Assembly: GCA_017415485.1 (NCBI GenBank)
Contig: JAFQGP010000075.1
Span: 635 to 64,634 of the forward strand
Direction: 5' to 3'
DNA length: 64,000 nucleotides
Source: Clostridia bacterium
Lineage (GTDB): Bacteria > Bacillota > Clostridia > Oscillospirales > CAG-272
The number at the start of each line of letters is the position of its first letter. Positions within the stretch are counted from its first letter, which is position 1. Positions 1 to 64,000 of this stretch are shown piece by piece. The position numbers were made by a program, and so were the translations under genes. A model generated the notes under the pieces. That model worked only from the letters and a program-made list of their open reading frames with translations. It was not told the origin of the DNA and made no database searches.

Positions 1-627
1 GCCCTCAGCCTCGATGCCGAAAACGTCCTTTGCATCCTCTTCGTTCGAGATGCAAACGTCAACGTACTCGCAAAGCTTTGTCATAGCCTCGCGTGCCTCG
101 GCTCTTGTCCAGAGCTTGCCGCGGTAGTTGAGGTCGCAGGAGATCTTTACACCCTTTGCCTTTGCAGCCTTGCAAGCCTCAAGGCAAATGTCAACGAGCT
201 TGCCGCCGAGAGCGGGAGTGATGCCGGTGAAGTGGAACCAATCCGCGCCGTCGAAGATCTGGTCCCAATCAAAGTCGGAGGGCTGTGCCTCTGCGATCGC
301 GGAGTGTGCGCGGTCATAGATACATACGGAACCTCTCTGGGACGCGCCCTTTTCGAGGTAGTAGATACCAACGCGATCACCGCCGCGGACGACCTTCGAG
401 GTGTCAACGCCGAAGTAGCGGAGAGAGTCGATCGCCGCCTGACCGATAGCGTGCTTGGGGAGCTTGGTTACGTAAGCGCTCTCAATGCCGAAGTTGGCAA
501 GAGAAACCGCAACGTTCGCCTCGCCGCCGCCGAAAGTGGCCTGCATTTGGTCGTTCTGGAAGAAACGGTAGTATCCGTTGGGTGCAAGGCGAAGCATAAT
601 TTCGCCGAATGTGATTACCTTGCTCAT
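1..627 (-). CDS. kdgK: 2-dehydro-3-deoxygluconokinase (PfkB family), first 209 codons; the C-terminus lies beyond the window start
   Basis: Open to the window edge, so absent from the ORF track. Minus-strand translation from ATG 627-625 reads MSKVITFGEIMLRLAPNGYYRFFQNDQMQATFGGGEANVAVSLANFG...GDRVGIYYLEKGASQRGS, a typical KDG-kinase N-terminus. ATGA start/stop overlap with eda. Hexuronate operon context. Confidence 0.85.
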   Translation of the reverse strand, partial: MSKVITFGEIMLRLAPNGYYRFFQNDQMQATFGGGEANVAVSLANFGIESAYVTKLPKHAIGQAAIDSLRYFGVDTSKVVRGGDRVGIYYLEKGASQRGSVCIYDRAHSAIAEAQPSDFDWDQIFDGADWFHFTGITPALGGKLVDICLEACKAAKAKGVKISCDLNYRGKLWTRAEAREAMTKLCEYVDVCISNEEDAKDVFGIEAEG

Positions 628-1181
628 TTGTCAGCCTCCATTTTTTCGAGCGCTTCCTTTACGAAGAAGCTGCCGCCGATGGCAACGATCTTGTCGAAAG
701 CGAGGAATTCGTCGATGTTGGAACGGTCAACTCCGCCCGTGGGGATGAACTTGACCTGCGGAAAGGGACCCGAAAGTGCCTTGAGTGCGGAAAGACCGCC
801 GTAAACGTTCGCGGGGAAGAATTTAACGGTGGTGATGCCGAGTTCGAGCGCCTGCATGATCTCGGTGGGAGTTACGCAACCGGGATAGTAGGGAATATTC
901 TTCTCAATGCAGATCTTTGCAACGGCTACCGAAAGACCGGGGGAAACGATGAACTGTGCACCTGCCGCAAGAGCCGCCTCACACTGTTCTGCGTTGATAA
1001 CGGTGCCCGCGCCGATGGACATTTCGGGGTAATTCTTGCAAGCATAAGCGATCGCCTCAGCCGCGCAAGCGGTGCGGAAGGTGATCTCCGCGGTGTTGAT
1101 ACCGCTGTGCTTGAGAGCGGTAAGTATCTTGTCGGTCTCGGAGAGTTCCTTGATCACGACAACGGGAATGTATTTTTCCAT
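624..1181 (-). CDS. eda: 2-dehydro-3-deoxyphosphogluconate (KDPG/KHG) aldolase
   Basis: 185-aa ORF of the expected size for this family. Motifs recognised: GAGTV, VKFFPANVYGG, IPTGGV. Translationally coupled to kdgK. Confidence 0.9.
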   Translation of the reverse strand: MEKYIPVVVIKELSETDKILTALKHSGINTAEITFRTACAAEAIAYACKNYPEMSIGAGTVINAEQCEAALAAGAQFIVSPGLSVAVAKICIEKNIPYYPGCVTPTEIMQALELGITTVKFFPANVYGGLSALKALSGPFPQVKFIPTGGVDRSNIDEFLAFDKIVAIGGSFFVKEALEKMEADK

Positions 1182-1215
1182 TATTATAATCCTTTCTGAT
1201 ATATTTCAATTGACG

Positions 1216-1556
1216 AGTGCGAACAAAGCGTTCTGGGTGTCCCCTCATCACCCGCTGCGGCGGGAGCTTCTCCCAGGAGAAGCCTGGGGTTACTGTGAGC
1301 TTCGTTTGGAATTCTCGAATCTTCGAATTATTATTAAATTGAAATTTGCCTTAGCAAATTTCTACCTTTTCATTCCGCTTTAGCGGAATATTTAACTCGC
1401 GCGAAGCGCGTATTTAACTTTTGCATAGCAAAAATTCAGCATTTCTCTAAGAGAGAAATATTTAGCTCAAGGCGTTAAGCCTCCCTGGGCTTCTCCTGGG
1501 AGAAGCTCCCTCCGCAGAGGGTGATGAGGGGACACCCAGAACGCTTTGTTCGCACT
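1216..1556. repeat. MITE-like structured repeat, copy 1 (69-bp terminal inverted repeats enclosing a string of short hairpins)
   Basis: Arm 1216-1284 is the reverse complement of 1488-1556 at 67 of 69 positions. The interior holds at least 5 short perfect hairpins. A second copy in inverted orientation lies at 19886-20305. Confidence 0.85.
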
Positions 1557-1567
1557 TGCTTTAGTAA

Positions 1568-2413
1568 TTATACTCCAGAGTATGCTGCAAAGCCGCAGTC
1601 GATGGGGAGAACCACGCCGGTGATAGCGGATGCGGAGCGGTCGTCGCAGAGGAAGAGGGTCGCGCCGAGGAGTTCTTCTGCGTCAACGTAACGTCCTGTG
1701 GGAGTGCCGTTCAGGATCTTCGCGCTTCTTGCGGTGGGGGTGCCGTCCTCGTTGAAGAGGAGCGCGCGGTTCTGTGCGGAAACGAGGAAGCCGGGAGCGA
1801 TGGCGTTGCAACGGATTCCGGTGCCTGCAAAGTGGGTCGCGAGCCACTGTGTGAAGTTCGAGATACCTGCCTTAGCCGCAGAGTATGCGGGGATCTTGGT
1901 GAGAGGAGTGTATGCATTCATCGAGGAGATGTTGAGAATGCAGCCGCCCTTCTTTGCTACGAGATCCTTTGCGAAAGCCTGAGTGGGAAGAAGTGTGCCC
2001 TGGAAGTTGAGCTTGAAGACGAAGTCAACGCCCGAAGGATCGAGGTCGAAGAAGGACTTGCCTCCCTCTTTTGCCTCGTGCTGATATTCGTTGTCGGTGG
2101 TAGCTCTGGGGTTGTTGCCGCCCGCGCCGTTTACGAGAATGTCGCAGGGACCGAGATCGGCAAGAACCGCCTGATGAACCTGCTCGAGCATTTCGGGATC
2201 GAGAACGTTTGCCTTGTAGCCCTCGCAGATGAAGCCCTCTGCCTTGAGCTCGTCTGCGAGCTTCTTAACAGCCTCTTCGTTGAGGTCGAGAGCCGCAACC
2301 TTTGCGCCCGACTGTGCGAACGCGCGAGCCATAGCGCCGCAGATAAGTCCACCCGCGCCGGTAACTACAACTACCTTGCCGGTGTAATCAATATTGATGG
2401 GAAGATTGATCAT
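1568..2413 (-). CDS. uxuB: SDR-family oxidoreductase, probably short-chain-type D-mannonate/fructuronate oxidoreductase
   Basis: TGAGGLICG Rossmann motif and a YSAAK catalytic motif. 281 aa. Lies immediately downstream of uxuA-uxaC. Confidence 0.7.
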   Translation of the reverse strand: MINLPINIDYTGKVVVVTGAGGLICGAMARAFAQSGAKVAALDLNEEAVKKLADELKAEGFICEGYKANVLDPEMLEQVHQAVLADLGPCDILVNGAGGNNPRATTDNEYQHEAKEGGKSFFDLDPSGVDFVFKLNFQGTLLPTQAFAKDLVAKKGGCILNISSMNAYTPLTKIPAYSAAKAGISNFTQWLATHFAGTGIRCNAIAPGFLVSAQNRALLFNEDGTPTARSAKILNGTPTGRYVDAEELLGATLFLCDDRSASAITGVVLPIDCGFAAYSGV

Positions 2414-2616
2414 GATTATTTACCTCTTAATATATTTCGAGTTTCTGCCAATTTATAGATCAGCATAATTTTATTAAATTCGTTTTTTCGGGGGCTTTGC
2501 CTCCGAAAAAACACCTTTCAGACGAGCAAAGCGAGTCCGCGCGCCGAGGGGAGCTGACAAAATCTTCGATTTTGTCAAGCGGCGATAAGCGCGCGCCTCA
2601 ATCGTAAAACGCAGTT

Positions 2617-3702
2617 TTACGATTGGAGCCTGTCAAGCGAATCCCAAACGCCGAGCATATACATAATGCCGAGCGCGCGGTCGTAAAGGCCGTAGCCGGG
2701 ACGTACCGTGCCGGGACCCTCGCCCCAGAGATGTCTGCCGTGGTCGGGACGGATGTAGCCCTCGAAGCCGCAATCGTGGTAAGCCTTGAGGATTTCAAGA
2801 ATGCCCGTGTCGCCGTCGCAGTCGCGGTGGCTCGCCTCGGAGAAGTCGCCGTTATCGAAATGCTTTACGTTGCGGATGTGTGCAAACGCGATACGGTCGC
2901 AATGCTTGCGGACGATGTCTGCAACGTTGTTGTTGAGGTCTGCGCCAAGGCTGCCGGAGCAGAGAGTCAGGCAGTTATATTCGTCGTCAACCATGCGCAG
3001 GAAGCGGTCGATGTTTTCCTCGTTGATGAGAAGACGGGGCAGACCGAAGATGTCCCAAGGCGGGTCGTCCATGTGGATAGCCATCTTGATGTCGCACTCG
3101 CGGCAGGTGGGCATGATAGCCTCGAGGAAGTATTTCAGGTTAGCCCAGAGCTTTTCGTGGTCAACGTCGGCATAAGCCTTAAAGAGCTCGTCGAGCTTTG
3201 CCATTCTTTCGGGCTCCCAACCGGGGAAGGACATATTGTATTTTTCGGTGAAATCAAGGATGTACTTCGCCATAGCGTTGTAGTCGTCCTGGATCATATT
3301 CTTTTCGTAGAAAAGAGCTGTCGAGCCGTCGCCGACGGGATGGAAGAGGTTCGATCTTGTCCAGTCGAAGATGGGCATGAAGTTGTAGCAGATTACCTTT
3401 ACTCCGAATTTCGAGAGGTTACGGATGGTCTGCTTGTAGTTTTCGATGTAGCCGTCGCGGGTGGGAAGACCGATCTTGATGTCGTCGTGAACGTTGACGG
3501 ACTCAACGACGTCCATATTGAAGCCGTATTCGTCGAGCTGACGCTTGACTTCTGCGATCTCATCGATCTCCCAGATCTCACCTGGCATCTTGTGATGGAG
3601 TGCCCAGACGATACCGGTAACACCGGGGATCTGCTTGATATCCGAGAGCTTGATCTTGTCATTGCCCTCGCCGTACCAGCGGAATGTCATTTGCATTGGC
3701 AT
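2617..3702 (-). CDS. uxuA: mannonate dehydratase
   Basis: 361 aa. The N-terminus ..MTFRWYGEGNDKIKL resembles the UxuA consensus (WRWYG). Pathway context. Confidence 0.92.
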   Translation of the reverse strand: MPMQMTFRWYGEGNDKIKLSDIKQIPGVTGIVWALHHKMPGEIWEIDEIAEVKRQLDEYGFNMDVVESVNVHDDIKIGLPTRDGYIENYKQTIRNLSKFGVKVICYNFMPIFDWTRSNLFHPVGDGSTALFYEKNMIQDDYNAMAKYILDFTEKYNMSFPGWEPERMAKLDELFKAYADVDHEKLWANLKYFLEAIMPTCRECDIKMAIHMDDPPWDIFGLPRLLINEENIDRFLRMVDDEYNCLTLCSGSLGADLNNNVADIVRKHCDRIAFAHIRNVKHFDNGDFSEASHRDCDGDTGILEILKAYHDCGFEGYIRPDHGRHLWGEGPGTVRPGYGLYDRALGIMYMLGVWDSLDRLQS

Positions 3703-3722
3703 GATTTATACCTCCGTATATT

Positions 3723-5123
3723 TTACATATAAAAATATCTTTTTGCGTTTTCGTAACAGATGCCGCGAACGATCTCGCCGAGCGCCTTTTCATCGTTCGG
3801 GTATTCGCCGTTCTCGACCCATTCGCCGATGAGGGCGCAAAGGATGCGGCGGAAATATTCGTGGCGGGTATAGGAAAGGAAGGAGCGCGAGTCGGTCAGC
3901 ATTCCGACAAAGTTGCCGAGGATGGAAAGGTTGGCAAGGCTTATGAGCTGATCGCGCATTCCCTCTTTGTTGTCGTTGAACCACCAAGCGCTGCCGTGCT
4001 GGAGCTTGCCCGCGACCTCGGTGCCCTGGAACGCGCCGATGATGGTGTCGATGAAGGCGTTGTCGGATGCGTCAAGGCTGTAAATGATCGTTCTCGGCAG
4101 GCTTTCCTCGCGGTAAAGTCTGTCAAGGAGCATCGAAAGCTTGCGGCAGCCGTCGTTCGGACCGATGCAGTCAAATCCCGTGTCGGGACCGATCTCCCGG
4201 AACATTGCGGAGTTGGGGTTGCGCAGGCAGTTGTAATGAAGCTGCATTGCCATACCCGTGCGGACGTATTCCTTCGCACAATGAACGAGAAGGGCAGTCT
4301 TGAATGCTTCTGCCTCTGCGGAGGGAACGACTTCGCCTGCAAGTCCGCGTGCGAGAATTGCTTCAAGCTCCTCGTCCGTGCCTTCTGCGTAAACCATAAA
4401 GTCAAGTCCGTGGTCACTTGCCTTGCATCCGCAGGATGCGAAATAGTCGATTCTGTCCGAAAGAGCTTTTTTGAGAGCACTTACGGAATTGATCTCGTAT
4501 CCGCAGACCGCGGAAAGCTTTCCGATATAGTCAAGCCAGCCGGCTTTGTCGATATTGAGCGCCTTATCGGGGCGGAAGGAGGGGGCAACAACGGTGTCGA
4601 AGGACTCGTCAGCCGCGATCAGCTTGTGATATTCAAGGCTGTCGACGGGATCGTCGGTGGTGCCGATGAAGGCAACGCCGCTCTGCCTGATGATTCCGCG
4701 CGCGCTCATATCAGCCTCGGCGAGCTTCTTGTTGCAGAGCTCCCAGACCTCGGGTGCGGTCTCGGCGTTCAGGATCCCGTAGTAGCCGAAATAACGCTTC
4801 AGCTCAAGGTGGCACCAATGGTACATGGGGTTGCCGATAGCCTTCGGAAGAGCTTCGGCGAATTTGAGAAACTTTTCGTAAGCGGGTGCGTCGCCGGTGA
4901 TGTAGCGTTCGGGGACGCCGTTTGAGCGCATCAGACGCCACTTGTAATGGTCGCCGCCGAGCCATATCTCGGTGATGTCGGCAAAACGCTTGTCCTCCCA
5001 TATCTCCTTGGGGGAGACGTGGCAATGGTAGTCGATGATCGGCGCATCTGAGGCGTATTTATGATAGAGTACTTTCGCCGTTTCGGTCGTCAGAAGAAAG
5101 TCTTCGGTTAAAAATCGAGTCAC
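3723..5123 (-). CDS. uxaC: glucuronate isomerase
   Basis: 466 aa. MTRFLTEDFLLTTETAKVLYHKYA..PIIDYHCH is the canonical UxaC N-terminus; also GMLTDSRSFLSYTRHEYFRRILC near the C-terminus. Confidence 0.95.
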   Translation of the reverse strand: MTRFLTEDFLLTTETAKVLYHKYASDAPIIDYHCHVSPKEIWEDKRFADITEIWLGGDHYKWRLMRSNGVPERYITGDAPAYEKFLKFAEALPKAIGNPMYHWCHLELKRYFGYYGILNAETAPEVWELCNKKLAEADMSARGIIRQSGVAFIGTTDDPVDSLEYHKLIAADESFDTVVAPSFRPDKALNIDKAGWLDYIGKLSAVCGYEINSVSALKKALSDRIDYFASCGCKASDHGLDFMVYAEGTDEELEAILARGLAGEVVPSAEAEAFKTALLVHCAKEYVRTGMAMQLHYNCLRNPNSAMFREIGPDTGFDCIGPNDGCRKLSMLLDRLYREESLPRTIIYSLDASDNAFIDTIIGAFQGTEVAGKLQHGSAWWFNDNKEGMRDQLISLANLSILGNFVGMLTDSRSFLSYTRHEYFRRILCALIGEWVENGEYPNDEKALGEIVRGICYENAKRYFYM

Positions 5124-5134
5124 TTTGCATCCTC

Positions 5135-6400
5135 CTATAGGTTTTGATTATTTTTGGTATATTCGCGGTATTCCTTCGGGGTCTTGCCCGTTTCTTTTTT
5201 GAATAGCTTGGTGAAATATTGCACGTCCATGATCCCGCAATGGAGCGCGATGGTCTGAACCTGCAGATTCGTCGTCGAGAGCAGATGCTTTGCCTGCCCC
5301 ACGCGCTTTTCTCTGATATATTCCGAGACCGTCTTGTCGGTCTCCTTTTTGAAGATCGTTGCCAGATACCCCGAGCTGACGTTTTGCGCCTCGGCAAGTG
5401 TGGCAAGCGAGAGGTTTGCCGAAAGGTCGGCGTCGATCATAAGGACTGCCTTCCTGACTATCGGCGAAAGCCCCTGCATCGTGTGCTTGCGGACGAGTCT
5501 GCAATAAGCGCGAAACATTTCAAGCATAAACTCTAAATGATCGTTGTACGAGGTGAGCGCTTCGATCCTCACCGCAAAAGAGGAGGAGAGGCTGTCAAGG
5601 TATACCGGATGCACACCGCCCTTTTCCGCCGCCTTTCGCAGAAGGGTGTTCATAATTATCGAGTAATTCTTCGCATTTCGCAAAGGATCGGACACGCGCT
5701 TTTCGAAATGGCTGTCCGAGAAAGCGGAAAAAAGCTGGTTCTCCTTGTGTATCTGCCCACGCGCGACCGCATCCATTATCTCATTTTCAAAGTCATATCG
5801 CTTTTCCATGAGCTTCATATTCATAAGCAGGGAATCGAAATCGTCCTGCCTGTCATTTTCATTGATGACGGGAATCAGCTGCGAATCGTAATTCTCGGCA
5901 AGGTCAACGAGAGCAAAGGCTGATGTGTCCCACAGATGCTCGCAGAAGGTGTTAAGGAAGATGAAAAGATTGTCATCGGGTGTGATGACGGGTATACCGG
6001 CATAGAATTCGTTAAGGTATTTGAGCGCCCCAAACGGAAAGGCGTTCTTTTCCGCTATCTCGAGAATTGCCGCCGAGGAAAGCGGGGCGGGGAGATAGGG
6101 ACCGATAACCAGTATAGCGGGCTTTTCATCGACGGTCAGCGATAAATAATTATAGCACAGTGAAAAGCGGTTGGTGGTTTTATAAAGCGTTTGTCCCTGC
6201 AGCTCACCGATAAATTCCGCAAGCGTGGTATTGCTTGTCGGCGGGATCGTCATAAACGAGCGGAATTGCTCGTTGGCAATGACGGATATCGGTTCGTCCG
6301 GGTTATGGAGAGAGACCGGAATTCTGCATTTTCCGAAAGCCTCGCGCAGAAACCTGAATTCGCTTGCATTAAACATCTTGATGCCTCTTTCATAGATCAT
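5135..6400 (-). CDS. AraC-family transcriptional regulator
   Basis: C-terminal double HTH (LATLAEAQNVSSGYLATIFKKETDKT...IALHCGIMDVQYFTKLFKKETGKTPKEYR). Divergently arranged from the transporter/GH2 pair. Confidence 0.85.
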   Translation of the reverse strand: MIYERGIKMFNASEFRFLREAFGKCRIPVSLHNPDEPISVIANEQFRSFMTIPPTSNTTLAEFIGELQGQTLYKTTNRFSLCYNYLSLTVDEKPAILVIGPYLPAPLSSAAILEIAEKNAFPFGALKYLNEFYAGIPVITPDDNLFIFLNTFCEHLWDTSAFALVDLAENYDSQLIPVINENDRQDDFDSLLMNMKLMEKRYDFENEIMDAVARGQIHKENQLFSAFSDSHFEKRVSDPLRNAKNYSIIMNTLLRKAAEKGGVHPVYLDSLSSSFAVRIEALTSYNDHLEFMLEMFRAYCRLVRKHTMQGLSPIVRKAVLMIDADLSANLSLATLAEAQNVSSGYLATIFKKETDKTVSEYIREKRVGQAKHLLSTTNLQVQTIALHCGIMDVQYFTKLFKKETGKTPKEYREYTKNNQNL

Positions 6401-6633
6401 TTTGGATCGCGGAGAAGAGTGGATATGAACAAATAATCCAAATATGCAGTATTATTATAACATAACTTTTAAGCAATTACAACATAAAAAATTCAATATG
6501 ATTAAAAAAATACAAAAACAGATGAAAAAAACACTCCCGAAGTTTTGCAAAATATCTTATACTTAAAATAAAGGATTTTGCCGTCGAAAAACATTGCGGC
6601 AAGTCCCAAAAAAACAGAAAGAGGATCTTTCAA

Positions 6634-8085
6634 ATGAAAAAGCAAAAAACGCCGCAGCTTGATGCTAACGGAAAGCGCAAGTTCGGCATACTCGACAGCG
6701 TATCCTATGCAGCCGGCGACCTTGGCTGTAATATGAGCTTTGCGCTCAAGGGCACAATGGCTGCCTTTTGGACTCAGGTAATGGGTCTCGGACTCTGGTA
6801 CTCACTCCTTCTCGTTGTAGTTCAGGTATGGGACGCTATCAACGACCCGCTCATTGGCTCCATAGTTGACTCTGACAGACACACCTACAAGAGAAACAAA
6901 TTCCTTCAGTACATCTGGGTCGGCTCGATCGGCCTTATCGTTGGCGGAGCTTGCTGCTTCCTGCCTTTCCCCGGCGCTCCCACTTGGGCTAAGATCATCA
7001 TCTTTATCGCCGGCTACGTAATTTGGGACGCTTTCTACACCGTTGCAAACGTACCCTACGGCTCCCTCCTTTCGCTTATCTCAAACGAGCCTGCTGACCG
7101 CGCATCCCTCTCCGCTTGGCGTTCCATCGGATCTATGCTCGGCAATATGCTTCCCATGGTCATCCTTCCCTTTATCATTTACAACGAGGACGAGTCCCTC
7201 AACGGTCCCCGCGTATTCCTCGCGGCTCTCATCATGGGCGTTCTCGGCTTCATCTGCTTCCAGTTTATGATCAAGACCACAGAGGTCCGTGTTGATACCG
7301 AACTCAAGGTCAGCGAAGAGCGCGAAAAGTTCAACGTCATCAAGGCGATGGGCAACTTCTGCACCAACCGTCCCGCAGTCGGCGCAACTCTTGCCGCTAT
7401 GGGTATGTTCATTGGTATGCAGGGCGCGGCTACCGCTGTTTCCGTTGTGTTCCAGATCTACTTTAAGAACACCGAAATTTCGGGTATAGTTCAGCTCTTC
7501 TCCATGATCCCGATCCTTGTATTTACTCCTCTTGCAAGAAAGATGGTTACAAAGTTCGGCAAGAAGGAGCTTTCCGTTGTCGGTGCCGTCTGCTCGATCA
7601 TCGGCGCTTGCGGACTCTTTATCATCACTCCCGATAACACCGGCACAGATCTTCTGATCTACATCCTCTGCCAGCTCGTATACAGCCTTGGTCTCGGTAT
7701 CTACTCCACCGTATCCTGGGCAATGATGGGCGACGCGATCGACTACAACGAGTGGAAGACCGGCAAGAGAGAAGAGGGCGTTGTTTACTCGCTCCATTCC
7801 TTCTTCCGTAAGCTCGCTCAGGGTGTTGGTCCCGCAGTTGCACTTGTTATTATGAGCACTCTCGGTTACGTCAACAACGCAGTTGACCCCGTCACCGGCG
7901 AGGCATTTATCGACGTTACTCTCCTTTCCTGGGACGTAGCAGTCAACCTCCGCTACCTCGTAGCAGCACTCTTCCTTGTTTCCGCTATCATGCAGTTTAT
8001 CGGTCTCGGTCTTGTTTACAACCTTGACAAGAAGACCCTTGCAAAGATGAACGCAGACCTCGAGGCAAGAAGAAGCGCAGAGTAA
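6634..8085 (+). CDS. GPH-family (glycoside-pentoside-hexuronide) cation symporter, probable glucuronide transporter
   Basis: 483 aa with about 12 hydrophobic segments. The N-terminal motif GDLGCNM...DAINDPLIGSIVD is typical of MelB/UidB-type carriers. Directly upstream of the GH2 glucuronidase. Confidence 0.8.
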   Translation: MKKQKTPQLDANGKRKFGILDSVSYAAGDLGCNMSFALKGTMAAFWTQVMGLGLWYSLLLVVVQVWDAINDPLIGSIVDSDRHTYKRNKFLQYIWVGSIGLIVGGACCFLPFPGAPTWAKIIIFIAGYVIWDAFYTVANVPYGSLLSLISNEPADRASLSAWRSIGSMLGNMLPMVILPFIIYNEDESLNGPRVFLAALIMGVLGFICFQFMIKTTEVRVDTELKVSEEREKFNVIKAMGNFCTNRPAVGATLAAMGMFIGMQGAATAVSVVFQIYFKNTEISGIVQLFSMIPILVFTPLARKMVTKFGKKELSVVGAVCSIIGACGLFIITPDNTGTDLLIYILCQLVYSLGLGIYSTVSWAMMGDAIDYNEWKTGKREEGVVYSLHSFFRKLAQGVGPAVALVIMSTLGYVNNAVDPVTGEAFIDVTLLSWDVAVNLRYLVAALFLVSAIMQFIGLGLVYNLDKKTLAKMNADLEARRSAE

Positions 8086-8208
8086 TTGCGATCAATGTAA
8101 TTCGGTGTCCGCTCCGAGGAGCCGGACACCGAAATTATCTTTGAGTTTATTCCCAATTCACATTTATTTAGTATAATCATTTCGTATCTATAAATCAGGA
8201 GAAATACC

Positions 8209-10491
8209 GTGAGAAACATTGTAAATCTTAATTCGGATTGGTTGTTTGTCAAGAATACGACCGACATCTCTCTCCGCGAAGGCGAAAAGATCAGCCTTCC
8301 CCACACCTGGAACGCCGAAGACGGCTTTGACGGCGGCAACGACTATTTCAGAGGCTCCTGCCTCTACAAGAAGACTCTTGAGAAGTCCTCTCTCCCCGAG
8401 GCTGACCTTTATTATCTCGAATTCCGCGGCGCAAATTCCTCCGCTGACGTTTATGTTGGCGGCAAGAAGCTCGCGCACCACGACGGCGGTTATTCGACCT
8501 GGAGAGTAAACATCACCGAGGAGATCACCGATGCGACAGAGATCGCAGTTGTTGTTGATAACGCTCCCAATGAGACCGTTTACCCCCAGATGGCGGACTT
8601 CACCTTCTACGGCGGTCTTTACCGTAACGTAAACCTCGTTTGTGTCAACAAGGCTCATTTTGACCTTGATTACTACGGCGCACCCGGCATCAAGATCACT
8701 CCCGCAATTAATGGCAAGGATGCAAAGGTTGAGGTCGAGGTATACGTCAAGGATCTCGCCGAGGGTCAGAAGATCGTTTACACGATCTATGACAAGGAAG
8801 AAAACGAGATCGCAAAGGCTGAGACTACCGAGACCAAGGTAAACCTTGAGATCAAGAACGTTCATCTTTGGAACGGCCGCAAGGACCCCTACCTCTATTG
8901 CTGTGAGGCACAGATCGTTGAGGGCGTGACCGTTATCGATAATGTTTGCAGCCGATTTGGTTGCCGCACCTTCAAGATCGATCCCAACAACGGCTTTATC
9001 CTCAACGGTGAGGAATACCCCCTCCGCGGCGTATCGCGTCACCAGGACAGATGGGGCGTCGGTAACGCGCTTCTTCCCGAGCATCACGAGGAGGATATCG
9101 ACCTCATTTGCGAGGTTGGTGCAACCACCATCCGTCTTGCTCACTATCAGCACGATCAGTATTTCTATGATCTCTGCGACGAGCGCGGTCTCGTTATTTG
9201 GGCGGAGATCCCCTATATCTCGAAGCATATGCCCGGCGGACGCGAGAACACCATCTCGCAGATGAAGGAGCTCGTTTCGCAGAACTATAACCATCCCTCG
9301 ATCGTAGTCTGGGGTCTCTCCAACGAGATCGGCATCGGAGGCGCAGATGAGGATCTTCTTGAAAACCATAGAATCCTCAACGATATGTGCCACGAGATGG
9401 ATAAGACCCGTCTGACCACCATCGCGGCTGTTTCGATGTGCAAGATGGACGATCCCTATCTCCGGATCCCCGACGTTGTTTCCTACAACCACTATTTCGG
9501 TTGGTACGGCGGCGACACCACTATGAACGGCCCTTGGTTCGATAAGTTCCACGCAATGCATCCCACCATCCCGATCGGCTGCTCCGAGTACGGATGCGAG
9601 GCGCTCAACTGGCACACCTCCGAGCCCAAGCAGGGCGACTACACCGAGGAATATCAGTCCTATTACCACGAGGAGCTTATCAAGCAGCTCTTCACCCGCA
9701 AGTTTATGTGGGCGACCCACGTTTGGAATATGTTCGACTTCGGCGCAGATGCACGTGCAGAGGGCGGCGAGAACGGACAGAACCACAAGGGTCTTGTCAC
9801 TATGGACAGAAAGTACAAGAAGGACTCCTTCTATGCATACAAGGCTTGGCTCGTTTCTCCCGAGGTCGATCCCTTCGTTCACCTTTGCTCGAAGAGATAC
9901 ATCGACCGCGTTGAGGACGTGACCAAAGTTACCGTATACTCCAACCTCCCCGAGGTCGAGCTCTTCGTAAACGGCAAGTCTGTCGGCAAGAAGACCTCTC
10001 CCGACCATTTCTTCTACTTCGACGTGAAGAACGAGGGTGAGAGCACCATCGTTGCCAAGGCAGGCAGCCTTACCGACGAGGGCAAGATCCGCAAGGTCGC
10101 AGAGAGAAATATGGACTATGTTCTCCGTGAAGTCGGCGCGGTCCTCAACTGGTTCGACGTTGTCGAGGTTGAGGGCAGATTCTCGATCAATGACAAGATC
10201 TCCGACATTATGCAATCGAAGCGCGGCAAGCTTTGGTTCATCCGTTTCGGTCTCAAGCTCAAAAAGAAGATGGACGCAAAGAAAAAGGGTCAGAAGGGAG
10301 AAAAGAAGTCGGGCGGCTTTGACGTTGACCTCAAGGGCGGCAACATGGGCGGCATGATGGAAATGCTCGGCGGCTTCAGCGTTCTCCGTCTTTCCTCTAT
10401 GATGGGTATGATGGATATTTCTTTCACAAAGGAAGAACTCCTCAAGATGCATAAGCAGCTTACAAGAATTAAGAAACCTAAGAATAAATAA
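8209..10491 (+). CDS. uidA: GH2 glycoside hydrolase, predicted beta-glucuronidase with an extended C-terminus
   Basis: GTG start preceded by CAGGAG. Acid/base WGLSNEIG, nucleophile CSEYGCEA, YNHYFGWY. The glucuronidase-type N-x-K motif NHK is encoded at 9781-9789. Confidence 0.8.
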   Translation: MRNIVNLNSDWLFVKNTTDISLREGEKISLPHTWNAEDGFDGGNDYFRGSCLYKKTLEKSSLPEADLYYLEFRGANSSADVYVGGKKLAHHDGGYSTWRVNITEEITDATEIAVVVDNAPNETVYPQMADFTFYGGLYRNVNLVCVNKAHFDLDYYGAPGIKITPAINGKDAKVEVEVYVKDLAEGQKIVYTIYDKEENEIAKAETTETKVNLEIKNVHLWNGRKDPYLYCCEAQIVEGVTVIDNVCSRFGCRTFKIDPNNGFILNGEEYPLRGVSRHQDRWGVGNALLPEHHEEDIDLICEVGATTIRLAHYQHDQYFYDLCDERGLVIWAEIPYISKHMPGGRENTISQMKELVSQNYNHPSIVVWGLSNEIGIGGADEDLLENHRILNDMCHEMDKTRLTTIAAVSMCKMDDPYLRIPDVVSYNHYFGWYGGDTTMNGPWFDKFHAMHPTIPIGCSEYGCEALNWHTSEPKQGDYTEEYQSYYHEELIKQLFTRKFMWATHVWNMFDFGADARAEGGENGQNHKGLVTMDRKYKKDSFYAYKAWLVSPEVDPFVHLCSKRYIDRVEDVTKVTVYSNLPEVELFVNGKSVGKKTSPDHFFYFDVKNEGESTIVAKAGSLTDEGKIRKVAERNMDYVLREVGAVLNWFDVVEVEGRFSINDKISDIMQSKRGKLWFIRFGLKLKKKMDAKKKGQKGEKKSGGFDVDLKGGNMGGMMEMLGGFSVLRLSSMMGMMDISFTKEELLKMHKQLTRIKKPKNK

Positions 10492-10496
10492 ATAAA

Positions 10497-10537
10497 CAAG
10501 CTCCCGCTATCTGCAAGACGGCGGGGGCTTGTTTTTC
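10497..10537 (+). terminator. intrinsic terminator after the GH2 gene
   Basis: CAAGCTCCCGC...GCGGGGGCTTG stem followed by TTTTT. Confidence 0.75.
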
Positions 10538-10539
10538 TA

Positions 10540-10568
10540 TTGACTTATTGGCAAAAATATGCTATAAT
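10540..10568 (+). promoter_or_regulatory. near-consensus sigma-A promoter driving the small-ORF transcript
   Basis: TTGACT (10540-10545), 17-bp spacer, TATAAT (10563-10568). Confidence 0.7.
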
Positions 10569-10684
10569 ACTGTCGATATCTCCGGATATCCGGAGAGTGC
10601 CATAAACGGTGGCGGTTGCTTCCCATAAAGCGGGAATGCATAAATATTTCTTTTTGCCTTCCCGATGAGGGGAGGTGATGTTGA

Positions 10685-10777
10685 ATGGAATTTACACTTT
10701 TAGAAGTATTGGGTATTTTAACCTTTATTTTTATGGTTTTGTCTTATCTCAACGATCTTTACAATAAAAAGAAATAA
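10685..10777 (+). CDS. 30-aa hydrophobic peptide with a lysine tail, candidate type I toxin
   Basis: MEFTLLEVLGILTFIFMVLSYLNDLYNKKK. The GGAGG at 10671-10675 lies 9 nt upstream and is sequestered in the hairpin CCTTCCC-GATGA-GGGGAGG (10657-10675). Too short to appear in the ORF track. Confidence 0.55.
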   Translation: MEFTLLEVLGILTFIFMVLSYLNDLYNKKK

Positions 10778-10850
10778 CCGCCTCAGCTTCCAAACATAGG
10801 CGGTTATTTCTATAATCGTACATTGGAAGCAACCGTCATCGGTGCTCTCC
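10762..10850 (-). ncRNA. about 87-nt antisense sRNA overlapping the 3' end of the small ORF, candidate antitoxin
   Basis: Bounded by a consensus minus-strand promoter (10857-10885). On the minus strand the hairpin 10809-10772 is followed by CTTTTTATT. Ends are predicted from sequence only. Confidence 0.5.
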
Positions 10851-10856
10851 GTTATT

Positions 10857-10885
10857 ATTATACCACAAATGAGTTGATTTGTCAA
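10857..10885 (-). promoter_or_regulatory. perfect-consensus sigma-A promoter on the minus strand
   Basis: The minus strand reads TTGACA (10885-10880), 17-bp spacer, TATAAT (10862-10857). Confidence 0.7.
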
Positions 10886-10896
10886 CTCATTTTTTA

Positions 10897-11946
10897 TTAT
10901 TTATCGTTCCAGATCGGATTTCCAAGAGCGAGGCGGAGATCCTTGTTGACGTCAAATACCTCGGCGCGGTAGAAGGCTGCGGTGGGGTCGCAGTCGATGG
11001 CGATGGTCACGCCCTCCTCGCAGGAGAATTCAACGCTTTCAACAACGCCCTTGTCGCTTATGAGGTCGAGGCGGTAGTTGTGCTCGGGATTCTTCACGCT
11101 CTTGTGGAAGTCGCACGCGGAAACGGTGAGGCGTTGACCTTCAAAATTCAGGTGTCCGCCCATACGTGTGTCGCCGATGCACATCTTGATCCCGACGGGG
11201 CCGCAAACGAAGTCGCCCTCGCGGAGATGCTGAATGTAGGACACGTTCTTTCGCTCTGCCGAGTAGATCGTGGTCAGCGCGCGGTCGGAGCAGCAGGCGT
11301 GACCGTCGCCGCCCGCACAGCAGTAAAGGCGCTTGCCGAGCGCGAGGATGTCGCAGTAGAGCTTGTAGTTGTTCTCGGTGTGCTTCGATTCGAGCGACTT
11401 ATATGTGACCTCGATGCCAGTGTAGTCGCGGAAATAATAGTCGAGAGGATCCTCCGAGAGCATTTTCTGCTTTGGGTGGGGATGAACGAAGAAGCCGCCA
11501 AGCGAGAGCACCTTTTCAATGATCTCGCAGAATCTTTCTTTAGTAAATTTAGGATAAATGAAGTGACCTTCCTCACCGCCCTCGAACTGATACTCGTGGA
11601 AGGAGTGAAGGAGCTCCTCGGTCGACTTGGGGCCGGGGAAGATCATATTGTAATGCATAGAATTGCATTCGCATTCAATATCAAGGATAGCGGTGCCCGG
11701 CTCTGTTCCGCCGATGAAGGTGCCGTCTGCCCACTCGGGAAGATACATATGGCGAACCTGCTTGTGGTCGAGGATTGCGGCAAAATCCATGCCGAGTGCT
11801 TCCATTGCGCCCTTCCAATGGTCAAGGTTGCGCTTGCCGTCGGCGGTTCCGCCGGTTGCGGCGTGGTCATGAAGCTCTCCGAAAAATGCCCTTCTGCCCT
11901 CATAAAGAGCGGTGAGATGGGCGATCTCCTTGTCTGTTGCGTACAT
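10897..11946 (-). CDS. PHP-domain-like metal-dependent phosphoesterase (hypothetical)
   Basis: 349 aa. GELHDHAATGG and several further His/Asp clusters (ILDHKQ, FFVHPHP) resemble the PHP fold. Assignment is tentative. Confidence 0.5.
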   Translation of the reverse strand: MYATDKEIAHLTALYEGRRAFFGELHDHAATGGTADGKRNLDHWKGAMEALGMDFAAILDHKQVRHMYLPEWADGTFIGGTEPGTAILDIECECNSMHYNMIFPGPKSTEELLHSFHEYQFEGGEEGHFIYPKFTKERFCEIIEKVLSLGGFFVHPHPKQKMLSEDPLDYYFRDYTGIEVTYKSLESKHTENNYKLYCDILALGKRLYCCAGGDGHACCSDRALTTIYSAERKNVSYIQHLREGDFVCGPVGIKMCIGDTRMGGHLNFEGQRLTVSACDFHKSVKNPEHNYRLDLISDKGVVESVEFSCEEGVTIAIDCDPTAAFYRAEVFDVNKDLRLALGNPIWNDK

Positions 11947-12050
11947 TTGAGCCCTCCCAAAAAGTTATTGTGTTTATTATATCACAACAGAAAAGCCTTG
12001 TCAAGTCTGTTTGCTATTGACAAAAGAGGCAAGTAATGATATAATATAAA

Positions 12051-13619
12051 ATGAATAATAATATTAAGGAGAACTCAGATATGACTTCAAAGTTTATACT
12101 GAAAATCACATCCGCCGCGCTTGTTATCGTGATGATGCTTGCGATGTTTGCGGCTTGCGCTGAAACACAGGACGGATCCGGCGAAACGACACTCGCACCC
12201 GAAACTCAAGCCCCTTCTGCCGCTACCACAGTTGCAGAGACCGAGCCCGAGGAAACGATCGTTGGCGACGACGTTCCCGAGCTTGATTTCAAGGGCGAAG
12301 AGATCGTCATCCTTGGACGCAACCGCGACTGGGTCGCCGACGAGATCATCGTTTCGGATGAAAACGGCACCGTTGTAAACGATGCTGTTTATAAGAGAAA
12401 TTCGCTCGTTACCGAACGCCTTGGCATTAATCTCACTTTTCAGGGGGTCGGCGCAACCAACAGCACCGATAACTATGCGGTTCGTGATGCGCTTCGCAAA
12501 TTTATCGATTCGGGCGCAGAGGATGTAGATCTTGTTTCAAACGCGGCTTACGTTGCCGCTTCCACCCAGGCAGAAGGACTTTACCGCAATCTTACAGATG
12601 TCGAAAACCTTGATCTTTCAAAGCCTTATTGGTCACAGGGCCTTAACACGGCAATGGAGGTCGGCGGCGCGCAGTATCTTTGCTCGGGTGCTATCTTCCT
12701 TTCCTACTACCGCTTCATTTTTGCAACCTTCTTCAACGTTGATATGTTCAACAACGCAGGCATCGAGCTTCTTTATGATACCGTTGAAAAGGGCGAATGG
12801 ACTCTTGAGCGGCAGTTCATGCTTGCCGAGCAGCTTTACAAGGATAACAACGGTAACGGCGAGACCGACGAGGGTGACTTCTTCGGCTTTATGGGCAACC
12901 ACGATATGATCGGTGTTGACGGCTATTGGGCGTCCTTCGAGCTCCCGATCCTCACAAAGGACGAGAACGGATACTACAAGTATGCTCTCGATCTTGAGCG
13001 CACCGGAAAGGCTGTTGAGCTTATCAATGACTTCTTCTGGAACAATAAGGGCGTTATGCGCGTTAATCATAAGTCCGGCGACACAGAGCAGGACGACATT
13101 GCGCAGAGCTTTGCTAACGAAGAGGCGGCAATGGTAACTCTTCGTCTCTACGAATGTGAAAACGACCTGGTTGGTATGAGCAACTACGGTATCGTTCCTC
13201 TTCCCAAGCTCGACGGAAATCAGGAGATCAACCGTTCCGCGATCCATGACTCCTTCTCCGTATATTCGCTTCCCAATTTCAGCTTCACCGACGATGAGCT
13301 TGCGATGCTCGGCGCGGTTCTTGAGGTAATGGCTTCGCAGAGCTTCAAGACCATCACTCCCGCATACTACGAGCAGGCTCTCAAGGGCAGATACGTCAAT
13401 GACCCGCAGTCGGTCGCTATGCTTGACGACATCACCCAGAACGTATGGATCGAGGCGGGAATTCTTAACTGCAACGCTATCGAGGCACCTCACAAGACAT
13501 TCAGAGATGCTATTAAAAACCGTTATCCCAATGCATCCTCTCTCTTCTCGCAGAAGGCGAAGATAACCCAGAGAAAGATAAAAGACCTCAACGAAAGTCT
13601 TGAAAAGCTTCTTGGCTGA
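12051..13619 (+). CDS. large extracellular solute-binding lipoprotein (ABC-type, family 1-like)
   Basis: Signal peptide with lipobox LAMFAAC, followed by a Thr/Glu/Pro-rich linker. About 520 aa. No permease or ATPase genes adjacent. The start could instead be the Met at 12081. Confidence 0.75.
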   Translation: MNNNIKENSDMTSKFILKITSAALVIVMMLAMFAACAETQDGSGETTLAPETQAPSAATTVAETEPEETIVGDDVPELDFKGEEIVILGRNRDWVADEIIVSDENGTVVNDAVYKRNSLVTERLGINLTFQGVGATNSTDNYAVRDALRKFIDSGAEDVDLVSNAAYVAASTQAEGLYRNLTDVENLDLSKPYWSQGLNTAMEVGGAQYLCSGAIFLSYYRFIFATFFNVDMFNNAGIELLYDTVEKGEWTLERQFMLAEQLYKDNNGNGETDEGDFFGFMGNHDMIGVDGYWASFELPILTKDENGYYKYALDLERTGKAVELINDFFWNNKGVMRVNHKSGDTEQDDIAQSFANEEAAMVTLRLYECENDLVGMSNYGIVPLPKLDGNQEINRSAIHDSFSVYSLPNFSFTDDELAMLGAVLEVMASQSFKTITPAYYEQALKGRYVNDPQSVAMLDDITQNVWIEAGILNCNAIEAPHKTFRDAIKNRYPNASSLFSQKAKITQRKIKDLNESLEKLLG

Positions 13620-13627
13620 TATCCATC

Positions 13628-13660
13628 AAAAAGCACCCGCAGATAGCGGGTGCTTTTTTG
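13628..13660. terminator. bidirectional intrinsic terminator
   Basis: AAAAAGCACCCGC-AGATA-GCGGGTGCTTTTTT. Confidence 0.8.
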
Positions 13661-13729
13661 ATGGATTAGTTTGGCGACTAAATGAAAGTCTGCTTGTGCT
13701 TGTTGCTTTAAAAAGATATATCTCCTTTC

Positions 13730-13956
13730 AAAAAACAAAAAGTGCGCCAACCGAAGCCAGCGCACCGAAAAACGCTAACTCCAATTGTCGCCAAACAAAA
13801 CTTAAGAAGCACAAAGAAATTTCTCCGTTACCACCAAAGCGGAATTTGCGTTTTTACCAAATTCAAAAATGGTGTTAAAGAGAAAAGGGTATAAGACCCC
13901 CATATATGAGAATAGGAAGTTTTCTTCTAACGCTTCAATATTAAGTTTTGTTTGGC
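13730..13956 (-). ncRNA. candidate structured sRNA of about 225 nt, class unknown
   Basis: Minus-strand promoter TTTACA (13991-13986), 17-bp spacer, TGgTATAAT (-10 at 13968-13963). A 16-nt 5' segment (13956-13941) is perfectly complementary to 13805-13790. The terminator has a UUCG-looped stem at 13765-13742 plus a T-run. Confidence 0.35.
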
Positions 13957-14228
13957 ATTTATATTATACCACATTTTTCGTGTTTTGTAAACTCTTTTTG
14001 AAAAATATTATCTATCAAGTGCAATAAACTAATTTACATTGATGTTGCTTGTGCTGACAGATAGCCCTTTTTGAAGTAAAAAGTAAGAAGTAAAAGGTAA
14101 TAAGTGAGGTAGATTTTCGCCTTCGGCAAAAATCTGTATTTTTTAATACTTATCCTCTTGATTAGGATAAAATTATATGATATAATATTAAATAATTATT
14201 GTTAAATATAATGCAGAGGTATACTCAA

Positions 14229-14675
14229 ATGAAAATAGACGTTAAAATCAAGCTCACACGCGGGGCTAAGGCGCCCGAATATGCGACGGATGGATCGGCT
14301 GCGGTTGATATCCGTGCGGCTCTTGAGGGCGGCGAGGTTATTATTCAGCCCGGTGAGAGGGCAATGATCCCCACGGGGATCGCGATCTCGACGGGTCGCG
14401 ACGACGTTGTTGCCGTTATGGCGGGCAGAAGCGGACTTGGCGCAAAGCACGGGATCACTCTTGCAAACGGAATCGGAATCATCGACTCGGATTACCGCGG
14501 CGAGCTTCGCGCGACTCTGATAAACAAGGGAAACGAGCCTTTCAAGGTCTGCGACGGCGACCGCATCGCACAGCTTATGTTCATGCCCGTGATGCAGGCA
14601 GCCTTCATCGAGGCGGACGAGCTTGACGAAACAGAGCGCGGCACGGGCGGATTCGGCTCGACGGGGGTGAACTGA
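14229..14675 (+). CDS. dut: dUTP diphosphatase
   Basis: Motifs AVDIRA, GRSGLG, GIIDSDYRGE, ERGTGGFGSTG. Start chosen at MKIDVKIKL after an AGAGG. The ORF track gives 14199. Promoter TTGATT-17-TATAAT at 14158-14186. Confidence 0.9.
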   Translation: MKIDVKIKLTRGAKAPEYATDGSAAVDIRAALEGGEVIIQPGERAMIPTGIAISTGRDDVVAVMAGRSGLGAKHGITLANGIGIIDSDYRGELRATLINKGNEPFKVCDGDRIAQLMFMPVMQAAFIEADELDETERGTGGFGSTGVN

Positions 14676-14676
14676 T

Positions 14677-15264
14677 ATGAAGCTCATTCTCGCATCGCAG
14701 TCGCCGAGAAGAAAAGAAATACTCGAAAGCGTCGGGCTCAAATTTGACATTATGCCCGTCGATGCCGATGAAACTCTTCCCGAGGGTATCGAGTGCGCGG
14801 ACGCGGTGACGATGCTTGCCCGCCGCAAGGCGAAGGCACTCGCCGAGACTCACCCCGAGCTTTCGGACTGCGTCATCCTTGCCGCAGACACGCTTGTTGA
14901 GTGCTTCGGCGAAATTCTCGGCAAACCTACCGACAAAGAGGACGCGCGCAGAATGCTGACAATGCTCTGCGGCTGTGGAAGTGCCGTTCACACGGGCATC
15001 TGCATCGGATACAAAGGCAGATTCGCAACCGCTGTCGAAACGGCTTACGTCACATTTGACGAAATGAGCCCCGAGGAGATCGAGGATTACATTTCGACCG
15101 ACGAGCCCTATGACAAGGCGGGCGGATATGCCGTTCAGGGGCGCGCGGCGCTCTATATTGCGGGCGTTACGGGCGACTGGTATTCGGTCGTCGGTCTGCC
15201 CATCCACGCGGTCAAGACTCTGCTTGAAGAAGAGTTCGGCATCCGCATCACTGAAATAGATTAA
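14677..15264 (+). CDS. maf: Maf-family nucleoside triphosphate pyrophosphatase (septum formation protein)
   Basis: MKLILASQSPRRKEIL... and DKAGGYAVQG motifs. Position upstream of mreB. Confidence 0.9.
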   Translation: MKLILASQSPRRKEILESVGLKFDIMPVDADETLPEGIECADAVTMLARRKAKALAETHPELSDCVILAADTLVECFGEILGKPTDKEDARRMLTMLCGCGSAVHTGICIGYKGRFATAVETAYVTFDEMSPEEIEDYISTDEPYDKAGGYAVQGRAALYIAGVTGDWYSVVGLPIHAVKTLLEEEFGIRITEID

Positions 15265-15276
15265 CGGAGAAAAACG

Positions 15277-16278
15277 ATGTCAAAGCATCTTGGAATCGAC
15301 CTGGGTACGGCGAATACCCTGGTTTATATGAAGGGAAAGGGAATAGTTCTGCGCGAGCCGTCGGTAGTGGCGGTCGATCAGGTGCGCAAAAAGGTCGTTG
15401 CCGTGGGCAGCGAGGCAAAGCGTATGATCGGCAAAACTCCCGGCAACATAGCGGCACAAAGACCGCTCAAGGACGGTGTTATCGCGGATTTCGACAAGAC
15501 CGCGGCGATGCTGCACTCCTTCTTCGGCAAGGTTTCGGCGGGCGGAGTGCTCTCGCGCCCCACAGTCATGATCTGCATACCCTACGGTGTCACCGAGGTT
15601 GAGCGCCGTGCCGTTGAGGATGCTACTTTCGAGGCGGGAGCCAAGAGCGTTGCTCTGATCGAGGAGCCCATTGCATCCGCGATAGGATCGGGACTCAAGA
15701 TCGCGGGCGCGCGCGGCTCGATGATCGTCGATATCGGCGGCGGAACGACCGAGGTTGCCGTCATCAGCCTTGGCGGTATCGTAATTTCGCATTCGCTGAG
15801 GACTGCGGGCAACGTGCTTGACGAGTCGATCGTGCAGTATATGAAGCGCGAGCACAAGATACTCATCGGCGACGGCACCGCAGAGGCACTCAAGAAGGAT
15901 ATCGGCTCGGTCCATCACTCAATGGACCGCGGTGAGCGCGAGATCAGAGGCAGAAACCTTCGCACGGGTCTGCCCGCAGTTATGACAGTCACTTCGGCGC
16001 AGGTCAGAGAGGCTATGCGCGAGTCTGTCGATCAGATCATAGATACGATAAGAATGGCACTCGAGAACACTCCCCCCGAGCTTTCCGCCGATATTTTCGA
16101 CTTCGGCATAATGCTTGCGGGCGGCGGCGCGCTTCTCGGAGGTCTGCCCGCGCTCATCACCGAGCGCACGGGCGTGCGAGTCACGGTCGCAAAGCGTCCG
16201 CTTGACAGCGTTGCTCTCGGCATCGGCCGTGTTATCGAAGGCAATTACAGCGGTGTTGCAAAATACCGCGCAAGATAA
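15277..16278 (+). CDS. mreB: rod shape-determining actin-like protein MreB
   Basis: LGIDLGTANTLVY, DIGGGTTEVAVISLGG and LAGGGALL motifs. 333 aa. Confidence 0.95.
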   Translation: MSKHLGIDLGTANTLVYMKGKGIVLREPSVVAVDQVRKKVVAVGSEAKRMIGKTPGNIAAQRPLKDGVIADFDKTAAMLHSFFGKVSAGGVLSRPTVMICIPYGVTEVERRAVEDATFEAGAKSVALIEEPIASAIGSGLKIAGARGSMIVDIGGGTTEVAVISLGGIVISHSLRTAGNVLDESIVQYMKREHKILIGDGTAEALKKDIGSVHHSMDRGEREIRGRNLRTGLPAVMTVTSAQVREAMRESVDQIIDTIRMALENTPPELSADIFDFGIMLAGGGALLGGLPALITERTGVRVTVAKRPLDSVALGIGRVIEGNYSGVAKYRAR

Positions 16279-16299
16279 AGGATTCAAAAGGATTGGGAT

Positions 16300-17157
16300 A
16301 TGGGATTCATTCTGAAGCTTTTTAAGAGCAGATTTTTCGTAATATCGCTCGCAGTTGCTCTGCTTTTGTCGATCGTGCCGGGTGTCCTCTGTGCGATGGG
16401 GCAGGGCTCCTATATCCGTTCCGCGATTGTAACGGCTGCAAGCCCCTTCAGCTGGGCATTTACCAAGGTTGGCGAGGGAATTACGGGCTTTTCGCTTTAT
16501 TTCAAGACGCTTGAGGAGCTTCGCGACGAAAATGCCGCATTGCGAGCCGAGCTTGAGGGTTACAAAAGCCTTGTTTACGATGCCGAGCTGATCAAGGAAG
16601 AAAACGAGTTTTATTCGAATTATCTCGGCATCAAGGAGGAGCACATCGATTTCCTCTTTGAAAATGCCACGGTTGTCGGCCGCGAGGCGACGAATTACCG
16701 CACCGTTGTCACCCTTTCAAAAGGAAGCCTGCACGGGATCGAGGTCAATATGCCCGTCATAACCGAAGAGGGCCTGATCGGACATATCACCGAGGTCGGA
16801 TCTACCTGGTCGAAGGCGGAGATACTGACCGAATCCTCCTCCGCAGTCGGCGCATACATCGAGCGTTCGGGCACTCTCGGCGTTGTCGAGGGGACTTATG
16901 AGCTGCGCACCGAGGGATTTTGCAGGATGGTGTATATCGAGGCGGATGCGGATATCCGCGTCGGCGACAAGGTCCTTTCATCGGGTATTGGTGAGGTCTA
17001 CCCCCGTGGTCTGCTTATCGGAAAGGTCACCGAAGTCAGCAGGGACGAGCGCACAAGGACTCTTGTGGCAACCGTCGAGCCCGCGGCAGATCTTGGATCG
17101 ATCTCGAAGGTTATGATCATCACCGAATATGAGATCACGTCCTTGCGGGGAGAATGA
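16300..17157 (+). CDS. mreC: rod shape-determining protein MreC
   Basis: N-terminal TM segment, a coiled-coil region (ENAALRAELEGYK) and a beta-rich C-terminus (GLIGHITEV, YPRGLLIGKV). Follows mreB. Confidence 0.9.
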   Translation: MGFILKLFKSRFFVISLAVALLLSIVPGVLCAMGQGSYIRSAIVTAASPFSWAFTKVGEGITGFSLYFKTLEELRDENAALRAELEGYKSLVYDAELIKEENEFYSNYLGIKEEHIDFLFENATVVGREATNYRTVVTLSKGSLHGIEVNMPVITEEGLIGHITEVGSTWSKAEILTESSSAVGAYIERSGTLGVVEGTYELRTEGFCRMVYIEADADIRVGDKVLSSGIGEVYPRGLLIGKVTEVSRDERTRTLVATVEPAADLGSISKVMIITEYEITSLRGE

Positions 17158-17158
17158 T

Positions 17159-17713
17159 ATGGAATTCAAGGAACAAAAACGGCAGGATTTTTTCTCCTCG
17201 CAAAACATAGGAAAGATCCTTCTTTTCACGATTCTCATCTTTTTTTCGGGGATCCTGCAAAGCTCGCTTTTCCCCGCGCTTGCGATGCTTCCCGCATCTC
17301 CCGATCTTGTTCTGATAGCAGTTATCGGGCTTGCGGTATATGACGGCGAGAGAAGCGGAGCGGTTGCGGGCATTGGAGGCGGAGTCCTCCTTGAGGCGCT
17401 GGGCGGCGGCGCGCATATCTTGCTTATGCCGCTCTTTTATATGCTTTGCGGCTACATCTTCGGCATAGTCAGCCGTGTTTTTCTCAACAGAAACTTTATT
17501 TCCTGGCTCCTTTATATACTTATCGGAACGGCTCTGCGCGGCGCTCTCAGCCTTTTTCACCTGATGCTCACCGAGGTTGATGTGAATATCTATCTGATGT
17601 TCACAGAGGTGATCATTCCGGAGTACTTTATCACTCTCATTTGCGCTGTGCCGATGTATTTCCCGGTCAGAGCCGCTTCGCGCCCCTTCCATAAGAAGAT
17701 CGAAATGGAATAA
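17159..17713 (+). CDS. mreD: rod shape-determining protein MreD
   Basis: Polytopic small membrane protein immediately after mreC. Start taken at the ATG at 17159 (MEFKEQ), just after the mreC stop. Confidence 0.75.
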   Translation: MEFKEQKRQDFFSSQNIGKILLFTILIFFSGILQSSLFPALAMLPASPDLVLIAVIGLAVYDGERSGAVAGIGGGVLLEALGGGAHILLMPLFYMLCGYIFGIVSRVFLNRNFISWLLYILIGTALRGALSLFHLMLTEVDVNIYLMFTEVIIPEYFITLICAVPMYFPVRAASRPFHKKIEME

Positions 17714-17720
17714 TATTCAG

Positions 17721-19871
17721 ATGAACGATAATAAACAAAAAGAATTGCAGACTGCAGTCGAGGAATACGGACGAAGCGATTATCTTTACAGGTATCTGAT
17801 CATCGGCGTTTTCTTTGTGCTGATCTGCATCGTCTATGCCATATCGGCGTTCAGGATACAAAGCCTTTACGGCGGCAAGGATGCCGATGCGGATGACGGA
17901 TATACCGAACGTTACGTGACGCTCTCCGCGGTGCGCGGCGAGATCTTTGACACGAACGGGAAAATTATTGTAAGCAACGAATATATTTATTCGCTGATAT
18001 ATGACTATTCGGCAATGCGGAAGACCTATTCCGAGCAAAACGAGGATATTCTTGCCGTGCTTTCTCTGCTCGAAGGCACCGAGTTCCGCGCCGAAAGCCA
18101 ATGCCCGTTTAAGGGCGTTTACCCAAGTATAACCTTTGACGTTGACATTCTCAAAAGCTCCACGGTCAAGGCAAGACTCGCGCGCATCATAGGTGAGCTT
18201 TCGCTTGATGAATCTGCCCCCGCATCGGAGATCGCAAAGGCGATCGCGGAAAGATACCGTATGCTCGATGACTCGGGCGAGCCGAAATATACCGCAGAGG
18301 AAATGACCGAGCTCATTCGCGTTCGCTACGAGATGGATGCCATTCGCTTTTCCGCAGTCGAACCCTACGTTTTTGCCGAGGGCATCGATATGGCGCTTGT
18401 TACAGCAGTCCGTGAGCTTGATATCCGCGGCGTCGATCTCAAGGTCGATTATTCAAGAAAATATCATTATCCGGGTTATGCATCCCACATTCTCGGCAGG
18501 ATCAGCCGCATTCTTGCGGAGGATGCCGAATATTATTCCTCTCTCGGCTACCCGATGACGGCAAAGGTCGGCATCAGCGGTTGCGAGCTCGCTTTTGAGG
18601 AATACCTTCACGGCACCGACGGCGAGATGAAGATCGTGGAGGATGAAAACGGATATATCGTCAGCCGCGAGGTGACAAAAGAGCCCATCGCGGGCAAGGA
18701 TGTTTACCTGACGATAGACATTATGCTGCAGATAGCGGCAGAGGATGCGCTTGCCGATAATATTAAGCGCGTCAATGATAAAGCCGCCGCAACTGCGGGC
18801 GATCTTGACGGCGAGGATTGCGACGCGGGCGCGATAGTGGTCCAAACCGCAGAGGGCGGAGCGATCCTTGCAATGGGATCCTATCCCACCTATGACCTTG
18901 CAACCTTCAACCGCGATTTTGCCGAGCTTGTCAATGACCCGCGAAGCGTTTATACGAACCGCGCGCTGATGGGACAGTACCGCCCCGGCTCGACGGCAAA
19001 GATAGGCACGTCCGTCGCGGCGCTTGCCGAGCCGCTTTACATTGACAGCGTGCTGTTTTCAAGCTCATCGAAGATAAATACCAAGGGTATTTACACCTAT
19101 TATGATGACTATCAGCCCGAATGCTGGGTCTATACCGATTATCACACCGTGCACGGCTCGATAAATCTGTCAAAGGCACTCAGCGTATCCTGCAACTATT
19201 TTTATTATGAACTCGGCAGGATCATGGGCATTGACAGGATAAACAAGTATTTCAAGATCTTCGGTATGGGTCAGCCCACGGGCATCGAGCTTGCCGAAAA
19301 CGTCGGCGTTCTCGGAAATGCGGCGTATAAGCAAACGCTCAATATCCCGATCTCCGACCGCGTATGGATGCCGGGTGACACTCTGCGAACCGCGATCGGC
19401 GTTGGATACAGCGAGCACACACCGCTTCAGATATCGAATTACGTTTCGATGATAGTAAACGGCGGCACTCGCTATGCCGCGCATCTGCTCAAAGAGGTGC
19501 GAAGCTTTTCGGGCGAGGTCATCTTCGTCCGCGACCCCGAGGTGAAGGCGGAGGTTGAAATAACAAATTCGGCGTATAACGCCATCATCGAGGGTATGCA
19601 GGGGTCGCTCACGTCCTCCGCAGACCTGAGAAGCTCCTTCGGCGATTTCCCCTCCGAGATCGGCGCGGGCGGCAAGACGGGAACTGCGCAGACCTTCTCG
19701 ACAGCGAGCAACAATGCCGTTTTCGTCACATTTGCACCCCTCAAAGAGCCCGAGATCGTCGTTGCCTGTGTCCTCGAACGCGGCGCACACGGATATAACG
19801 CCTCCTGGGCAGCAAGGGACGTGCTCAACCGCTATTTCGGACTTGTTACAGAGGAAGATATAATACAATAA
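17721..19871 (+). CDS. mrdA: penicillin-binding protein 2 (class B transpeptidase)
   Basis: Motifs STAK, SCN (SxN) and KTGTA. N-terminal TM anchor. 716 aa. Follows mreBCD. Confidence 0.9.
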   Translation: MNDNKQKELQTAVEEYGRSDYLYRYLIIGVFFVLICIVYAISAFRIQSLYGGKDADADDGYTERYVTLSAVRGEIFDTNGKIIVSNEYIYSLIYDYSAMRKTYSEQNEDILAVLSLLEGTEFRAESQCPFKGVYPSITFDVDILKSSTVKARLARIIGELSLDESAPASEIAKAIAERYRMLDDSGEPKYTAEEMTELIRVRYEMDAIRFSAVEPYVFAEGIDMALVTAVRELDIRGVDLKVDYSRKYHYPGYASHILGRISRILAEDAEYYSSLGYPMTAKVGISGCELAFEEYLHGTDGEMKIVEDENGYIVSREVTKEPIAGKDVYLTIDIMLQIAAEDALADNIKRVNDKAAATAGDLDGEDCDAGAIVVQTAEGGAILAMGSYPTYDLATFNRDFAELVNDPRSVYTNRALMGQYRPGSTAKIGTSVAALAEPLYIDSVLFSSSSKINTKGIYTYYDDYQPECWVYTDYHTVHGSINLSKALSVSCNYFYYELGRIMGIDRINKYFKIFGMGQPTGIELAENVGVLGNAAYKQTLNIPISDRVWMPGDTLRTAIGVGYSEHTPLQISNYVSMIVNGGTRYAAHLLKEVRSFSGEVIFVRDPEVKAEVEITNSAYNAIIEGMQGSLTSSADLRSSFGDFPSEIGAGGKTGTAQTFSTASNNAVFVTFAPLKEPEIVVACVLERGAHGYNASWAARDVLNRYFGLVTEEDIIQ

Positions 19872-19885
19872 GTACTGACTTAATA

Positions 19886-20305
19886 AGTGCGAACACATCC
19901 TCCTGGGTGTCCCCTCATCACCCTCTGCGGAGGGAGCTGTCTCGCTGCGGCTCGGTCACGCCGCGGGTCTGACAGTCCCCCGGACTGTCATTCAATACCG
20001 CGTCGCCGCTTCGCTACCCAGGAGAAGCCTAGAAAACAAGGCTACGCCTTGAGTGAAATATTTCTCCTACGGAGAAATGTGATATTTTTGCTTCGCAAAA
20101 GTGAAATTCGCGCTTGGCACGCGTGAAATCTTTCGCTTTCAGCGAAAGGTTAAGGTAGAAATTTGCCAAGGCAAATTTCAAAATAATAAATAATTCGAAA
20201 ATTAGAGAATACCAAACGAAGCTTACAGTAACTCCAGGCTTCTCCTGGGAGAAGCTCCCGCCGCAGCGGGTGATGAGGGGACACCCAGAAAGCTTTGTTC
20301 GCACT
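19886..20305. repeat. MITE-like structured repeat, copy 2 (inverted relative to copy 1, with a nested insertion of about 78 bp)
   Basis: The termini match copy 1 at roughly 90% by eye. 19939-20016 interrupts the conserved arm GGGAGCT|...|CCCAGGAGAAGCC. The interior has GTGAAAT/GTGATAT-phased hairpins at 20053-20160. Confidence 0.85.
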
Positions 20306-20341
20306 CGCGTATTAATTATTTTACTAAAACAGAGATGAACT

Positions 20342-21232
20342 ATGAAAAATAACTCAAAACGCAAATTGCCGCGCGTGGCGGCTTTGCATGATCTTTCCTG
20401 CTTCGGCAGGTGCGCGCTGACTGTCATAATCCCCGCGCTTTCGGCATCGGGAATACAAACGATACCCGTGCCCACAGCACTGCTTTCCACCCACACGGGC
20501 GGATTTACAAATATGCATTTCCGTGATCTTGACGATTCGATCGGCGATATCGCCCGCCATTTCGGTGAGCTCGGGCTTGATTTTGATGCGATCTACACAG
20601 GTTTTCTCGGTAGTGAGCGTCAGGTCAGAACAGTCGAGGACTTTATTGATAAGACCGCGGATGAGAACACACTGATCTTCGTCGATCCCGTTATGGGCGA
20701 CGACGGAAAGCTTTATTCGGCTTGCTTCCCCGAGCTTGTTGCCGAAATGCGCCGCCTTTGCGCTCGCGCGGATATAATCACGCCCAATCTCACCGAGGCG
20801 TGTCTTATGACCGACACGGAATATCCCGATCTTTCGGAGCATTCCAAAGAAGAGGTAGAAGCCGCCATCGGCGCGATAGCGGAAAAGATAAAGACCTTCA
20901 CGAATGCCGAGTGCGTTGTCACGGGTGTTCATTTCAAGGAAGGCGTCGGCACCTATTGCCTCGGAAAAATGCATTCCGAGCGCGCAAGACGCAACGATTA
21001 TCCCGGCACGGGCGATCTTTTCGCCTCTGTTATGCTTGCGTATATCCTCAAGTCGGGCAAGCCGCTTGACAGAGAAATTCTGCAAAAGAGCGCGGAATAT
21101 GCCTCGCGCTTTACCGCGGAGGTCATCGACTACTCGCTTGAGTACGGTGATGCCGAGCCACGCCGCGACGGAGTTTTGCTCGAGGGCTGTCTCGGCAAGC
21201 TTGTTGCGGATATGAATGCTGTTGAGGTATAG
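20342..21232 (+). CDS. pdxK: pyridoxal/pyridoxamine kinase
   Basis: RVAALHDLSCFGRCALTVIIPALSASGIQ..PVPTALLSTHTGGF is typical of Gram-positive PdxK. C-terminal GTGDLFAS. Confidence 0.85.
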   Translation: MKNNSKRKLPRVAALHDLSCFGRCALTVIIPALSASGIQTIPVPTALLSTHTGGFTNMHFRDLDDSIGDIARHFGELGLDFDAIYTGFLGSERQVRTVEDFIDKTADENTLIFVDPVMGDDGKLYSACFPELVAEMRRLCARADIITPNLTEACLMTDTEYPDLSEHSKEEVEAAIGAIAEKIKTFTNAECVVTGVHFKEGVGTYCLGKMHSERARRNDYPGTGDLFASVMLAYILKSGKPLDREILQKSAEYASRFTAEVIDYSLEYGDAEPRRDGVLLEGCLGKLVADMNAVEV

Positions 21233-21236
21233 GACA

Positions 21237-21617
21237 ATGGAATTGTTCGGACTTTCTTTCGCTCTGTTCTTCATTATGTTTTTGCTCTCCTCCTTGGCTT
21301 TTTCCGCAGGGTTTGTATTCATAATAATTTATGCGGTTAGACAAAAATCAAAGAACGATAACGCTCCGCTCCTGACGGTTGAGGCAAAGGTGGTCGACAA
21401 AAGAACGGTATCTCACCGTCATCATAACCATCATAACCATATTTCGCACAGGCACTATTACCATTATGTAAGTTTCGAGCTCTCGGACGGGCAGAGAACG
21501 GAACTGCGCGTATCAAGCATCGAATTTGACTCGCTTGCGGTTGCCGATGCGGGAATGCTGACGCTTCAAGGTTCGCGATTTGTTTCGTTTGTAAAAAACA
21601 GCGAGGTGGCACACTGA
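21237..21617 (+). CDS. DUF2500-like membrane-anchored protein with a His-rich insert
   Basis: N-terminal TM segment, then ...VEAKVVDKRT..[HRHHNHHNHISHRHYYHY]VSFELSDGQRTELRVS...GMLTLQGSRFVSF, which matches the DUF2500 pattern. Start at MELFG after a GAGG. Confidence 0.55.
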   Translation: MELFGLSFALFFIMFLLSSLAFSAGFVFIIIYAVRQKSKNDNAPLLTVEAKVVDKRTVSHRHHNHHNHISHRHYYHYVSFELSDGQRTELRVSSIEFDSLAVADAGMLTLQGSRFVSFVKNSEVAH

Positions 21618-21618
21618 T

Positions 21619-22107
21619 ATGGAAGAAAAAATGACACCCCACGAGGCGCGTGCGGCAGAGCTCTTCCTTTCGGGCGCGGTCTGCGCACAAGCGGTCTTTT
21701 GCGCTTTTTGCGATCTTCACGGGCTTGATTTTGAAACAGCCTCTCGCCTTTCCTCCTCGATGGGCGGCGGAGTCGGAAGACTTCGCGAGGTCTGCGGAGC
21801 CTTTTCGGGTGCGGCAATGGCGGCGGGACTTATCTACGGGTTTACTATTCCTCCCGCACAAGGCGAAAAGAGCGAGCATTACAAGCGCATCCAGCTCCTT
21901 GCCTCCCGCTTTTCCGAGCGGTGGGGGAGCATTGTTTGCCGCGATATTCTCGCCGCAAGAATTGGCGAGAATGCGGTCTCGACCGATCATGTTCCCGAAG
22001 AACGCACCAAAGAATATTATGCAAAGCGCCCTTGCCTTGAAGCTGTGCGTCTCACGGCGAGAATTCTTGACGAATATATAGAAAATAATCCAATAAACGG
22101 AGATTGA
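21619..22107 (+). CDS. C_GCAxxG_C_C family protein
   Basis: GAVCAQAVFCAFC, SSMGGGVG..REVCGAFSGA and IVCRDIL motifs. 162 aa. Confidence 0.75.
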   Translation: MEEKMTPHEARAAELFLSGAVCAQAVFCAFCDLHGLDFETASRLSSSMGGGVGRLREVCGAFSGAAMAAGLIYGFTIPPAQGEKSEHYKRIQLLASRFSERWGSIVCRDILAARIGENAVSTDHVPEERTKEYYAKRPCLEAVRLTARILDEYIENNPINGD

Positions 22108-22109
22108 TC

Positions 22110-23927
22110 ATGAAAAAGACAAGATTATTTACTCTTTTGTTCTGCATTTTAACATTTGCGCTCATCTTTTCCTCCTGCGACGGCGGTGAAGTTCCTTCCG
22201 AAAGCACGGAAAACGAAACCACGGTCCTTGCAGAAGAAACCGAGCCGATACCGCAGACGCTGAAGCTCAACGAGGCGGGAAAAAGCGAGTTTTACATTGT
22301 ATATCCCTATGATTTCGACAAGGAGATCAAGGATGTTGCTATCAACCTCCGCAAGCAGATAGCGAAGTACACGGGCATAGAGCTAAAACTGACGAGCGAT
22401 GAGATCCTCTCAAAGCCTGTTGGCGACACCGGCGTTGAGCATCAATATGAGATCCTTCTCGGCGTTACCAATCGCGAAGCTTCGAAGAAGGCGGCGGAGG
22501 GTATGCGTACCCGCGACTATACCGTGACCTTTGAAGGTGACAAGATCATCCTTGCAGGCACAACAATCAGCTCGACCGAAAAGGCTGTCGAGCGCTTTAT
22601 CAATGACGTGCTTGTAAAGCAGAGCAAGAACAATATGGGCAGTGCCACGATCGAGCTGACCGAGGCTAATAAATTCAGCTATACTTACGGCAAGTATACG
22701 ATCGGCTCCTGCGATCTTCTTGGCGCAGACCTCAGCGAATACCGTATCGTTTACAACAAGACCGATATTTATTCCGCAGAGAGATACGCGCGTCTTTTCG
22801 CCAACGAGCTTTCCACATCGGCGGGATTCGGTCTCCCCATAAAGCTTGATACCTCGGTAAAGAACGATGACGCCAATGCACGCGAGATCATTTTTGGCGT
22901 AACTGCCAGAGGCGGTGAGGCGGTCGACACACGCCACGGCTATTCGATCCGCGCAACGGGAAGCAAGCTTTTCGTTTCCGCAGAGTGTATGGAAGGCTAC
23001 GCGGCGGCTTACAAATATCTGACCGAAACTCTTTTCAAGGGTGACAAGGTCGAGATCGCCGAGGGCTTCACTCACACGGGAGTCTCCGAGCCCGAGGATA
23101 AGCAGGATATTGAAAACCGTGCGGGTGAGTATCGCGTTATTTTCAACAATGTCCACGGCGCGCATATCGACGTATATCCGATGGAAACCCGTAACCAGAT
23201 GCAGGCGGAGCTTCACTTTGAGTATCTCCCCGACGTCATCGGCCTTCAGGAAAACGCCGCTTGTGTCGGTACTTATCACGTAAGAATGAAAAAGTTCGGT
23301 TATTCACCCGTTCCGATCACGCCCACCAACAGCAACAAGCAGGATTATACCGCAATGCTCTACCGCGCAGATAAGCTTGACATCGTCAAGTGCGGATACT
23401 ATCTCTATGACGACGGCGCGGGCGACAAGTCGAAGTCGGTATCCTGGGCGGTATTCAAGGATAAGGCGAGCGGCGACGTATTTGCCGTCGGTTCGACTCA
23501 TTTCTACTGGACGAGCGACGATCTCGGCAAGTCAGCGCGTATCAAAGACGCCGCACAGCTTGCGGAGGTTGTCAAGGACATCACAACAAAGTATAATTGC
23601 CCGATGATCGTAGGCGGTGACTTCAACTGCAATATCAATTCCGAGCCCATCAAGAATCTTTATTCCGCGGGATTTGAGAATCTGCAGAAGATCTCGCCCG
23701 ACACTATGGATACCACCACTCACCACGCATATTCCCCCTGGAATGAGGAGCTTAATCTTTATATCGATGTTGTTATCCCCACAAAGGCATACAGCTCGGC
23801 GATAGACCACGCTCTGCTTTACAACAAGAGCACTCTGACACCCAAGATGTTCCGCGTGATCCTCCACGACTACACGCTTCTCTCGAGCGACCATTGCCCC
23901 GTAATGGTAGATTTTGATATCAACTGA
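22110..23927 (+). CDS. lipoprotein with a C-terminal endonuclease/exonuclease/phosphatase (EEP) domain
   Basis: Lipobox IFSSC. EEP-type motifs GLQEN, GGDFN and SDHCPVMVDF in the C-terminal 270 aa. N-terminal domain unknown. Confidence 0.7.
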   Translation: MKKTRLFTLLFCILTFALIFSSCDGGEVPSESTENETTVLAEETEPIPQTLKLNEAGKSEFYIVYPYDFDKEIKDVAINLRKQIAKYTGIELKLTSDEILSKPVGDTGVEHQYEILLGVTNREASKKAAEGMRTRDYTVTFEGDKIILAGTTISSTEKAVERFINDVLVKQSKNNMGSATIELTEANKFSYTYGKYTIGSCDLLGADLSEYRIVYNKTDIYSAERYARLFANELSTSAGFGLPIKLDTSVKNDDANAREIIFGVTARGGEAVDTRHGYSIRATGSKLFVSAECMEGYAAAYKYLTETLFKGDKVEIAEGFTHTGVSEPEDKQDIENRAGEYRVIFNNVHGAHIDVYPMETRNQMQAELHFEYLPDVIGLQENAACVGTYHVRMKKFGYSPVPITPTNSNKQDYTAMLYRADKLDIVKCGYYLYDDGAGDKSKSVSWAVFKDKASGDVFAVGSTHFYWTSDDLGKSARIKDAAQLAEVVKDITTKYNCPMIVGGDFNCNINSEPIKNLYSAGFENLQKISPDTMDTTTHHAYSPWNEELNLYIDVVIPTKAYSSAIDHALLYNKSTLTPKMFRVILHDYTLLSSDHCPVMVDFDIN

Positions 23928-23935
23928 TAAAGAAA

Positions 23936-23970
23936 ACGGACTTTTGCCGAGGCAAAAGTCCGTTGTTTTT
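23936..23970. terminator. bidirectional terminator between convergent genes
   Basis: AACGGACTTTTGCC-GA-GGCAAAAGTCCGTT flanked by A- and T-runs. Confidence 0.75.
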
Positions 23971-23972
23971 AT

Positions 23973-25484
23973 TTATTTCTTCCTTTTAATAAATATAGGC
24001 GTAAAGAGAAGGATGATGGGGAGAAATGATACCGCTACGCCACATCCGCTTTCAGCGGGTGCTTCGGTCAGAGCCTCGGTCGCCTGAGCGGCGATGTATT
24101 GCTCCTTTTCCTCCGCAGTCAGTGCGCGTGAGGTGTAGGTTGCGGTGTAGGTCATATCTCTTTTGATGTACCAGGTCATCTTTTCGTCCCATCCGGCAAA
24201 TTCGTAGGCAAATTCGCCGTCGCTCTCGCGGGTGGGATTGATGTCTTTAGGTTCGTCAACCTTTGAACCATAGGGATATTCGACTGTTTTAAGAACGCTT
24301 CCGTCGTAGTCCGCGAAGGTGACGGTGAGGATCGCGGGATCCCAGACCGCGTAAAGCGTTATGTCTTCGTCAGCGGTGTAGCTTGCGCCCGCGGTGTAAA
24401 CGACCTCACCGCCCTTTTCGGTTGCCCAACCGAGGAAGGTGTTGCCTTCAAGCGTTGGTACTTCATCGGTGATGACGGCTTCTTTATCGTGGAATCTGCG
24501 CTGTTGGGTAAGCTTCATTTTGCCTTCGCCTACCTTATAATATATAGTGAAGACGTTCACTTCACTTGAGCGGAGATAAGATGCGGAGATCCAGCCTTCC
24601 TTGCCTTTGAAGTCGATTTTGCCCCAATTCTCATTGAATTTGAGAACTTCAACTTCGTCGCCGTGCTTAAGCGCGCCGAGGATCGAAAATGATGTTCCGG
24701 CACCCGCGCGGACGTTGAGTGAATCGGCAGTTACAACGAACTTTCCGGGCTTTGCGGAGTCCTCTTCAAGTGAGAAGACAGAGTAATCGGTGCCCTCTTT
24801 GGTTTCGTATTTGAGCGCGCCGTAGCCGACTATGTAGCTGTCGTCAAGTGCGTATTTGTGCCGAGCAACACGTTCGCCGCCGTTGCCTTCGACGGTGTAG
24901 ACGTAACCGTCGCGCACTCCGATAACGAGTCCAACGTGAGTTGAAACAGCGTTTGACGTTGCATTTTTGAAGTAAATAAGGTCGCCGATGATGGGAGTGT
25001 AGCCCGATTCACAGGTTTTGTAAAGTCCCTGCGGTTTAAGTATCTCATTTATCATTCTCGGACAGCTGACCTCTGAGCAGTCGATCTCGGCGGGTATTCC
25101 CGCTTGGAACTGACACCAGGAAACGAAAGCCGCGCACCAAGCGTAGCCCCAGATGCCTTCAAGCTTGCAGAAAAGTCGGTTGTATTCGACGAAGTTTTCC
25201 GAGCCTCCAAGGTTCCAGCCGTCCATATCGGCATCCGAGTCGCCCTCGTGGTATCCGACCTGCGAAAGCGCGATAAGGATCACGTCGTATCTGTGGTCGC
25301 CCGTAAGCTTTGATTTGGCTTCGAGGAGTTGATCGTAATAATTGCTTGATTTGTAAGCGTCGCCGTATTCATAAGCCGAGTAATTCGGCTTGATCGAAGC
25401 CGAAGACGGTAGAATGAAAAGGGACAGCATTACAGCAAAAGACAAGATCACGCTAACTATCTTATTATAATATGAAGAAAACAT
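23973..25484 (-). CDS. secreted cell-wall hydrolase: CHAP domain + SH3b + two Listeria-Bacteroides-type repeats + C-terminal TM anchor
   Basis: CHAP Cys motif YAWCAAFVSWC and His motif THVGLVIG. SH3b region LNVRAGAGTSFSILGALKHGDEV. Repeat motifs FLGWATEKGG..YTA...ITLYAVW and FAGWDE. Confidence 0.8.
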   Translation of the reverse strand: MFSSYYNKIVSVILSFAVMLSLFILPSSASIKPNYSAYEYGDAYKSSNYYDQLLEAKSKLTGDHRYDVILIALSQVGYHEGDSDADMDGWNLGGSENFVEYNRLFCKLEGIWGYAWCAAFVSWCQFQAGIPAEIDCSEVSCPRMINEILKPQGLYKTCESGYTPIIGDLIYFKNATSNAVSTHVGLVIGVRDGYVYTVEGNGGERVARHKYALDDSYIVGYGALKYETKEGTDYSVFSLEEDSAKPGKFVVTADSLNVRAGAGTSFSILGALKHGDEVEVLKFNENWGKIDFKGKEGWISASYLRSSEVNVFTIYYKVGEGKMKLTQQRRFHDKEAVITDEVPTLEGNTFLGWATEKGGEVVYTAGASYTADEDITLYAVWDPAILTVTFADYDGSVLKTVEYPYGSKVDEPKDINPTRESDGEFAYEFAGWDEKMTWYIKRDMTYTATYTSRALTAEEKEQYIAAQATEALTEAPAESGCGVAVSFLPIILLFTPIFIKRKK

Positions 25485-25692
25485 TTGTGGCCTCCGCGGA
25501 TTTTTACCATTGTATCTATATTATAGCATATTTTCGAAGGTTTGTAAATGGGGGAAGAGAAGTAATATAAGTGAAAATAATGGTATATAATAGGAAGTGA
25601 GATTCATTAGATGAAAGTTAATATTTTATATCTTAATAATAAAATATTTTCTCGCGAAAGACACAATATAAAAAGATTTTTTGAAAAAAGCA

Positions 25693-25721
25693 TTGACTTA
25701 TGAGGCATTATGTGATATAAT
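25693..25721 (+). promoter_or_regulatory. near-consensus sigma-A promoter
   Basis: TTGACT-17-TATAAT upstream of the Cys-repeat gene. Confidence 0.65.
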
Positions 25722-25762
25722 ATACCCGAAAAACTTTCATAATTAAGAAAAGGAGATTAAAA

Positions 25763-27166
25763 ATGAGAAAGTTTACAACAATTTTCGTAACAGTTGTTCT
25801 TTGCCTTGCAACTCTTGCTGTTTGCGCATCTGCTGCATCAAATACCAACTGTGCAAAGAACGTTCACGACTGGTCCGCATGGGCTGCTATTGAGATCCTT
25901 GAGGATGGTTCCATCGTAATGGGTCGTTCCTGCATTTGCGGTGCTGAAGATGAGCCCTACATCATCCCCGCTCCTCACGAGCACACCATCGCACACGTTC
26001 CCGCTGCAGAAGCTTGCCATGTTCCCGGAACTGTTGAGTACTGGCACTGCACCGATCCTAACTGCGAGGCTGTTTTTGCTGATAAGGCACTTACCCAGCT
26101 GACCAACCGCAAGAACCTCGAGATCCCCGCTGATTGCGAGCTCGCATATGTTCCTGCAGCAGAGGCTTGCCACAAGCCCGGTAGTGCTGAGTATTGGTAC
26201 TGCCCCGAGTGTGAAGCAGTTTACGCTGATGCTGAGGGTACTGTTCTTACCAATAGAAAGAACCTTGAGACCCCTGCTGACACCGAGCTCGTTCACCACG
26301 AGGCTATCGCTCCCTGCCATGCAAACGGCTACCTTGAGTACTGGTACTGCCCTGATTGCGACGGTTACTTCACCGACGCTGCAGGTACCCAGATCACCAA
26401 TATCAAGAACCTCACCGTAGAGGGCGACCTCTCCAAGCTTGTTTACACCGCTAAGGTTGAGCCCACCGCTACCGAGAACGGTATGAATGAGTACTGGTAC
26501 TGCGCAGGTTGCGACTGCTACTTCACCGATGCAGAGGGTAAGATGAACATTGCTTACCTCAGCCTCACCATTCCCGCTACCGGTGCAACCGAGCACACCC
26601 ACACCATCGCATACGTTCCCGCTACCGAGGCTTGCCACGTTCCCGGCTCCGCTGAGTTCTGGTACTGCACCGATCCTACCTGCGAGATCGTATTCGCTGA
26701 CGAGGCTCTTACTCAGGTTACCAACCGCAAGAATCTTGAGACTCCTGCAGTTGTTGAGCTTCAGCACATCGAGGCTGTAGCTGCTTGCCATGCAAACGGC
26801 TACCTTGAGCACTGGTACTGCCCCAAGTGTGATGCTTACTTCGCAGATGCAGCAGCTACTCAGCTCACCAATATCAAGAACCTCACCGTTGAGGGCGACC
26901 TCTCCAAGCTTGCTTACACCGCTAAGGTTGAAGCTACCGCTACCGAGAACGGTATGAATGAGTATTGGTACTGCGCAGGCTGTGACTGCTACTTCACCGA
27001 TGCAGAGGGCAAGTACAACATCGCTTACCTCAGCCTCACCATTCCCGCTACCGGCGAGCCCACCAGCCCTGACACCGGCGACAACGCTATCTTCTTCATC
27101 GTAGCTCTCGTTGCTGTTGCTACCCTTGGTGTTGCAGCTGTTAGCTTCAAGAAGAGAGAGAACTAA
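25763..27166 (+). CDS. secreted, wall-anchored Cys-rich repeat protein (7 repeats of about 45-50 aa), function unknown
   Basis: Signal peptide. Seven repeats contain E[YFH]W[YH]C-x2-5-C, and five of them also a preceding [AP]CH. C-terminal SPDTGD + hydrophobic stretch + KKREN sorting signal. Confidence 0.85.
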   Translation: MRKFTTIFVTVVLCLATLAVCASAASNTNCAKNVHDWSAWAAIEILEDGSIVMGRSCICGAEDEPYIIPAPHEHTIAHVPAAEACHVPGTVEYWHCTDPNCEAVFADKALTQLTNRKNLEIPADCELAYVPAAEACHKPGSAEYWYCPECEAVYADAEGTVLTNRKNLETPADTELVHHEAIAPCHANGYLEYWYCPDCDGYFTDAAGTQITNIKNLTVEGDLSKLVYTAKVEPTATENGMNEYWYCAGCDCYFTDAEGKMNIAYLSLTIPATGATEHTHTIAYVPATEACHVPGSAEFWYCTDPTCEIVFADEALTQVTNRKNLETPAVVELQHIEAVAACHANGYLEHWYCPKCDAYFADAAATQLTNIKNLTVEGDLSKLAYTAKVEATATENGMNEYWYCAGCDCYFTDAEGKYNIAYLSLTIPATGEPTSPDTGDNAIFFIVALVAVATLGVAAVSFKKREN

Positions 27167-27195
27167 TCTGAATTAACGGATTATTATCTTACATA

Positions 27196-27228
27196 AAAAG
27201 CACCTCCCGTTTCGGGAGGTGCTTTTTT
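27196..27228 (+). terminator. intrinsic terminator
   Basis: AAAAAGCACCTCCC-GTTTC-GGGAGGTGCTTTTTT. Confidence 0.85.
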
Positions 27229-27325
27229 GCGTAAAAATCAAAAAAGCTATTGCATTTCACTGAAAAATATAGTATAATTAATATGTTAATCGGGTAATAC
27301 CGAAATAAATTCTTGTGAGGAAAAA

Positions 27326-27532
27326 ATGCCAAAGGTTGTTCGTATTATTGCGCTTATCATGGCTATTCTGATGGGACTTTCCGCTATCGGAATGATTGCT
27401 ATGTACGTGGCGGCAGAGAGCTTGGATTCCGCAAATACTTCGGCGTCTCTCGCGATCGCGGATACAGAAAATAACTCCTGTAACGTCGCAGATAACGCGG
27501 ATTCTGCAATTTTAGCAGTTAAATACTGTTGA
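27326..27532 (+). CDS. 68-aa exported or membrane small protein, function unknown
   Basis: Own promoter TTGCAT-17-TATAAT (27250-27278). N-terminal hydrophobic segment IIALIMAILMGLSAIGMIAMYVAA, then an acidic and Ala/Ser/Asn-rich tail with two Cys, ending ..KYC. Confidence 0.5.
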   Translation: MPKVVRIIALIMAILMGLSAIGMIAMYVAAESLDSANTSASLAIADTENNSCNVADNADSAILAVKYC

Positions 27533-27618
27533 CAGTGAGCTTATCTCTCGGTTGCTGTTGTTGCAAGAGATCACTGATACTTTTGAAAACAACGCCCTCG
27601 CGATGGAGGGCGTTGTTT

Positions 27619-29196
27619 TTATATGATAAGATATCTTGCATTGCTGAGCGAATCGGACGAATCGGGCGACGGAGTCGGCTCGAGGGCGTTCTTTTCGGCT
27701 ATGAGATTTGCATCTGTGCGGTATCTCTTGGCAATATCCCAAAGAGTTTCGTTTGCGGATGGATAACAAACACGGATATGTGATGCATCGGGCTGTGAGA
27801 ATGCAGACGGTGTGAGGTTGATCTCGCCGATCGAATCAATTTCTTGCTCTTTGTCGATAAGGCAAGAAATATAAAGCTCGCAGTCGCATACGATCCGGTC
27901 GGAATCGATGCGTCCTTTTACTTCTGCCACCGCTGCGCTTACAGAGGTTACGAGCGGAAGATCATCAACGTTTCCGCGGATGTCAGCGGTGTATTTCATA
28001 TCGGCATCAAACTCTGCCGGTATCAGCTCGGCACCGTTATCTGCGATAGCGGAGAATTTGATCTTTCCGCTTGCGGTAAACCTGCCGCCTTCGCTGATCT
28101 CGGTCTTGATCTCGGGGAGCAGTGTGGCGCGGATGTCGCAGAGACGCATTCCGCTGTCAAGAGAAAGATCGGTAAGGGGCTTGGAAGAACTGACTGTCGC
28201 GTTTCCGCACCAGCAAGCGACCGGCGAGGGAAGAGTCAGCTTGCGGCGTGAGGATTCGCAATCGGATGTTTTCGAATAGGCGTCTTTGATGTAGGCAATT
28301 TCGCCCGCAGCGGCTGCCTCGGCGGAGAGCATAACGGTAGCCTCGAGATCGATTCCGTCCTCGGTAGCCGCCGCGGTGAGTGCGGGACAAACACCGATAG
28401 CGCGGATCCCTACGATCTGTGCTTTATCGGGAAGCGTACTTCCGATGGGCAGGGTTTCGGCGAAGGGGATCTTGCGGACCATTTTTCTCGGGCGCTCACC
28501 TTCTCCCTCGCGAGTCAGCAGAATATGCGCGCAGACCTCGCCGCGGCAAAGAGCACCGCCATCCGAAAGCTGTACGTGCGAGATCATAACGTCGCCGCGT
28601 GAGGAGATGATGCGGAATTCGTCGCTTGCCGAGAGCCCCGCTTCCGCGCGTGTGAGTCTGTCCTTGCAGGTGATCGGACTGTTTGATACCGATGAATAGT
28701 ATCCGCAATCGGCGCGCGCGGTCAACACTTTCAAATCGTCATTACCGCTGTCGCCGTGGATGAGAGTTTCGGCATCAGAATAAGCACGAAGCTCGGGCGA
28801 GAGACGGACGCGGCTCTTGAGCGTCAGTTTTCTCGGCGCGGTCACACGTGCAGAAACGTTTTCAGCCGAAGCATCCGGCAGATAGGAAAGGGCAGAGGGA
28901 TCCTTCGGGAGAGCGTTGTCCGAGAGCAGAAGGTCGTATTCACTCGGCAACTCGGCGCACCACAGTGACGAATCCTCGGCTGATTCGTATAAGACCGAAT
29001 ACCTTATTCCGCCCGCATATTCCGCGCTTCCGCCGCCGAGGTAGAGTGTGGGAGTCCCCGCGACGGCAGAGCAGGAAAGAACTCGCCCGACAGCGGGCAT
29101 ATAGTCGGGAAGCGTGAAGTCATCCGAAAGCTCGCAGGTCTGCGCGCGGTCGAAAAGACGCGAGGTGTATGAAAATCTTTTGTTGTTGTCGCTCAT
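27619..29196 (-). CDS. DUF3794 domain protein with C-terminal LysM
   Basis: N-terminal FTLPDYMPAVGRVL is typical of DUF3794 repeats. The C-terminal IRVCYPSANETLWDIAKRYRTDANLIAEKN is a LysM motif. Confidence 0.7.
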   Translation of the reverse strand: MSDNNKRFSYTSRLFDRAQTCELSDDFTLPDYMPAVGRVLSCSAVAGTPTLYLGGGSAEYAGGIRYSVLYESAEDSSLWCAELPSEYDLLLSDNALPKDPSALSYLPDASAENVSARVTAPRKLTLKSRVRLSPELRAYSDAETLIHGDSGNDDLKVLTARADCGYYSSVSNSPITCKDRLTRAEAGLSASDEFRIISSRGDVMISHVQLSDGGALCRGEVCAHILLTREGEGERPRKMVRKIPFAETLPIGSTLPDKAQIVGIRAIGVCPALTAAATEDGIDLEATVMLSAEAAAAGEIAYIKDAYSKTSDCESSRRKLTLPSPVACWCGNATVSSSKPLTDLSLDSGMRLCDIRATLLPEIKTEISEGGRFTASGKIKFSAIADNGAELIPAEFDADMKYTADIRGNVDDLPLVTSVSAAVAEVKGRIDSDRIVCDCELYISCLIDKEQEIDSIGEINLTPSAFSQPDASHIRVCYPSANETLWDIAKRYRTDANLIAEKNALEPTPSPDSSDSLSNARYLII

Positions 29197-29295
29197 ATTT
29201 TTTCCTCCGTGAGAGTATATTTCGCTAAAATATATGCAGGATTTGCAAAAAATATGATCTCTTTGCCAAATAAACCAATGGTTGAAAAAGATCTA

Positions 29296-29324
29296 TTGAC
29301 AAATACTTGTCGTTATGATATAAT
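29296..29324 (+). promoter_or_regulatory. perfect-consensus sigma-A promoter
   Basis: TTGACA-17-TATAAT. Confidence 0.65.
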
Positions 29325-29366
29325 AAACACGTAAGAAAAACTATCAAACAGGCAAAGGAGGTGACG

Positions 29367-29423
29367 ATGATGAAAAAGCTTTATATTTTTCGGATGTCGT
29401 GTTTGCCTCCCGTTTTTATATGA
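29367..29423 (+). CDS. 18-aa upstream ORF (possible leader peptide)
   Basis: AAGGAGGTGACG then ATGATG...: MMKKLYIFRMSCLPPVFI. Followed by overlapping alternative hairpins at 29442-29491. Confidence 0.3.
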   Translation: MMKKLYIFRMSCLPPVFI

Positions 29424-29504
29424 CGGAAGACTGATATTTTTGCATCCGAAGGGGTGCATTTTTTGTTGTAAAGATGCACCCCACACGCAGTATTTCGGTA
29501 TCGG

Positions 29505-29729
29505 TTGAAGAAAGAGGGTGCAAGAATACATAATACGATTGTAATATCGAAAAAAATAATAGAATACAGACGTGCTAACAACATCACACAAAGTGAACTC
29601 GCAAGAGAGCTTGGCGTTTCTCCGCAGGCGGTTTATAAATGGGAGAAGGAGATTTGTTATCCGGACATAACCTTTCTTCCTGCTCTTGCGGTTGTAGTTG
29701 GTTGTAGTATTAACGATTTCTTTGAATAA
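29505..29729 (+). CDS. XRE-family helix-turn-helix protein
   Basis: IIEYRRANNITQSELARELGVSPQAVYKWEK is a classic HTH_3 motif. The only in-frame start is TTG at 29505, with no good SD. Confidence 0.6.
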   Translation: MKKEGARIHNTIVISKKIIEYRRANNITQSELARELGVSPQAVYKWEKEICYPDITFLPALAVVVGCSINDFFE

Positions 29730-29820
29730 CAACAAAACCCACCTCGTTATCCTCGGGTGCTAAAGGACAGTAAAAAAGCCGATATGGATTTATTTCCGTA
29801 TCGGCTCTTTTCTATTAGCA

Positions 29821-30062
29821 CTATCACATAAGTGGTGAGCGCGCTCTTCCTGATAGTTTTTAGTGATATGCTATCTTCGATAGCGTGATATTTTTGCTAT
29901 CGCAAAAGTGATATTTCAAGGCATTGCCTTGAAGTGATATTCTATTCGCCCTATAAACTCGCGAAGCGAATATCACTTGGACGAAGTCCAAATATCACTG
30001 CGTAGCAATATCACTCGCCAGAGGCGAATAGAGTTGGCGTTGTGTTCCTGGGAACACAACGC
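29821..30062. repeat. hairpin array phased by the 7-mer GTGATAT and its complement ATATCAC
   Basis: GTGATAT at 29863, 29885, 29908 and 29934. ATATCAC at 29970, 29992 and 30008. A different short palindrome lies between successive 7-mers. The final hairpin is 30034-30063. Confidence 0.8.
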
Positions 30063-30093
30063 CTTTGAGGTGGGTTTTGAGTTGAATCAAGAT

Positions 30094-31272
30094 TTAGATT
30101 CTTGCAACGCCTGTTGCTCTTGCTGCCTCTGCAACTGCGGCTGCTACGACCTTGCCGACATTCTTGTCGAGCGCAGAGGGGATGATGTTCTCCTCACTCA
30201 GGTCTGCGTCGCTGATGAGAGAAGCGAGTGCGCGGGAGGTTGCAACCTTCATTTCCTCGTTGATCACCGACGCACGGACGTCAAGCGCACCGCGGAAGAT
30301 GCCGGGGAATGCAAGGAGGTTGTTGATCTGGTTGGGGAAGTCGGAACGGCCTGTACCAACGATACGTGCGCCGCCTGCCTTTGCCTCGTCGGGCATGATC
30401 TCGGGGGTGGGGTTAGCCATCGGGAATACGATAGCGTCCTTTGCCATAGTCGAAACCATCTCTGCGGTTACGGTGCCGGGAGCGGATACGCCGATGAACA
30501 CGTCAGCGCCCTTGAGAGCGTCTGCGATAGTGCCGTCAACCTTATCCTTGTTGGTGATCTTAGCCATTTCCTGGATCTCGGAGTTGAGACCGGGCTTGCC
30601 CTCATAGATGGTGCCGCGGCTGTTGCACATAATGATGTTGCCTGCGGTTGCGCCCATGTTGATGAGGTGCTTTGCGATCGAAACGCCTGCTGCGCCTGCG
30701 CCGCTCATAGCGATCTTGATCTCTGCCATATCCTTCTTAACGATCTTGAGAGCGTTGAGAAGAGCTGCAGCAACTACGATCGCGGTGCCGTGCTGGTCAT
30801 CGTGGAAGATCGGGATGTCGCACATCTCGATAAGACGGCGCTCGATCTCGAAGCAGCGGGGAGCTCCGATGTCCTCGAGGTTGATACCTCCGAAGGAGCC
30901 GGAAAGGAGATAAATGGTGCGGACGATCTCGTCAACATCCTTGGAGCGGATGCAGAGGGGGAATGCGTCAACGTCGCCGAACTCCTTGAAGAGAAGGCAC
31001 TTGCCTTCCATAACGGGCATACCTGCCTCGGGACCGATGTCGCCAAGGCCGAGAACTGCGGTACCGTCGGTGATAACGGCAACGAGGTTCGAACGGCGGG
31101 TAAGCTCGAAGGACTTGTTATAGTCTGCTTGAATTGCGAGGCAGGGCTCTGCAACACCGGGGGTGTAAGCAAGGGAGAGGTCGTCGCGGGTATTTACGGG
31201 AATACGCGCGGTAACTTCGATCTTACCGTTCCATTCGGCGTGCTTCTTAAGAGATTCTTCTCTGTAATTCAT
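30094..31272 (-). CDS. NAD(P)-dependent malic enzyme (short form)
   Basis: LSLAYTPGVAEPCL, ITDGTAVLGLGDIGPEAGMPVMEGK and GAGAAGV motifs. 392 aa. Confidence 0.9.
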   Translation of the reverse strand: MNYREESLKKHAEWNGKIEVTARIPVNTRDDLSLAYTPGVAEPCLAIQADYNKSFELTRRSNLVAVITDGTAVLGLGDIGPEAGMPVMEGKCLLFKEFGDVDAFPLCIRSKDVDEIVRTIYLLSGSFGGINLEDIGAPRCFEIERRLIEMCDIPIFHDDQHGTAIVVAAALLNALKIVKKDMAEIKIAMSGAGAAGVSIAKHLINMGATAGNIIMCNSRGTIYEGKPGLNSEIQEMAKITNKDKVDGTIADALKGADVFIGVSAPGTVTAEMVSTMAKDAIVFPMANPTPEIMPDEAKAGGARIVGTGRSDFPNQINNLLAFPGIFRGALDVRASVINEEMKVATSRALASLISDADLSEENIIPSALDKNVGKVVAAAVAEAARATGVARI

Positions 31273-31295
31273 CTGTAGATCTACCTTTTTTCAGA

Positions 31296-32402
31296 TTACT
31301 TTTCCCAGGGGAATACGTACTGGGTAAGACCGAGCTTGTCGCGAACTGCGGACATTTCGCCCTGAACAGACTCATTGATCGGAACGCCGGACTCACGGGA
31401 GAGACGGATCTCGTATTCCTTCTCGCCTGCGGAGTAGATGCGCTCTGCTCCGGGAGCCTTTCTTGCGCCGCGAACTTCACGGATGATGTCGCCGGCCTTC
31501 TTACGGCAAACGTCCTCACCGAGGAAGTGGTTGGTGTCGATAGCGATGAAGAAGTGACCGAGGTGGAAGGGAACCTTCTTGCCGTCCTTAAGACCGGTAA
31601 GAGCCTTACCGTAGGAACCGTCCTGAAGAACTGCGGAAAGGAGCTCTACGAACATAGCGTAGCCGTAGCCCTTGTAGCCTGCGCCCTCTTCGCCAGGGCC
31701 GCCGAGAGTGCAGAGAGCGCACTCGCCCTTTGCCATATCCTTGAGAGCGTCAGCAGCCTTGCCAACGTAAGCAGTACCCTCTTTGGTTACGAGAGCGCCT
31801 GCGGGAGCGTCCTTGTCAAGACGAGCGTAGTACTCGAGCTTACCGTTCTGGTAAGTGGAGGTAGCGCCGTCAAAGTTGAAGTCGAAGGGCTCATCGGTGG
31901 GAACGCCGAGAGTGAGGGGGTTAGTACCGAACATACCCTCTACGCCGAAGGTAGGAGCAACGGTGGGACGAGCGTTGGTACCGGTAAGACCGATACAGCC
32001 CTGAGAAGCAGCCATGGAGGTGTAGTAGCCTGCGATACCGTAGTGGCAGGAGTTACGAACAGCAACCATACCCATACCGTACTTCTTAGCCTTATCGATA
32101 GCCATCTGCATAGCCTTGTAACCGATAACCTGACCCATACCGTCATGTCCGTCAACAACAGCGGTTGTCTCGGTCTCCTTGATGATCTCAAAATTGGTTA
32201 CGGGGTTCTGAATACCTGCCTCGATTCTGTCAAGGTAGATCGGCTTGAAACGGTTGCAGCCGTGGGACTCGATACCGCGCTTGTCGGATTCGAGAAGAAC
32301 GTCTGCGCAGATCTCCGCGTCCTCGCGGGGAATGCCGTAGCCTACGAAAGAGTCAACTACAAAGTTTGTAATTGTGGTCCAATCGACGATGTGTTTTGCC
32401 AT
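31296..32402 (-). CDS. Ldh_2-family (malate/L-lactate/ureidoglycolate-type) dehydrogenase
   Basis: ESDKRGIESHGCNRF and the RNSCHYGIAGYY motif. Start taken at MAKHIV (32402). Confidence 0.8.
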   Translation of the reverse strand: MAKHIVDWTTITNFVVDSFVGYGIPREDAEICADVLLESDKRGIESHGCNRFKPIYLDRIEAGIQNPVTNFEIIKETETTAVVDGHDGMGQVIGYKAMQMAIDKAKKYGMGMVAVRNSCHYGIAGYYTSMAASQGCIGLTGTNARPTVAPTFGVEGMFGTNPLTLGVPTDEPFDFNFDGATSTYQNGKLEYYARLDKDAPAGALVTKEGTAYVGKAADALKDMAKGECALCTLGGPGEEGAGYKGYGYAMFVELLSAVLQDGSYGKALTGLKDGKKVPFHLGHFFIAIDTNHFLGEDVCRKKAGDIIREVRGARKAPGAERIYSAGEKEYEIRLSRESGVPINESVQGEMSAVRDKLGLTQYVFPWEK

Positions 32403-32604
32403 GATTGATAGTACCTTTCTTTTTATAAAAATTTTTATTTTTTCAATCTTTGTGTTTTCACACAGAAATATTATACCATTATTTCTCTTGTTTTGCAATA
32501 GGAAAACAAATAAAAATCATATATTTAATTATTATTTTACAAAATAATTTCCGCAGGTCGCTTCTGCGATCTGCGGAAAATGCGGAGATATCAGCGCAGT
32601 TGTT

Positions 32605-33003
32605 TTACCATCCGGTATCCTTCAAATACCATTCACCGTCCGGCTCTTTTACATAGAAGTAGCAAAATGTTCTTTCAGGTTGATTAAAGTATTTAATTGC
32701 GTCAGGTGTTTTCATATTGGCGATAAAAACTATGCATTTCTCATATTCTATATCATAGTCTTTTTTGAACAGTTCAAGATGGTGGGAACATAATGAGTCA
32801 CCCGCAAATTCGAGACTTTTGAGCTTGACGATTGATTCCCCTTTTTCAATTTCTTCAATTATCATATTGACGATTGTCTCACGCTCCTCCATAGTATATA
32901 ACTCGGATTCACCGTAATCGATTTTGGCGCTTCCGGTCTTTGAGCATGAGATGAGCGAGACAATCATAATAGCCGCGAGTACAATACATAATATTTTTTT
33001 CAT
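32605..33003 (-). CDS. small lipoprotein, function unknown
   Basis: Lipobox LISCS. 132 aa. Confidence 0.6.
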   Translation of the reverse strand: MKKILCIVLAAIMIVSLISCSKTGSAKIDYGESELYTMEERETIVNMIIEEIEKGESIVKLKSLEFAGDSLCSHHLELFKKDYDIEYEKCIVFIANMKTPDAIKYFNQPERTFCYFYVKEPDGEWYLKDTGW

Positions 33004-33195
33004 GTTGCACCTCTCTGCATATTTTTAACGGTTTAACTGGATTCATTATATCATATGGTTTTGGTGTTGTCAATGGACTTGTCGCAAGTTTTAATAAGTA
33101 TATAACAAATTTCCGAATATATATTTACAATCGCCAAAGATTGTGATATAATTATTCTATATATTATATATAATCAAGAAAGGAACTACGAAAAA

Positions 33196-34584
33196 ATGCT
33201 TGATAAGAAAACAATGTCCGAGCTTATTGCCATCGTGCTTCACGGCGGCGCAGACTTTGTTGAGGTCTACTCGGAATACTCCAAGGCGAACAGTGTAAGT
33301 TATTCCAACAAGAAGATCGAGACTGTCGCAGACAGCGTTCACGGCGGCGTCGGAATTCGCGCTTTCGTTGGAACAAAGACATACTTCGGATGCACGTCCG
33401 ATCTCACCCCCTCGGGTCTGCGCGAGTGCGCCGAGAGAGTTGCGCAGGCTGTCGGTAGCCCCGTGCAGAGAATTCCGGATTTCTATCTGACAGAAAGAAT
33501 TCCCACCAATATCCATCCCATCAAGACCATGCCCTCCGACGTTCCCGCGGCTGTAAGAGCCGAGCTCCTTCGTGCGGCTTGCACCAAGGCTTATGAGTAC
33601 GCTCCCGAGATCGTTCAGGTATCGGGCGGCATTTCCTCGAACGAGAAGAACTTTATCGTTGCAAACAGCGAGGGTCTTTACACCGGCGACAGACAGGTCA
33701 GAACCAGAATCAGCGTTTCTGCGGTTGCATCCGACGGCTCGGAGAACCAGACCGGCGGTTCGAACCCCGGCAGAAGCATGGGTTGGGAGCTCTTTGACAG
33801 CGTTGTAAATCCTGAGGAAGTCGGCAAAGAGGCGGCGCGTCAGGCTATGGTAAATCTCAAGGCAGTTCCTTGCCCCTCGGGTAAGATGACTGTTGCGATC
33901 GGCAACGGCTTCGGCGGCGTTATCTTCCACGAGGCTTGCGGTCACTCTCTCGAGGCAACAAGCGTTGGTATCGGAATGTCGCAGATGGCGGGCAAGATGG
34001 GTCAGCAGATCGCTAACCCCAAGGTCACCGCGATCGATGACGGCACCATCCCGAACGGTTGGGGCTCCTGCAATATCGACGACGAGGGAATGCCGATGAT
34101 CAAGCGCACCCTCATCAAGGACGGTATCCTCACCTCCTATATGATCGACCGCCTCGGCTCGCGCAGAATGGGTATGCCCTCCACAGCAAGCGGACGCCGT
34201 CAGGATTACTCCTACGAGCCCACCTCGCGTATGACAAACACCTACATCGCAAACGGCCCCGACAAGAACGAGGATATCATCAAGTCTATCGACAACGGCA
34301 TTTATGCAGCAGCAATGGGCGGCGGATCCGTCAACCCCTTCACCGGCGCGTTCAACTTTGCCGTAAGAGAGGGTTACATCGTTCGCAACGGTGAGATCTG
34401 CGAGCCCATCAAGGGCGCTTCGCTGATCGGCACCGGTAGCGAAATCCTGATGCAGATCGATATGGTCGGTCAGAATATGGAGACCGCGCAGGGTATGTGC
34501 GGATCTTCGAGCGGCTCTGTTCCCACAGACGTAGGACAGCCCCTCATCCGCGTTTCGGACATCACCGTTGGCGGAAGCAAGTAA
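33196..34584 (+). CDS. tldD: TldD-family metalloprotease
   Basis: HEACGHSLE (HExxxH) motif. 462 aa. Paired with a PmbA homologue. Confidence 0.9.
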   Translation: MLDKKTMSELIAIVLHGGADFVEVYSEYSKANSVSYSNKKIETVADSVHGGVGIRAFVGTKTYFGCTSDLTPSGLRECAERVAQAVGSPVQRIPDFYLTERIPTNIHPIKTMPSDVPAAVRAELLRAACTKAYEYAPEIVQVSGGISSNEKNFIVANSEGLYTGDRQVRTRISVSAVASDGSENQTGGSNPGRSMGWELFDSVVNPEEVGKEAARQAMVNLKAVPCPSGKMTVAIGNGFGGVIFHEACGHSLEATSVGIGMSQMAGKMGQQIANPKVTAIDDGTIPNGWGSCNIDDEGMPMIKRTLIKDGILTSYMIDRLGSRRMGMPSTASGRRQDYSYEPTSRMTNTYIANGPDKNEDIIKSIDNGIYAAAMGGGSVNPFTGAFNFAVREGYIVRNGEICEPIKGASLIGTGSEILMQIDMVGQNMETAQGMCGSSSGSVPTDVGQPLIRVSDITVGGSK

Positions 34585-34602
34585 GCGAAAGGAGTCAAGA
34601 TA

Positions 34603-35913
34603 ATGAAAAATGCTATTAAAAACGCCGTTGCCGAGGCTGCAAAGGCTTACGGTGCTGAAGGCTATGAAGTAAAAATGGGTTCCTCCACCAGCGCGGCTGT
34701 TGAGGCACTTAAGGACGATATTTCTTCGGTTACTTATGACAAGAGCAAGAGCATCAGCGTAAGATGCGTCAAGGGCGGAAAGAGCGGCTATGCTTCGGGC
34801 AATATCGTAACTCCCGAGGAGGCTGCAGAGCTCGTTCGCCGCGCTTGCGAAAGCGCGCTTGTCGTTGACGACGCGGACGAGGTTCCACTTTTCGAGGGCT
34901 CGCCCGAATATAAGGAAGTTGAAAAGAAGGAAGTCGTCATTCCCTCCGCTGAAGAGATGATCAAGGAAACTATGGATATGCAGACCAAGATCATGGCTTG
35001 CGAGAAGGTAGTTGAGGGTTCGCAGAGCTTCATGCAGGTTTCTGCATCCGAGTCGAGCTTCTTCAACTCCGCGGGACTTGATCTCGATTATGAATCGGGC
35101 TACGTTGCAAAGGGCGCAGTTGCCGCTGTCAAGGACGGCGACGACGCGGAAGAGAACTACGAAATGAAGTTTGCGGACGAGATCTCGAACGATGAGCTCG
35201 TCAAGCTCGCATACGACGGCGCAGTTGCAAAGCTCGGCGGCAAGCCCGTTGACTCGGGCAAGTACAATATCATTATGGAACGCGGCGCAATGCGCTCGAT
35301 TATCAGCGTATTCTCGGGACTTTTCTCGGCGCGTTCGGCATTCCTCAAGACCACGATGTTCGCGGGCAAGGAAGGCGAGAAGGTTGCGGCTGACATAGTC
35401 ACCCTCATCGATGACCCCTTCCACGAGAAGAAGTTCGGTCATTGCCCCTTCGACGCAGAGGGCGTAGCGGTCTACACCAAGAGCGTAATCGAGGACGGTA
35501 CGCTCAAGACCCTCCTTTATAACCGTATGTACGCAAAGAAGTTCGACACCGAGACCACCGGTAACGCGACCAGCGCAAAGGGCATCGGCGTTCAGGGGCT
35601 CTATCTCAAGCCCGGTGAGCTTACCGAGGAAGAGCTTCTCGCAAAGCTCGGCGACGGACTTTATATCACCGATCTCAGCGGTCTGCACGCAGGCGTAAAC
35701 GCTGTCAGCGGCGATTTCTCGCTCCAGGCGGCAGGATTCCTCGTCGAGGGCGGCAAGAAGACCCGCGCTGTCAAGAATATCACGGTTGCGGACAACTTCT
35801 ACAAGCTCATCTTCAAGGTCACCGCAATTGCAAACAACCTCAGCTTCGGCACAGGTTCGAGCTTCGGTGCTCCCGACGTAATGTTCTCGGATATTGCTAT
35901 CTCCGGCAACTAA
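34603..35913 (+). CDS. pmbA: PmbA/TldE-family protein
   Basis: 436 aa. C-terminal GLHAGVNAVSGDFSLQAAGFLVEGGK is typical of the TldD/PmbA fold but lacks HExxH. Follows tldD. Confidence 0.85.
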   Translation: MKNAIKNAVAEAAKAYGAEGYEVKMGSSTSAAVEALKDDISSVTYDKSKSISVRCVKGGKSGYASGNIVTPEEAAELVRRACESALVVDDADEVPLFEGSPEYKEVEKKEVVIPSAEEMIKETMDMQTKIMACEKVVEGSQSFMQVSASESSFFNSAGLDLDYESGYVAKGAVAAVKDGDDAEENYEMKFADEISNDELVKLAYDGAVAKLGGKPVDSGKYNIIMERGAMRSIISVFSGLFSARSAFLKTTMFAGKEGEKVAADIVTLIDDPFHEKKFGHCPFDAEGVAVYTKSVIEDGTLKTLLYNRMYAKKFDTETTGNATSAKGIGVQGLYLKPGELTEEELLAKLGDGLYITDLSGLHAGVNAVSGDFSLQAAGFLVEGGKKTRAVKNITVADNFYKLIFKVTAIANNLSFGTGSSFGAPDVMFSDIAISGN

Positions 35914-35937
35914 AAACATAAAAGGACTGTAATTATT

Positions 35938-37023
35938 ATGAATAAGGTAAGAATTGGTATAATCGGCTGCGGCGGCATTGCTAACGGCAAGCATATGCCC
36001 TCTCTCGCGAAGCTGAAGAACGTTGAAATGGTCGCTTTCTGCGACATCGTAATCGATAAGGCAGAAAAGGCTGCCGCAAAATTCGGAACTCCCGATGCAA
36101 AGGTTTATGAAAACTACAAGGAACTCCTTGCTGACGAGACCATCGACGTGGTTCACGTTTGCACCCCCAACCGTTCGCATTCCTTCATCACAGTTGACGC
36201 CCTCGAGGCAGGCAAGCACGTAATGTGCGAGAAGCCGATGGCAATCAACTCGGTTGAGGCAAAGAAGATGCTCGACGCCGCTGAAAGAACCGGCAAGAAG
36301 CTCTCCATCGGCTATCAGACACGTAACCGCGCGGATGCCGTTTACCTCAAGAAGCTCGTTGACGACGGTATGTTCGGCGATATCTACTACGCGAAGGCAA
36401 CCGCTCTTCGCCGCCGCGCAGTTCCCACCTGGGGCGTGTTCCTCAACGAATATGAGCAGGGCGGCGGTCCTCTGATCGACATCGGAACCCACGCGCTCGA
36501 CCTCACACTTTATATGCTGAATAACTATAAGCCCAAGTATTGCGTCGGTACCGCGTACCACAAGCTCTCGCAGGGCGATCCCGAGCATCAGGGCAACGCG
36601 TGGGGCAACTGGGATCCCGAGAAGTTTACTGTTGAGGATTCCGCGTTCGGTTTCGTTGTTATGGAAAACGGCGCGACAATCAATCTTGAATCCGCTTGGG
36701 CACTCAACGTGGCTGACCCCCGCGAGGCTGTGACCTCCTTCTGCGGCACTCTTGCAGGCGCGGATATGAACAATGGCCTCCGCATCAACGGCGTTGCACA
36801 CAACGCGCAGTATGAGTTCAAGCCCAACCTTGACGCCAAGGGCGCGGCATTCTTCGACGGCCACGGCAACGAATCCCCCGCCGACCGCGAGGCAAGGCTC
36901 TGGATCGAGGCTATCGTAAACGATACCACTCCCCTCGTCACTCCCGAGCAGGCTTATACCGTAACAAGAATTCTTGAAGGTATCTATACTTCGGCTAAGA
37001 CGGGAGATATCTATAGATTTTAA
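35938..37023 (+). CDS. Gfo/Idh/MocA-family oxidoreductase
   Basis: IGIIGCGGIANGKH Rossmann motif and the EKP motif (MCEKPMA). Confidence 0.85.
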   Translation: MNKVRIGIIGCGGIANGKHMPSLAKLKNVEMVAFCDIVIDKAEKAAAKFGTPDAKVYENYKELLADETIDVVHVCTPNRSHSFITVDALEAGKHVMCEKPMAINSVEAKKMLDAAERTGKKLSIGYQTRNRADAVYLKKLVDDGMFGDIYYAKATALRRRAVPTWGVFLNEYEQGGGPLIDIGTHALDLTLYMLNNYKPKYCVGTAYHKLSQGDPEHQGNAWGNWDPEKFTVEDSAFGFVVMENGATINLESAWALNVADPREAVTSFCGTLAGADMNNGLRINGVAHNAQYEFKPNLDAKGAAFFDGHGNESPADREARLWIEAIVNDTTPLVTPEQAYTVTRILEGIYTSAKTGDIYRF

Positions 37024-37079
37024 AACAATAGTTTAATTCGTAAAAGCAGGTCAACTCGATGGACAGAAGGAGAATAGAA

Positions 37080-38603
37080 ATGAAAAATAATATATGTAAT
37101 CGTATTATTGCTCTTGTAATGTCTATGATCATGATGACATTTGTTTTCACTTCCTGCGCCGATCATCCTGATCCGGAAATTACAACAGAAACTCCCCAAG
37201 CAAACACTCAAGCTCCGGCAGATGAAACGACCTCCGATCCGCGTTATGATTCGAAGGGATATCTGAAAGACGACATTCCTGCTGATCTGGACTACGGAGG
37301 TAAAACTATCAACCTGTTGGTTTGGGATGACGTTGAGCATGAAGAGTTTTTCATCGCTTACGAGGAACTTGGCGGAGATATTGTTGATCAGTCTATCTAT
37401 GACAGAAATGCAAAGGTCGAATCAAGGCTTGGAGTTACACTGTCATTTATACGTGTTAAAGGCAATTCGGAAAATATTTCTTCTTGGAACTCTTATGTAA
37501 ATAACTCTGTGTCCACCAATGCGAAAGAATTTGATATTCTTGCGGGTTATTCGATCTCCATAGCAAAATGTGCTTCGAGCGGATATCTTTATAATATGCT
37601 TGACAAGGAATGCGAGTATCTCAATTTTGAACAGCCTTGGTGGAGTCAGTTGTTGCTCGAACAGGCTACTTTCGGTGATAATCTCTATTTTGCGTCGGGC
37701 GATATTTCGCGAAATGCGCTTGAGATGATGTATGTTTGTTATGTGCAAAACGGTCTTCTTGCTCAATATAATCTTCAGAACCCTCAGGAGGTCGTTCCAT
37801 CCGGCGATTGGACTTATGAAAAGTTTATCGAAATGTGCAAGGGTGTATATAAGGACGACGGAGACGGAGCAAAGAATTGCACAAAGGAATCGGGCGATGT
37901 GTTTGGCTACGTTACCTCGCGTATTCATGTTGACCCTTGGTTCTACGGATCGGGTGCAACGATATGCGAACGCAACGAAAGCGGAGAGATCATTGAATCT
38001 CCTTCATTCACCGGTGAGCGTGTAGCTAATACCGTTGATATGCTGACAGAATTGCTTCACAAGAGCAATGACGGAATCTTCACATCCGAAGTTACACATC
38101 AGGACGCGTTTGGGCAGGGAAGGACCCTTTTTATGATCGAACGCGCGAGAGTTTCGCATAATACGTTGGCTAAGAAATACGGAGATGTTACATTCTCGGT
38201 TGTTCCCTGTCCCAAGTATGACAAAGATCAGGAAAAATATATTACCGTAATGGGCAATCCATTCACCCTTTATGCTATCGCATCGGATATTGGCGATCCG
38301 AAAATGGCATCTGCCTTCATCGAGTGTTTTGCTTCGGAAGGCTACCGACAGGTAACCCCCGCGGTATTTGAGCTTTCTCTCAAGACAAGATACGTTTCCG
38401 ATTCAGTTTCGGGAGTTATGTATGATTTGATAAGAGAAAACGTCACCTATGATGTTGGACGTCTCTTCTCGGATGAGCTTATCGGTCAGAATAACTTCAG
38501 AAAGGCTATATCCGATGACCAAAACTGGGGTTCTGTAGCAGTTCAGGCATCGAAGACGCTTGCAAGACAGCTTGTAAAGCTAAACCAAGCGCTTAATAAG
38601 TAA
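37080..38603 (+). CDS. large extracellular solute-binding lipoprotein (paralogous in type to 12051-13619)
   Basis: Start at MKNNICN after AAGGAG. Lipobox FTSC. Same architecture and scattered shared motifs (e.g. PWWSQ versus PYWSQ) with the other binding protein. No permease genes nearby. Confidence 0.75.
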   Translation: MKNNICNRIIALVMSMIMMTFVFTSCADHPDPEITTETPQANTQAPADETTSDPRYDSKGYLKDDIPADLDYGGKTINLLVWDDVEHEEFFIAYEELGGDIVDQSIYDRNAKVESRLGVTLSFIRVKGNSENISSWNSYVNNSVSTNAKEFDILAGYSISIAKCASSGYLYNMLDKECEYLNFEQPWWSQLLLEQATFGDNLYFASGDISRNALEMMYVCYVQNGLLAQYNLQNPQEVVPSGDWTYEKFIEMCKGVYKDDGDGAKNCTKESGDVFGYVTSRIHVDPWFYGSGATICERNESGEIIESPSFTGERVANTVDMLTELLHKSNDGIFTSEVTHQDAFGQGRTLFMIERARVSHNTLAKKYGDVTFSVVPCPKYDKDQEKYITVMGNPFTLYAIASDIGDPKMASAFIECFASEGYRQVTPAVFELSLKTRYVSDSVSGVMYDLIRENVTYDVGRLFSDELIGQNNFRKAISDDQNWGSVAVQASKTLARQLVKLNQALNK

Positions 38604-38605
38604 CA

Positions 38606-39913
38606 ATGGAATACTACCTTAACCCCAACGACCCGCGATTTATGGGCAAAGACGATTCAGAATCGATACAGAATGCGGTCAACGCCGCGGAAAACGGAGA
38701 AGTCCGAACAGTTATCATTCCTCGCAGATGCGAGAGAACGGGACTTGACGAATGGACTATATGCCGTTCGATATTGCTTCCTTCCAATATTACCGTTATT
38801 CTTGACGACTGTCACCTCACCCTCGCCGAGGGTGTTTATGAGAATATCTTCCGAAACAAGAATATGTATACCGATGTGTCGCTTTCTTCGGAAGGAATTC
38901 AGCGCGGTATTCGCATAATCGGCAGAGGCAATGCCGTGCTCGACGGCGGTAAGGGCAACGATCTCAACCAGAAAACGTCTTGCCTCGACGGCCGTCCGCA
39001 CGTGCGGTTCAACAATTTCGTCCTGCTTCAACACGTGGAAGATTACGTGCTTGAAAATTTCAAGTGCATCAATATGCGCTGGTGGGCGATCAATCAGATC
39101 TGCTGTAAGCACGGAAGGCTCTCAAACTTGAGCTTTTTCAACGGCGTGAAGATACCGAATCAGGATGGGATCAACCTTCGCATTGGCTGCTCGGATATAC
39201 TTATCGAAAATATCACGGGCAGAACGGGCGATGACGTTGTCGCGCTGACCGCACTACCGCTTGGTTCAGACAAGGATCTCGTGCCCGAGGACGGTGATAT
39301 CGACATCCACGACGTAACCATCCGTAACGTTCGCGCGCACACCCGCCAGTCGGTCGTGGCTCTGAGAAATCAGGACGGCTCGAAGCTTTATCGCATATCG
39401 ATCGAGAATATTGCCGACGTCGGCGGCGAGTACGGGCCTTGGGGAGTAGTTCGAATCGGTGAAAATAACTATTTCCGAAGCCGACCCTCGGTGCTCGGAG
39501 AAACCTATGAGATCAACGTCCGCGGAGTGTATTCACTCTGCAGAGGCACCGTTTTTGTCAACGCAACGCTCAAGGATTCGTCGATCCGCGACGTTTACGC
39601 GGGCGGTACGTCAATGGCGGCGGTTTCGACCTTCAGAATGCCGAGCAGATCCTGGGTCGGATGCATGATCGAAGGCGGCGTGACGATGCAGAATGTCGTG
39701 TTCGAAAATATCCATTACAACGGCTCGGCGGGGCATCCCGATGAAAATAAGCTCAATTTCCCCGGCACGGACTATCCCGGCTGCGCGCTTGATTTCAGAT
39801 GTATGCGCGAATGCGACACCCTTGACAGGGTAGTGTTCAGAGATATTTTCACCCGCGAAGGCGCAGAACTTGCTATGATAGACGAAAGATTTGCGCTTGA
39901 TATAAGAAATTAA
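38606..39913 (+). CDS. right-handed beta-helix protein, GH28-like (polygalacturonase-type motifs), no signal peptide
   Basis: NQDGINL ... GRTGDDVVAL ... resembles the GH28 NTDG / G(D)DC(I)A catalytic motifs. 435 aa. Confidence 0.6.
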   Translation: MEYYLNPNDPRFMGKDDSESIQNAVNAAENGEVRTVIIPRRCERTGLDEWTICRSILLPSNITVILDDCHLTLAEGVYENIFRNKNMYTDVSLSSEGIQRGIRIIGRGNAVLDGGKGNDLNQKTSCLDGRPHVRFNNFVLLQHVEDYVLENFKCINMRWWAINQICCKHGRLSNLSFFNGVKIPNQDGINLRIGCSDILIENITGRTGDDVVALTALPLGSDKDLVPEDGDIDIHDVTIRNVRAHTRQSVVALRNQDGSKLYRISIENIADVGGEYGPWGVVRIGENNYFRSRPSVLGETYEINVRGVYSLCRGTVFVNATLKDSSIRDVYAGGTSMAAVSTFRMPSRSWVGCMIEGGVTMQNVVFENIHYNGSAGHPDENKLNFPGTDYPGCALDFRCMRECDTLDRVVFRDIFTREGAELAMIDERFALDIRN

Positions 39914-39936
39914 TAATTATATTTAGGAGAAAAAAC

Positions 39937-40905
39937 ATGAAACTTTGTGTTCTTGAAAATCTTTACGGAAACAAGACTCTTGAGGAGTCTTTGTCGATCC
40001 TTACCTCGCTTGGCGTACATACCGTTGAGGTTGGCGCGGGCGGATATCCCGGAAAGGCTCATTGCAATCCCGCAGAGCTTCTTGCCGACGAGGCAAAGTA
40101 CAACGCTTTCGTTGAAACCTTTAAGAAATTCGACGTCGAGATCGCGGCGCTGGCTTGCCACGGCAACCCCCTGCATCCCGACAAGGCTATCGCAGCGCAG
40201 TTTGACAAGGACTTCCGCGAGGCTATCCTTCTTGCAGAAAAGCTCGGCGTTAAGACTATCATCGGCTTCTCGGGCTGTCCCGGCGACAGCGAGGGCTCGA
40301 AGTACCCCAACTGGGTAACCTGCCCCTGGCCCGATGACTTCCTCACCATTCTTGAATGGCAGTGGAACGAGAAGGTAATTCCTTACTGGCAGGAAATGGG
40401 CGCATTTGCGACTGCTCACGGCGTTGAGCATATCGCATTCGAGATGCACCCCGGCTTCTGCGTATACAATCCCGAAACACTCCTGAGGCTCCGCGCGGCT
40501 GTCGGTCCCGTTATCGGCGCAAACGTTGACCCCTCCCACCTTATCTGGCAGGGAATGGATCCCGTTGCCGCTATCCGCGAGCTCAAGGGCGCGATCTATC
40601 ACTTCCACGCGAAGGATACCAAGGTCGATAAGTATAACACCGCAAAGAACGGCGTTCTCGATACCAAGCATTACAGCGACGAGCTTAACCGCGCGTGGGT
40701 ATTCCGCGCAGTCGGATTCGGTAACAACGAGTCTTATTGGAGAGATATCATCTCCAACCTCCGCCTCTGCGGCTACGACGGAGCTATCTCCATCGAGCAC
40801 GAGGATAGCATTATGACAGTCGACGAGGGACTCCGCAAGGCGATTTCTGTGCTTGCTCCCATCGTAATGACAGAGGATAAGCCGAGAACGATTTCTTGGG
40901 CATAA
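39937..40905 (+). CDS. sugar phosphate isomerase/epimerase (xylose-isomerase-like TIM barrel)
   Basis: Pattern IAFEMHPG...DPSHLIWQG...HFHAKD...SIEHED of the AP_endonuc_2/TIM family. Confidence 0.8.
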   Translation: MKLCVLENLYGNKTLEESLSILTSLGVHTVEVGAGGYPGKAHCNPAELLADEAKYNAFVETFKKFDVEIAALACHGNPLHPDKAIAAQFDKDFREAILLAEKLGVKTIIGFSGCPGDSEGSKYPNWVTCPWPDDFLTILEWQWNEKVIPYWQEMGAFATAHGVEHIAFEMHPGFCVYNPETLLRLRAAVGPVIGANVDPSHLIWQGMDPVAAIRELKGAIYHFHAKDTKVDKYNTAKNGVLDTKHYSDELNRAWVFRAVGFGNNESYWRDIISNLRLCGYDGAISIEHEDSIMTVDEGLRKAISVLAPIVMTEDKPRTISWA

Positions 40906-40916
40906 TCCGAACAACA

Positions 40917-41085
40917 GCGGAAAGTTTTTTGGAAATTCTTAAGAAACTTTTTTTCAAAAAAGTTTCTTAAGTCGCACTCCGCAGAGTGCGAAATTCCCCT
41001 TGTGCTTCGAACCGCCTGCGCCCCGCAGGCGGTTCGGAAGGATTAAACCCACCCCTCGCGGGTGGGTTTAATCCTTCACTACTAT
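40917..41085. repeat. four-hairpin structured repeat, copy A
   Basis: Hairpins at 40938-40971, 40971-40990, about 41007-41039 and 41041-41073. The core CTTAAGTCGCACTCCGCAGAGTGCGAAATTCCCCTTGTGCTTCG recurs inverted at 49301-49350. Confidence 0.8.
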
Positions 41086-41101
41086 ACTATGAGGTGTAAC
41101 T

Positions 41102-41926
41102 ATGTATAAAAGAATCCTCCTCGCCCTCGATCTTGAAGGCGTAAATAACGTCAAGGGCGTTCCCTACGAAGCACTCTCAAAGGACACCGACGAATGGAAG
41201 ATCGCAAAATCGCAAGCCGCTCTTGAGATCAACGCCGCGGCTGATGCCCTTTTCCGCGCGGGTGCCGAGCGAGTTGATCTTTGGGATAACCACGGCGGCG
41301 GTCATAATATCGATCCCGCAGACCTCGACCCGCGCATCATGCTCCTTGATCCCGACCTTTCAAAACCGAGAATGTATTTTGCCGATGACTACGACTGCGT
41401 CTGCTACTTCGGCTATCACGCAATGGAGGGCACCCTCGGCGGCGTGCTGGCGCATACTATGAGCAGTAAGACCGTGCAGTTCTATAAGCTGAACGGCAAA
41501 TATATCGGCGAGATCGATATGGACGCCTATATCGCCGCATCGCACGGTAAGCCCTCTGTGTTCTTCGCGGGCGGTAATATCGCGTGCTCGCAGGCAAAAC
41601 ACGCCGTGGAGTCGATCGTTACCGTCATCACAAAGCACGAGATCTCGCGAAATGAAGCCGAATTCCGCGACAATTCCGAGCTTTTTGCCGAAATAGGCAA
41701 AAAGATCACCGAAGCGGTAAATACTGAACACGGATATAAAACGCTTGATTTCCCCGCGAGATTTGAAAAATCCTTCAAACGAGTTGAGGACACGGCAAAG
41801 TATCTTGCCCGCTTGCAAAAAAGAGGCATCGAAGCTGAATACCTCACCGATGAAGTCCTCGGCAAAGACGCCCATACCGTCGTTTCCACGGTTCACAATA
41901 TTGAGGAATTTATTGTTTGCATATAA
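41102..41926 (+). CDS. M55-family D-aminopeptidase (Bacillus DppA-like)
   Basis: ILLALDLEGV..., FGYHAMEGT and GVLAHT motifs. 274 aa. Confidence 0.75.
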   Translation: MYKRILLALDLEGVNNVKGVPYEALSKDTDEWKIAKSQAALEINAAADALFRAGAERVDLWDNHGGGHNIDPADLDPRIMLLDPDLSKPRMYFADDYDCVCYFGYHAMEGTLGGVLAHTMSSKTVQFYKLNGKYIGEIDMDAYIAASHGKPSVFFAGGNIACSQAKHAVESIVTVITKHEISRNEAEFRDNSELFAEIGKKITEAVNTEHGYKTLDFPARFEKSFKRVEDTAKYLARLQKRGIEAEYLTDEVLGKDAHTVVSTVHNIEEFIVCI

Positions 41927-41933
41927 AGAAATA

Positions 41934-41976
41934 ACGGATACTCAACCCCTTTCGGGAAATTGAGTATCCGCTTTTT
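41934..41976. terminator. bidirectional terminator between the peptidase gene and the phage-like operon
   Basis: ACGGATACTCAA...TTGAGTATCCGC followed by TTTTT. Confidence 0.75.
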
Positions 41977-41982
41977 GATTAT

Positions 41983-42372
41983 TTAATCGGGATATACGTC
42001 AGCCGTGGAGCCCTTAACGAAGGGGATTTCGGCGGAGATGGCGGCGAGGGCGTCGCACCATCGGTCGAAGAGCTTTTCGTAAAGCTCGGTGTCCTCGTCG
42101 AGGATCAGCATTGCTGCCATATAATATGCCGCGGCGGGCGCGAATCGGTCGGAAAGGGGAAAATCCGAATCGAGGCTGAGAAAGAGAGCGGGGAAGGGCT
42201 CGGCTTCATCAAGCCCAAAGGCTTTGCGGTAGGCTCTGTCGAGCGCCGCCGCCTCGGTGCAGAGCGCTGCGCCTATGTAAGGTGCGCGCTCCGCAAGCTC
42301 GGACTCGGAGATCGAGTCGCTCACCTCGCCGATAAGTCGCAGGGCGGTATCGTAAACGCTTTGCAGGGTCAT
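41983..42372 (-). CDS. small phage protein, possible head-tail adaptor/head completion protein
   Basis: 129 aa. Last gene of the head operon, directly after the capsid gene. Assigned by position only. Confidence 0.4.
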   Translation of the reverse strand: MTLQSVYDTALRLIGEVSDSISESELAERAPYIGAALCTEAAALDRAYRKAFGLDEAEPFPALFLSLDSDFPLSDRFAPAAAYYMAAMLILDEDTELYEKLFDRWCDALAAISAEIPFVKGSTADVYPD

Positions 42373-42393
42373 TCTTTACCTGCCTTTCGGGAC

Positions 42394-43212
42394 TTACGCG
42401 GCAACGGTAAGGTCGAGTCTTACCATCTCGGTGGGATAGATGACCTGCGCGCCGTAGAGGTGAAGTCCCTTAACGGCATCTGCAAAACGTCTTTCGGGGC
42501 GGTAAGCATCGATCTCGGAAAGCTGCTCGGCGAAAGCGATGGCACGCTTGGAACGAGCCACGCACTTGTGTACGTTTTCTGCGACAACAACGTTGTTGGA
42601 AACGTATACCTTGCAGCCCGCAACGTAACCGATGCAACCTGCCTCGAGAGCGGTATCGTTGTTGGAGACGTTGATCTTGCTCTTGAGGATCAGCGCGCCG
42701 ACTGCGGGGGATACTTCAACGACGATATCGCCCGGATCATAGACGTTGTTTTCAAGAAGCTTGGTGCGCGCGTCGATAATGAGACCGAGAATGTTGTCCA
42801 CGTTTGCGGTGGCTTCGATGTTGGATCCCGCAAAGGCGCAAAGGGAGAAGATGTACTGATCCGCTGTGTTTGCAAGTGCTGCCGCGGCATTCTTTACAGC
42901 GGCATCCATGAGTCTAGGCTCGCTCTGTGCGCGGTCGATGTCATCGATCTGGAAGTTGAATGCCTTCGCCTGATCGATCCTCATTGTCTTGACGCCGTCC
43001 GAAAGCTCCTGCGCGCCGGTTTCGAAATCAGTATTCTTGGTATAGTCAAAGACGTTGATGTCGCCGATGCCGCAGATCTTTACACGGTCGCCTCGGTTTT
43101 TGATCTCGCCCTCAAACTCACGGTTGCAGTTTGCGACGGCGATGTACTTTTTGTCCATCTGGGAAAGAAGAGTTTCGCTCCATACGGTAGATATAAAGTT
43201 TGTAAGTGACAT
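42394..43212 (-). CDS. putative major capsid protein
   Basis: 272 aa, immediately downstream of the scaffold-like gene. The N-terminus MSLTNFISTVWSETLLSQMDK.. resembles P22-coat-like or other small capsid proteins. Mainly positional. Confidence 0.55.
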   Translation of the reverse strand: MSLTNFISTVWSETLLSQMDKKYIAVANCNREFEGEIKNRGDRVKICGIGDINVFDYTKNTDFETGAQELSDGVKTMRIDQAKAFNFQIDDIDRAQSEPRLMDAAVKNAAAALANTADQYIFSLCAFAGSNIEATANVDNILGLIIDARTKLLENNVYDPGDIVVEVSPAVGALILKSKINVSNNDTALEAGCIGYVAGCKVYVSNNVVVAENVHKCVARSKRAIAFAEQLSEIDAYRPERRFADAVKGLHLYGAQVIYPTEMVRLDLTVAA

Positions 43213-43247
43213 TATTTAAGTTCCTTTCTTATTTTGAATTTTTTGTT

Positions 43248-43691
43248 TTAGTGCCAGCTCTTCATTGAGCGGCGGATCTTTTCGATGTTTTTTCTGACCT
43301 CGGCGGGTTTCATTGCGCGAACCTCGGCGGGGGAATAGAGGCTGTCCTCGGCACTTTCTATTCTGCCGAAGGATTGCTCGCGTGCTTTGCGGTATGCACG
43401 CGCGATCTTGATCTGTTCCACCTCGCGACGGCGAAGCTCAAGCGCGTATGCCGCGGCGGGAGGTATTCCGCGTTCAAGCGCGGCATTGAAGGAATCGGGA
43501 AGCGTGGAGATATCCGCATCGGGGTAAAGCTCGGTAAATTCGCGCCACCCCTCGGTGATCTCTCTGGCGGCACGCTCGGCTTTTTCAAGCTTTGCACGCA
43601 AGTCATCAAGCTCGGTGTGAAGATCGGGTTCGACCGTGTCGGCTTCCTCCGCAAGTACTTCTTCGGTTATCAGATCAATCGTTTCGTCCAT
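43248..43691 (-). CDS. putative scaffolding protein
   Basis: 147 aa, highly charged and predicted helical (DDLRAKLEKAERAAREITEGW...). AGGAGG precedes the ATG at 43691. Overlaps the portal stop. Sits between portal and capsid. Confidence 0.55.
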   Translation of the reverse strand: MDETIDLITEEVLAEEADTVEPDLHTELDDLRAKLEKAERAAREITEGWREFTELYPDADISTLPDSFNAALERGIPPAAAYALELRRREVEQIKIARAYRKAREQSFGRIESAEDSLYSPAEVRAMKPAEVRKNIEKIRRSMKSWH

Positions 43692-45228
43692 CGTGGACCT
43701 CCTTTCTGTGCGCTTCTGCAAGCACTCTGCGTTCGGGAACGAGTCCTTCGGGCAGTCTGTCAAGATATTCCGCTGTGCTGATGTGACCGCCTTCGAGAAG
43801 CTTGTCGAGCACGCTCAAAGTTCCCGATGCGGAATAGCGAGCCGAATCGCAAACGTCGATCTTCGCGCAAAGAAGCAGGGAATGAAGGCTTGAGGGAAAG
43901 ATCTTGCCAAAACCGTCGCGAGTGCGAAGAGGTCTGCCGTCGGGGCAGAAGCAGAGCGTCATATCTGCCCAAATGCAAGCCATTTGCTCGAGGCAGAGAT
44001 AAAGTGCACTTTGAACGTGCTCAAGCGCCTGCATGGATGCCTCGCGAAGTGCGAGGATCGCGCTTGTGTTGGTGGGATTGACGTTGCCGAGTGCGGTGTC
44101 CGTCGCTCCCGCAAGCTCCTTTGTCATCGCAACTGCTGTTTCGATCAGCTCGAGATAGCCCTCCTCGAGCTTGCCCGTGCCGACCACGGTTACCGCATCG
44201 GCAAGATTGCCTCCGCCAACAGCGCCGATCGCCTCGCCGATCTCGTTTGTCCATTCGGGAATACGGGTGCGGTCATAGATGACCTTTGAAAACGCCGTGT
44301 CGGTCATGTGCTTCATGAGCATTGCGTATGCACGGTTGATGTATTTCTGATTGGCGATCATTGAACTCACGGGCGAATTGCCGAAGAAGCAGTTTTTAGC
44401 TTTTTGCCAGGAAAAATGAGCGATGGGATAAAGCTTGCAGGGCGTTACGATACGCTTGATGAGGCAGTCGCGGGTGGATTTTTCAAACACTACCTTGCCG
44501 TTTTCGCGGAAGAATTTGATGAGGTAGGTCGCGCGTTCCTCGCCGCCCTCATATTCGGGCTCGTATTTTGCAAGCTCACCCGCGCCTTTTTCGGTAAGCT
44601 CGAATTTGCCGTCGGCGGTGATCTTGGATAAATCCTTCTCGGAAACTCCCGCGGCGCGAGCTTCGCGGCGAAGCTGATCGACGCTTGCTCTGCCCGAGAT
44701 GATTATGTAATCCTGCGACTGAATGTCGGGATTGGTGACGTCGGCGGGGAAGACGTTGGCGGAATCGAGCGTTTCAGTCACGATGTCGCCCATCCAACCG
44801 TCGCATCCGCGTGAATCGGCGTCCCAGGAGCAGTAAAGAAGTCCGTCGCCCGAGAGAGCTGCGTCGTAAAGCAGACTGTAGATCACGCTTTGCAGACGCG
44901 AATGCTCCCAACGGTATGCGGCGTTTTCGGTGAGCAGATCGATTGCCTTTCTGATCCTTTCCGCTTCTGCGGAATTTGGCGCGAAGGGTAGGTTTTCGTC
45001 CGAATACGTTATCTTGACGTCGCCGACGGCGGCACTTGAAACGAGATAATCAACTATACGGCTGATGACGTTGAAGACGGGTTTGGGAAGTCCTTCGCCG
45101 CCGCGCCATTGGTCGCCTCGGTAAAACCGCTCGTTTTCGGCTATTCGCGAGTAAAGACCGATCTGTCTTTTGTAGTTCCTACCGGCTTCATACTGCCGCC
45201 AGGTCTTGATTTGTGATGTTTTGGTCAT
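43675..45228 (-). CDS. putative portal protein
   Basis: 517 aa. N-terminal ..ENERFYRGDQW.. is the type of motif seen in portal/connector proteins. Position within the packaging/head gene order. Confidence 0.65.
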   Translation of the reverse strand: MTKTSQIKTWRQYEAGRNYKRQIGLYSRIAENERFYRGDQWRGGEGLPKPVFNVISRIVDYLVSSAAVGDVKITYSDENLPFAPNSAEAERIRKAIDLLTENAAYRWEHSRLQSVIYSLLYDAALSGDGLLYCSWDADSRGCDGWMGDIVTETLDSANVFPADVTNPDIQSQDYIIISGRASVDQLRREARAAGVSEKDLSKITADGKFELTEKGAGELAKYEPEYEGGEERATYLIKFFRENGKVVFEKSTRDCLIKRIVTPCKLYPIAHFSWQKAKNCFFGNSPVSSMIANQKYINRAYAMLMKHMTDTAFSKVIYDRTRIPEWTNEIGEAIGAVGGGNLADAVTVVGTGKLEEGYLELIETAVAMTKELAGATDTALGNVNPTNTSAILALREASMQALEHVQSALYLCLEQMACIWADMTLCFCPDGRPLRTRDGFGKIFPSSLHSLLLCAKIDVCDSARYSASGTLSVLDKLLEGGHISTAEYLDRLPEGLVPERRVLAEAHRKEVHDGRND

Positions 45229-45242
45229 TGTTCCTCCTCTGT

Positions 45243-46976
45243 TTACTTTGCTGAAAGAATGACGCTGTAAATGACGGCGGGCGAGTCTGTCTCAACGATC
45301 AAACGAAGCTTTTTGAATCGCGGCATCGGTATGCGGCAAGAGAATTGCTCGCGTCCTCCGCCTGCCTTGCCGTGAAGGGGCGCCGTCACACGCTCGCCTT
45401 TTTCGGTTTCAAGAGTCAATGTGCCGCTCCCGCCCGAAAGATCGTATTCGAGCACCACGGCGGCGCTCCTTTTTGTTTTCTCGGGGCATCCGAAATCCAA
45501 AAAGTGAGTTACAAGCTTTGATTTGATCGGGAACACTTCGTCCGACTCGTTGTCATTCGTGAGATCGTCGAAAAATACGTATATGCAACCACCTCTTGAG
45601 AATGCGGGCAGATTGCCGTAGCGGAAGAGCCTTTCGGCAAAGATCCCGCGATAGACGGTCCATGCTTTCCGCGCCAGATCGTAAATAAGGAGCCTGCCCT
45701 CGCTGTCTTCGGCGTCTGCGATGAAGATCTTTTGTTTTTGCGGCAGAGAAAGCATTGATATTTTTTCCGAATCTTTGGGGATGAGAGCCGATACCTCATC
45801 CGACAGCATCGAAGCACTGCACTCGTCGCGAACGCCCGATTGAGAATGCCAGCGCCAAAGTCTGCCGCAAAAGTATGTTATCGGGTCGTTGTCGAAATAT
45901 GCGGAGCTGGGGATATATTCGGCTCCGATCGCTGAATTCAGCAGAAAGCTTTGCGGCTTCAGAGCCTCGGTATTTGCTTCGTCGCCGTTCCAATCGATGA
46001 ACCAGGCATCCTTTTCGGTGAAAAGTATCCCTCTGCCGTAATGATGAGCAATGTTTGTTATCGGATAAGCTCCGCTTCCGATGCAAAGTGCAGATGATAC
46101 GGGGACGTAAAGGGGGATGGCATTCGGTGCTGTAAGCTGTGAGTAGGAATGTGCGCTTCTGCTGACCGGCACGGATGAATACAGATTGCAGGAGATTCCG
46201 GGATTATAAAGGCAAAGCCGCTCGCCGCCGTTATTGCCGAAAACGAATGCTTTGGCGGCTTGCTTCATTCTGCTTGATTCCGAAGACTCAGGCGGCAATG
46301 TAAGCCAAAATGTGACATTCATCGTTCCGGTGAGCGAGATGGTGTGCGCAACCGATGGATATTCCTCGTCAAGATAAATATTGTTCTCGGCAAGGTCAAC
46401 CTCAGTTCCGTTGATCTCGACCCTGTCGATCGATGCTGCGTTGATACCAAGGTTGAATCTGTTGGTCGTTGACGTAACCGAATAGGATATTCGTATGCGA
46501 TCAGAAAGAAGATTCAGATCTTCGTTTATCGCACCGCAGGATCTTGGATGCCATCCGATACCGTAAAGGGGCGCATAGCCTTCAACAAGGATAAGCTCTC
46601 CGTCTTTCAGGTAATAAAAGACTTGCCCGTCGTGGACGTAGAGATTTCCGCCAAAGCAGAAGATATCCGCTTCTCCCTCGGCGTTAGCAAGATCGCCTAC
46701 TTTCTCGGAGCTGCCGCTTTCGATGTCGGTGATTATCAGCGAATCGCCTATAACGGAGTATAGCTTGTCGGCAAAATTGAAGCTTGCGCGCAGATTGCCC
46801 TGATACTCGGCAACCGAGGCGTAGCCCGCTCTCGTCTTCAGCGAGCCGTCGGCATCAAGATCGAGGTTTTCGGTAAGATAGCAATTCCCCCGCTGCCGGG
46901 TGCGGTCTATGCCGCCAAAGCCATCCTCATACATCCGCTCAACGCCGAGGGCATTTTTGAATTTGAAGCTCTTCAT
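45243..46976 (-). CDS. 577-aa phage-associated protein of unknown function
   Basis: Intact ORF tightly packed between terL and the portal gene. No motif recognised. Confidence 0.6.
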   Translation of the reverse strand: MKSFKFKNALGVERMYEDGFGGIDRTRQRGNCYLTENLDLDADGSLKTRAGYASVAEYQGNLRASFNFADKLYSVIGDSLIITDIESGSSEKVGDLANAEGEADIFCFGGNLYVHDGQVFYYLKDGELILVEGYAPLYGIGWHPRSCGAINEDLNLLSDRIRISYSVTSTTNRFNLGINAASIDRVEINGTEVDLAENNIYLDEEYPSVAHTISLTGTMNVTFWLTLPPESSESSRMKQAAKAFVFGNNGGERLCLYNPGISCNLYSSVPVSRSAHSYSQLTAPNAIPLYVPVSSALCIGSGAYPITNIAHHYGRGILFTEKDAWFIDWNGDEANTEALKPQSFLLNSAIGAEYIPSSAYFDNDPITYFCGRLWRWHSQSGVRDECSASMLSDEVSALIPKDSEKISMLSLPQKQKIFIADAEDSEGRLLIYDLARKAWTVYRGIFAERLFRYGNLPAFSRGGCIYVFFDDLTNDNESDEVFPIKSKLVTHFLDFGCPEKTKRSAAVVLEYDLSGGSGTLTLETEKGERVTAPLHGKAGGGREQFSCRIPMPRFKKLRLIVETDSPAVIYSVILSAK

Positions 46977-47029
46977 GTTTTTTCCTTTCGTTGTATTTTC
47001 ATTTTTTGACGCGGTACAGACGTTGTTTT

Positions 47030-48370
47030 TCAGTCAAAAAATGAATTTGATCGATCATTTCTGAATCGGAATTTGTGACCACCCTCCTCGGCTGCGGCGA
47101 AACGGCTCATAAGAGCGTATCTCAGCGCCTCGGGCGAGTGGGTGACCGAGTGCGGCTCGCCCGAGGCGTCTTCGGTGCGGTTTTTGTCGAAGAGCAGGGC
47201 GGGCAGGCATCTTATCAGCTCGCGGCAGCGCTCGCTGATGAGTAAGCCGGGGGTGCCGTCATCACGGTCGGCAAGATATTCGCGGACAACTCTCCATCCG
47301 GGAATGCGCCTGTCATCCGCAGGACGCATCGGCGGCATACCTTCTGCGGATTGCATGATCTCGAATCCGCTTTTTCCGCTGTCCTGCCTGCGGTTCCAAA
47401 GGTCGGGTGACGCAACGGCAAATTCCACACCCTTCCCTCGGCAAAGCTCGCTGATCTTTTTTGCGGCTTCGCCGAGCGTCAGGTTCGGGGCGCAGAATTC
47501 GTCGGTGACGTAGACCCTGCCCGTTCGGTCGCAGATGCAGATGTAGGCGGCGAGCATATCAAAACCGTAGTCAAAGGCGGCGATCGTGTGGTAAGCGCGC
47601 GGGATGGCTGTGGCGGCGCATACGTGACGAGCCTCATCGAATTCGGTAAAGAATTGCCCCTCGAAGATGTCCCATTTTCCGTAAAGCCAAGCCTCGCGCA
47701 AGCGTGTCGGCAAGGATTCCAGCCGCCGCACGTAGTCGGGATCGGCGCGGGTGAGGATATCGTTGTCGAAAACGGTTGCGGGGACGAAGGCGTAATCATC
47801 GGGATTCTCACCCGTGCGGTATTCGCGGTCGATAAAGAGCCTTTTGACCCAGGCGTGTCCTATCCCGCCGGGATTGCAGGTGAGATAGATCCGCCTTGGG
47901 CGGTCCGACGTGCCTCGCAGACAGGCCTTGAAGATCGAAAACTGATATTCGCTCAGTTGCGTTGCCTCGTCGAGGGCTATGACGTCGTATTCCTGACCCT
48001 GATAGCGGAGTGCATCGCGTTCCGAGGCGGCGTAGCCGAGGGTGATGCGGCTCCCGTTTTCAAGGGTCAGCTCTTTGTCGCGCTCGCTGTAAGAGAGGAT
48101 CGCTCCGTATTCGGCGAGCAGGGGAGAGAGATGATTTGAGCGGAGTTCGGGGAGAGTTCTTCGCACAAGCAGGCAGCGAAGTCCGGGGTATCGCAGGCAC
48201 ATAAGCACAAGCTTTCGCCTCAGCGCCCATGATTTTCCTCCACCGCGCGCTCCGCCATAGGCAACGTACTTTTGCCGACAGGCGAAAAATTCGCGCTGAC
48301 GGCTGTTCGGCGAGCCTTTTATGTGGAGCGCGCGTTCGGGTGCACTATCCGCCGTCTTCATAAGCGTCAT
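47030..48370 (-). CDS. terL: terminase large subunit
   Basis: Walker A YGGARGGGKS, Walker B YDVIALDEAT and coupling motif LTCNPGG. C-terminal nuclease-type acidic residues. 446 aa. Confidence 0.9.
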   Translation of the reverse strand: MTLMKTADSAPERALHIKGSPNSRQREFFACRQKYVAYGGARGGGKSWALRRKLVLMCLRYPGLRCLLVRRTLPELRSNHLSPLLAEYGAILSYSERDKELTLENGSRITLGYAASERDALRYQGQEYDVIALDEATQLSEYQFSIFKACLRGTSDRPRRIYLTCNPGGIGHAWVKRLFIDREYRTGENPDDYAFVPATVFDNDILTRADPDYVRRLESLPTRLREAWLYGKWDIFEGQFFTEFDEARHVCAATAIPRAYHTIAAFDYGFDMLAAYICICDRTGRVYVTDEFCAPNLTLGEAAKKISELCRGKGVEFAVASPDLWNRRQDSGKSGFEIMQSAEGMPPMRPADDRRIPGWRVVREYLADRDDGTPGLLISERCRELIRCLPALLFDKNRTEDASGEPHSVTHSPEALRYALMSRFAAAEEGGHKFRFRNDRSNSFFD

Positions 48371-48767
48371 GGTCGAAGATCAGTCGGAGCTGACCCGTAT
48401 CGGTTATCCCTGTTTCTTGCTTTTCCTCGCCCGAATAACCCAGGCGGAGCTTGAGATAGACCGAAAGGATGGAGGCGGACATTTCCGAGTTGAGAGCCTC
48501 GTCCTCGAGAGCGGCGCAAAGCGCGCCGTGAACCTCGGGGCGTGTGTTTCGAAGCCTTTCAAAATCGGAGAGGGTGCTGCGGGTAAATCTGCAAAAGCCT
48601 GCGACGTTCGGTATCCTGCCCGCGTTTTTGCGCTTTCCGTCCGCGCCCTCGGCTTGGCAGAGCGCGAGATATTCGTCAAACAGCTTGACGATGCTCCCGT
48701 TATCTGCCGCTTCCTCGAGCGCGGTACGGTTTGGTTCGTTCTGCGGTCCTTGGTCGTTTGCGGACAT
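48345..48767 (-). CDS. terS: terminase small subunit
   Basis: 140 aa from MSANDQ (GAGG upstream). HTH-like IPNVAGFCRFTRSTLSDFERL and the C-terminal ..YLKLRLGY pattern of small terminases. Overlaps the terL start by 26 nt. Confidence 0.65.
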   Translation of the reverse strand: MSANDQGPQNEPNRTALEEAADNGSIVKLFDEYLALCQAEGADGKRKNAGRIPNVAGFCRFTRSTLSDFERLRNTRPEVHGALCAALEDEALNSEMSASILSVYLKLRLGYSGEEKQETGITDTGQLRLIFDHDAYEDGG

Positions 48768-48889
48768 TCTGACCTCGCTTTCCCGTCTGTACCGCAATCA
48801 TTTTACCGCCGATGGGAGTCTCATCCCGAAACCGATAGTCTGCGTGAGTCTCAAGAGTATCACGGGTTTTGCATAAAAAAGAAAAAACT

Positions 48890-49240
48890 CCCCATTTGGA
48901 GAGAAAAAGCCGGAAAGTTTTTGTCCAACTTTTTTAAAAGGTGGCAGAGTTCGAGACAGCGTCTCGAATCAAATGCGAAAGTGCGGCTCTGGCGGTTTTC
49001 CGTAGGAAAATGGAGGCGTAAGCCGACAAGCCAGAGTCGTCATTTGCCGAAGGCAAATAGTTTAGCTTTCGCCACAATGCTTCGGAACGGTGTCTCCGTT
49101 CCGAACCTAAAAAGGACTTCCCGAATGTAGGGAAGTCCTTTTTAGGTTAATATTAAACTCAATTAAGCTCTGATTATGCCGTTCTTTATACTATCCGCCT
49201 TGTGTGCTGCTTTGAGGATAACAAAAAATCTTGATATAAC
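48890..49240. repeat. dense run of unrelated short hairpins ('hairpin forest')
   Basis: For example CGAGACAGCGTCTCG, CATTTGCCGAAGGCAAATAG, GGAACGGTGTCTCCGTTCC, AAAAAGGACTTCCC-GAATGTA-GGGAAGTCCTTTTT. Confidence 0.7.
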
Positions 49241-49400
49241 ATAAATGGCATCACCGCGAGGGTGATGCCATTTATGTTCGGAATGTCGGCGGGGCGCCGC
49301 CATTCCGAAGCACAAGGGAAGTTTCGCGCTCTGCGGAGCGCGACTTAAGGCGCTGCCTTAAGAATTCGCGAACTTTTGAAAAAGTTCGATCAAAACTTCA
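49241..49400. repeat. four-hairpin structured repeat, copy B (inverted relative to copy A)
   Basis: The reverse complement aligns with 40917-41085. The linkers and loops are shared. Two of the stems differ in sequence between copies but each remains self-complementary. Confidence 0.8.
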
Positions 49401-49404
49401 TCCT

Positions 49405-49448
49405 TTTTAATAAAAATGAAAATTTCCGCCCGAATCGGGCGGAAATTC
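49405..49448 (-). terminator. intrinsic terminator of hprK
   Basis: The minus strand reads GAATTTCCGCCC-GATTC-GGGCGGAAATTTTCATTTTTATT. Confidence 0.8.
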
Positions 49449-49480
49449 ACCATAACTTTTCACTTTTCACTTTACACTTA

Positions 49481-50416
49481 TCACTCTTCAATCCCCATCA
49501 TCGCCATCAGTCTCTTATTAAACTCCTCGGCGGTGTTATATCCCATCTTCTTCTGGCGGTTGTTCATCGCCGCGATCTCAAGGATGATGGCGAGGTTTCG
49601 TCCGGGGCGGACGGGGATGGTCAGCGAGGGCAGCTCGATGCCGAGAATGTTGACGGTCTGATCGTCAAGACCGAGGCGGTCGTACATCTTGCCCTGAACC
49701 CAGGATTCAAGATTGATGACAAGGTCGAGCTTTTCGGTGTCCTTGACCGCGCTGATACCGTAAAGACGCTTGACGTCGATGATACCAATGCCGCGAAGCT
49801 CAACATAGTGGCGCAGGATCTCGGGTGCCGAGCCGACAAGAGCCTTTTTCGATACTCTCTTGATCTCAACGGCATCGTCCGCGATAAGACGGTGGCCTCT
49901 CTTTACAAGCTCGATCGCGGTTTCGGATTTACCGACTCCGCTGTCGCCGAGGATGAGGATACCCTCGCCGTAGACCTCAACAAGTACGCCGTGGCGCGTG
50001 ATGCAGGGCGCGAGATGCACGTTGAGCGAGGCGAAGAGCGCCGCCATGGTCGCGGAGGTCAGCTCCTCGGTCGAAAGAAGCGGAACTTCGTATTCTTCGC
50101 AGTATTTTATCATCTCGGGGAATGCTTCAAGTCCCGAGGTATAGAGGATGACAACGGGCTTCTTTGCCACAAAATTGCGTATGCGGGCGTCGCGCTGGCT
50201 TTCGCTCATATTTGAAATATAGCTGTACTCGGCGTTGCCGATAAGCTGTATACGCGATTCCTCAAAAATATCGAGAAAACCCGAAAGCGCAAGTCCGGGG
50301 CGGTCGACCTCGGGCGCGGTGACGAAGATTTCCTCCGCAGGGTGCGGAAGGTATATTTCTTTAAGCTTGAATTCCTTGATAAGAGCCGAGAGCGATATTC
50401 TGTTCTTTTCTTCCAT
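49481..50416 (-). CDS. hprK: HPr kinase/phosphorylase
   Basis: P-loop GDSGVGKSETA and LIADDAVEI motifs. 311 aa. Confidence 0.93.
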   Translation of the reverse strand: MEEKNRISLSALIKEFKLKEIYLPHPAEEIFVTAPEVDRPGLALSGFLDIFEESRIQLIGNAEYSYISNMSESQRDARIRNFVAKKPVVILYTSGLEAFPEMIKYCEEYEVPLLSTEELTSATMAALFASLNVHLAPCITRHGVLVEVYGEGILILGDSGVGKSETAIELVKRGHRLIADDAVEIKRVSKKALVGSAPEILRHYVELRGIGIIDVKRLYGISAVKDTEKLDLVINLESWVQGKMYDRLGLDDQTVNILGIELPSLTIPVRPGRNLAIILEIAAMNNRQKKMGYNTAEEFNKRLMAMMGIEE

Positions 50417-50578
50417 GATAAACGTCCTCTTTGATTTTTATTATATATAGTATATCATATATTTGCCTCGGTTGCAAATGGTTTTTGCAAATTTTTATAT
50501 GAATTTTCAAATATTCATATTGGAGTAACAAAAATGTGGTATCATTAATTGGATTATTATATACAATAGGAGAAAAAT

Positions 50579-51619
50579 ATGAACTTCAAGGTTATAAAGC
50601 GTCTTTCACTTGCGCTTGCTCTGCTTATTTGCCTTTCTGCGATCCTCACATCTTGCGGTGTCAAGCCAATCAAGAGCACGGAGGAGGAGTCGGCAGTTGT
50701 CGGCAAAATAGGAAAATATGATGTCAGATACGAGGAGCTTCGTTATCTCGTTCTCAATTTCAAGAGAGATATGGCGCTCAAATACGGCGAGGACATCTGG
50801 ACAGATCCCGCTAAAGCGGAAAGCTACAAGGACGAGCTTTGGTCGCTTGTCAGCGAAAATATCGTCAGCGATTACTATGCCGTTCAGGCGATGGCTGACT
50901 ACTATTACGTTGGCGGCGGTGCGGCGCTCATGATGAACGAAAAGCCCATCCTTGAGGCAGTTCAGGAGACTGTCGAGCTTGTCGTTGACGAATGCGGCGG
51001 ATTCAAGAAATATAAGGAGATGCTCGCTTCGGAGTATCTGACCGACAATCTTTTCCGTTTTTACAGCGCCGCAGAGGAATGCGCGAACGAGCTTTTCTAT
51101 ATCCTCGTGCGCGACCTTGGCGAAATTGAAAGCAGCGACGAATACATCGACGAATATTTCAAATCGGATGATTTCCTTCGCACCAATCACATCTTCATTT
51201 CGGGTGTGAGTGCGGAAAATCTCGCAAAGGCGAAGGATCTGCAGGCACAGCTTGCGGCAAGCGACAACAAGGAGCTTGAGATGATAATGCTCAAGGGCAT
51301 CCATTGCGCCGATTACACCATGACCACCACCCACGGCAAGTATTTTGCAAGATACACCTCCGATTACGGCGAGGAATACGAGCTTGCGGCGTTTGATCTC
51401 AAAATTAACGAGCTCAGCGACGTCGTTGAAGCAAGCAACGGATATTATATCATCCTCCGTCTTGAGCCCGAGGCCGACTACATCAAGCAGAATTATGAGG
51501 ATTTCAAGGACGACATCCTCGGCTCGGAGTTCAACAAGGTTCTTGCTTCCTATAAAGAGAGCCTCGAGTTCAGCCTCAACGATTACGGCAAGTCGATAAA
51601 TATTCTGGAGATCGAATAA
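50579..51619 (+). CDS. PrsA/SurA-like peptidyl-prolyl isomerase lipoprotein
   Basis: Lipobox LTSCG. SurA_N-like segment, then a PpiC-like segment (TNHIFISG ... ASNGYYIILRLE). Confidence 0.65.
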   Translation: MNFKVIKRLSLALALLICLSAILTSCGVKPIKSTEEESAVVGKIGKYDVRYEELRYLVLNFKRDMALKYGEDIWTDPAKAESYKDELWSLVSENIVSDYYAVQAMADYYYVGGGAALMMNEKPILEAVQETVELVVDECGGFKKYKEMLASEYLTDNLFRFYSAAEECANELFYILVRDLGEIESSDEYIDEYFKSDDFLRTNHIFISGVSAENLAKAKDLQAQLAASDNKELEMIMLKGIHCADYTMTTTHGKYFARYTSDYGEEYELAAFDLKINELSDVVEASNGYYIILRLEPEADYIKQNYEDFKDDILGSEFNKVLASYKESLEFSLNDYGKSINILEIE

Positions 51620-52666
51620 ATGGCTACAGTCAGCGGCGGAAGGCGCAGATCCTTCAAAAGCCGTCATCACACCCCGATGGGAAAGGGCGGAAAGCTGGCG
51701 GTCATATTCGTTTGCACCGCGCTCATCCTTTTTGTGCTTGCGGTCATGCTCGGCAACTACCTTCGCGGACTTGCGGAGGCGGTGATCGAGGACACGACCG
51801 AGGCATCGACAACGGAGGAAGAACTCTACTACTCAAACGCTCCCGACGAAGTGATCGCGATGGGAATATACTTTGGCGGTGAGTTTGCAACGGAAGGAAC
51901 CAAAACGCAGGCAGAAACCGCGGAGGAAGATACTTCCGTGCCCGAAGAACCGATCAGATTCGATTCGATCTCTCTGACCCTGCGCGAAAAGGACAGGGAA
52001 AGCGGCGAGATGCTTCTTGCCTATTCCTCGCCCATCAGCCTTGAATACGGCATCGACGTGACGGGTGAGACATCGCTTGAAGATGGATTGGCTGAAATTA
52101 AAAGCTTTTACGGCGAAAGAATACCGATCTGCGGCGTTTTTGAGATCGATCACCCCGAACTCCCCATGCCAAGCCGCGATATTATGCGAGCCTACGAGAT
52201 CGCGCTGATATGCGAGCTTATCGACGCGGGAATCGAAGAGATCGTTCTTGTCGGTTTCGATTTTGCGGTGGAGGAAGGCATTTCCTTCATTTCGGATATC
52301 TATGAGCAAAAGGGAAGAGGCACCGCCATCGGGCTTGCGCTCCCGTTTGATTTCTTTGTTGCCGCCGAGGCACAAGGAAAGCTCAGCGAGATCACCAAAA
52401 GATGCGGCTTCCTTGCGCTCGATCTCTGTTCTCTCAAGGTTCCCGCGCTTATGACCGCGGAATCGCTGATAACAGACCGAGTTTCAAGAACGCGCGCGAT
52501 CTGCCGCGAGTTTTCGGTCCGAGTGCTTCTCGGATGCGGTGGGAACCCCGATTGCGAATCCCAAACGCGGGCGGCTATGAATGCGGGCGCAGATAACGTG
52601 ATGACAGCACTTGGCATTTTTATGCCAAAGGAAGAAAATATTACCGAAGAGATAACGGCTGAGTGA
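51620..52666 (+). CDS. membrane-anchored hypothetical protein
   Basis: Start abuts the previous stop. Basic N-terminus plus one TM segment, then an acidic linker and a domain of about 230 aa. No motif recognised. Confidence 0.55.
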   Translation: MATVSGGRRRSFKSRHHTPMGKGGKLAVIFVCTALILFVLAVMLGNYLRGLAEAVIEDTTEASTTEEELYYSNAPDEVIAMGIYFGGEFATEGTKTQAETAEEDTSVPEEPIRFDSISLTLREKDRESGEMLLAYSSPISLEYGIDVTGETSLEDGLAEIKSFYGERIPICGVFEIDHPELPMPSRDIMRAYEIALICELIDAGIEEIVLVGFDFAVEEGISFISDIYEQKGRGTAIGLALPFDFFVAAEAQGKLSEITKRCGFLALDLCSLKVPALMTAESLITDRVSRTRAICREFSVRVLLGCGGNPDCESQTRAAMNAGADNVMTALGIFMPKEENITEEITAE

Positions 52667-52750
52667 TCGGCCGTTATTTTTATAAATTGCTTGACATTTG
52701 TCTTATTTTGTTGTAAAATATATAATAGTATAATATGCTCGGAGGACTAT

Positions 52751-53632
52751 ATGTCAAAGGTTATCAAAAGGAAGAAAAAAACGGGGAAGGCGTTGCTCGC
52801 GATCGCGCTTGTGATCCTTCTTACAGCCGTCATACTTCTCGGGGCTCTTGCGGGCGCCGCCTTTGTTGTTGCCAAGGGACCCGCAAAGTCGGAATCCGAT
52901 CGCCTTTGCGCTACTTTTGCAGAAAAGCGTTTCCCACTTGCGGGACTCTTTTTCAGTGCCGATGAGCTCGAAGCCTCGCTCTTCTATATGCCCCCCGCAC
53001 AGAAGAACGGCGAGATCAGCCTCTCGGAGAATTATCAAACAAAGCTTCATTATATAAATGACGCATCTTCCGCTTGGGATGCCGTTGTCATTACGGGAAT
53101 CTCACCCGATGACGTTGCTCTCGGCAAGAAAAACGACGGTGTTGCCGATGCAAAATACGCCTTTGGTCTTACGGGCGATGTTGATGCCTTTATCATCGGC
53201 GATTATATTTCCTATCGCGGCGAAGACGGCGAGATATACTGCTTCTGCGCGATGGGTGATGACGGAGTGCTTGATATTGGCGCAAAAACTCTTTATGAGG
53301 CGGCAAATTCGGGCTACCTTTGGGGTATTTCGGTCGATCGCGTGCTTATCGCGGGCGGCTCTCCCGAGAATTCTCTCGGCGGCGGTTATTCCTCGCGCGC
53401 CGCTATCGGTCAGGCGGCTGACGGCTCTCTGATCCTCATTTTTGCAAACGACCGCGGGTTCTATCCCTCGGGTATCACATATTCCGAGCTTGCTTCGCTT
53501 ATGTATGAGTATGGTGCTGTAAGTGCCGCTGCGATCCGTGCCGAGGGCGCGTTTTACGCAGACGGCATCGGTCAGCTCGGCTCGAAGAGCGAGAACGGAT
53601 TCTCTCTTGTAGTGAAGGGAGGTGCCAACTGA
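52751..53632 (+). CDS. phosphodiester glycosidase family (DUF2233/NAGPA-like) protein, membrane anchored
   Basis: Start at MSKVIKRKKK after GGAGG. The C-terminal SRAAIGQAADGSLILIFANDRG...ITYSELASLMYEYGAVSAAAI matches the family pattern. Confidence 0.65.
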   Translation: MSKVIKRKKKTGKALLAIALVILLTAVILLGALAGAAFVVAKGPAKSESDRLCATFAEKRFPLAGLFFSADELEASLFYMPPAQKNGEISLSENYQTKLHYINDASSAWDAVVITGISPDDVALGKKNDGVADAKYAFGLTGDVDAFIIGDYISYRGEDGEIYCFCAMGDDGVLDIGAKTLYEAANSGYLWGISVDRVLIAGGSPENSLGGGYSSRAAIGQAADGSLILIFANDRGFYPSGITYSELASLMYEYGAVSAAAIRAEGAFYADGIGQLGSKSENGFSLVVKGGAN

Positions 53633-55524
53633 TGTCGGAAAACAATCTTCCCAAGAATAATCCCGAAGAGATCGGTAAGGTGAAAAATATCATATCAATG
53701 TCCGAGACCTCGGGCAAGCGCGGTGACGTGAATTCCAAGATCGGCATCGGGCTTGACGCGCAGTTTGCGGGCAAGGAGAGAAGAAGGCACCCCAAGGCGA
53801 ACGCGCTTCTCAAGGGTCTGCTTGCTTATTTCAGCGCCGCAGTACTTGTAATCGGGATCCTCACCGTTGTCGCGTGGCGGCTTTTCGAGATCCGCGAGGC
53901 GGGTCGCGCCGACCTTTTTGTTGAAAATTATATCGCGGAAAAGGATATCGAGGGCTGGCGTCAGCAGCTTAGATTGAATCTGCCGAATACCTATCCCGCT
54001 TATGAGGACGCCTCAAAGTTAGCTTACGACGTTCTCTCACCCGTGCTTGAGCTCGGCGAGATCACGTATCTGCGAAGAATTACTCCCTCGGCGGAGGGAT
54101 ATCCCGTTTATGAACTCTTCTCGGACGGCACACATTTCGCCGCGCTCGTTATTTCCGACAGTTCAGTCGGTCTTTTCTCGACGGGTGAATGGCAGGCGGT
54201 GCGCGTTGAGTTTGATATTGATTTCTTTGACAGCGTCGAATTCCCCGAATACCGCGTGATCCTCCCCGCGGGCGCGTCACTCACCGTCAACGGTGCGGCG
54301 ATCGATCCCGCTATGAAGGAAAAAAAGCGAGCGACATATCCCGCGCTTTCGATAGCGGAGAAGGGGCACGATGTTGCTCCCTGCGACATCTACGTTTTCA
54401 ATGACGTGTATTTCCTCCCCGAGCTTTCCGCAACGCTTGAAGGCGCGAGCCTTGTTTGCGAGCAGATGGGCGAGGGCGAGTACTTCTTCTATTACCCCGA
54501 AAGCGCAATGCATTCGATCAGCGTCACAGTCCCCGTCGGCGTTGATGCATACGTGAGCGGAATCAAACTCACAGAGGAATGGGCAAGCCGCACGGAGATC
54601 GACGGCGAGCTTGGCGCGCTTGACGACGGCGGAACGGGAACTCTGCCACGCCTCAGCGTCTGGACGGTCGGCAACCTCTTCGGCGAGGTCGAGGTCGAGG
54701 CGAAGATTGGCAAAACCGAGGTCGCGCTGCTGTCGAACGAGGGCGGAAACTATAAGTTCGACACCCCCGCGGAGTGCAAGTATACTCTCACAGTCATCCT
54801 TCCCACGGGTGCAGAGCTTTTCGTCAACGGAAAGGCGATAGCCGCCAACGATAAAACCTCCGCGACCGCCGAGGACATTGCCTACGGTTTCACCGCGCTT
54901 GGCAGATATGAGGTCTCCGAGCTCGGAGTTATCGAGGGCGGAGTGCCGAATTTCGATAAATACACCCTCACGGGTTATCTTGCCGAGCCGAACGTGACCG
55001 CAAAGCTTGGCGGCGTTGAGTTGCCGCTTGCGGGCAAGAGCGTTTCGGGCTACAAAATGAGATGCGATTTTGATTACACCGCGGGCGACGTTTTCGATGC
55101 CGAGCGCATTGCGGCGGCTGAAAAGTTTGCCGAAAGCTATCTCGCATATATCTGCGGCGGCGGTGCTTGGCAGGATCCCGCCAACGAAAAGGCTTTCAAC
55201 GATAATTACAACGCTATCAAGGCGCAGATGATCGAGGGCACGGCTGGCTACGTCGGCGTGATGGAATCCTACCGCGACGTCAACCTGATGCCGAAGTACG
55301 ATTCCTTCACCGTCGATTCAAAGACCGCGACCGATCTTGTCGCATACACCGAAAAGAGCCTCTCCTGCCGCGTTGAATTCAGCGTAACGCGCACGAGAAC
55401 GGTTGAAGGCGTACAGCAGACAGATACACTCACCGGCAGCATCAGCGTTCTGCAGGTCCTCTACAAGGGCGAATGGCGAGTTTGGAGCTTTGTGTATTCT
55501 CCTGCGGAGAACAGTGGTCAGTGA
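53632..55524 (+). CDS. large membrane-anchored hypothetical protein
   Basis: ATGA-type overlap with the preceding gene. One TM segment (LLAYFSAAVLVIGILTVVAW). The 550-aa extracytoplasmic part has no recognised motif. Confidence 0.55.
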   Translation: MSENNLPKNNPEEIGKVKNIISMSETSGKRGDVNSKIGIGLDAQFAGKERRRHPKANALLKGLLAYFSAAVLVIGILTVVAWRLFEIREAGRADLFVENYIAEKDIEGWRQQLRLNLPNTYPAYEDASKLAYDVLSPVLELGEITYLRRITPSAEGYPVYELFSDGTHFAALVISDSSVGLFSTGEWQAVRVEFDIDFFDSVEFPEYRVILPAGASLTVNGAAIDPAMKEKKRATYPALSIAEKGHDVAPCDIYVFNDVYFLPELSATLEGASLVCEQMGEGEYFFYYPESAMHSISVTVPVGVDAYVSGIKLTEEWASRTEIDGELGALDDGGTGTLPRLSVWTVGNLFGEVEVEAKIGKTEVALLSNEGGNYKFDTPAECKYTLTVILPTGAELFVNGKAIAANDKTSATAEDIAYGFTALGRYEVSELGVIEGGVPNFDKYTLTGYLAEPNVTAKLGGVELPLAGKSVSGYKMRCDFDYTAGDVFDAERIAAAEKFAESYLAYICGGGAWQDPANEKAFNDNYNAIKAQMIEGTAGYVGVMESYRDVNLMPKYDSFTVDSKTATDLVAYTEKSLSCRVEFSVTRTRTVEGVQQTDTLTGSISVLQVLYKGEWRVWSFVYSPAENSGQ

Positions 55525-55748
55525 TTAGTGGTCAGTGGACAGAAAGAAGCGGTTTTTGTTTAACATAACCAAAACCGAATAATCAAAATTGTGCAATAAT
55601 ACAAAATAGCAAGTCAGGAAAAAGTATTTCTTGACTTGCTTTTTTGTTTATGATAAAATAAAATTAGGGTAATTTTTATAAAAAGTGTAACCAAAGTGGT
55701 TTTTTCGTGTCTATATAAGTAGAGGTAACCGAAAAGGAGGTAAAGTCT

Positions 55749-57182
55749 ATGAAAAAATTAATATCTACGATCCTCGTCCTCACCTTTGTTTTAGCTGCCT
55801 TGAGTGCACTTACGCCAAGCATTTCGGCAAAGAGCGCGACGATCAGCGAGAGGGAAGCAAGAGAATTGGTGGAAAGAGCATATCAGTTTTTCTGTGATGC
55901 CAGAGTAGATGACTGGGACGATAATCTTGTTGATTACAAATCCGAGGATATTTGTGAGATTTATATCTCGCATATTGACGAAACGCTGATTTACAGACCG
56001 GTAGATGAGTCCAAGCTTCCCGGCGGATCGTATTCCGCAATGCGCGAGGCGGCGAAAGAAATCTATACCGAGAAAATCGCGGAACTCGCTTATCAGTTCT
56101 CGGGCTCAAGTCCGGGCGGTGTGACCCATAATTTGCCTATGTATCATATTGCGGAAAGCGGAAAGGTTTACGGATACGGGCTTCAAGAGAATTCTTCACA
56201 TAATTTATATATTTATACACCGAGCCTTCAATACAATAGATCTTCCGAAGGAGAGGTTCAGCTGAGTATTATTTCGGGAGACTCAAAAAGTGCGACTGCG
56301 CTCATAACAATGAGCTTTTATTGGGCGGACGGTCCACGTTCTTCATTCTGTGAAGCAGTAGAATGCAAATTTGAAAAAACAGCGCGCGGTTGGAGAATTG
56401 CGGAATCCGAATTCAGTTTACTTTTGTCTTCGTCCAAAACCGCACTTGATGATTACCGCAAGGCTAATCCCGAAAAAGTCAATCCCGAGGTCCTGAAGCT
56501 TACGGATGCCGAGGCAAAGGATACCATTGACGAAACTGTAATGGATTATATGATCGAAATGTATTGCGGTTACTACGAAAGCTATCTTGATTACGTAAAG
56601 CACGAACAGAAGGAAGCCCAGGAGATAGTAAAAGAGATCACAGCCTCCGATGGCTCAAAGCGCACTATGAGGTATGTTGAGTATTTACCGAATATAGGTA
56701 TAGATGATATTGGATGGGCTTATTTTACCGACGAGTTTTACAAGATGGTTTTAACTCAAGCGTATCACGACAATTCGTTTGATATGTTCATAACCGAAGG
56801 GGATATAACTTATATGGCTGTGATCGAGGGGGCGGAAGCGCTTTCGTTTGTGTATGATCCTAATGATGTTGTTGTCCGCGTTATTGAATCCACAGATAAA
56901 GAAGCAACAGCGTATGTTTATTGCGGCTTGAAAAAGGACGGCAAGGTTGTTCCGATATACGTTGAATGCAAATTTGAAAAGGATGAAAGAAATTCGCGAT
57001 GGTATATTGCAGACTCTTCATTTGTCGATATGCTGACCTCGGCTGACGAATTTGAGTATACCGTCGCCGAAGCACCCAAAACCGGTGATGCGGCATATAA
57101 TACCATCGCCCTCTGCCTCGGCGGAATTGCCATAATTATGTCGGCGATCTGCCTTGTACGCCGCAAAAGAGAGATACTTTAA
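55749..57182 (+). CDS. secreted, sortase-anchored protein, paralog 1 of 4 (two-module form), function unknown
   Basis: Signal peptide ..SISAKS. Two modules, each ending ECKFEK..(G)W(R/Y)IA(E/D)S.F. C-terminal EAPKTGD + hydrophobic stretch + RRKREIL. Confidence 0.85.
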   Translation: MKKLISTILVLTFVLAALSALTPSISAKSATISEREARELVERAYQFFCDARVDDWDDNLVDYKSEDICEIYISHIDETLIYRPVDESKLPGGSYSAMREAAKEIYTEKIAELAYQFSGSSPGGVTHNLPMYHIAESGKVYGYGLQENSSHNLYIYTPSLQYNRSSEGEVQLSIISGDSKSATALITMSFYWADGPRSSFCEAVECKFEKTARGWRIAESEFSLLLSSSKTALDDYRKANPEKVNPEVLKLTDAEAKDTIDETVMDYMIEMYCGYYESYLDYVKHEQKEAQEIVKEITASDGSKRTMRYVEYLPNIGIDDIGWAYFTDEFYKMVLTQAYHDNSFDMFITEGDITYMAVIEGAEALSFVYDPNDVVVRVIESTDKEATAYVYCGLKKDGKVVPIYVECKFEKDERNSRWYIADSSFVDMLTSADEFEYTVAEAPKTGDAAYNTIALCLGGIAIIMSAICLVRRKREIL

Positions 57183-57209
57183 TTTTTATCAAGAAAGGAC
57201 GGTAAAACG

Positions 57210-58676
57210 ATGAAAAAGATTTTATCAATTATTTTAGCCCTCACCTTCTGCTTTGCCGCCTTTTCGGCACTCGCACCAAGTGCCTCGGCAAAGAGCGCGA
57301 CGATCAGCGAGAGAGAAGCGAAAGAATTGGTGGCAAAGGCATATGAATTCTACTGTGATGCCATTGTTGACAGTTGGATAGATAACGGTAATCTTGTTGA
57401 CTATCAGTCGGACGATGCCTTTAACATTTACAATTCGGAGCTTGACAGAACTTTACTTTATTACCCCGTATATGAATCAAAGCTTCCCGGAGGCTCGTAT
57501 TCCGAGATGCGCGAGGTCGTTAAAGAGATATATACCGATGATCTTGTTGCCGACGATCGCCAGATCTCGGCATATTCATGGCGAAAGGATTCCGATGATT
57601 CGTACTTGAACGATAATATTTTTGTGCCGATTTACCACGTTGCAGAAAACGGCAAGGTTTACGCACAAGGGCTTAAAGACTATGCGGATTACAGCGTATT
57701 TATTTCCGCAACTGATCCCGGTTATTTTTATGAATCGTTCGATGGAGAAATACATCTGAAAATAAAATCGGGTGACTCAAAAAGCGCAACCGCGTTTATT
57801 ATCATGGGTTTTTATCACGGTGACAGTGCCCGTTCGCAGTATCACGGAACTGTTGAATGTAAATTTGAAAATACAGCGGACGGATGGCGGATAGCAGAAT
57901 CAGAATTCAGCGTTTTGATGGCGTCATCTCCGCTTGGACTTTCTGTCTATCGCCAACTTAACCCCGAAGAAACCGATCCGGATGTTTACAAGCTTACCGA
58001 TTTCGAGGCAAAGTATATTGTTGACGGTTATATAGCCGATTACATATTGGAAAGGTATTGCAATTATTATCAGAATTACGTTGATTATGCCAAGAGCTCA
58101 CAAAAAGAAGTTAAAGAAATCGTAAAAGAGATCACAGCTTCCGACGGTTCCAAGCACACGATGAGGTACGTGGAATATCAGCCGGGGATTTATTTCCTTG
58201 ATGATGCATGGGAATATTATCTGGATAATGATTTCGTCAAAGAACACGTGCTGAAAGCATATCGGGACAATGAATTTGATATGTTTATCACTGAAGGCGG
58301 TACAGAATATATAGCTGTACTTGATGAGGACGATCTTTTGTTTGTGTATGACCGCGATAAGGCATTGGTAGAGGTTATCGAATCTACCGATACAGAAGCC
58401 ACCGCGCGCGTATATTGCGGCCTCAAAAAGGACGGCAAGGTTATTCCGATATATGTTGAATGTAAATTTGAAAGATTCGACACCCTTATCCAATGGAATC
58501 TTGCTGATTCCGCGTTCGTAGATATGGTGACCTCTGTTGACGGATTTGAATACACCGTTGGCGAAGCACCTCCCACGGGCGACAACGCATTTGACACCAT
58601 CGCCCTCTGCCTCGGCGGAATTGCAATAATTATGTCGGCGATCTGCCTTGTTTGCCGCAAAAGAGAGATACTTTAA
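57210..58676 (+). CDS. secreted, sortase-anchored protein, paralog 2 of 4 (two-module form)
   Basis: Same architecture. C-terminal EAPPTGD...CRKREIL. The 27-bp junction with its RBS is shared with genes 3 and 4. Confidence 0.85.
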   Translation: MKKILSIILALTFCFAAFSALAPSASAKSATISEREAKELVAKAYEFYCDAIVDSWIDNGNLVDYQSDDAFNIYNSELDRTLLYYPVYESKLPGGSYSEMREVVKEIYTDDLVADDRQISAYSWRKDSDDSYLNDNIFVPIYHVAENGKVYAQGLKDYADYSVFISATDPGYFYESFDGEIHLKIKSGDSKSATAFIIMGFYHGDSARSQYHGTVECKFENTADGWRIAESEFSVLMASSPLGLSVYRQLNPEETDPDVYKLTDFEAKYIVDGYIADYILERYCNYYQNYVDYAKSSQKEVKEIVKEITASDGSKHTMRYVEYQPGIYFLDDAWEYYLDNDFVKEHVLKAYRDNEFDMFITEGGTEYIAVLDEDDLLFVYDRDKALVEVIESTDTEATARVYCGLKKDGKVIPIYVECKFERFDTLIQWNLADSAFVDMVTSVDGFEYTVGEAPPTGDNAFDTIALCLGGIAIIMSAICLVCRKREIL

Positions 58677-58703
58677 TTTTTACCAAGAAAGGACGGTAAA
58701 ACA

Positions 58704-59951
58704 ATGAAAAAGTTTTTATCATTCATTTTAGCTCTTACTTTCTGCTTTGCCGCCTTTTCGGCATTCGCGCCGAGTGTTTCGGCTAAAAGCGAGACGATCA
58801 GCGAAAGTGAAGCGAAGGACTTGATAGTAAAGGCGTATGAATTCTGCCGGAATGTCAGAGCGGGAGAATCCCGTATTCACGAAAATTCGGAAGAATATAG
58901 AATAGAGGTGAAATTCGGCGAAAAATATTCGGAACGGGAATATTATTGGCTTGCCAAAGAGGAAAATCTTCCCGGCGGATCGTATGAAAAAATGTGCGAA
59001 TACGTCGAGACTATCTATACCAAAGAGGCTGCTCCGACGGCATATGCTTACAAGCTGGATGGTACTGTGAATCCGAGCGATAATATGTGGGATGGTCTTT
59101 ATCCGCTGTTCTACAGAAACGAGAACGGTGTTTTATATGCTTCCACCAGCTACTTGAATTATCGAGGCGCGTATCTTTTTCCCGATGCGGAGGGCGTTGA
59201 ATTTGAAATAGTATCGGGAGATTCAGATACGGCAAAAGCTAATGTATCCGTAAAATTCTTTCACGGCGACGGTCCGAGACCTTATACCTACGACATTGTC
59301 GAATGTCTGTTTGAAAACACCCCCGACGGTTGGAGAATTGCGGAGTCGGAATTCAGCATTATAATGGCGACCCAAAAGGCATATTTCGATGATTACCGCG
59401 CAAAAAATCCCGATGCGGCGAATCCTTCGGGTGGAGGACTTTTGGTTGCCGACGTTGAGGAAATACTGCGCGCCGTGATCGGTGGTTTGAATTACAATAT
59501 CGACAAATACGAATATTATGAATTCTGCACGGAGCGGGCGGTTGAAAAATTATCCTCGGGATGCAAGGCTGTATCTGAAAAGGTAGGGGATGAGTATCAT
59601 GTCACAGTGAACGGTGTATTTCCAATAGCATTTGTTTACGATCCGGGCAATACTCGAATTGCGATAGCTGAATCTACGGATAAGGAAGCGAGCGTGGCTA
59701 TTTGGTTGGGCTTGAAATACGGAAACACATCTTATCCCACCGGAATCGTGTGCGAATTCAAAAAGGGACATTCCTTGTGGATGCTTGACGATTGTGAATT
59801 TGTCGATATGTTGATAACAGGAGAGGGCTTTGATGGCGAAGCACCTGTGACCGGTGACAACGCATACGATACCATCGCCCTCTGCCTTGGCGGAATTGCA
59901 ATAATTATATCGGCGATCTGCCTTGCTCGCCGCAAAAGAGAGATACTTTAA
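58704..59951 (+). CDS. secreted, sortase-anchored protein, paralog 3 of 4 (divergent second module)
   Basis: Same signal peptide and first module (..VECLFENTPDGWRIAESEF). C-terminal EAPVTGD...RRKREIL. Confidence 0.85.
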   Translation: MKKFLSFILALTFCFAAFSAFAPSVSAKSETISESEAKDLIVKAYEFCRNVRAGESRIHENSEEYRIEVKFGEKYSEREYYWLAKEENLPGGSYEKMCEYVETIYTKEAAPTAYAYKLDGTVNPSDNMWDGLYPLFYRNENGVLYASTSYLNYRGAYLFPDAEGVEFEIVSGDSDTAKANVSVKFFHGDGPRPYTYDIVECLFENTPDGWRIAESEFSIIMATQKAYFDDYRAKNPDAANPSGGGLLVADVEEILRAVIGGLNYNIDKYEYYEFCTERAVEKLSSGCKAVSEKVGDEYHVTVNGVFPIAFVYDPGNTRIAIAESTDKEASVAIWLGLKYGNTSYPTGIVCEFKKGHSLWMLDDCEFVDMLITGEGFDGEAPVTGDNAYDTIALCLGGIAIIISAICLARRKREIL

Positions 59952-59978
59952 TTTTTACCAAGAAAGGACGGTAAAACG

Positions 59979-60770
59979 ATGAAAAAGATTTTATCATTAA
60001 TTTTAGCCCTCACCTTCTGCTTTGGCGCTTTTTCAGCATTAGCGCCGAGCGTTTTGGCTGCCGATGCGGAGTTTACACAGAAAGATGCAAAAGCTCTGAT
60101 CGATGCGGCGGTTGCATCGAGGGAGAAGCTATCAAATAATTATTATAGAAATTATATGAGTTACGCCCAAGCTCCTGAGAGTCTTGGCTATGATCACGAT
60201 TGGCTCGAGAGGTTGGTTTGGGTTGAGGGAAGGGAAGAACTTTATCTAACCTTGATGGAGCATTTGCTCCCCGGCGGTTCATATGAAGGCTTCCTTGATG
60301 ATACTCATGGCATTTTTACTGACGCGGTTTCCGAGCGTTATTGCTCGAAGTATTATTACAATAATAGTTTTGAGCTTTTTATTATGAGTGAACACTACGG
60401 CTATAGGATGATTACTGCACATGACACGATGGTACACCTCGGATTTTATTACGTTCCCGAAAACGGAGTAGTTAAACTTACCGAGGTAACGGACGACCGC
60501 GCGAAAGCTTTGGTCTATTGTCAAAAAGCAATCGAACCGGAAAATATTGATATAGTTGTCGAGTGTGTATTTGAAAAGACCGCGGATGGTTGGCGTATTG
60601 CTGATTCCGATTTTGCCGATATGTTATGCTCTTACAGTGATTATAGCTATACTGTTTGCGAAGCACCTTCAACCGGTGACAATGCATTCGACACCATCGC
60701 CCTCTGTCTCTGCGGGATGGTGGTTGCACTCGCAGTCCTCGGAAGTATGCGAAGAAAACGCGAAGAATAA
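59979..60770 (+). CDS. secreted, sortase-anchored protein, paralog 4 of 4 (single-module form)
   Basis: One module ending VECVFEKTADGWRIADSDF. C-terminal EAPSTGD...RRKREE. Confidence 0.85.
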   Translation: MKKILSLILALTFCFGAFSALAPSVLAADAEFTQKDAKALIDAAVASREKLSNNYYRNYMSYAQAPESLGYDHDWLERLVWVEGREELYLTLMEHLLPGGSYEGFLDDTHGIFTDAVSERYCSKYYYNNSFELFIMSEHYGYRMITAHDTMVHLGFYYVPENGVVKLTEVTDDRAKALVYCQKAIEPENIDIVVECVFEKTADGWRIADSDFADMLCSYSDYSYTVCEAPSTGDNAFDTIALCLCGMVVALAVLGSMRRKREE

Positions 60771-60852
60771 TTTATCAAAGGAGCAAGTCTGCGGATTTGC
60801 TCCTTTTGCGTGCGAGAGTTATGTGAGGATTAAGTTAAAGTAAAGTACGTGT

Positions 60853-60997
60853 CTGTAGGGGACGGCGCCTCGACGTCCCGAGCCAAATTAAATTATTGCT
60901 GTGCATTGAATCAAGAACATAACATTATATTTTCTGAATTTAATCAACGCAATAATATCGTGCTGTCGCGGGACGTCGAGGGCGCCGTCCCCTACGG
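60853..60997. repeat. long hairpin/inverted repeat: GC-rich arms of 28 and 29 nt around an AT-rich 88-bp centre
   Basis: CTGTAGGGGACGGCGCCTCGACGTCCCG (60853-60880) versus CGGGACGTCGAGGGCGCCGTCCCCTACGG (60969-60997). One indel between the arms. Confidence 0.8.
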
Positions 60998-61146
60998 TTT
61001 TGCGGTATAATTACGTTAATCGCAATATTTGTCCAATAAACGCCCATAAATGACTTGCCTAAAAGCATATTTTGTCTTATAATGTTATGTGTATAGGTAT
61101 ATTATGCCTAAAACCAAAAAATCCACGAAAACGTGAGGCAAAGACT

Positions 61147-62220
61147 ATGAGCGAAGTTAAAAACGTACAGAAAACAGGCTGCGCCGTCATCGGCTACGGC
61201 GGAATGGGCGGCTGGCACACCAGATATATTCTTGAGAGTGACGTGGCGTACCTTTGCGGTATCTACGACATCAATCCCGTGAAGGTCGAGCTTGCAAAGA
61301 CCAACGGTATCCGCGCGTATGCAACACTCGAGGAGCTTCTTGCGGATGACGAGATCAAGTTCGTTACCATTGCAACTCCCAACGAGGTCCACGCCGAGAT
61401 CGCCATCAAGGCTCTCCGCGCGGGCAAGCACGTTATCACCGAAAAGCCCGTTGTTCTCAACTCGAAGGAGCTTGAGGAAGTCATCGCCGTTGCAAACGAG
61501 TGCGGCAGGCTCTTCACCGTTCACCAGAACCGCCGTTGGGACATCGACTTCCGTATGATGCGCGAGGCTTATCTTTCGGGCAAGCTTGGCAAGGTTTTCT
61601 CCTGTGAATCGAGGATCCACGGCTCGCGCGGCGTTCCCGGCGACTGGAGAGGCAAGCCCGAGCACGGCGGCGGAATGATCTATGACTGGGGCGTTCACCT
61701 CATCGACCAGATGCTTCTCATCTTCGAGGACAAGAAGATCAAGCAGGTGCGTTGCCTCTGCGAACATATCACCAACAAGGAAGTTGACGACGGCTTCAAG
61801 CTCGACATCATCTTCGAGGACGACACCGTCGGTCACATCGAGGTCGGCACTCACCACTTCATCTCGCTTCCCAGATTCTATATGACCGGTACCGCAGGCG
61901 CGGCTATCATCAACGATTGGCGCGACCGCACTCGTGTTATTTCCTGCAAGACCGTTGAGGAGGGCGAAGTCAAGCCCGTCGTCACCGCCGCAGGTATGAC
62001 CAAGACCATGGCTCCCCGCGCCGAGGACACTCTCGAGGAGAGCTACATAGAACGTATGGACTCCGACGTTCACGATTACTACCGCAACTTCACCGCAGCT
62101 ATCCGCGGCGAGGCAGAGCAGATCGTCAAGCACAACCAGATGCGCCGCGTTCTCCGCGTCATCGAGGCTGCATTCGAGTCTGATAAGCTCGGCAAGACTG
62201 TTGATTTTGAGGAAGTATAA
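61147..62220 (+). CDS. Gfo/Idh/MocA-family oxidoreductase
   Basis: Start at MSEVKNVQKTG. GCAVIGYGGMGGWH Rossmann motif and TEKP motif. Confidence 0.85.
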   Translation: MSEVKNVQKTGCAVIGYGGMGGWHTRYILESDVAYLCGIYDINPVKVELAKTNGIRAYATLEELLADDEIKFVTIATPNEVHAEIAIKALRAGKHVITEKPVVLNSKELEEVIAVANECGRLFTVHQNRRWDIDFRMMREAYLSGKLGKVFSCESRIHGSRGVPGDWRGKPEHGGGMIYDWGVHLIDQMLLIFEDKKIKQVRCLCEHITNKEVDDGFKLDIIFEDDTVGHIEVGTHHFISLPRFYMTGTAGAAIINDWRDRTRVISCKTVEEGEVKPVVTAAGMTKTMAPRAEDTLEESYIERMDSDVHDYYRNFTAAIRGEAEQIVKHNQMRRVLRVIEAAFESDKLGKTVDFEEV

Positions 62221-62222
62221 GA

Positions 62223-62849
62223 ATGACTTACCTTTTCGATTTTGACGGCACTCTCGTTGATTCGATGCCGACCTATGCCTCGCAGATGCTCCGCATTCTC
62301 GAGGAAACCGGCACACCTTATCCCGATGACGTAATAAAGATCATCACCCCCCTCGGCTACATCGGCACGGCGAAGTATTACCTCGAGCTCGGTATGCCTC
62401 TCACCTTTGAGGAGATCACCAAGCGTATGGGTGATTATATGTACGAGCAGTATGCGAACAATATCCCCGCAAAGGAAACCGTTCGCGAAACTCTCCTTGC
62501 CCTCCGTGCGCGTGGCGACAGCATCAACGTGCTGACTGCAAGCCCGCATCTGACACTCGATCCCTGCCTCAAGCGCCTCGGACTTTTCGATCTTTTCGAC
62601 AACGTTTGGTCCTGCAACGATTTCGATATGACCAAAGCCGACCCGCAGATCTACGTCGAGGCTGCAAAGCGACTCGGCAAGAGCGTCGAAGAAGTCACCT
62701 TCCTCGACGATAACCTCGGCGCCTGTCGTACCGCAAAGATCGCAGGTATGAAAGTCTACGGCGTCTACGACGATTCCTCGAAGGAATACACAAACGAAAT
62801 GAGCAGCGAATTTGACGGGTATATCGTCAAATTCAGCGAGCTGCTTTAA
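62223..62849 (+). CDS. HAD-superfamily hydrolase
   Basis: MTYLFDFDGTLVDS (DxDGT motif I), LTAS (motif II region) and FLDDN (motif IV). Confidence 0.85.
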   Translation: MTYLFDFDGTLVDSMPTYASQMLRILEETGTPYPDDVIKIITPLGYIGTAKYYLELGMPLTFEEITKRMGDYMYEQYANNIPAKETVRETLLALRARGDSINVLTASPHLTLDPCLKRLGLFDLFDNVWSCNDFDMTKADPQIYVEAAKRLGKSVEEVTFLDDNLGACRTAKIAGMKVYGVYDDSSKEYTNEMSSEFDGYIVKFSELL

Positions 62850-62967
62850 TAACGGAAAGTTTTTGAGGTTGCTTAAAGGGAAGGGCAAGACTGTCTAAAC
62901 AGTCAACGATCCCACAGTATGGGAGATGATGTACTTCGGCTACGCTTGCGAGGATGAAAAATACAGG

Positions 62968-64000
62968 GAGAAAACAAATGAAACTGAATTTTGATTTTGA
63001 CAAAATAATTGGCAAGGTCAAACCGATGCATGCTGTCGGTCAGCCCCCGGTTGAGGTAGGTGACAACGGCGTTGAGGACGATATGTTCCATTATCTGACC
63101 GAGGCAAATATTCCTTATTCGCGTCTTCACGATACATACGGAGCTTATGCAAATAACGTTTTCGTGGATATCCCAAATCTCTTCCGTGATTTTGACGCGG
63201 ACGAGAACGATCCCGAGTCTTATGATTTTGCTTTCACAGATGAGCTCCTTTCCAAAATGATCGCTGCAAAGGTCGAACCTTATTTCCGCCTCGGCGTAAC
63301 GATCGAAAACGCGCATATGGTCAAAGCATACCGCATTTTCCCCCCCAAGGATCCGGCAAAGTGGGCGCGCATTTGCGAACACGTCATCCGCCATTACAAC
63401 GAAGGCTGGGCGAACGGTTTTCATTTTGGCATCAAGTATTGGGAAATTTGGAACGAGCCCGACAATGAGGAATCGATCGAGCTTAACAATATGTTCAAGG
63501 GCACGGCGGAGGAGTATTATGAGCTATACGCCGTAACCTCAAAGCATCTGCGCGAGTGCTTCGGCGACAGCATCAAGATCGGCGGATACGCAAGCACAGG
63601 TCTGTACGTCGGCTATATGGAACAGGAGGAAAAGTACCGTCAGCCGCACGAGATCACCCATTGGGAGGCTCGCGCGATCTACCATACCAAGTACTTTCTC
63701 GGCTTTCTCGAACGCGTAAAACGTGATGGATTGCCGCTTGATTTCTTCTCGCATCACAGCTATATGGACGTCCGCCGCACGATGGATATTCAACATTACA
63801 CCGAAAGAATTCTCGCCGAGGCGGGCTTCCACGATATAGAGATCCACCTTAACGAATGGAACACCGACCGCACCCGCGAAACTCGTGGAACGACAAAGGC
63901 ATCCGCCGATGTTGCGGCGATGATGATGGCAATGCACGCGACCAAGATGTCGATGATGTGCTACTACGACGCGCGTGTCGGTATCAGCGTTTATGGCGGT
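62968..64000 (+). CDS. clan GH-A glycoside hydrolase, GH39-like; 3' end beyond the window
   Basis: Absent from the ORF track because it is open to the window edge. AGGGAG precedes the ATG at 62968. MKLNFDFDKIIGKVKPMHAVGQPP... and the acid/base-type motif YWEIWNEPDN. Confidence 0.55.

Follow-up and report, generated by a model that had tools for sequence, protein, structure and literature searches.

A recombining operon of predicted wall-anchored proteins built from IseA-like modules in gut Clostridia

Gene array, operon signals, and export

The 64-kb stretch of DNA analysed here (the window) contains four co-oriented paralogous surface-protein genes, designated g1 to g4, that form a single operon at 55749-60770 (Table 1). 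All four ORFs run exactly as an earlier note on this DNA had placed them, and a protein identical to g2 (P0001) is present on 12 contigs. As operon signals, there is a single promoter-like site, terminators flank the array on either side with none between the genes, and the 27-nt spacers carry ribosome-binding sites (RBS). The promoter-like site is the top-scoring sigma70-like candidate of the region, judged by its match to the consensus alone, and the terminator of the upstream unit sets the array apart from the genes before it. The hairpin 3' of g4 fell short of the T-run rule of the terminator scan. An inverted-repeat-flanked element downstream of g4 varies between strains, but without inversion, and its reading as a phase-variable inverton was rejected.

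Table 1. Features of the array and its flanks, with positions in the window
Feature	Position	Strand	Description
Upstream terminator	55608..55640	+	intrinsic, of the NAGPA / 630-aa unit; 14-bp stem, then T-run
Promoter-like site	55631..55659	+	TTGACT, 17-nt spacer, TAAAAT, extended -10 TG; 10/12 matches
g1	55749-57182	+	ORF, 477 aa
g1 signal peptide	55749-55829	+	'first-gene' type
g1 module A	55830-56453	+
g1 module B	56490-57071	+
g1 sorting signal	57072-57182	+	APKTGD, hydrophobic stretch, RRKREIL
Junction tract J12	57102-57290	+	g1 tail, 27-nt spacer with RBS (AAAGGA), g2 signal peptide; 91.0% / 89.4% identical to J23 / J34
g2	57210-58676	+	ORF, 488 aa
g2 signal peptide	57210-57290	+
g2 module A	57291-57932	+
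g2 module B	57984-58565	+
g2 sorting signal	58566-58676	+	APPTGD...
Junction tract J23	58596-58784	+	g2/g3; holds the crossover interval (58739-58766) of the one-gene indel versus strain L001
g3	58704-59951	+	ORF, 415 aa
g3 signal peptide	58704-58784	+	chimeric
g3 module A	58785-59396	+
g3 module B	59475-59837	+	truncated
g3 sorting signal	59841-59951	+	APVTGD...
Junction tract J34	59871-60059	+	g3 tail, 27-nt spacer, g4 signal peptide
g4	59979-60770	+	ORF, 263 aa
g4 signal peptide	59979-60059	+
g4 module	60060-60662	+	single module, used for modelling
g4 sorting signal	60663-60770	+	APSTGD, 'last-gene' tail ...RRKREE
Terminator-like hairpin	60780..60807	+	3' of g4; GGAGCAA...TTGCTCC, then TTTT; read from the sequence

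The earlier note had described the mature proteins as one module in g4 and two in each of g1 to g3. Local jackhmmer searches recovered one module in g4 and two each in g1 and g2, and the g4 module aligns with both halves of g1 and g2 (E 4e-33 and 5e-19). In g3, the same searches found one full module and a second, N-terminally truncated one covering only model positions 92-196, so that the count stands with this qualification. The LPGGSY motif, which had been assigned to the start of each module, occurs in g4 and in the N-terminal modules, but g1 and g2 lack it in their C-terminal modules. As proteins, the cores of the array genes share 30-57% identity, in agreement with the strong divergence noted for the mature regions.

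As read from the translations, the predicted signal peptides consist of MKK, a hydrophobic core, and an AxA site (SASA/KS, VLA/AD). Sortase substrates are recognised by a pentapeptide situated 17-45 residues from the C-terminus and followed first by a hydrophobic stretch and then by a basic tail (PMC4155245). The array proteins show this arrangement, with APKTG, APPTG, APVTG, or APSTG lying 35-36 residues from the C-terminus, followed by about 20 hydrophobic residues and RRKRE. Of 120 homologues, 76 have APxTG, 35 SPxTG, 5 NPxTG, and 1 PPxTG. Judged from these sequence features, the g1 to g4 proteins are most likely linked covalently to peptidoglycan by a sortase through an [A/S/N]PxTG-D signal. 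The scores of the array proteins fall below the cut-offs of the anchor HMMs (PF00746, E 0.23, 11.9 versus 20 bits; NF033846, 16.2 versus 23.5 bits), and PF00746 matches 3 of 56 distant relatives, with E values down to 2.3e-6. A separate ORF in the window also ends in SPDTGD, a hydrophobic stretch, and KKREN, and no ORF longer than 150 aa within the 64 kb carries the sortase signature T[LVI]xTC. A lipoprotein reading was rejected, since there is no lipobox and the residue before the Cys is Phe.

Array evolution by recombination at the junction tracts

We defined a junction tract as 189 nt comprising the tail of one gene, the 27-nt spacer, and the signal peptide of the next gene. The three tracts align without gaps at 89.4-91.5% identity, the final 87 nt of g1 to g3 are 92-93% identical, and the three spacers differ at only one or two positions, which bears out the earlier observation that the last 80 nt or so of g1 to g3 and the 27-bp junctions are more than 90% identical. 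The further claim that all four genes have near-identical signal peptides and C-terminal ends holds for the tails of g1 to g3; however, the g1 signal peptide is a distinct type (62-64% nucleotide identity to the others, with the same pS as the core), and the g4 membrane tail is distinct too (29-33% nucleotide identity in an ungapped comparison; CLCGMVVALAVLGSMRRKREE). Because these two elements stand apart, the homogenised unit is the junction rather than the gene ends in general.

Signal peptides and sorting signals are under functional constraint, and the similar ends might accordingly reflect nothing but purifying selection on export and anchoring, without recombination. We give this explanation next to no credence. 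Synonymous divergence (pS) is 0.05-0.15 in the tails and 0.66-0.73 in the cores (Fisher p 8e-7 to 2.5e-9), i.e., 5-14 times lower in the tails, so that purifying selection alone is insufficient and, as the only cause of the similarity, is refuted by this contrast. The earlier note had named, as the outcome that would overturn its claim of concerted evolution, synonymous sites as diverged at the ends as in the cores; the tails and spacers show the opposite, and the g2 to g4 signal peptides depart from it in part, with pS of 0.32-0.44, lower than in the cores (p 0.001-0.014). Comparisons between genomes also argue against selection alone. Within a genome, internal tails share 92-97% identity, against about 41% between genomes, and copies of the non-coding spacer are almost the same in any one genome, yet their first 10 nt differ from one genome to another. 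A syntenic array in another species has its own genome-specific tails and spacers. The end types track array position rather than core orthology: the g3 core is the ortholog of the third gene of array L007 (55% aa identity) despite different tail types, and the 'first-gene' signal-peptide type of g1 is common to the first genes of the L007, L009, L011, and L012 arrays.

A check of copy number across strains, which the earlier note had suggested, found a one-gene indel: the near-identical strain L001 carries the array with a fifth gene. The same J23 stretch aligns to both L001 junction 2/3 and L001 junction 3/4, and informative sites shift from the former to the latter within the crossover interval given in Table 1, again at odds with selection alone. 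Related genomes carry arrays of 2-5 genes with differing cassette sets at one conserved chromosomal locus. Taken together, the pS contrast, the genome-specific tails and spacers, the position-bound end types, and the crossover within a junction uphold the idea of concerted evolution or conversion of the ends around old, diverged cores. The array has evolved through recombination at the junction tracts, with cores moving as cassettes. The tracts (~190 nt; tail, 27-nt spacer with RBS, and next signal peptide) are kept similar by homologous recombination and serve as crossover sites at which whole cores are deleted, inserted, or exchanged; such crossovers give rise to the 2-5 genes with varied cassette sets at one locus.

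The earlier note had also attributed the diversity of the cores to host, phage, or immune pressure, and the strain comparisons gave no evidence of positive selection in support of this. Between strains, dN/dS is 0.14-0.25, and the g4 cassette has a dS of 0.72 versus 0-0.14 for its neighbours. Since g4, the one strongly diverged cassette, has changed at synonymous sites too, its sequence is better read as a replaced allele or cassette than as the outcome of rapid positive selection. Such selection on the cores was rejected as an explanation, dN/dS being below 1 between strains; between paralogues, dS is saturated. The same data bear on the proposal of a variable protein coat at the cell surface, serving to mask or mimic phage receptors or to escape host antibody, in which case the cassettes would provide antigenic variation and the fold would be irrelevant. 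Copy number and cassette content do vary between close strains, the conserved ends serve as recombination anchors, and the array carriers live in the animal gut. However, the dN/dS values give no sign of positive selection, and the cassettes lie in one operon without a switching element, so they would be expressed together and not one at a time. Furthermore, PADLOC returned no match for the array, and PHROGs gave only fragments (E > 1e-3). We therefore regard a variable coat as very unlikely.

Predicted module fold and family range

The earlier note had guessed at a relation to NTF2-like or IseA-type folds and had recommended structure prediction and Foldseek of one module. IseA/YoeB is a secreted Bacillus inhibitor of NlpC/P60 DL-endopeptidases. 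Single-sequence AF2 of g4 reached a pLDDT of only 38; built from a 40-module alignment, the AF2 model of the g4 module has a pLDDT of 91.2 and a pTM of 0.88. In a Foldseek search of the PDB, the three best matches to this model are IseA structures (8wt4_A, 2rsx, and 8i2e_A; E 1e-5 to 2e-5, probability 1.0), with target-normalised TM-scores (TMt) of 0.59-0.63 over about 185 aligned columns, and the predicted g4 module has the IseA fold. NTF2-like domains come next, over only 50-70 columns with E >= 5e-3, and include two non-inhibitory envelope domains, the N-terminal domain of PBP2a and RsgI9. The guess was thus well placed, with IseA ahead. SnoaL_4, an NTF2-like family, matches 3 of 40 and 3 of 56 sequences weakly (E 1e-3 to 1e-2), and Foldseek against viral structures gave no match at E <= 0.001. 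Phage and plasmid collections searched with tblastn yielded no match either.

Profile comparisons were mixed. The broad module profile A6 aligns by hhalign with 15 Bacillus IseA sequences over 147 columns, full length (probability 78.5%, E 1.7e-5), pairing the sole invariant module residue, a Trp, with the invariant Trp172 of IseA; the narrower profile A3 gives a probability of 32.7% (E 4.7e-4). PF16800 matches 7 of 40 and 8 of 56 modules or relatives (15/96), with E values down to 1.4e-6, and a Bacillus IseA HMM run over the whole window picks only the array ORFs. The moderate structural match (TM-scores ~0.5-0.6, rmsd 5-6 A, ~14-15% sequence identity) raises the question of whether the likeness is convergent or only that of a generic alpha+beta cone, with the modules being an unrelated novel domain. 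In line with this, every sequence-level match stays under the curated thresholds: the best array protein, g3, scores 22.9 versus 29.9 bits for Pfam PF16800 and 23.5 versus 200 bits for NCBIfam NF058588. Searches of PDB sequences with the module profile and a single module found no IseA at E <= 10 and only chance matches (E >= 0.2), and a third homologue search with profile A6 yielded 16 proteins, none bridging to PF16800. Against convergence stand three independent, full-length lines (the Foldseek E values of 1e-5, the hhalign match with its invariant Trp, and the PF16800 matches), the motif-level correspondences with IseA in the hhalign alignment, and the reciprocal HMM result. We consider convergence quite unlikely and conclude, from the model and the profiles, that the ~200-aa module is a predicted remote homologue of IseA/YoeB.

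The acidic inhibitory loop of IseA (GDGD, within PxGDGDNLLxW), which is invariant across the 15 Bacillus sequences, is absent from the modules, and the aligned segment is variable. This loop is reportedly needed for inhibition, as Arai is said to have found in 2012 with the mutants G99P/G101P and D100K/D102K. The module family, whose range the earlier note had proposed to define by an HMM search, is small, with 80 clusters among 1.84 billion representative proteins, and nearly always carries the sorting signal. It is unnamed, and its carriers are a restricted set of uncultured gut Clostridia.

Possible function and comparison with known systems

Two other IseA-family proteins have been characterised: Tai3 of Ralstonia, the immunity protein to the T6SS effector Tae3 (a peptidoglycan hydrolase), and IpdA of B. 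anthracis, an inhibitor of the peptidoglycan deacetylase PdaN; they show the IseA fold redeployed against different cell-wall enzymes through different contact regions (PMC12700454). Each of the three characterised members inhibits an enzyme that acts on the cell wall, and it has been suggested that the fold evolves easily towards such a role (PMC12700454). Because the fold has been reused in this way in IseA, Tai3, and IpdA, we somewhat favour the view that the locus is a recombining operon of wall-anchored proteins whose IseA-like modules, tethered in this way, inhibit or bind enzymes cleaving or modifying the cell-wall polymer. The targets might be autolysins of the cell itself or hydrolases arriving from outside, and distinct cassettes would present distinct binding surfaces. 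The functional assignment is extrapolated from three distant relatives. No NlpC/P60 gene adjoins the array, and no candidate target gene is evident beside it.

Alternatively, the modules may be adhesins or ligand binders, in which a stable scaffold holds host glycans, mucus, other cells, or nutrients and inhibits nothing. Sortase substrates are very often adhesins (PMC4155245), tandem domains and cassette variation are frequent among adhesins, the inhibitory loop of IseA is missing, and the fold matches next after IseA are non-inhibitors. However, the best and only full-length structure and profile matches are to IseA, whose characterised relatives all target a cell-wall enzyme, and adhesin-type domains or repeats are absent; an adhesin role is a serious but minority possibility. 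Within the inhibitor reading, a more specific version is conceivable though unlikely, namely that the array is an 'immunity panel', a recombining repertoire in which each cassette would counter one incoming wall-degrading enzyme and the junction repeats would allow specificities to be gained, lost, or swapped. Candidate targets for such a panel are competitor effectors, bacteriocins, phage lysins from outside, and host enzymes.

IseA-type proteins have so far been known as small, free, single-domain inhibitors, and a 2025 study proposed the fold as an easily evolvable scaffold against wall-cutting or wall-modifying enzymes (PMC12700454). The locus puts an IseA-like fold in a new setting: predicted to be wall-anchored, duplicated within proteins, and held in an operon whose gene boundaries are recombination sites. 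If the modules are inhibitors, they would be the first cell-wall-enzyme inhibitors to form a tethered, modular, and exchangeable set and would offer concrete scaffold variants for testing. Whatever the function, the array is a clean natural case of concerted evolution limited to gene junctions, with a crossover mapped, and it defines an unnamed protein family in a narrow group of uncultured gut Clostridia.

The closest known system is IseA/YoeB of Bacillus subtilis (PF16800, Endopep_inhib; PDB 2RSX, 8I2E, 8WT4). Both it and the array proteins have a signal peptide for secretion, and the modules share its overall fold by Foldseek (a long N-terminal helix, short helices, and a curved antiparallel sheet) and three motifs, i.e., the N-terminal helix start T/S-x-x-E/Q-A, Y-x-x-x-I/V-Y/F-T-x-x-x-A, and F-x-K-x-x-x-x-W-K/R-I/V. 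The module is larger (~200 versus ~158 aa) and lacks the PxGDGDNLLxW loop, and it occurs 1-3 times per protein with a predicted sortase anchor, whereas IseA is a free single domain. Moreover, Bacillus has one iseA gene, under WalR control (PMC7299342), whereas the genes here form recombining tandem arrays in Clostridia. Tai3 and IpdA, neither of which is among the best 50 Foldseek matches, are soluble single-domain proteins encoded beside or co-regulated with their targets, unlike the array, which has no evident adjacent target gene. As for anchoring, the (S/P)PxTG substrates of C. difficile SrtB and NF033846 'Rumino_NPXTG' resemble the array proteins in having xPxTG and D ahead of a hydrophobic stretch and basic tail. 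In the module family, position 1 varies among A, S, N, and P, with Ala commonest.

Tandem surface-protein arrays under concerted evolution typically combine homogenised ends and diverged middles with copy-number change by unequal crossing-over. The present array shares these properties with that general class but differs in that its homogenised unit crosses the gene boundary (tail, spacer, and next signal peptide), as a result of which the first signal peptide and the last tail escape homogenisation and the end type tracks position.

Array architecture and homogenised gene junctions

Four co-oriented open reading frames (g1-g4) occupy positions 55749-60770, and their products share one layout: a signal peptide (MKK, a hydrophobic stretch and AxA), one or two modules of about 200 aa, and an E-A-P-x-T-G-D motif followed by approximately 20 hydrophobic residues and RRKRE. 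The modules were delimited by a local iterative HMM search that started from the mature region of g4 (Table). Since g4 aligns with each half of g1 and g2 (E 4e-33 and 5e-19), all of the modules are homologous. The three spacers between the genes are each 27 nt long, read TTTTTA[TC]CAAGAAAGGACGGTAAAAC[GA], contain a ribosome-binding site and carry no terminator. Given these spacers, the promoter-like site upstream of g1 and the outer terminators, g1-g4 look like a single operon.

Table. Coordinates of the array and of neighbouring features
Feature	Coordinates	Strand	Description
Strong terminator	55608-55640		5' of g1
Promoter-like site	55631-55659		5' of g1; TTGACT-17-TAAAAT with extended -10 TG; best of the region
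g1			477 aa; two full modules, aa 28-235 and 248-441
g2			488 aa; two full modules, aa 28-241 and 259-452
g3			415 aa; full module, aa 28-231; N-terminally truncated module, aa 258-378
g4			263 aa; one module, aa 28-228
Junction tracts	57102-57290, 58596-58784, 59871-60059		189 nt each; gene tail, spacer and next signal peptide
Hairpin, then T-run	60780-60807		3' of g4
CHAP ORF	23973-25484	-	CHAP, SH3_3 and Listeria-Bacteroides repeat domains
SPDTGD ORF	25763-27166	+	467 aa
Phage-type genes	43675-48370	-	P22-like portal (43675-45228), 577-aa ORF, large terminase (47030-48370)
Adjacent paralogue-sized genes	50579-51619, 51620-52666	+	weak PrsA/PPIase-like matches for the first
NAGPA gene	52691-53632	+	phosphodiester glycosidase
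Inverted-repeat segment	60855-60995		AT-rich, ~85 nt between ~27-bp inverted repeats
HAD hydrolase gene	62223-62849

In 25-codon windows, dS was only 0.06-0.19 over the last 23 codons of g1-g3, compared to values near or above 1, and often saturated, in almost all windows of the cores. The same contrast was seen in pS, which was 0.05-0.15 in the last 26 codons of g1-g3 and 0.66-0.73 in the cores of the array genes (Fisher's test against the core, p = 8e-7 to 2.5e-9). The signal peptides of g2-g4 were intermediate (0.32-0.44; p = 0.001-0.014), whereas the signal peptide of g1 and the tail of g4 had the same pS as the core (not significant). The three junction tracts are 89.4-91.5% identical without gaps; thus, the homogenised unit of the array is the gene junction, and for this reason the signal peptide of the first gene and the tail of the last are not homogenised. 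The earlier note's description of a four-gene array with alike ends and diverse cores, for proteins predicted to be wall-anchored, is confirmed.

Arrays in related genomes and recombination

The array locus is present in six assemblies in the order HPr kinase, two PrsA-like genes, NAGPA, a gene of ~630 aa, the array, GFO_IDH_MocA and HAD, and the arrays differ. In L001, a near-identical strain, and L002, both with flanks 97.7-98.4% identical to those of the window, the genes encode 477, 488, 663, 415 (called as 445 in L002) and 264 aa. The related assemblies L007/L010 (goat-colon MAG), L009, L011 and L012 have arrays of 498, 469 and 417 aa; 472, 495 and 662 aa; 467 and 488 aa; and 613 and 487 aa, respectively. 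The spacer and the internal tail exist in genome-specific versions; for example, the spacer of L007 reads CTTTAGTTATGAAAGGACGGTAAAAC[GA], and both of its internal genes end in ...IAVCLGGMALVMSVIALIPRKKRETL. Within a genome, internal tails share 92-97% identity; between the window and L007 they share ~41%. Tails of last genes form a separate class, in which window g4 is 89% identical to gene 5 of L001 and 68% identical to gene 3 of L007. Likewise, the first-gene signal peptides of the window and L007 are 86% identical, whereas the first-gene cores are non-orthologous (30% aa); the core of g3 is orthologous to the third gene of L007 (55% aa), whereas their tail types differ. Gene ends thus track array position, and cores behave as cassettes.

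The 663-aa three-module gene of L001 is missing from the window, where 58574-58784 can be aligned to both L001 junctions. A three-way alignment shows informative sites that follow L001 junction 2/3 as far as 58739 and junction 3/4 from 58766; therefore, the crossover lies within this 27-nt interval, in the signal-peptide-coding part of the junction tract, and the g3 signal peptide is chimeric. The mapped crossover and the difference in pS between tails and cores both support and refine the view, put forward in the earlier note, that the ends evolve in concert around diverse cores; these cores are old.

Between the window and L001, dS was 0-0.14 for g1-g3 and for all but one of the four flanking genes that were measured. 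For g4, dS was 0.72 and dN/dS 0.25, and the segments of low divergence were its two conserved ends, which indicates that the last cassette was swapped for a diverged allele rather than undergoing rapid adaptive change. None of the comparisons made gave a dN/dS above 1, and the host, phage or immune pressure on the cores that had been proposed was not demonstrated.

Several further features were observed around the array. The HAD gene has a dS of 0.43 relative to L001 16990-17616 amid neighbours at ~0.09-0.14, which suggests a second recombined segment in these otherwise close strains. The inverted-repeat segment (GTAGGGGACGGCGCCTCGACGTCCCG...), which resembles a small MITE-like insertion, lies downstream of the g4 terminator and ahead of the GFO_IDH_MocA promoter. 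L001 and L002 have a diverged copy of it, L007, L009, L011 and L012 lack it, and the window and L001 do not differ by an inversion. GC3 was 0.43-0.47 in the array genes (55749-60770) and 0.54-0.73 in the flanks (52691-55524 and 61147-62849), a contrast repeated in L007, L009, L011 and L012 except for one array gene (0.57); the low-GC3 signature is thus array-specific and conserved across species. The upstream block 50579-55524, in which the NAGPA gene shares one base with the start of the gene for a membrane-anchored 630-aa protein without a family match, is present in five of the six assemblies, and L002 ends within it. Further upstream, the terminase adjoins the HPr kinase gene at the same place in L001, L003, L009, L011 and L012, with a 140-aa gene beside it in four of these five; the phage-type genes could represent either a GTA-like element or a prophage remnant that has been conserved.

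The module family and its relation to IseA

A word-indexed search retrieved 128 family proteins, all annotated as hypothetical and without a Pfam domain, whose named sources are 'Clostridia bacterium' MAGs; of 124 family proteins, most (112) carry two modules, nine carry three and three carry one. Searching 1.84 billion representative proteins exhaustively with an HMM gave no more than 80 clusters at E <= 1e-3. Nearly all complete members combine a signal peptide and 1-3 modules with a sorting signal ([S/A/N]PxT[G/S/A]D, hydrophobic stretch, RRRR), and one distant member has a single module outside any array. Among named genomes, that of Candidatus Flemingiibacterium sp. is closest (88% identity to g1), and searches revealed no relation of the family to phages, plasmids, PADLOC or PHROGs. 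This is an unnamed protein family whose members come only from a narrow set of uncultured gut Clostridia.

The module had no match to a curated family above threshold, and IseA, a secreted Bacillus inhibitor, recurred below threshold (Pfam PF16800 against g3, E 9e-5; NCBIfam NF058588, E 4.5e-5); PF16800 was matched by 7 of 40 modules and 8 of 56 distant relatives. An AF2 model of the g4 module, built from a 40-module alignment (pLDDT 91.2, pTM 0.88), comprises a 30-residue helix at the N-terminus, a hairpin, a pair of short helices and a curved antiparallel sheet. Its first three Foldseek matches in the PDB were the IseA/YoeB entries 8wt4_A, 2rsx and 8i2e_A (E 1e-5 to 2e-5, probability 1.0, target-normalised TM-score 0.59-0.63, ~185 columns), followed only by short NTF2-like matches (PBP2a N-terminal domain and RsgI9, E >= 5e-3). 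The possibility of an IseA- or NTF2-type fold, first raised as a guess, is thereby supported.

For profile-profile comparison, we used 15 Bacillus IseA sequences, the reference being 100% identical to 8wt4_A. The window-clade profile (A3) reached a probability of 32.7% (E 4.7e-4) and the broader family profile (A6) 78.5% (E 1.7e-5); both alignments were full-length, and both paired the family's only invariant residue, a Trp, with the invariant Trp172 of IseA. The Bacillus IseA HMM matched only g3 and g2 among all window ORFs. However, the module HMM did not retrieve IseA from PDB sequences, and the invariant PxGDGDNLLxW loop of IseA is replaced by a variable segment in the modules. The GDGD residues of this loop were reportedly needed for inhibition in work by Arai et al. 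from 2012. We therefore regard the module as a remote IseA-superfamily relative that lies outside the IseA family proper.

Predicted anchoring and probable role

The sorting motif, in which position 1 is A, S, N or P within the family, is of the same class as the (S/P)PxTG signals of C. difficile SrtB, an enzyme that cuts between T and G in substrates with SPKTGD, a membrane stretch and a basic tail (PMC4155245). The SPDTGD ORF, which has no credible Pfam domain, ends in SPDTGDNAIFFIVALVAVATLGVAAVSFKKREN (SPDTGD, hydrophobic stretch, KKREN); this predicted second sortase substrate of the same motif class suggests that the organism has a sortase of such specificity. No sortase gene lies within the 64-kb window, so we infer the wall anchoring of the g1-g4 proteins from their sequence.

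The three characterised IseA-family proteins all inhibit enzymes acting on the cell wall (PMC12700454; PMC7299342): IseA blocks NlpC/P60 endopeptidases via an inserted substrate-mimicking loop (PMC12700454; PMC7299342), Tai3 blocks the type VI secretion (T6SS) effector Tae3, and IpdA blocks the peptidoglycan deacetylase PdaN through another part of the fold (PMC12700454). By analogy, the array proteins are most likely wall-tethered inhibitors or binders of cell-wall-active enzymes, and different cassettes would confer different specificities toward them. An adhesin-like or other binding role, which the missing canonical loop would favour, is a less likely alternative. The CHAP ORF likely encodes a peptidoglycan hydrolase, a candidate target of the IseA-like modules. 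The IseA scaffold has been proposed to be readily evolvable for blocking cell-wall enzymes (PMC12700454), and the locus adds to this known fold family a variant that is new in architecture and in evolution.
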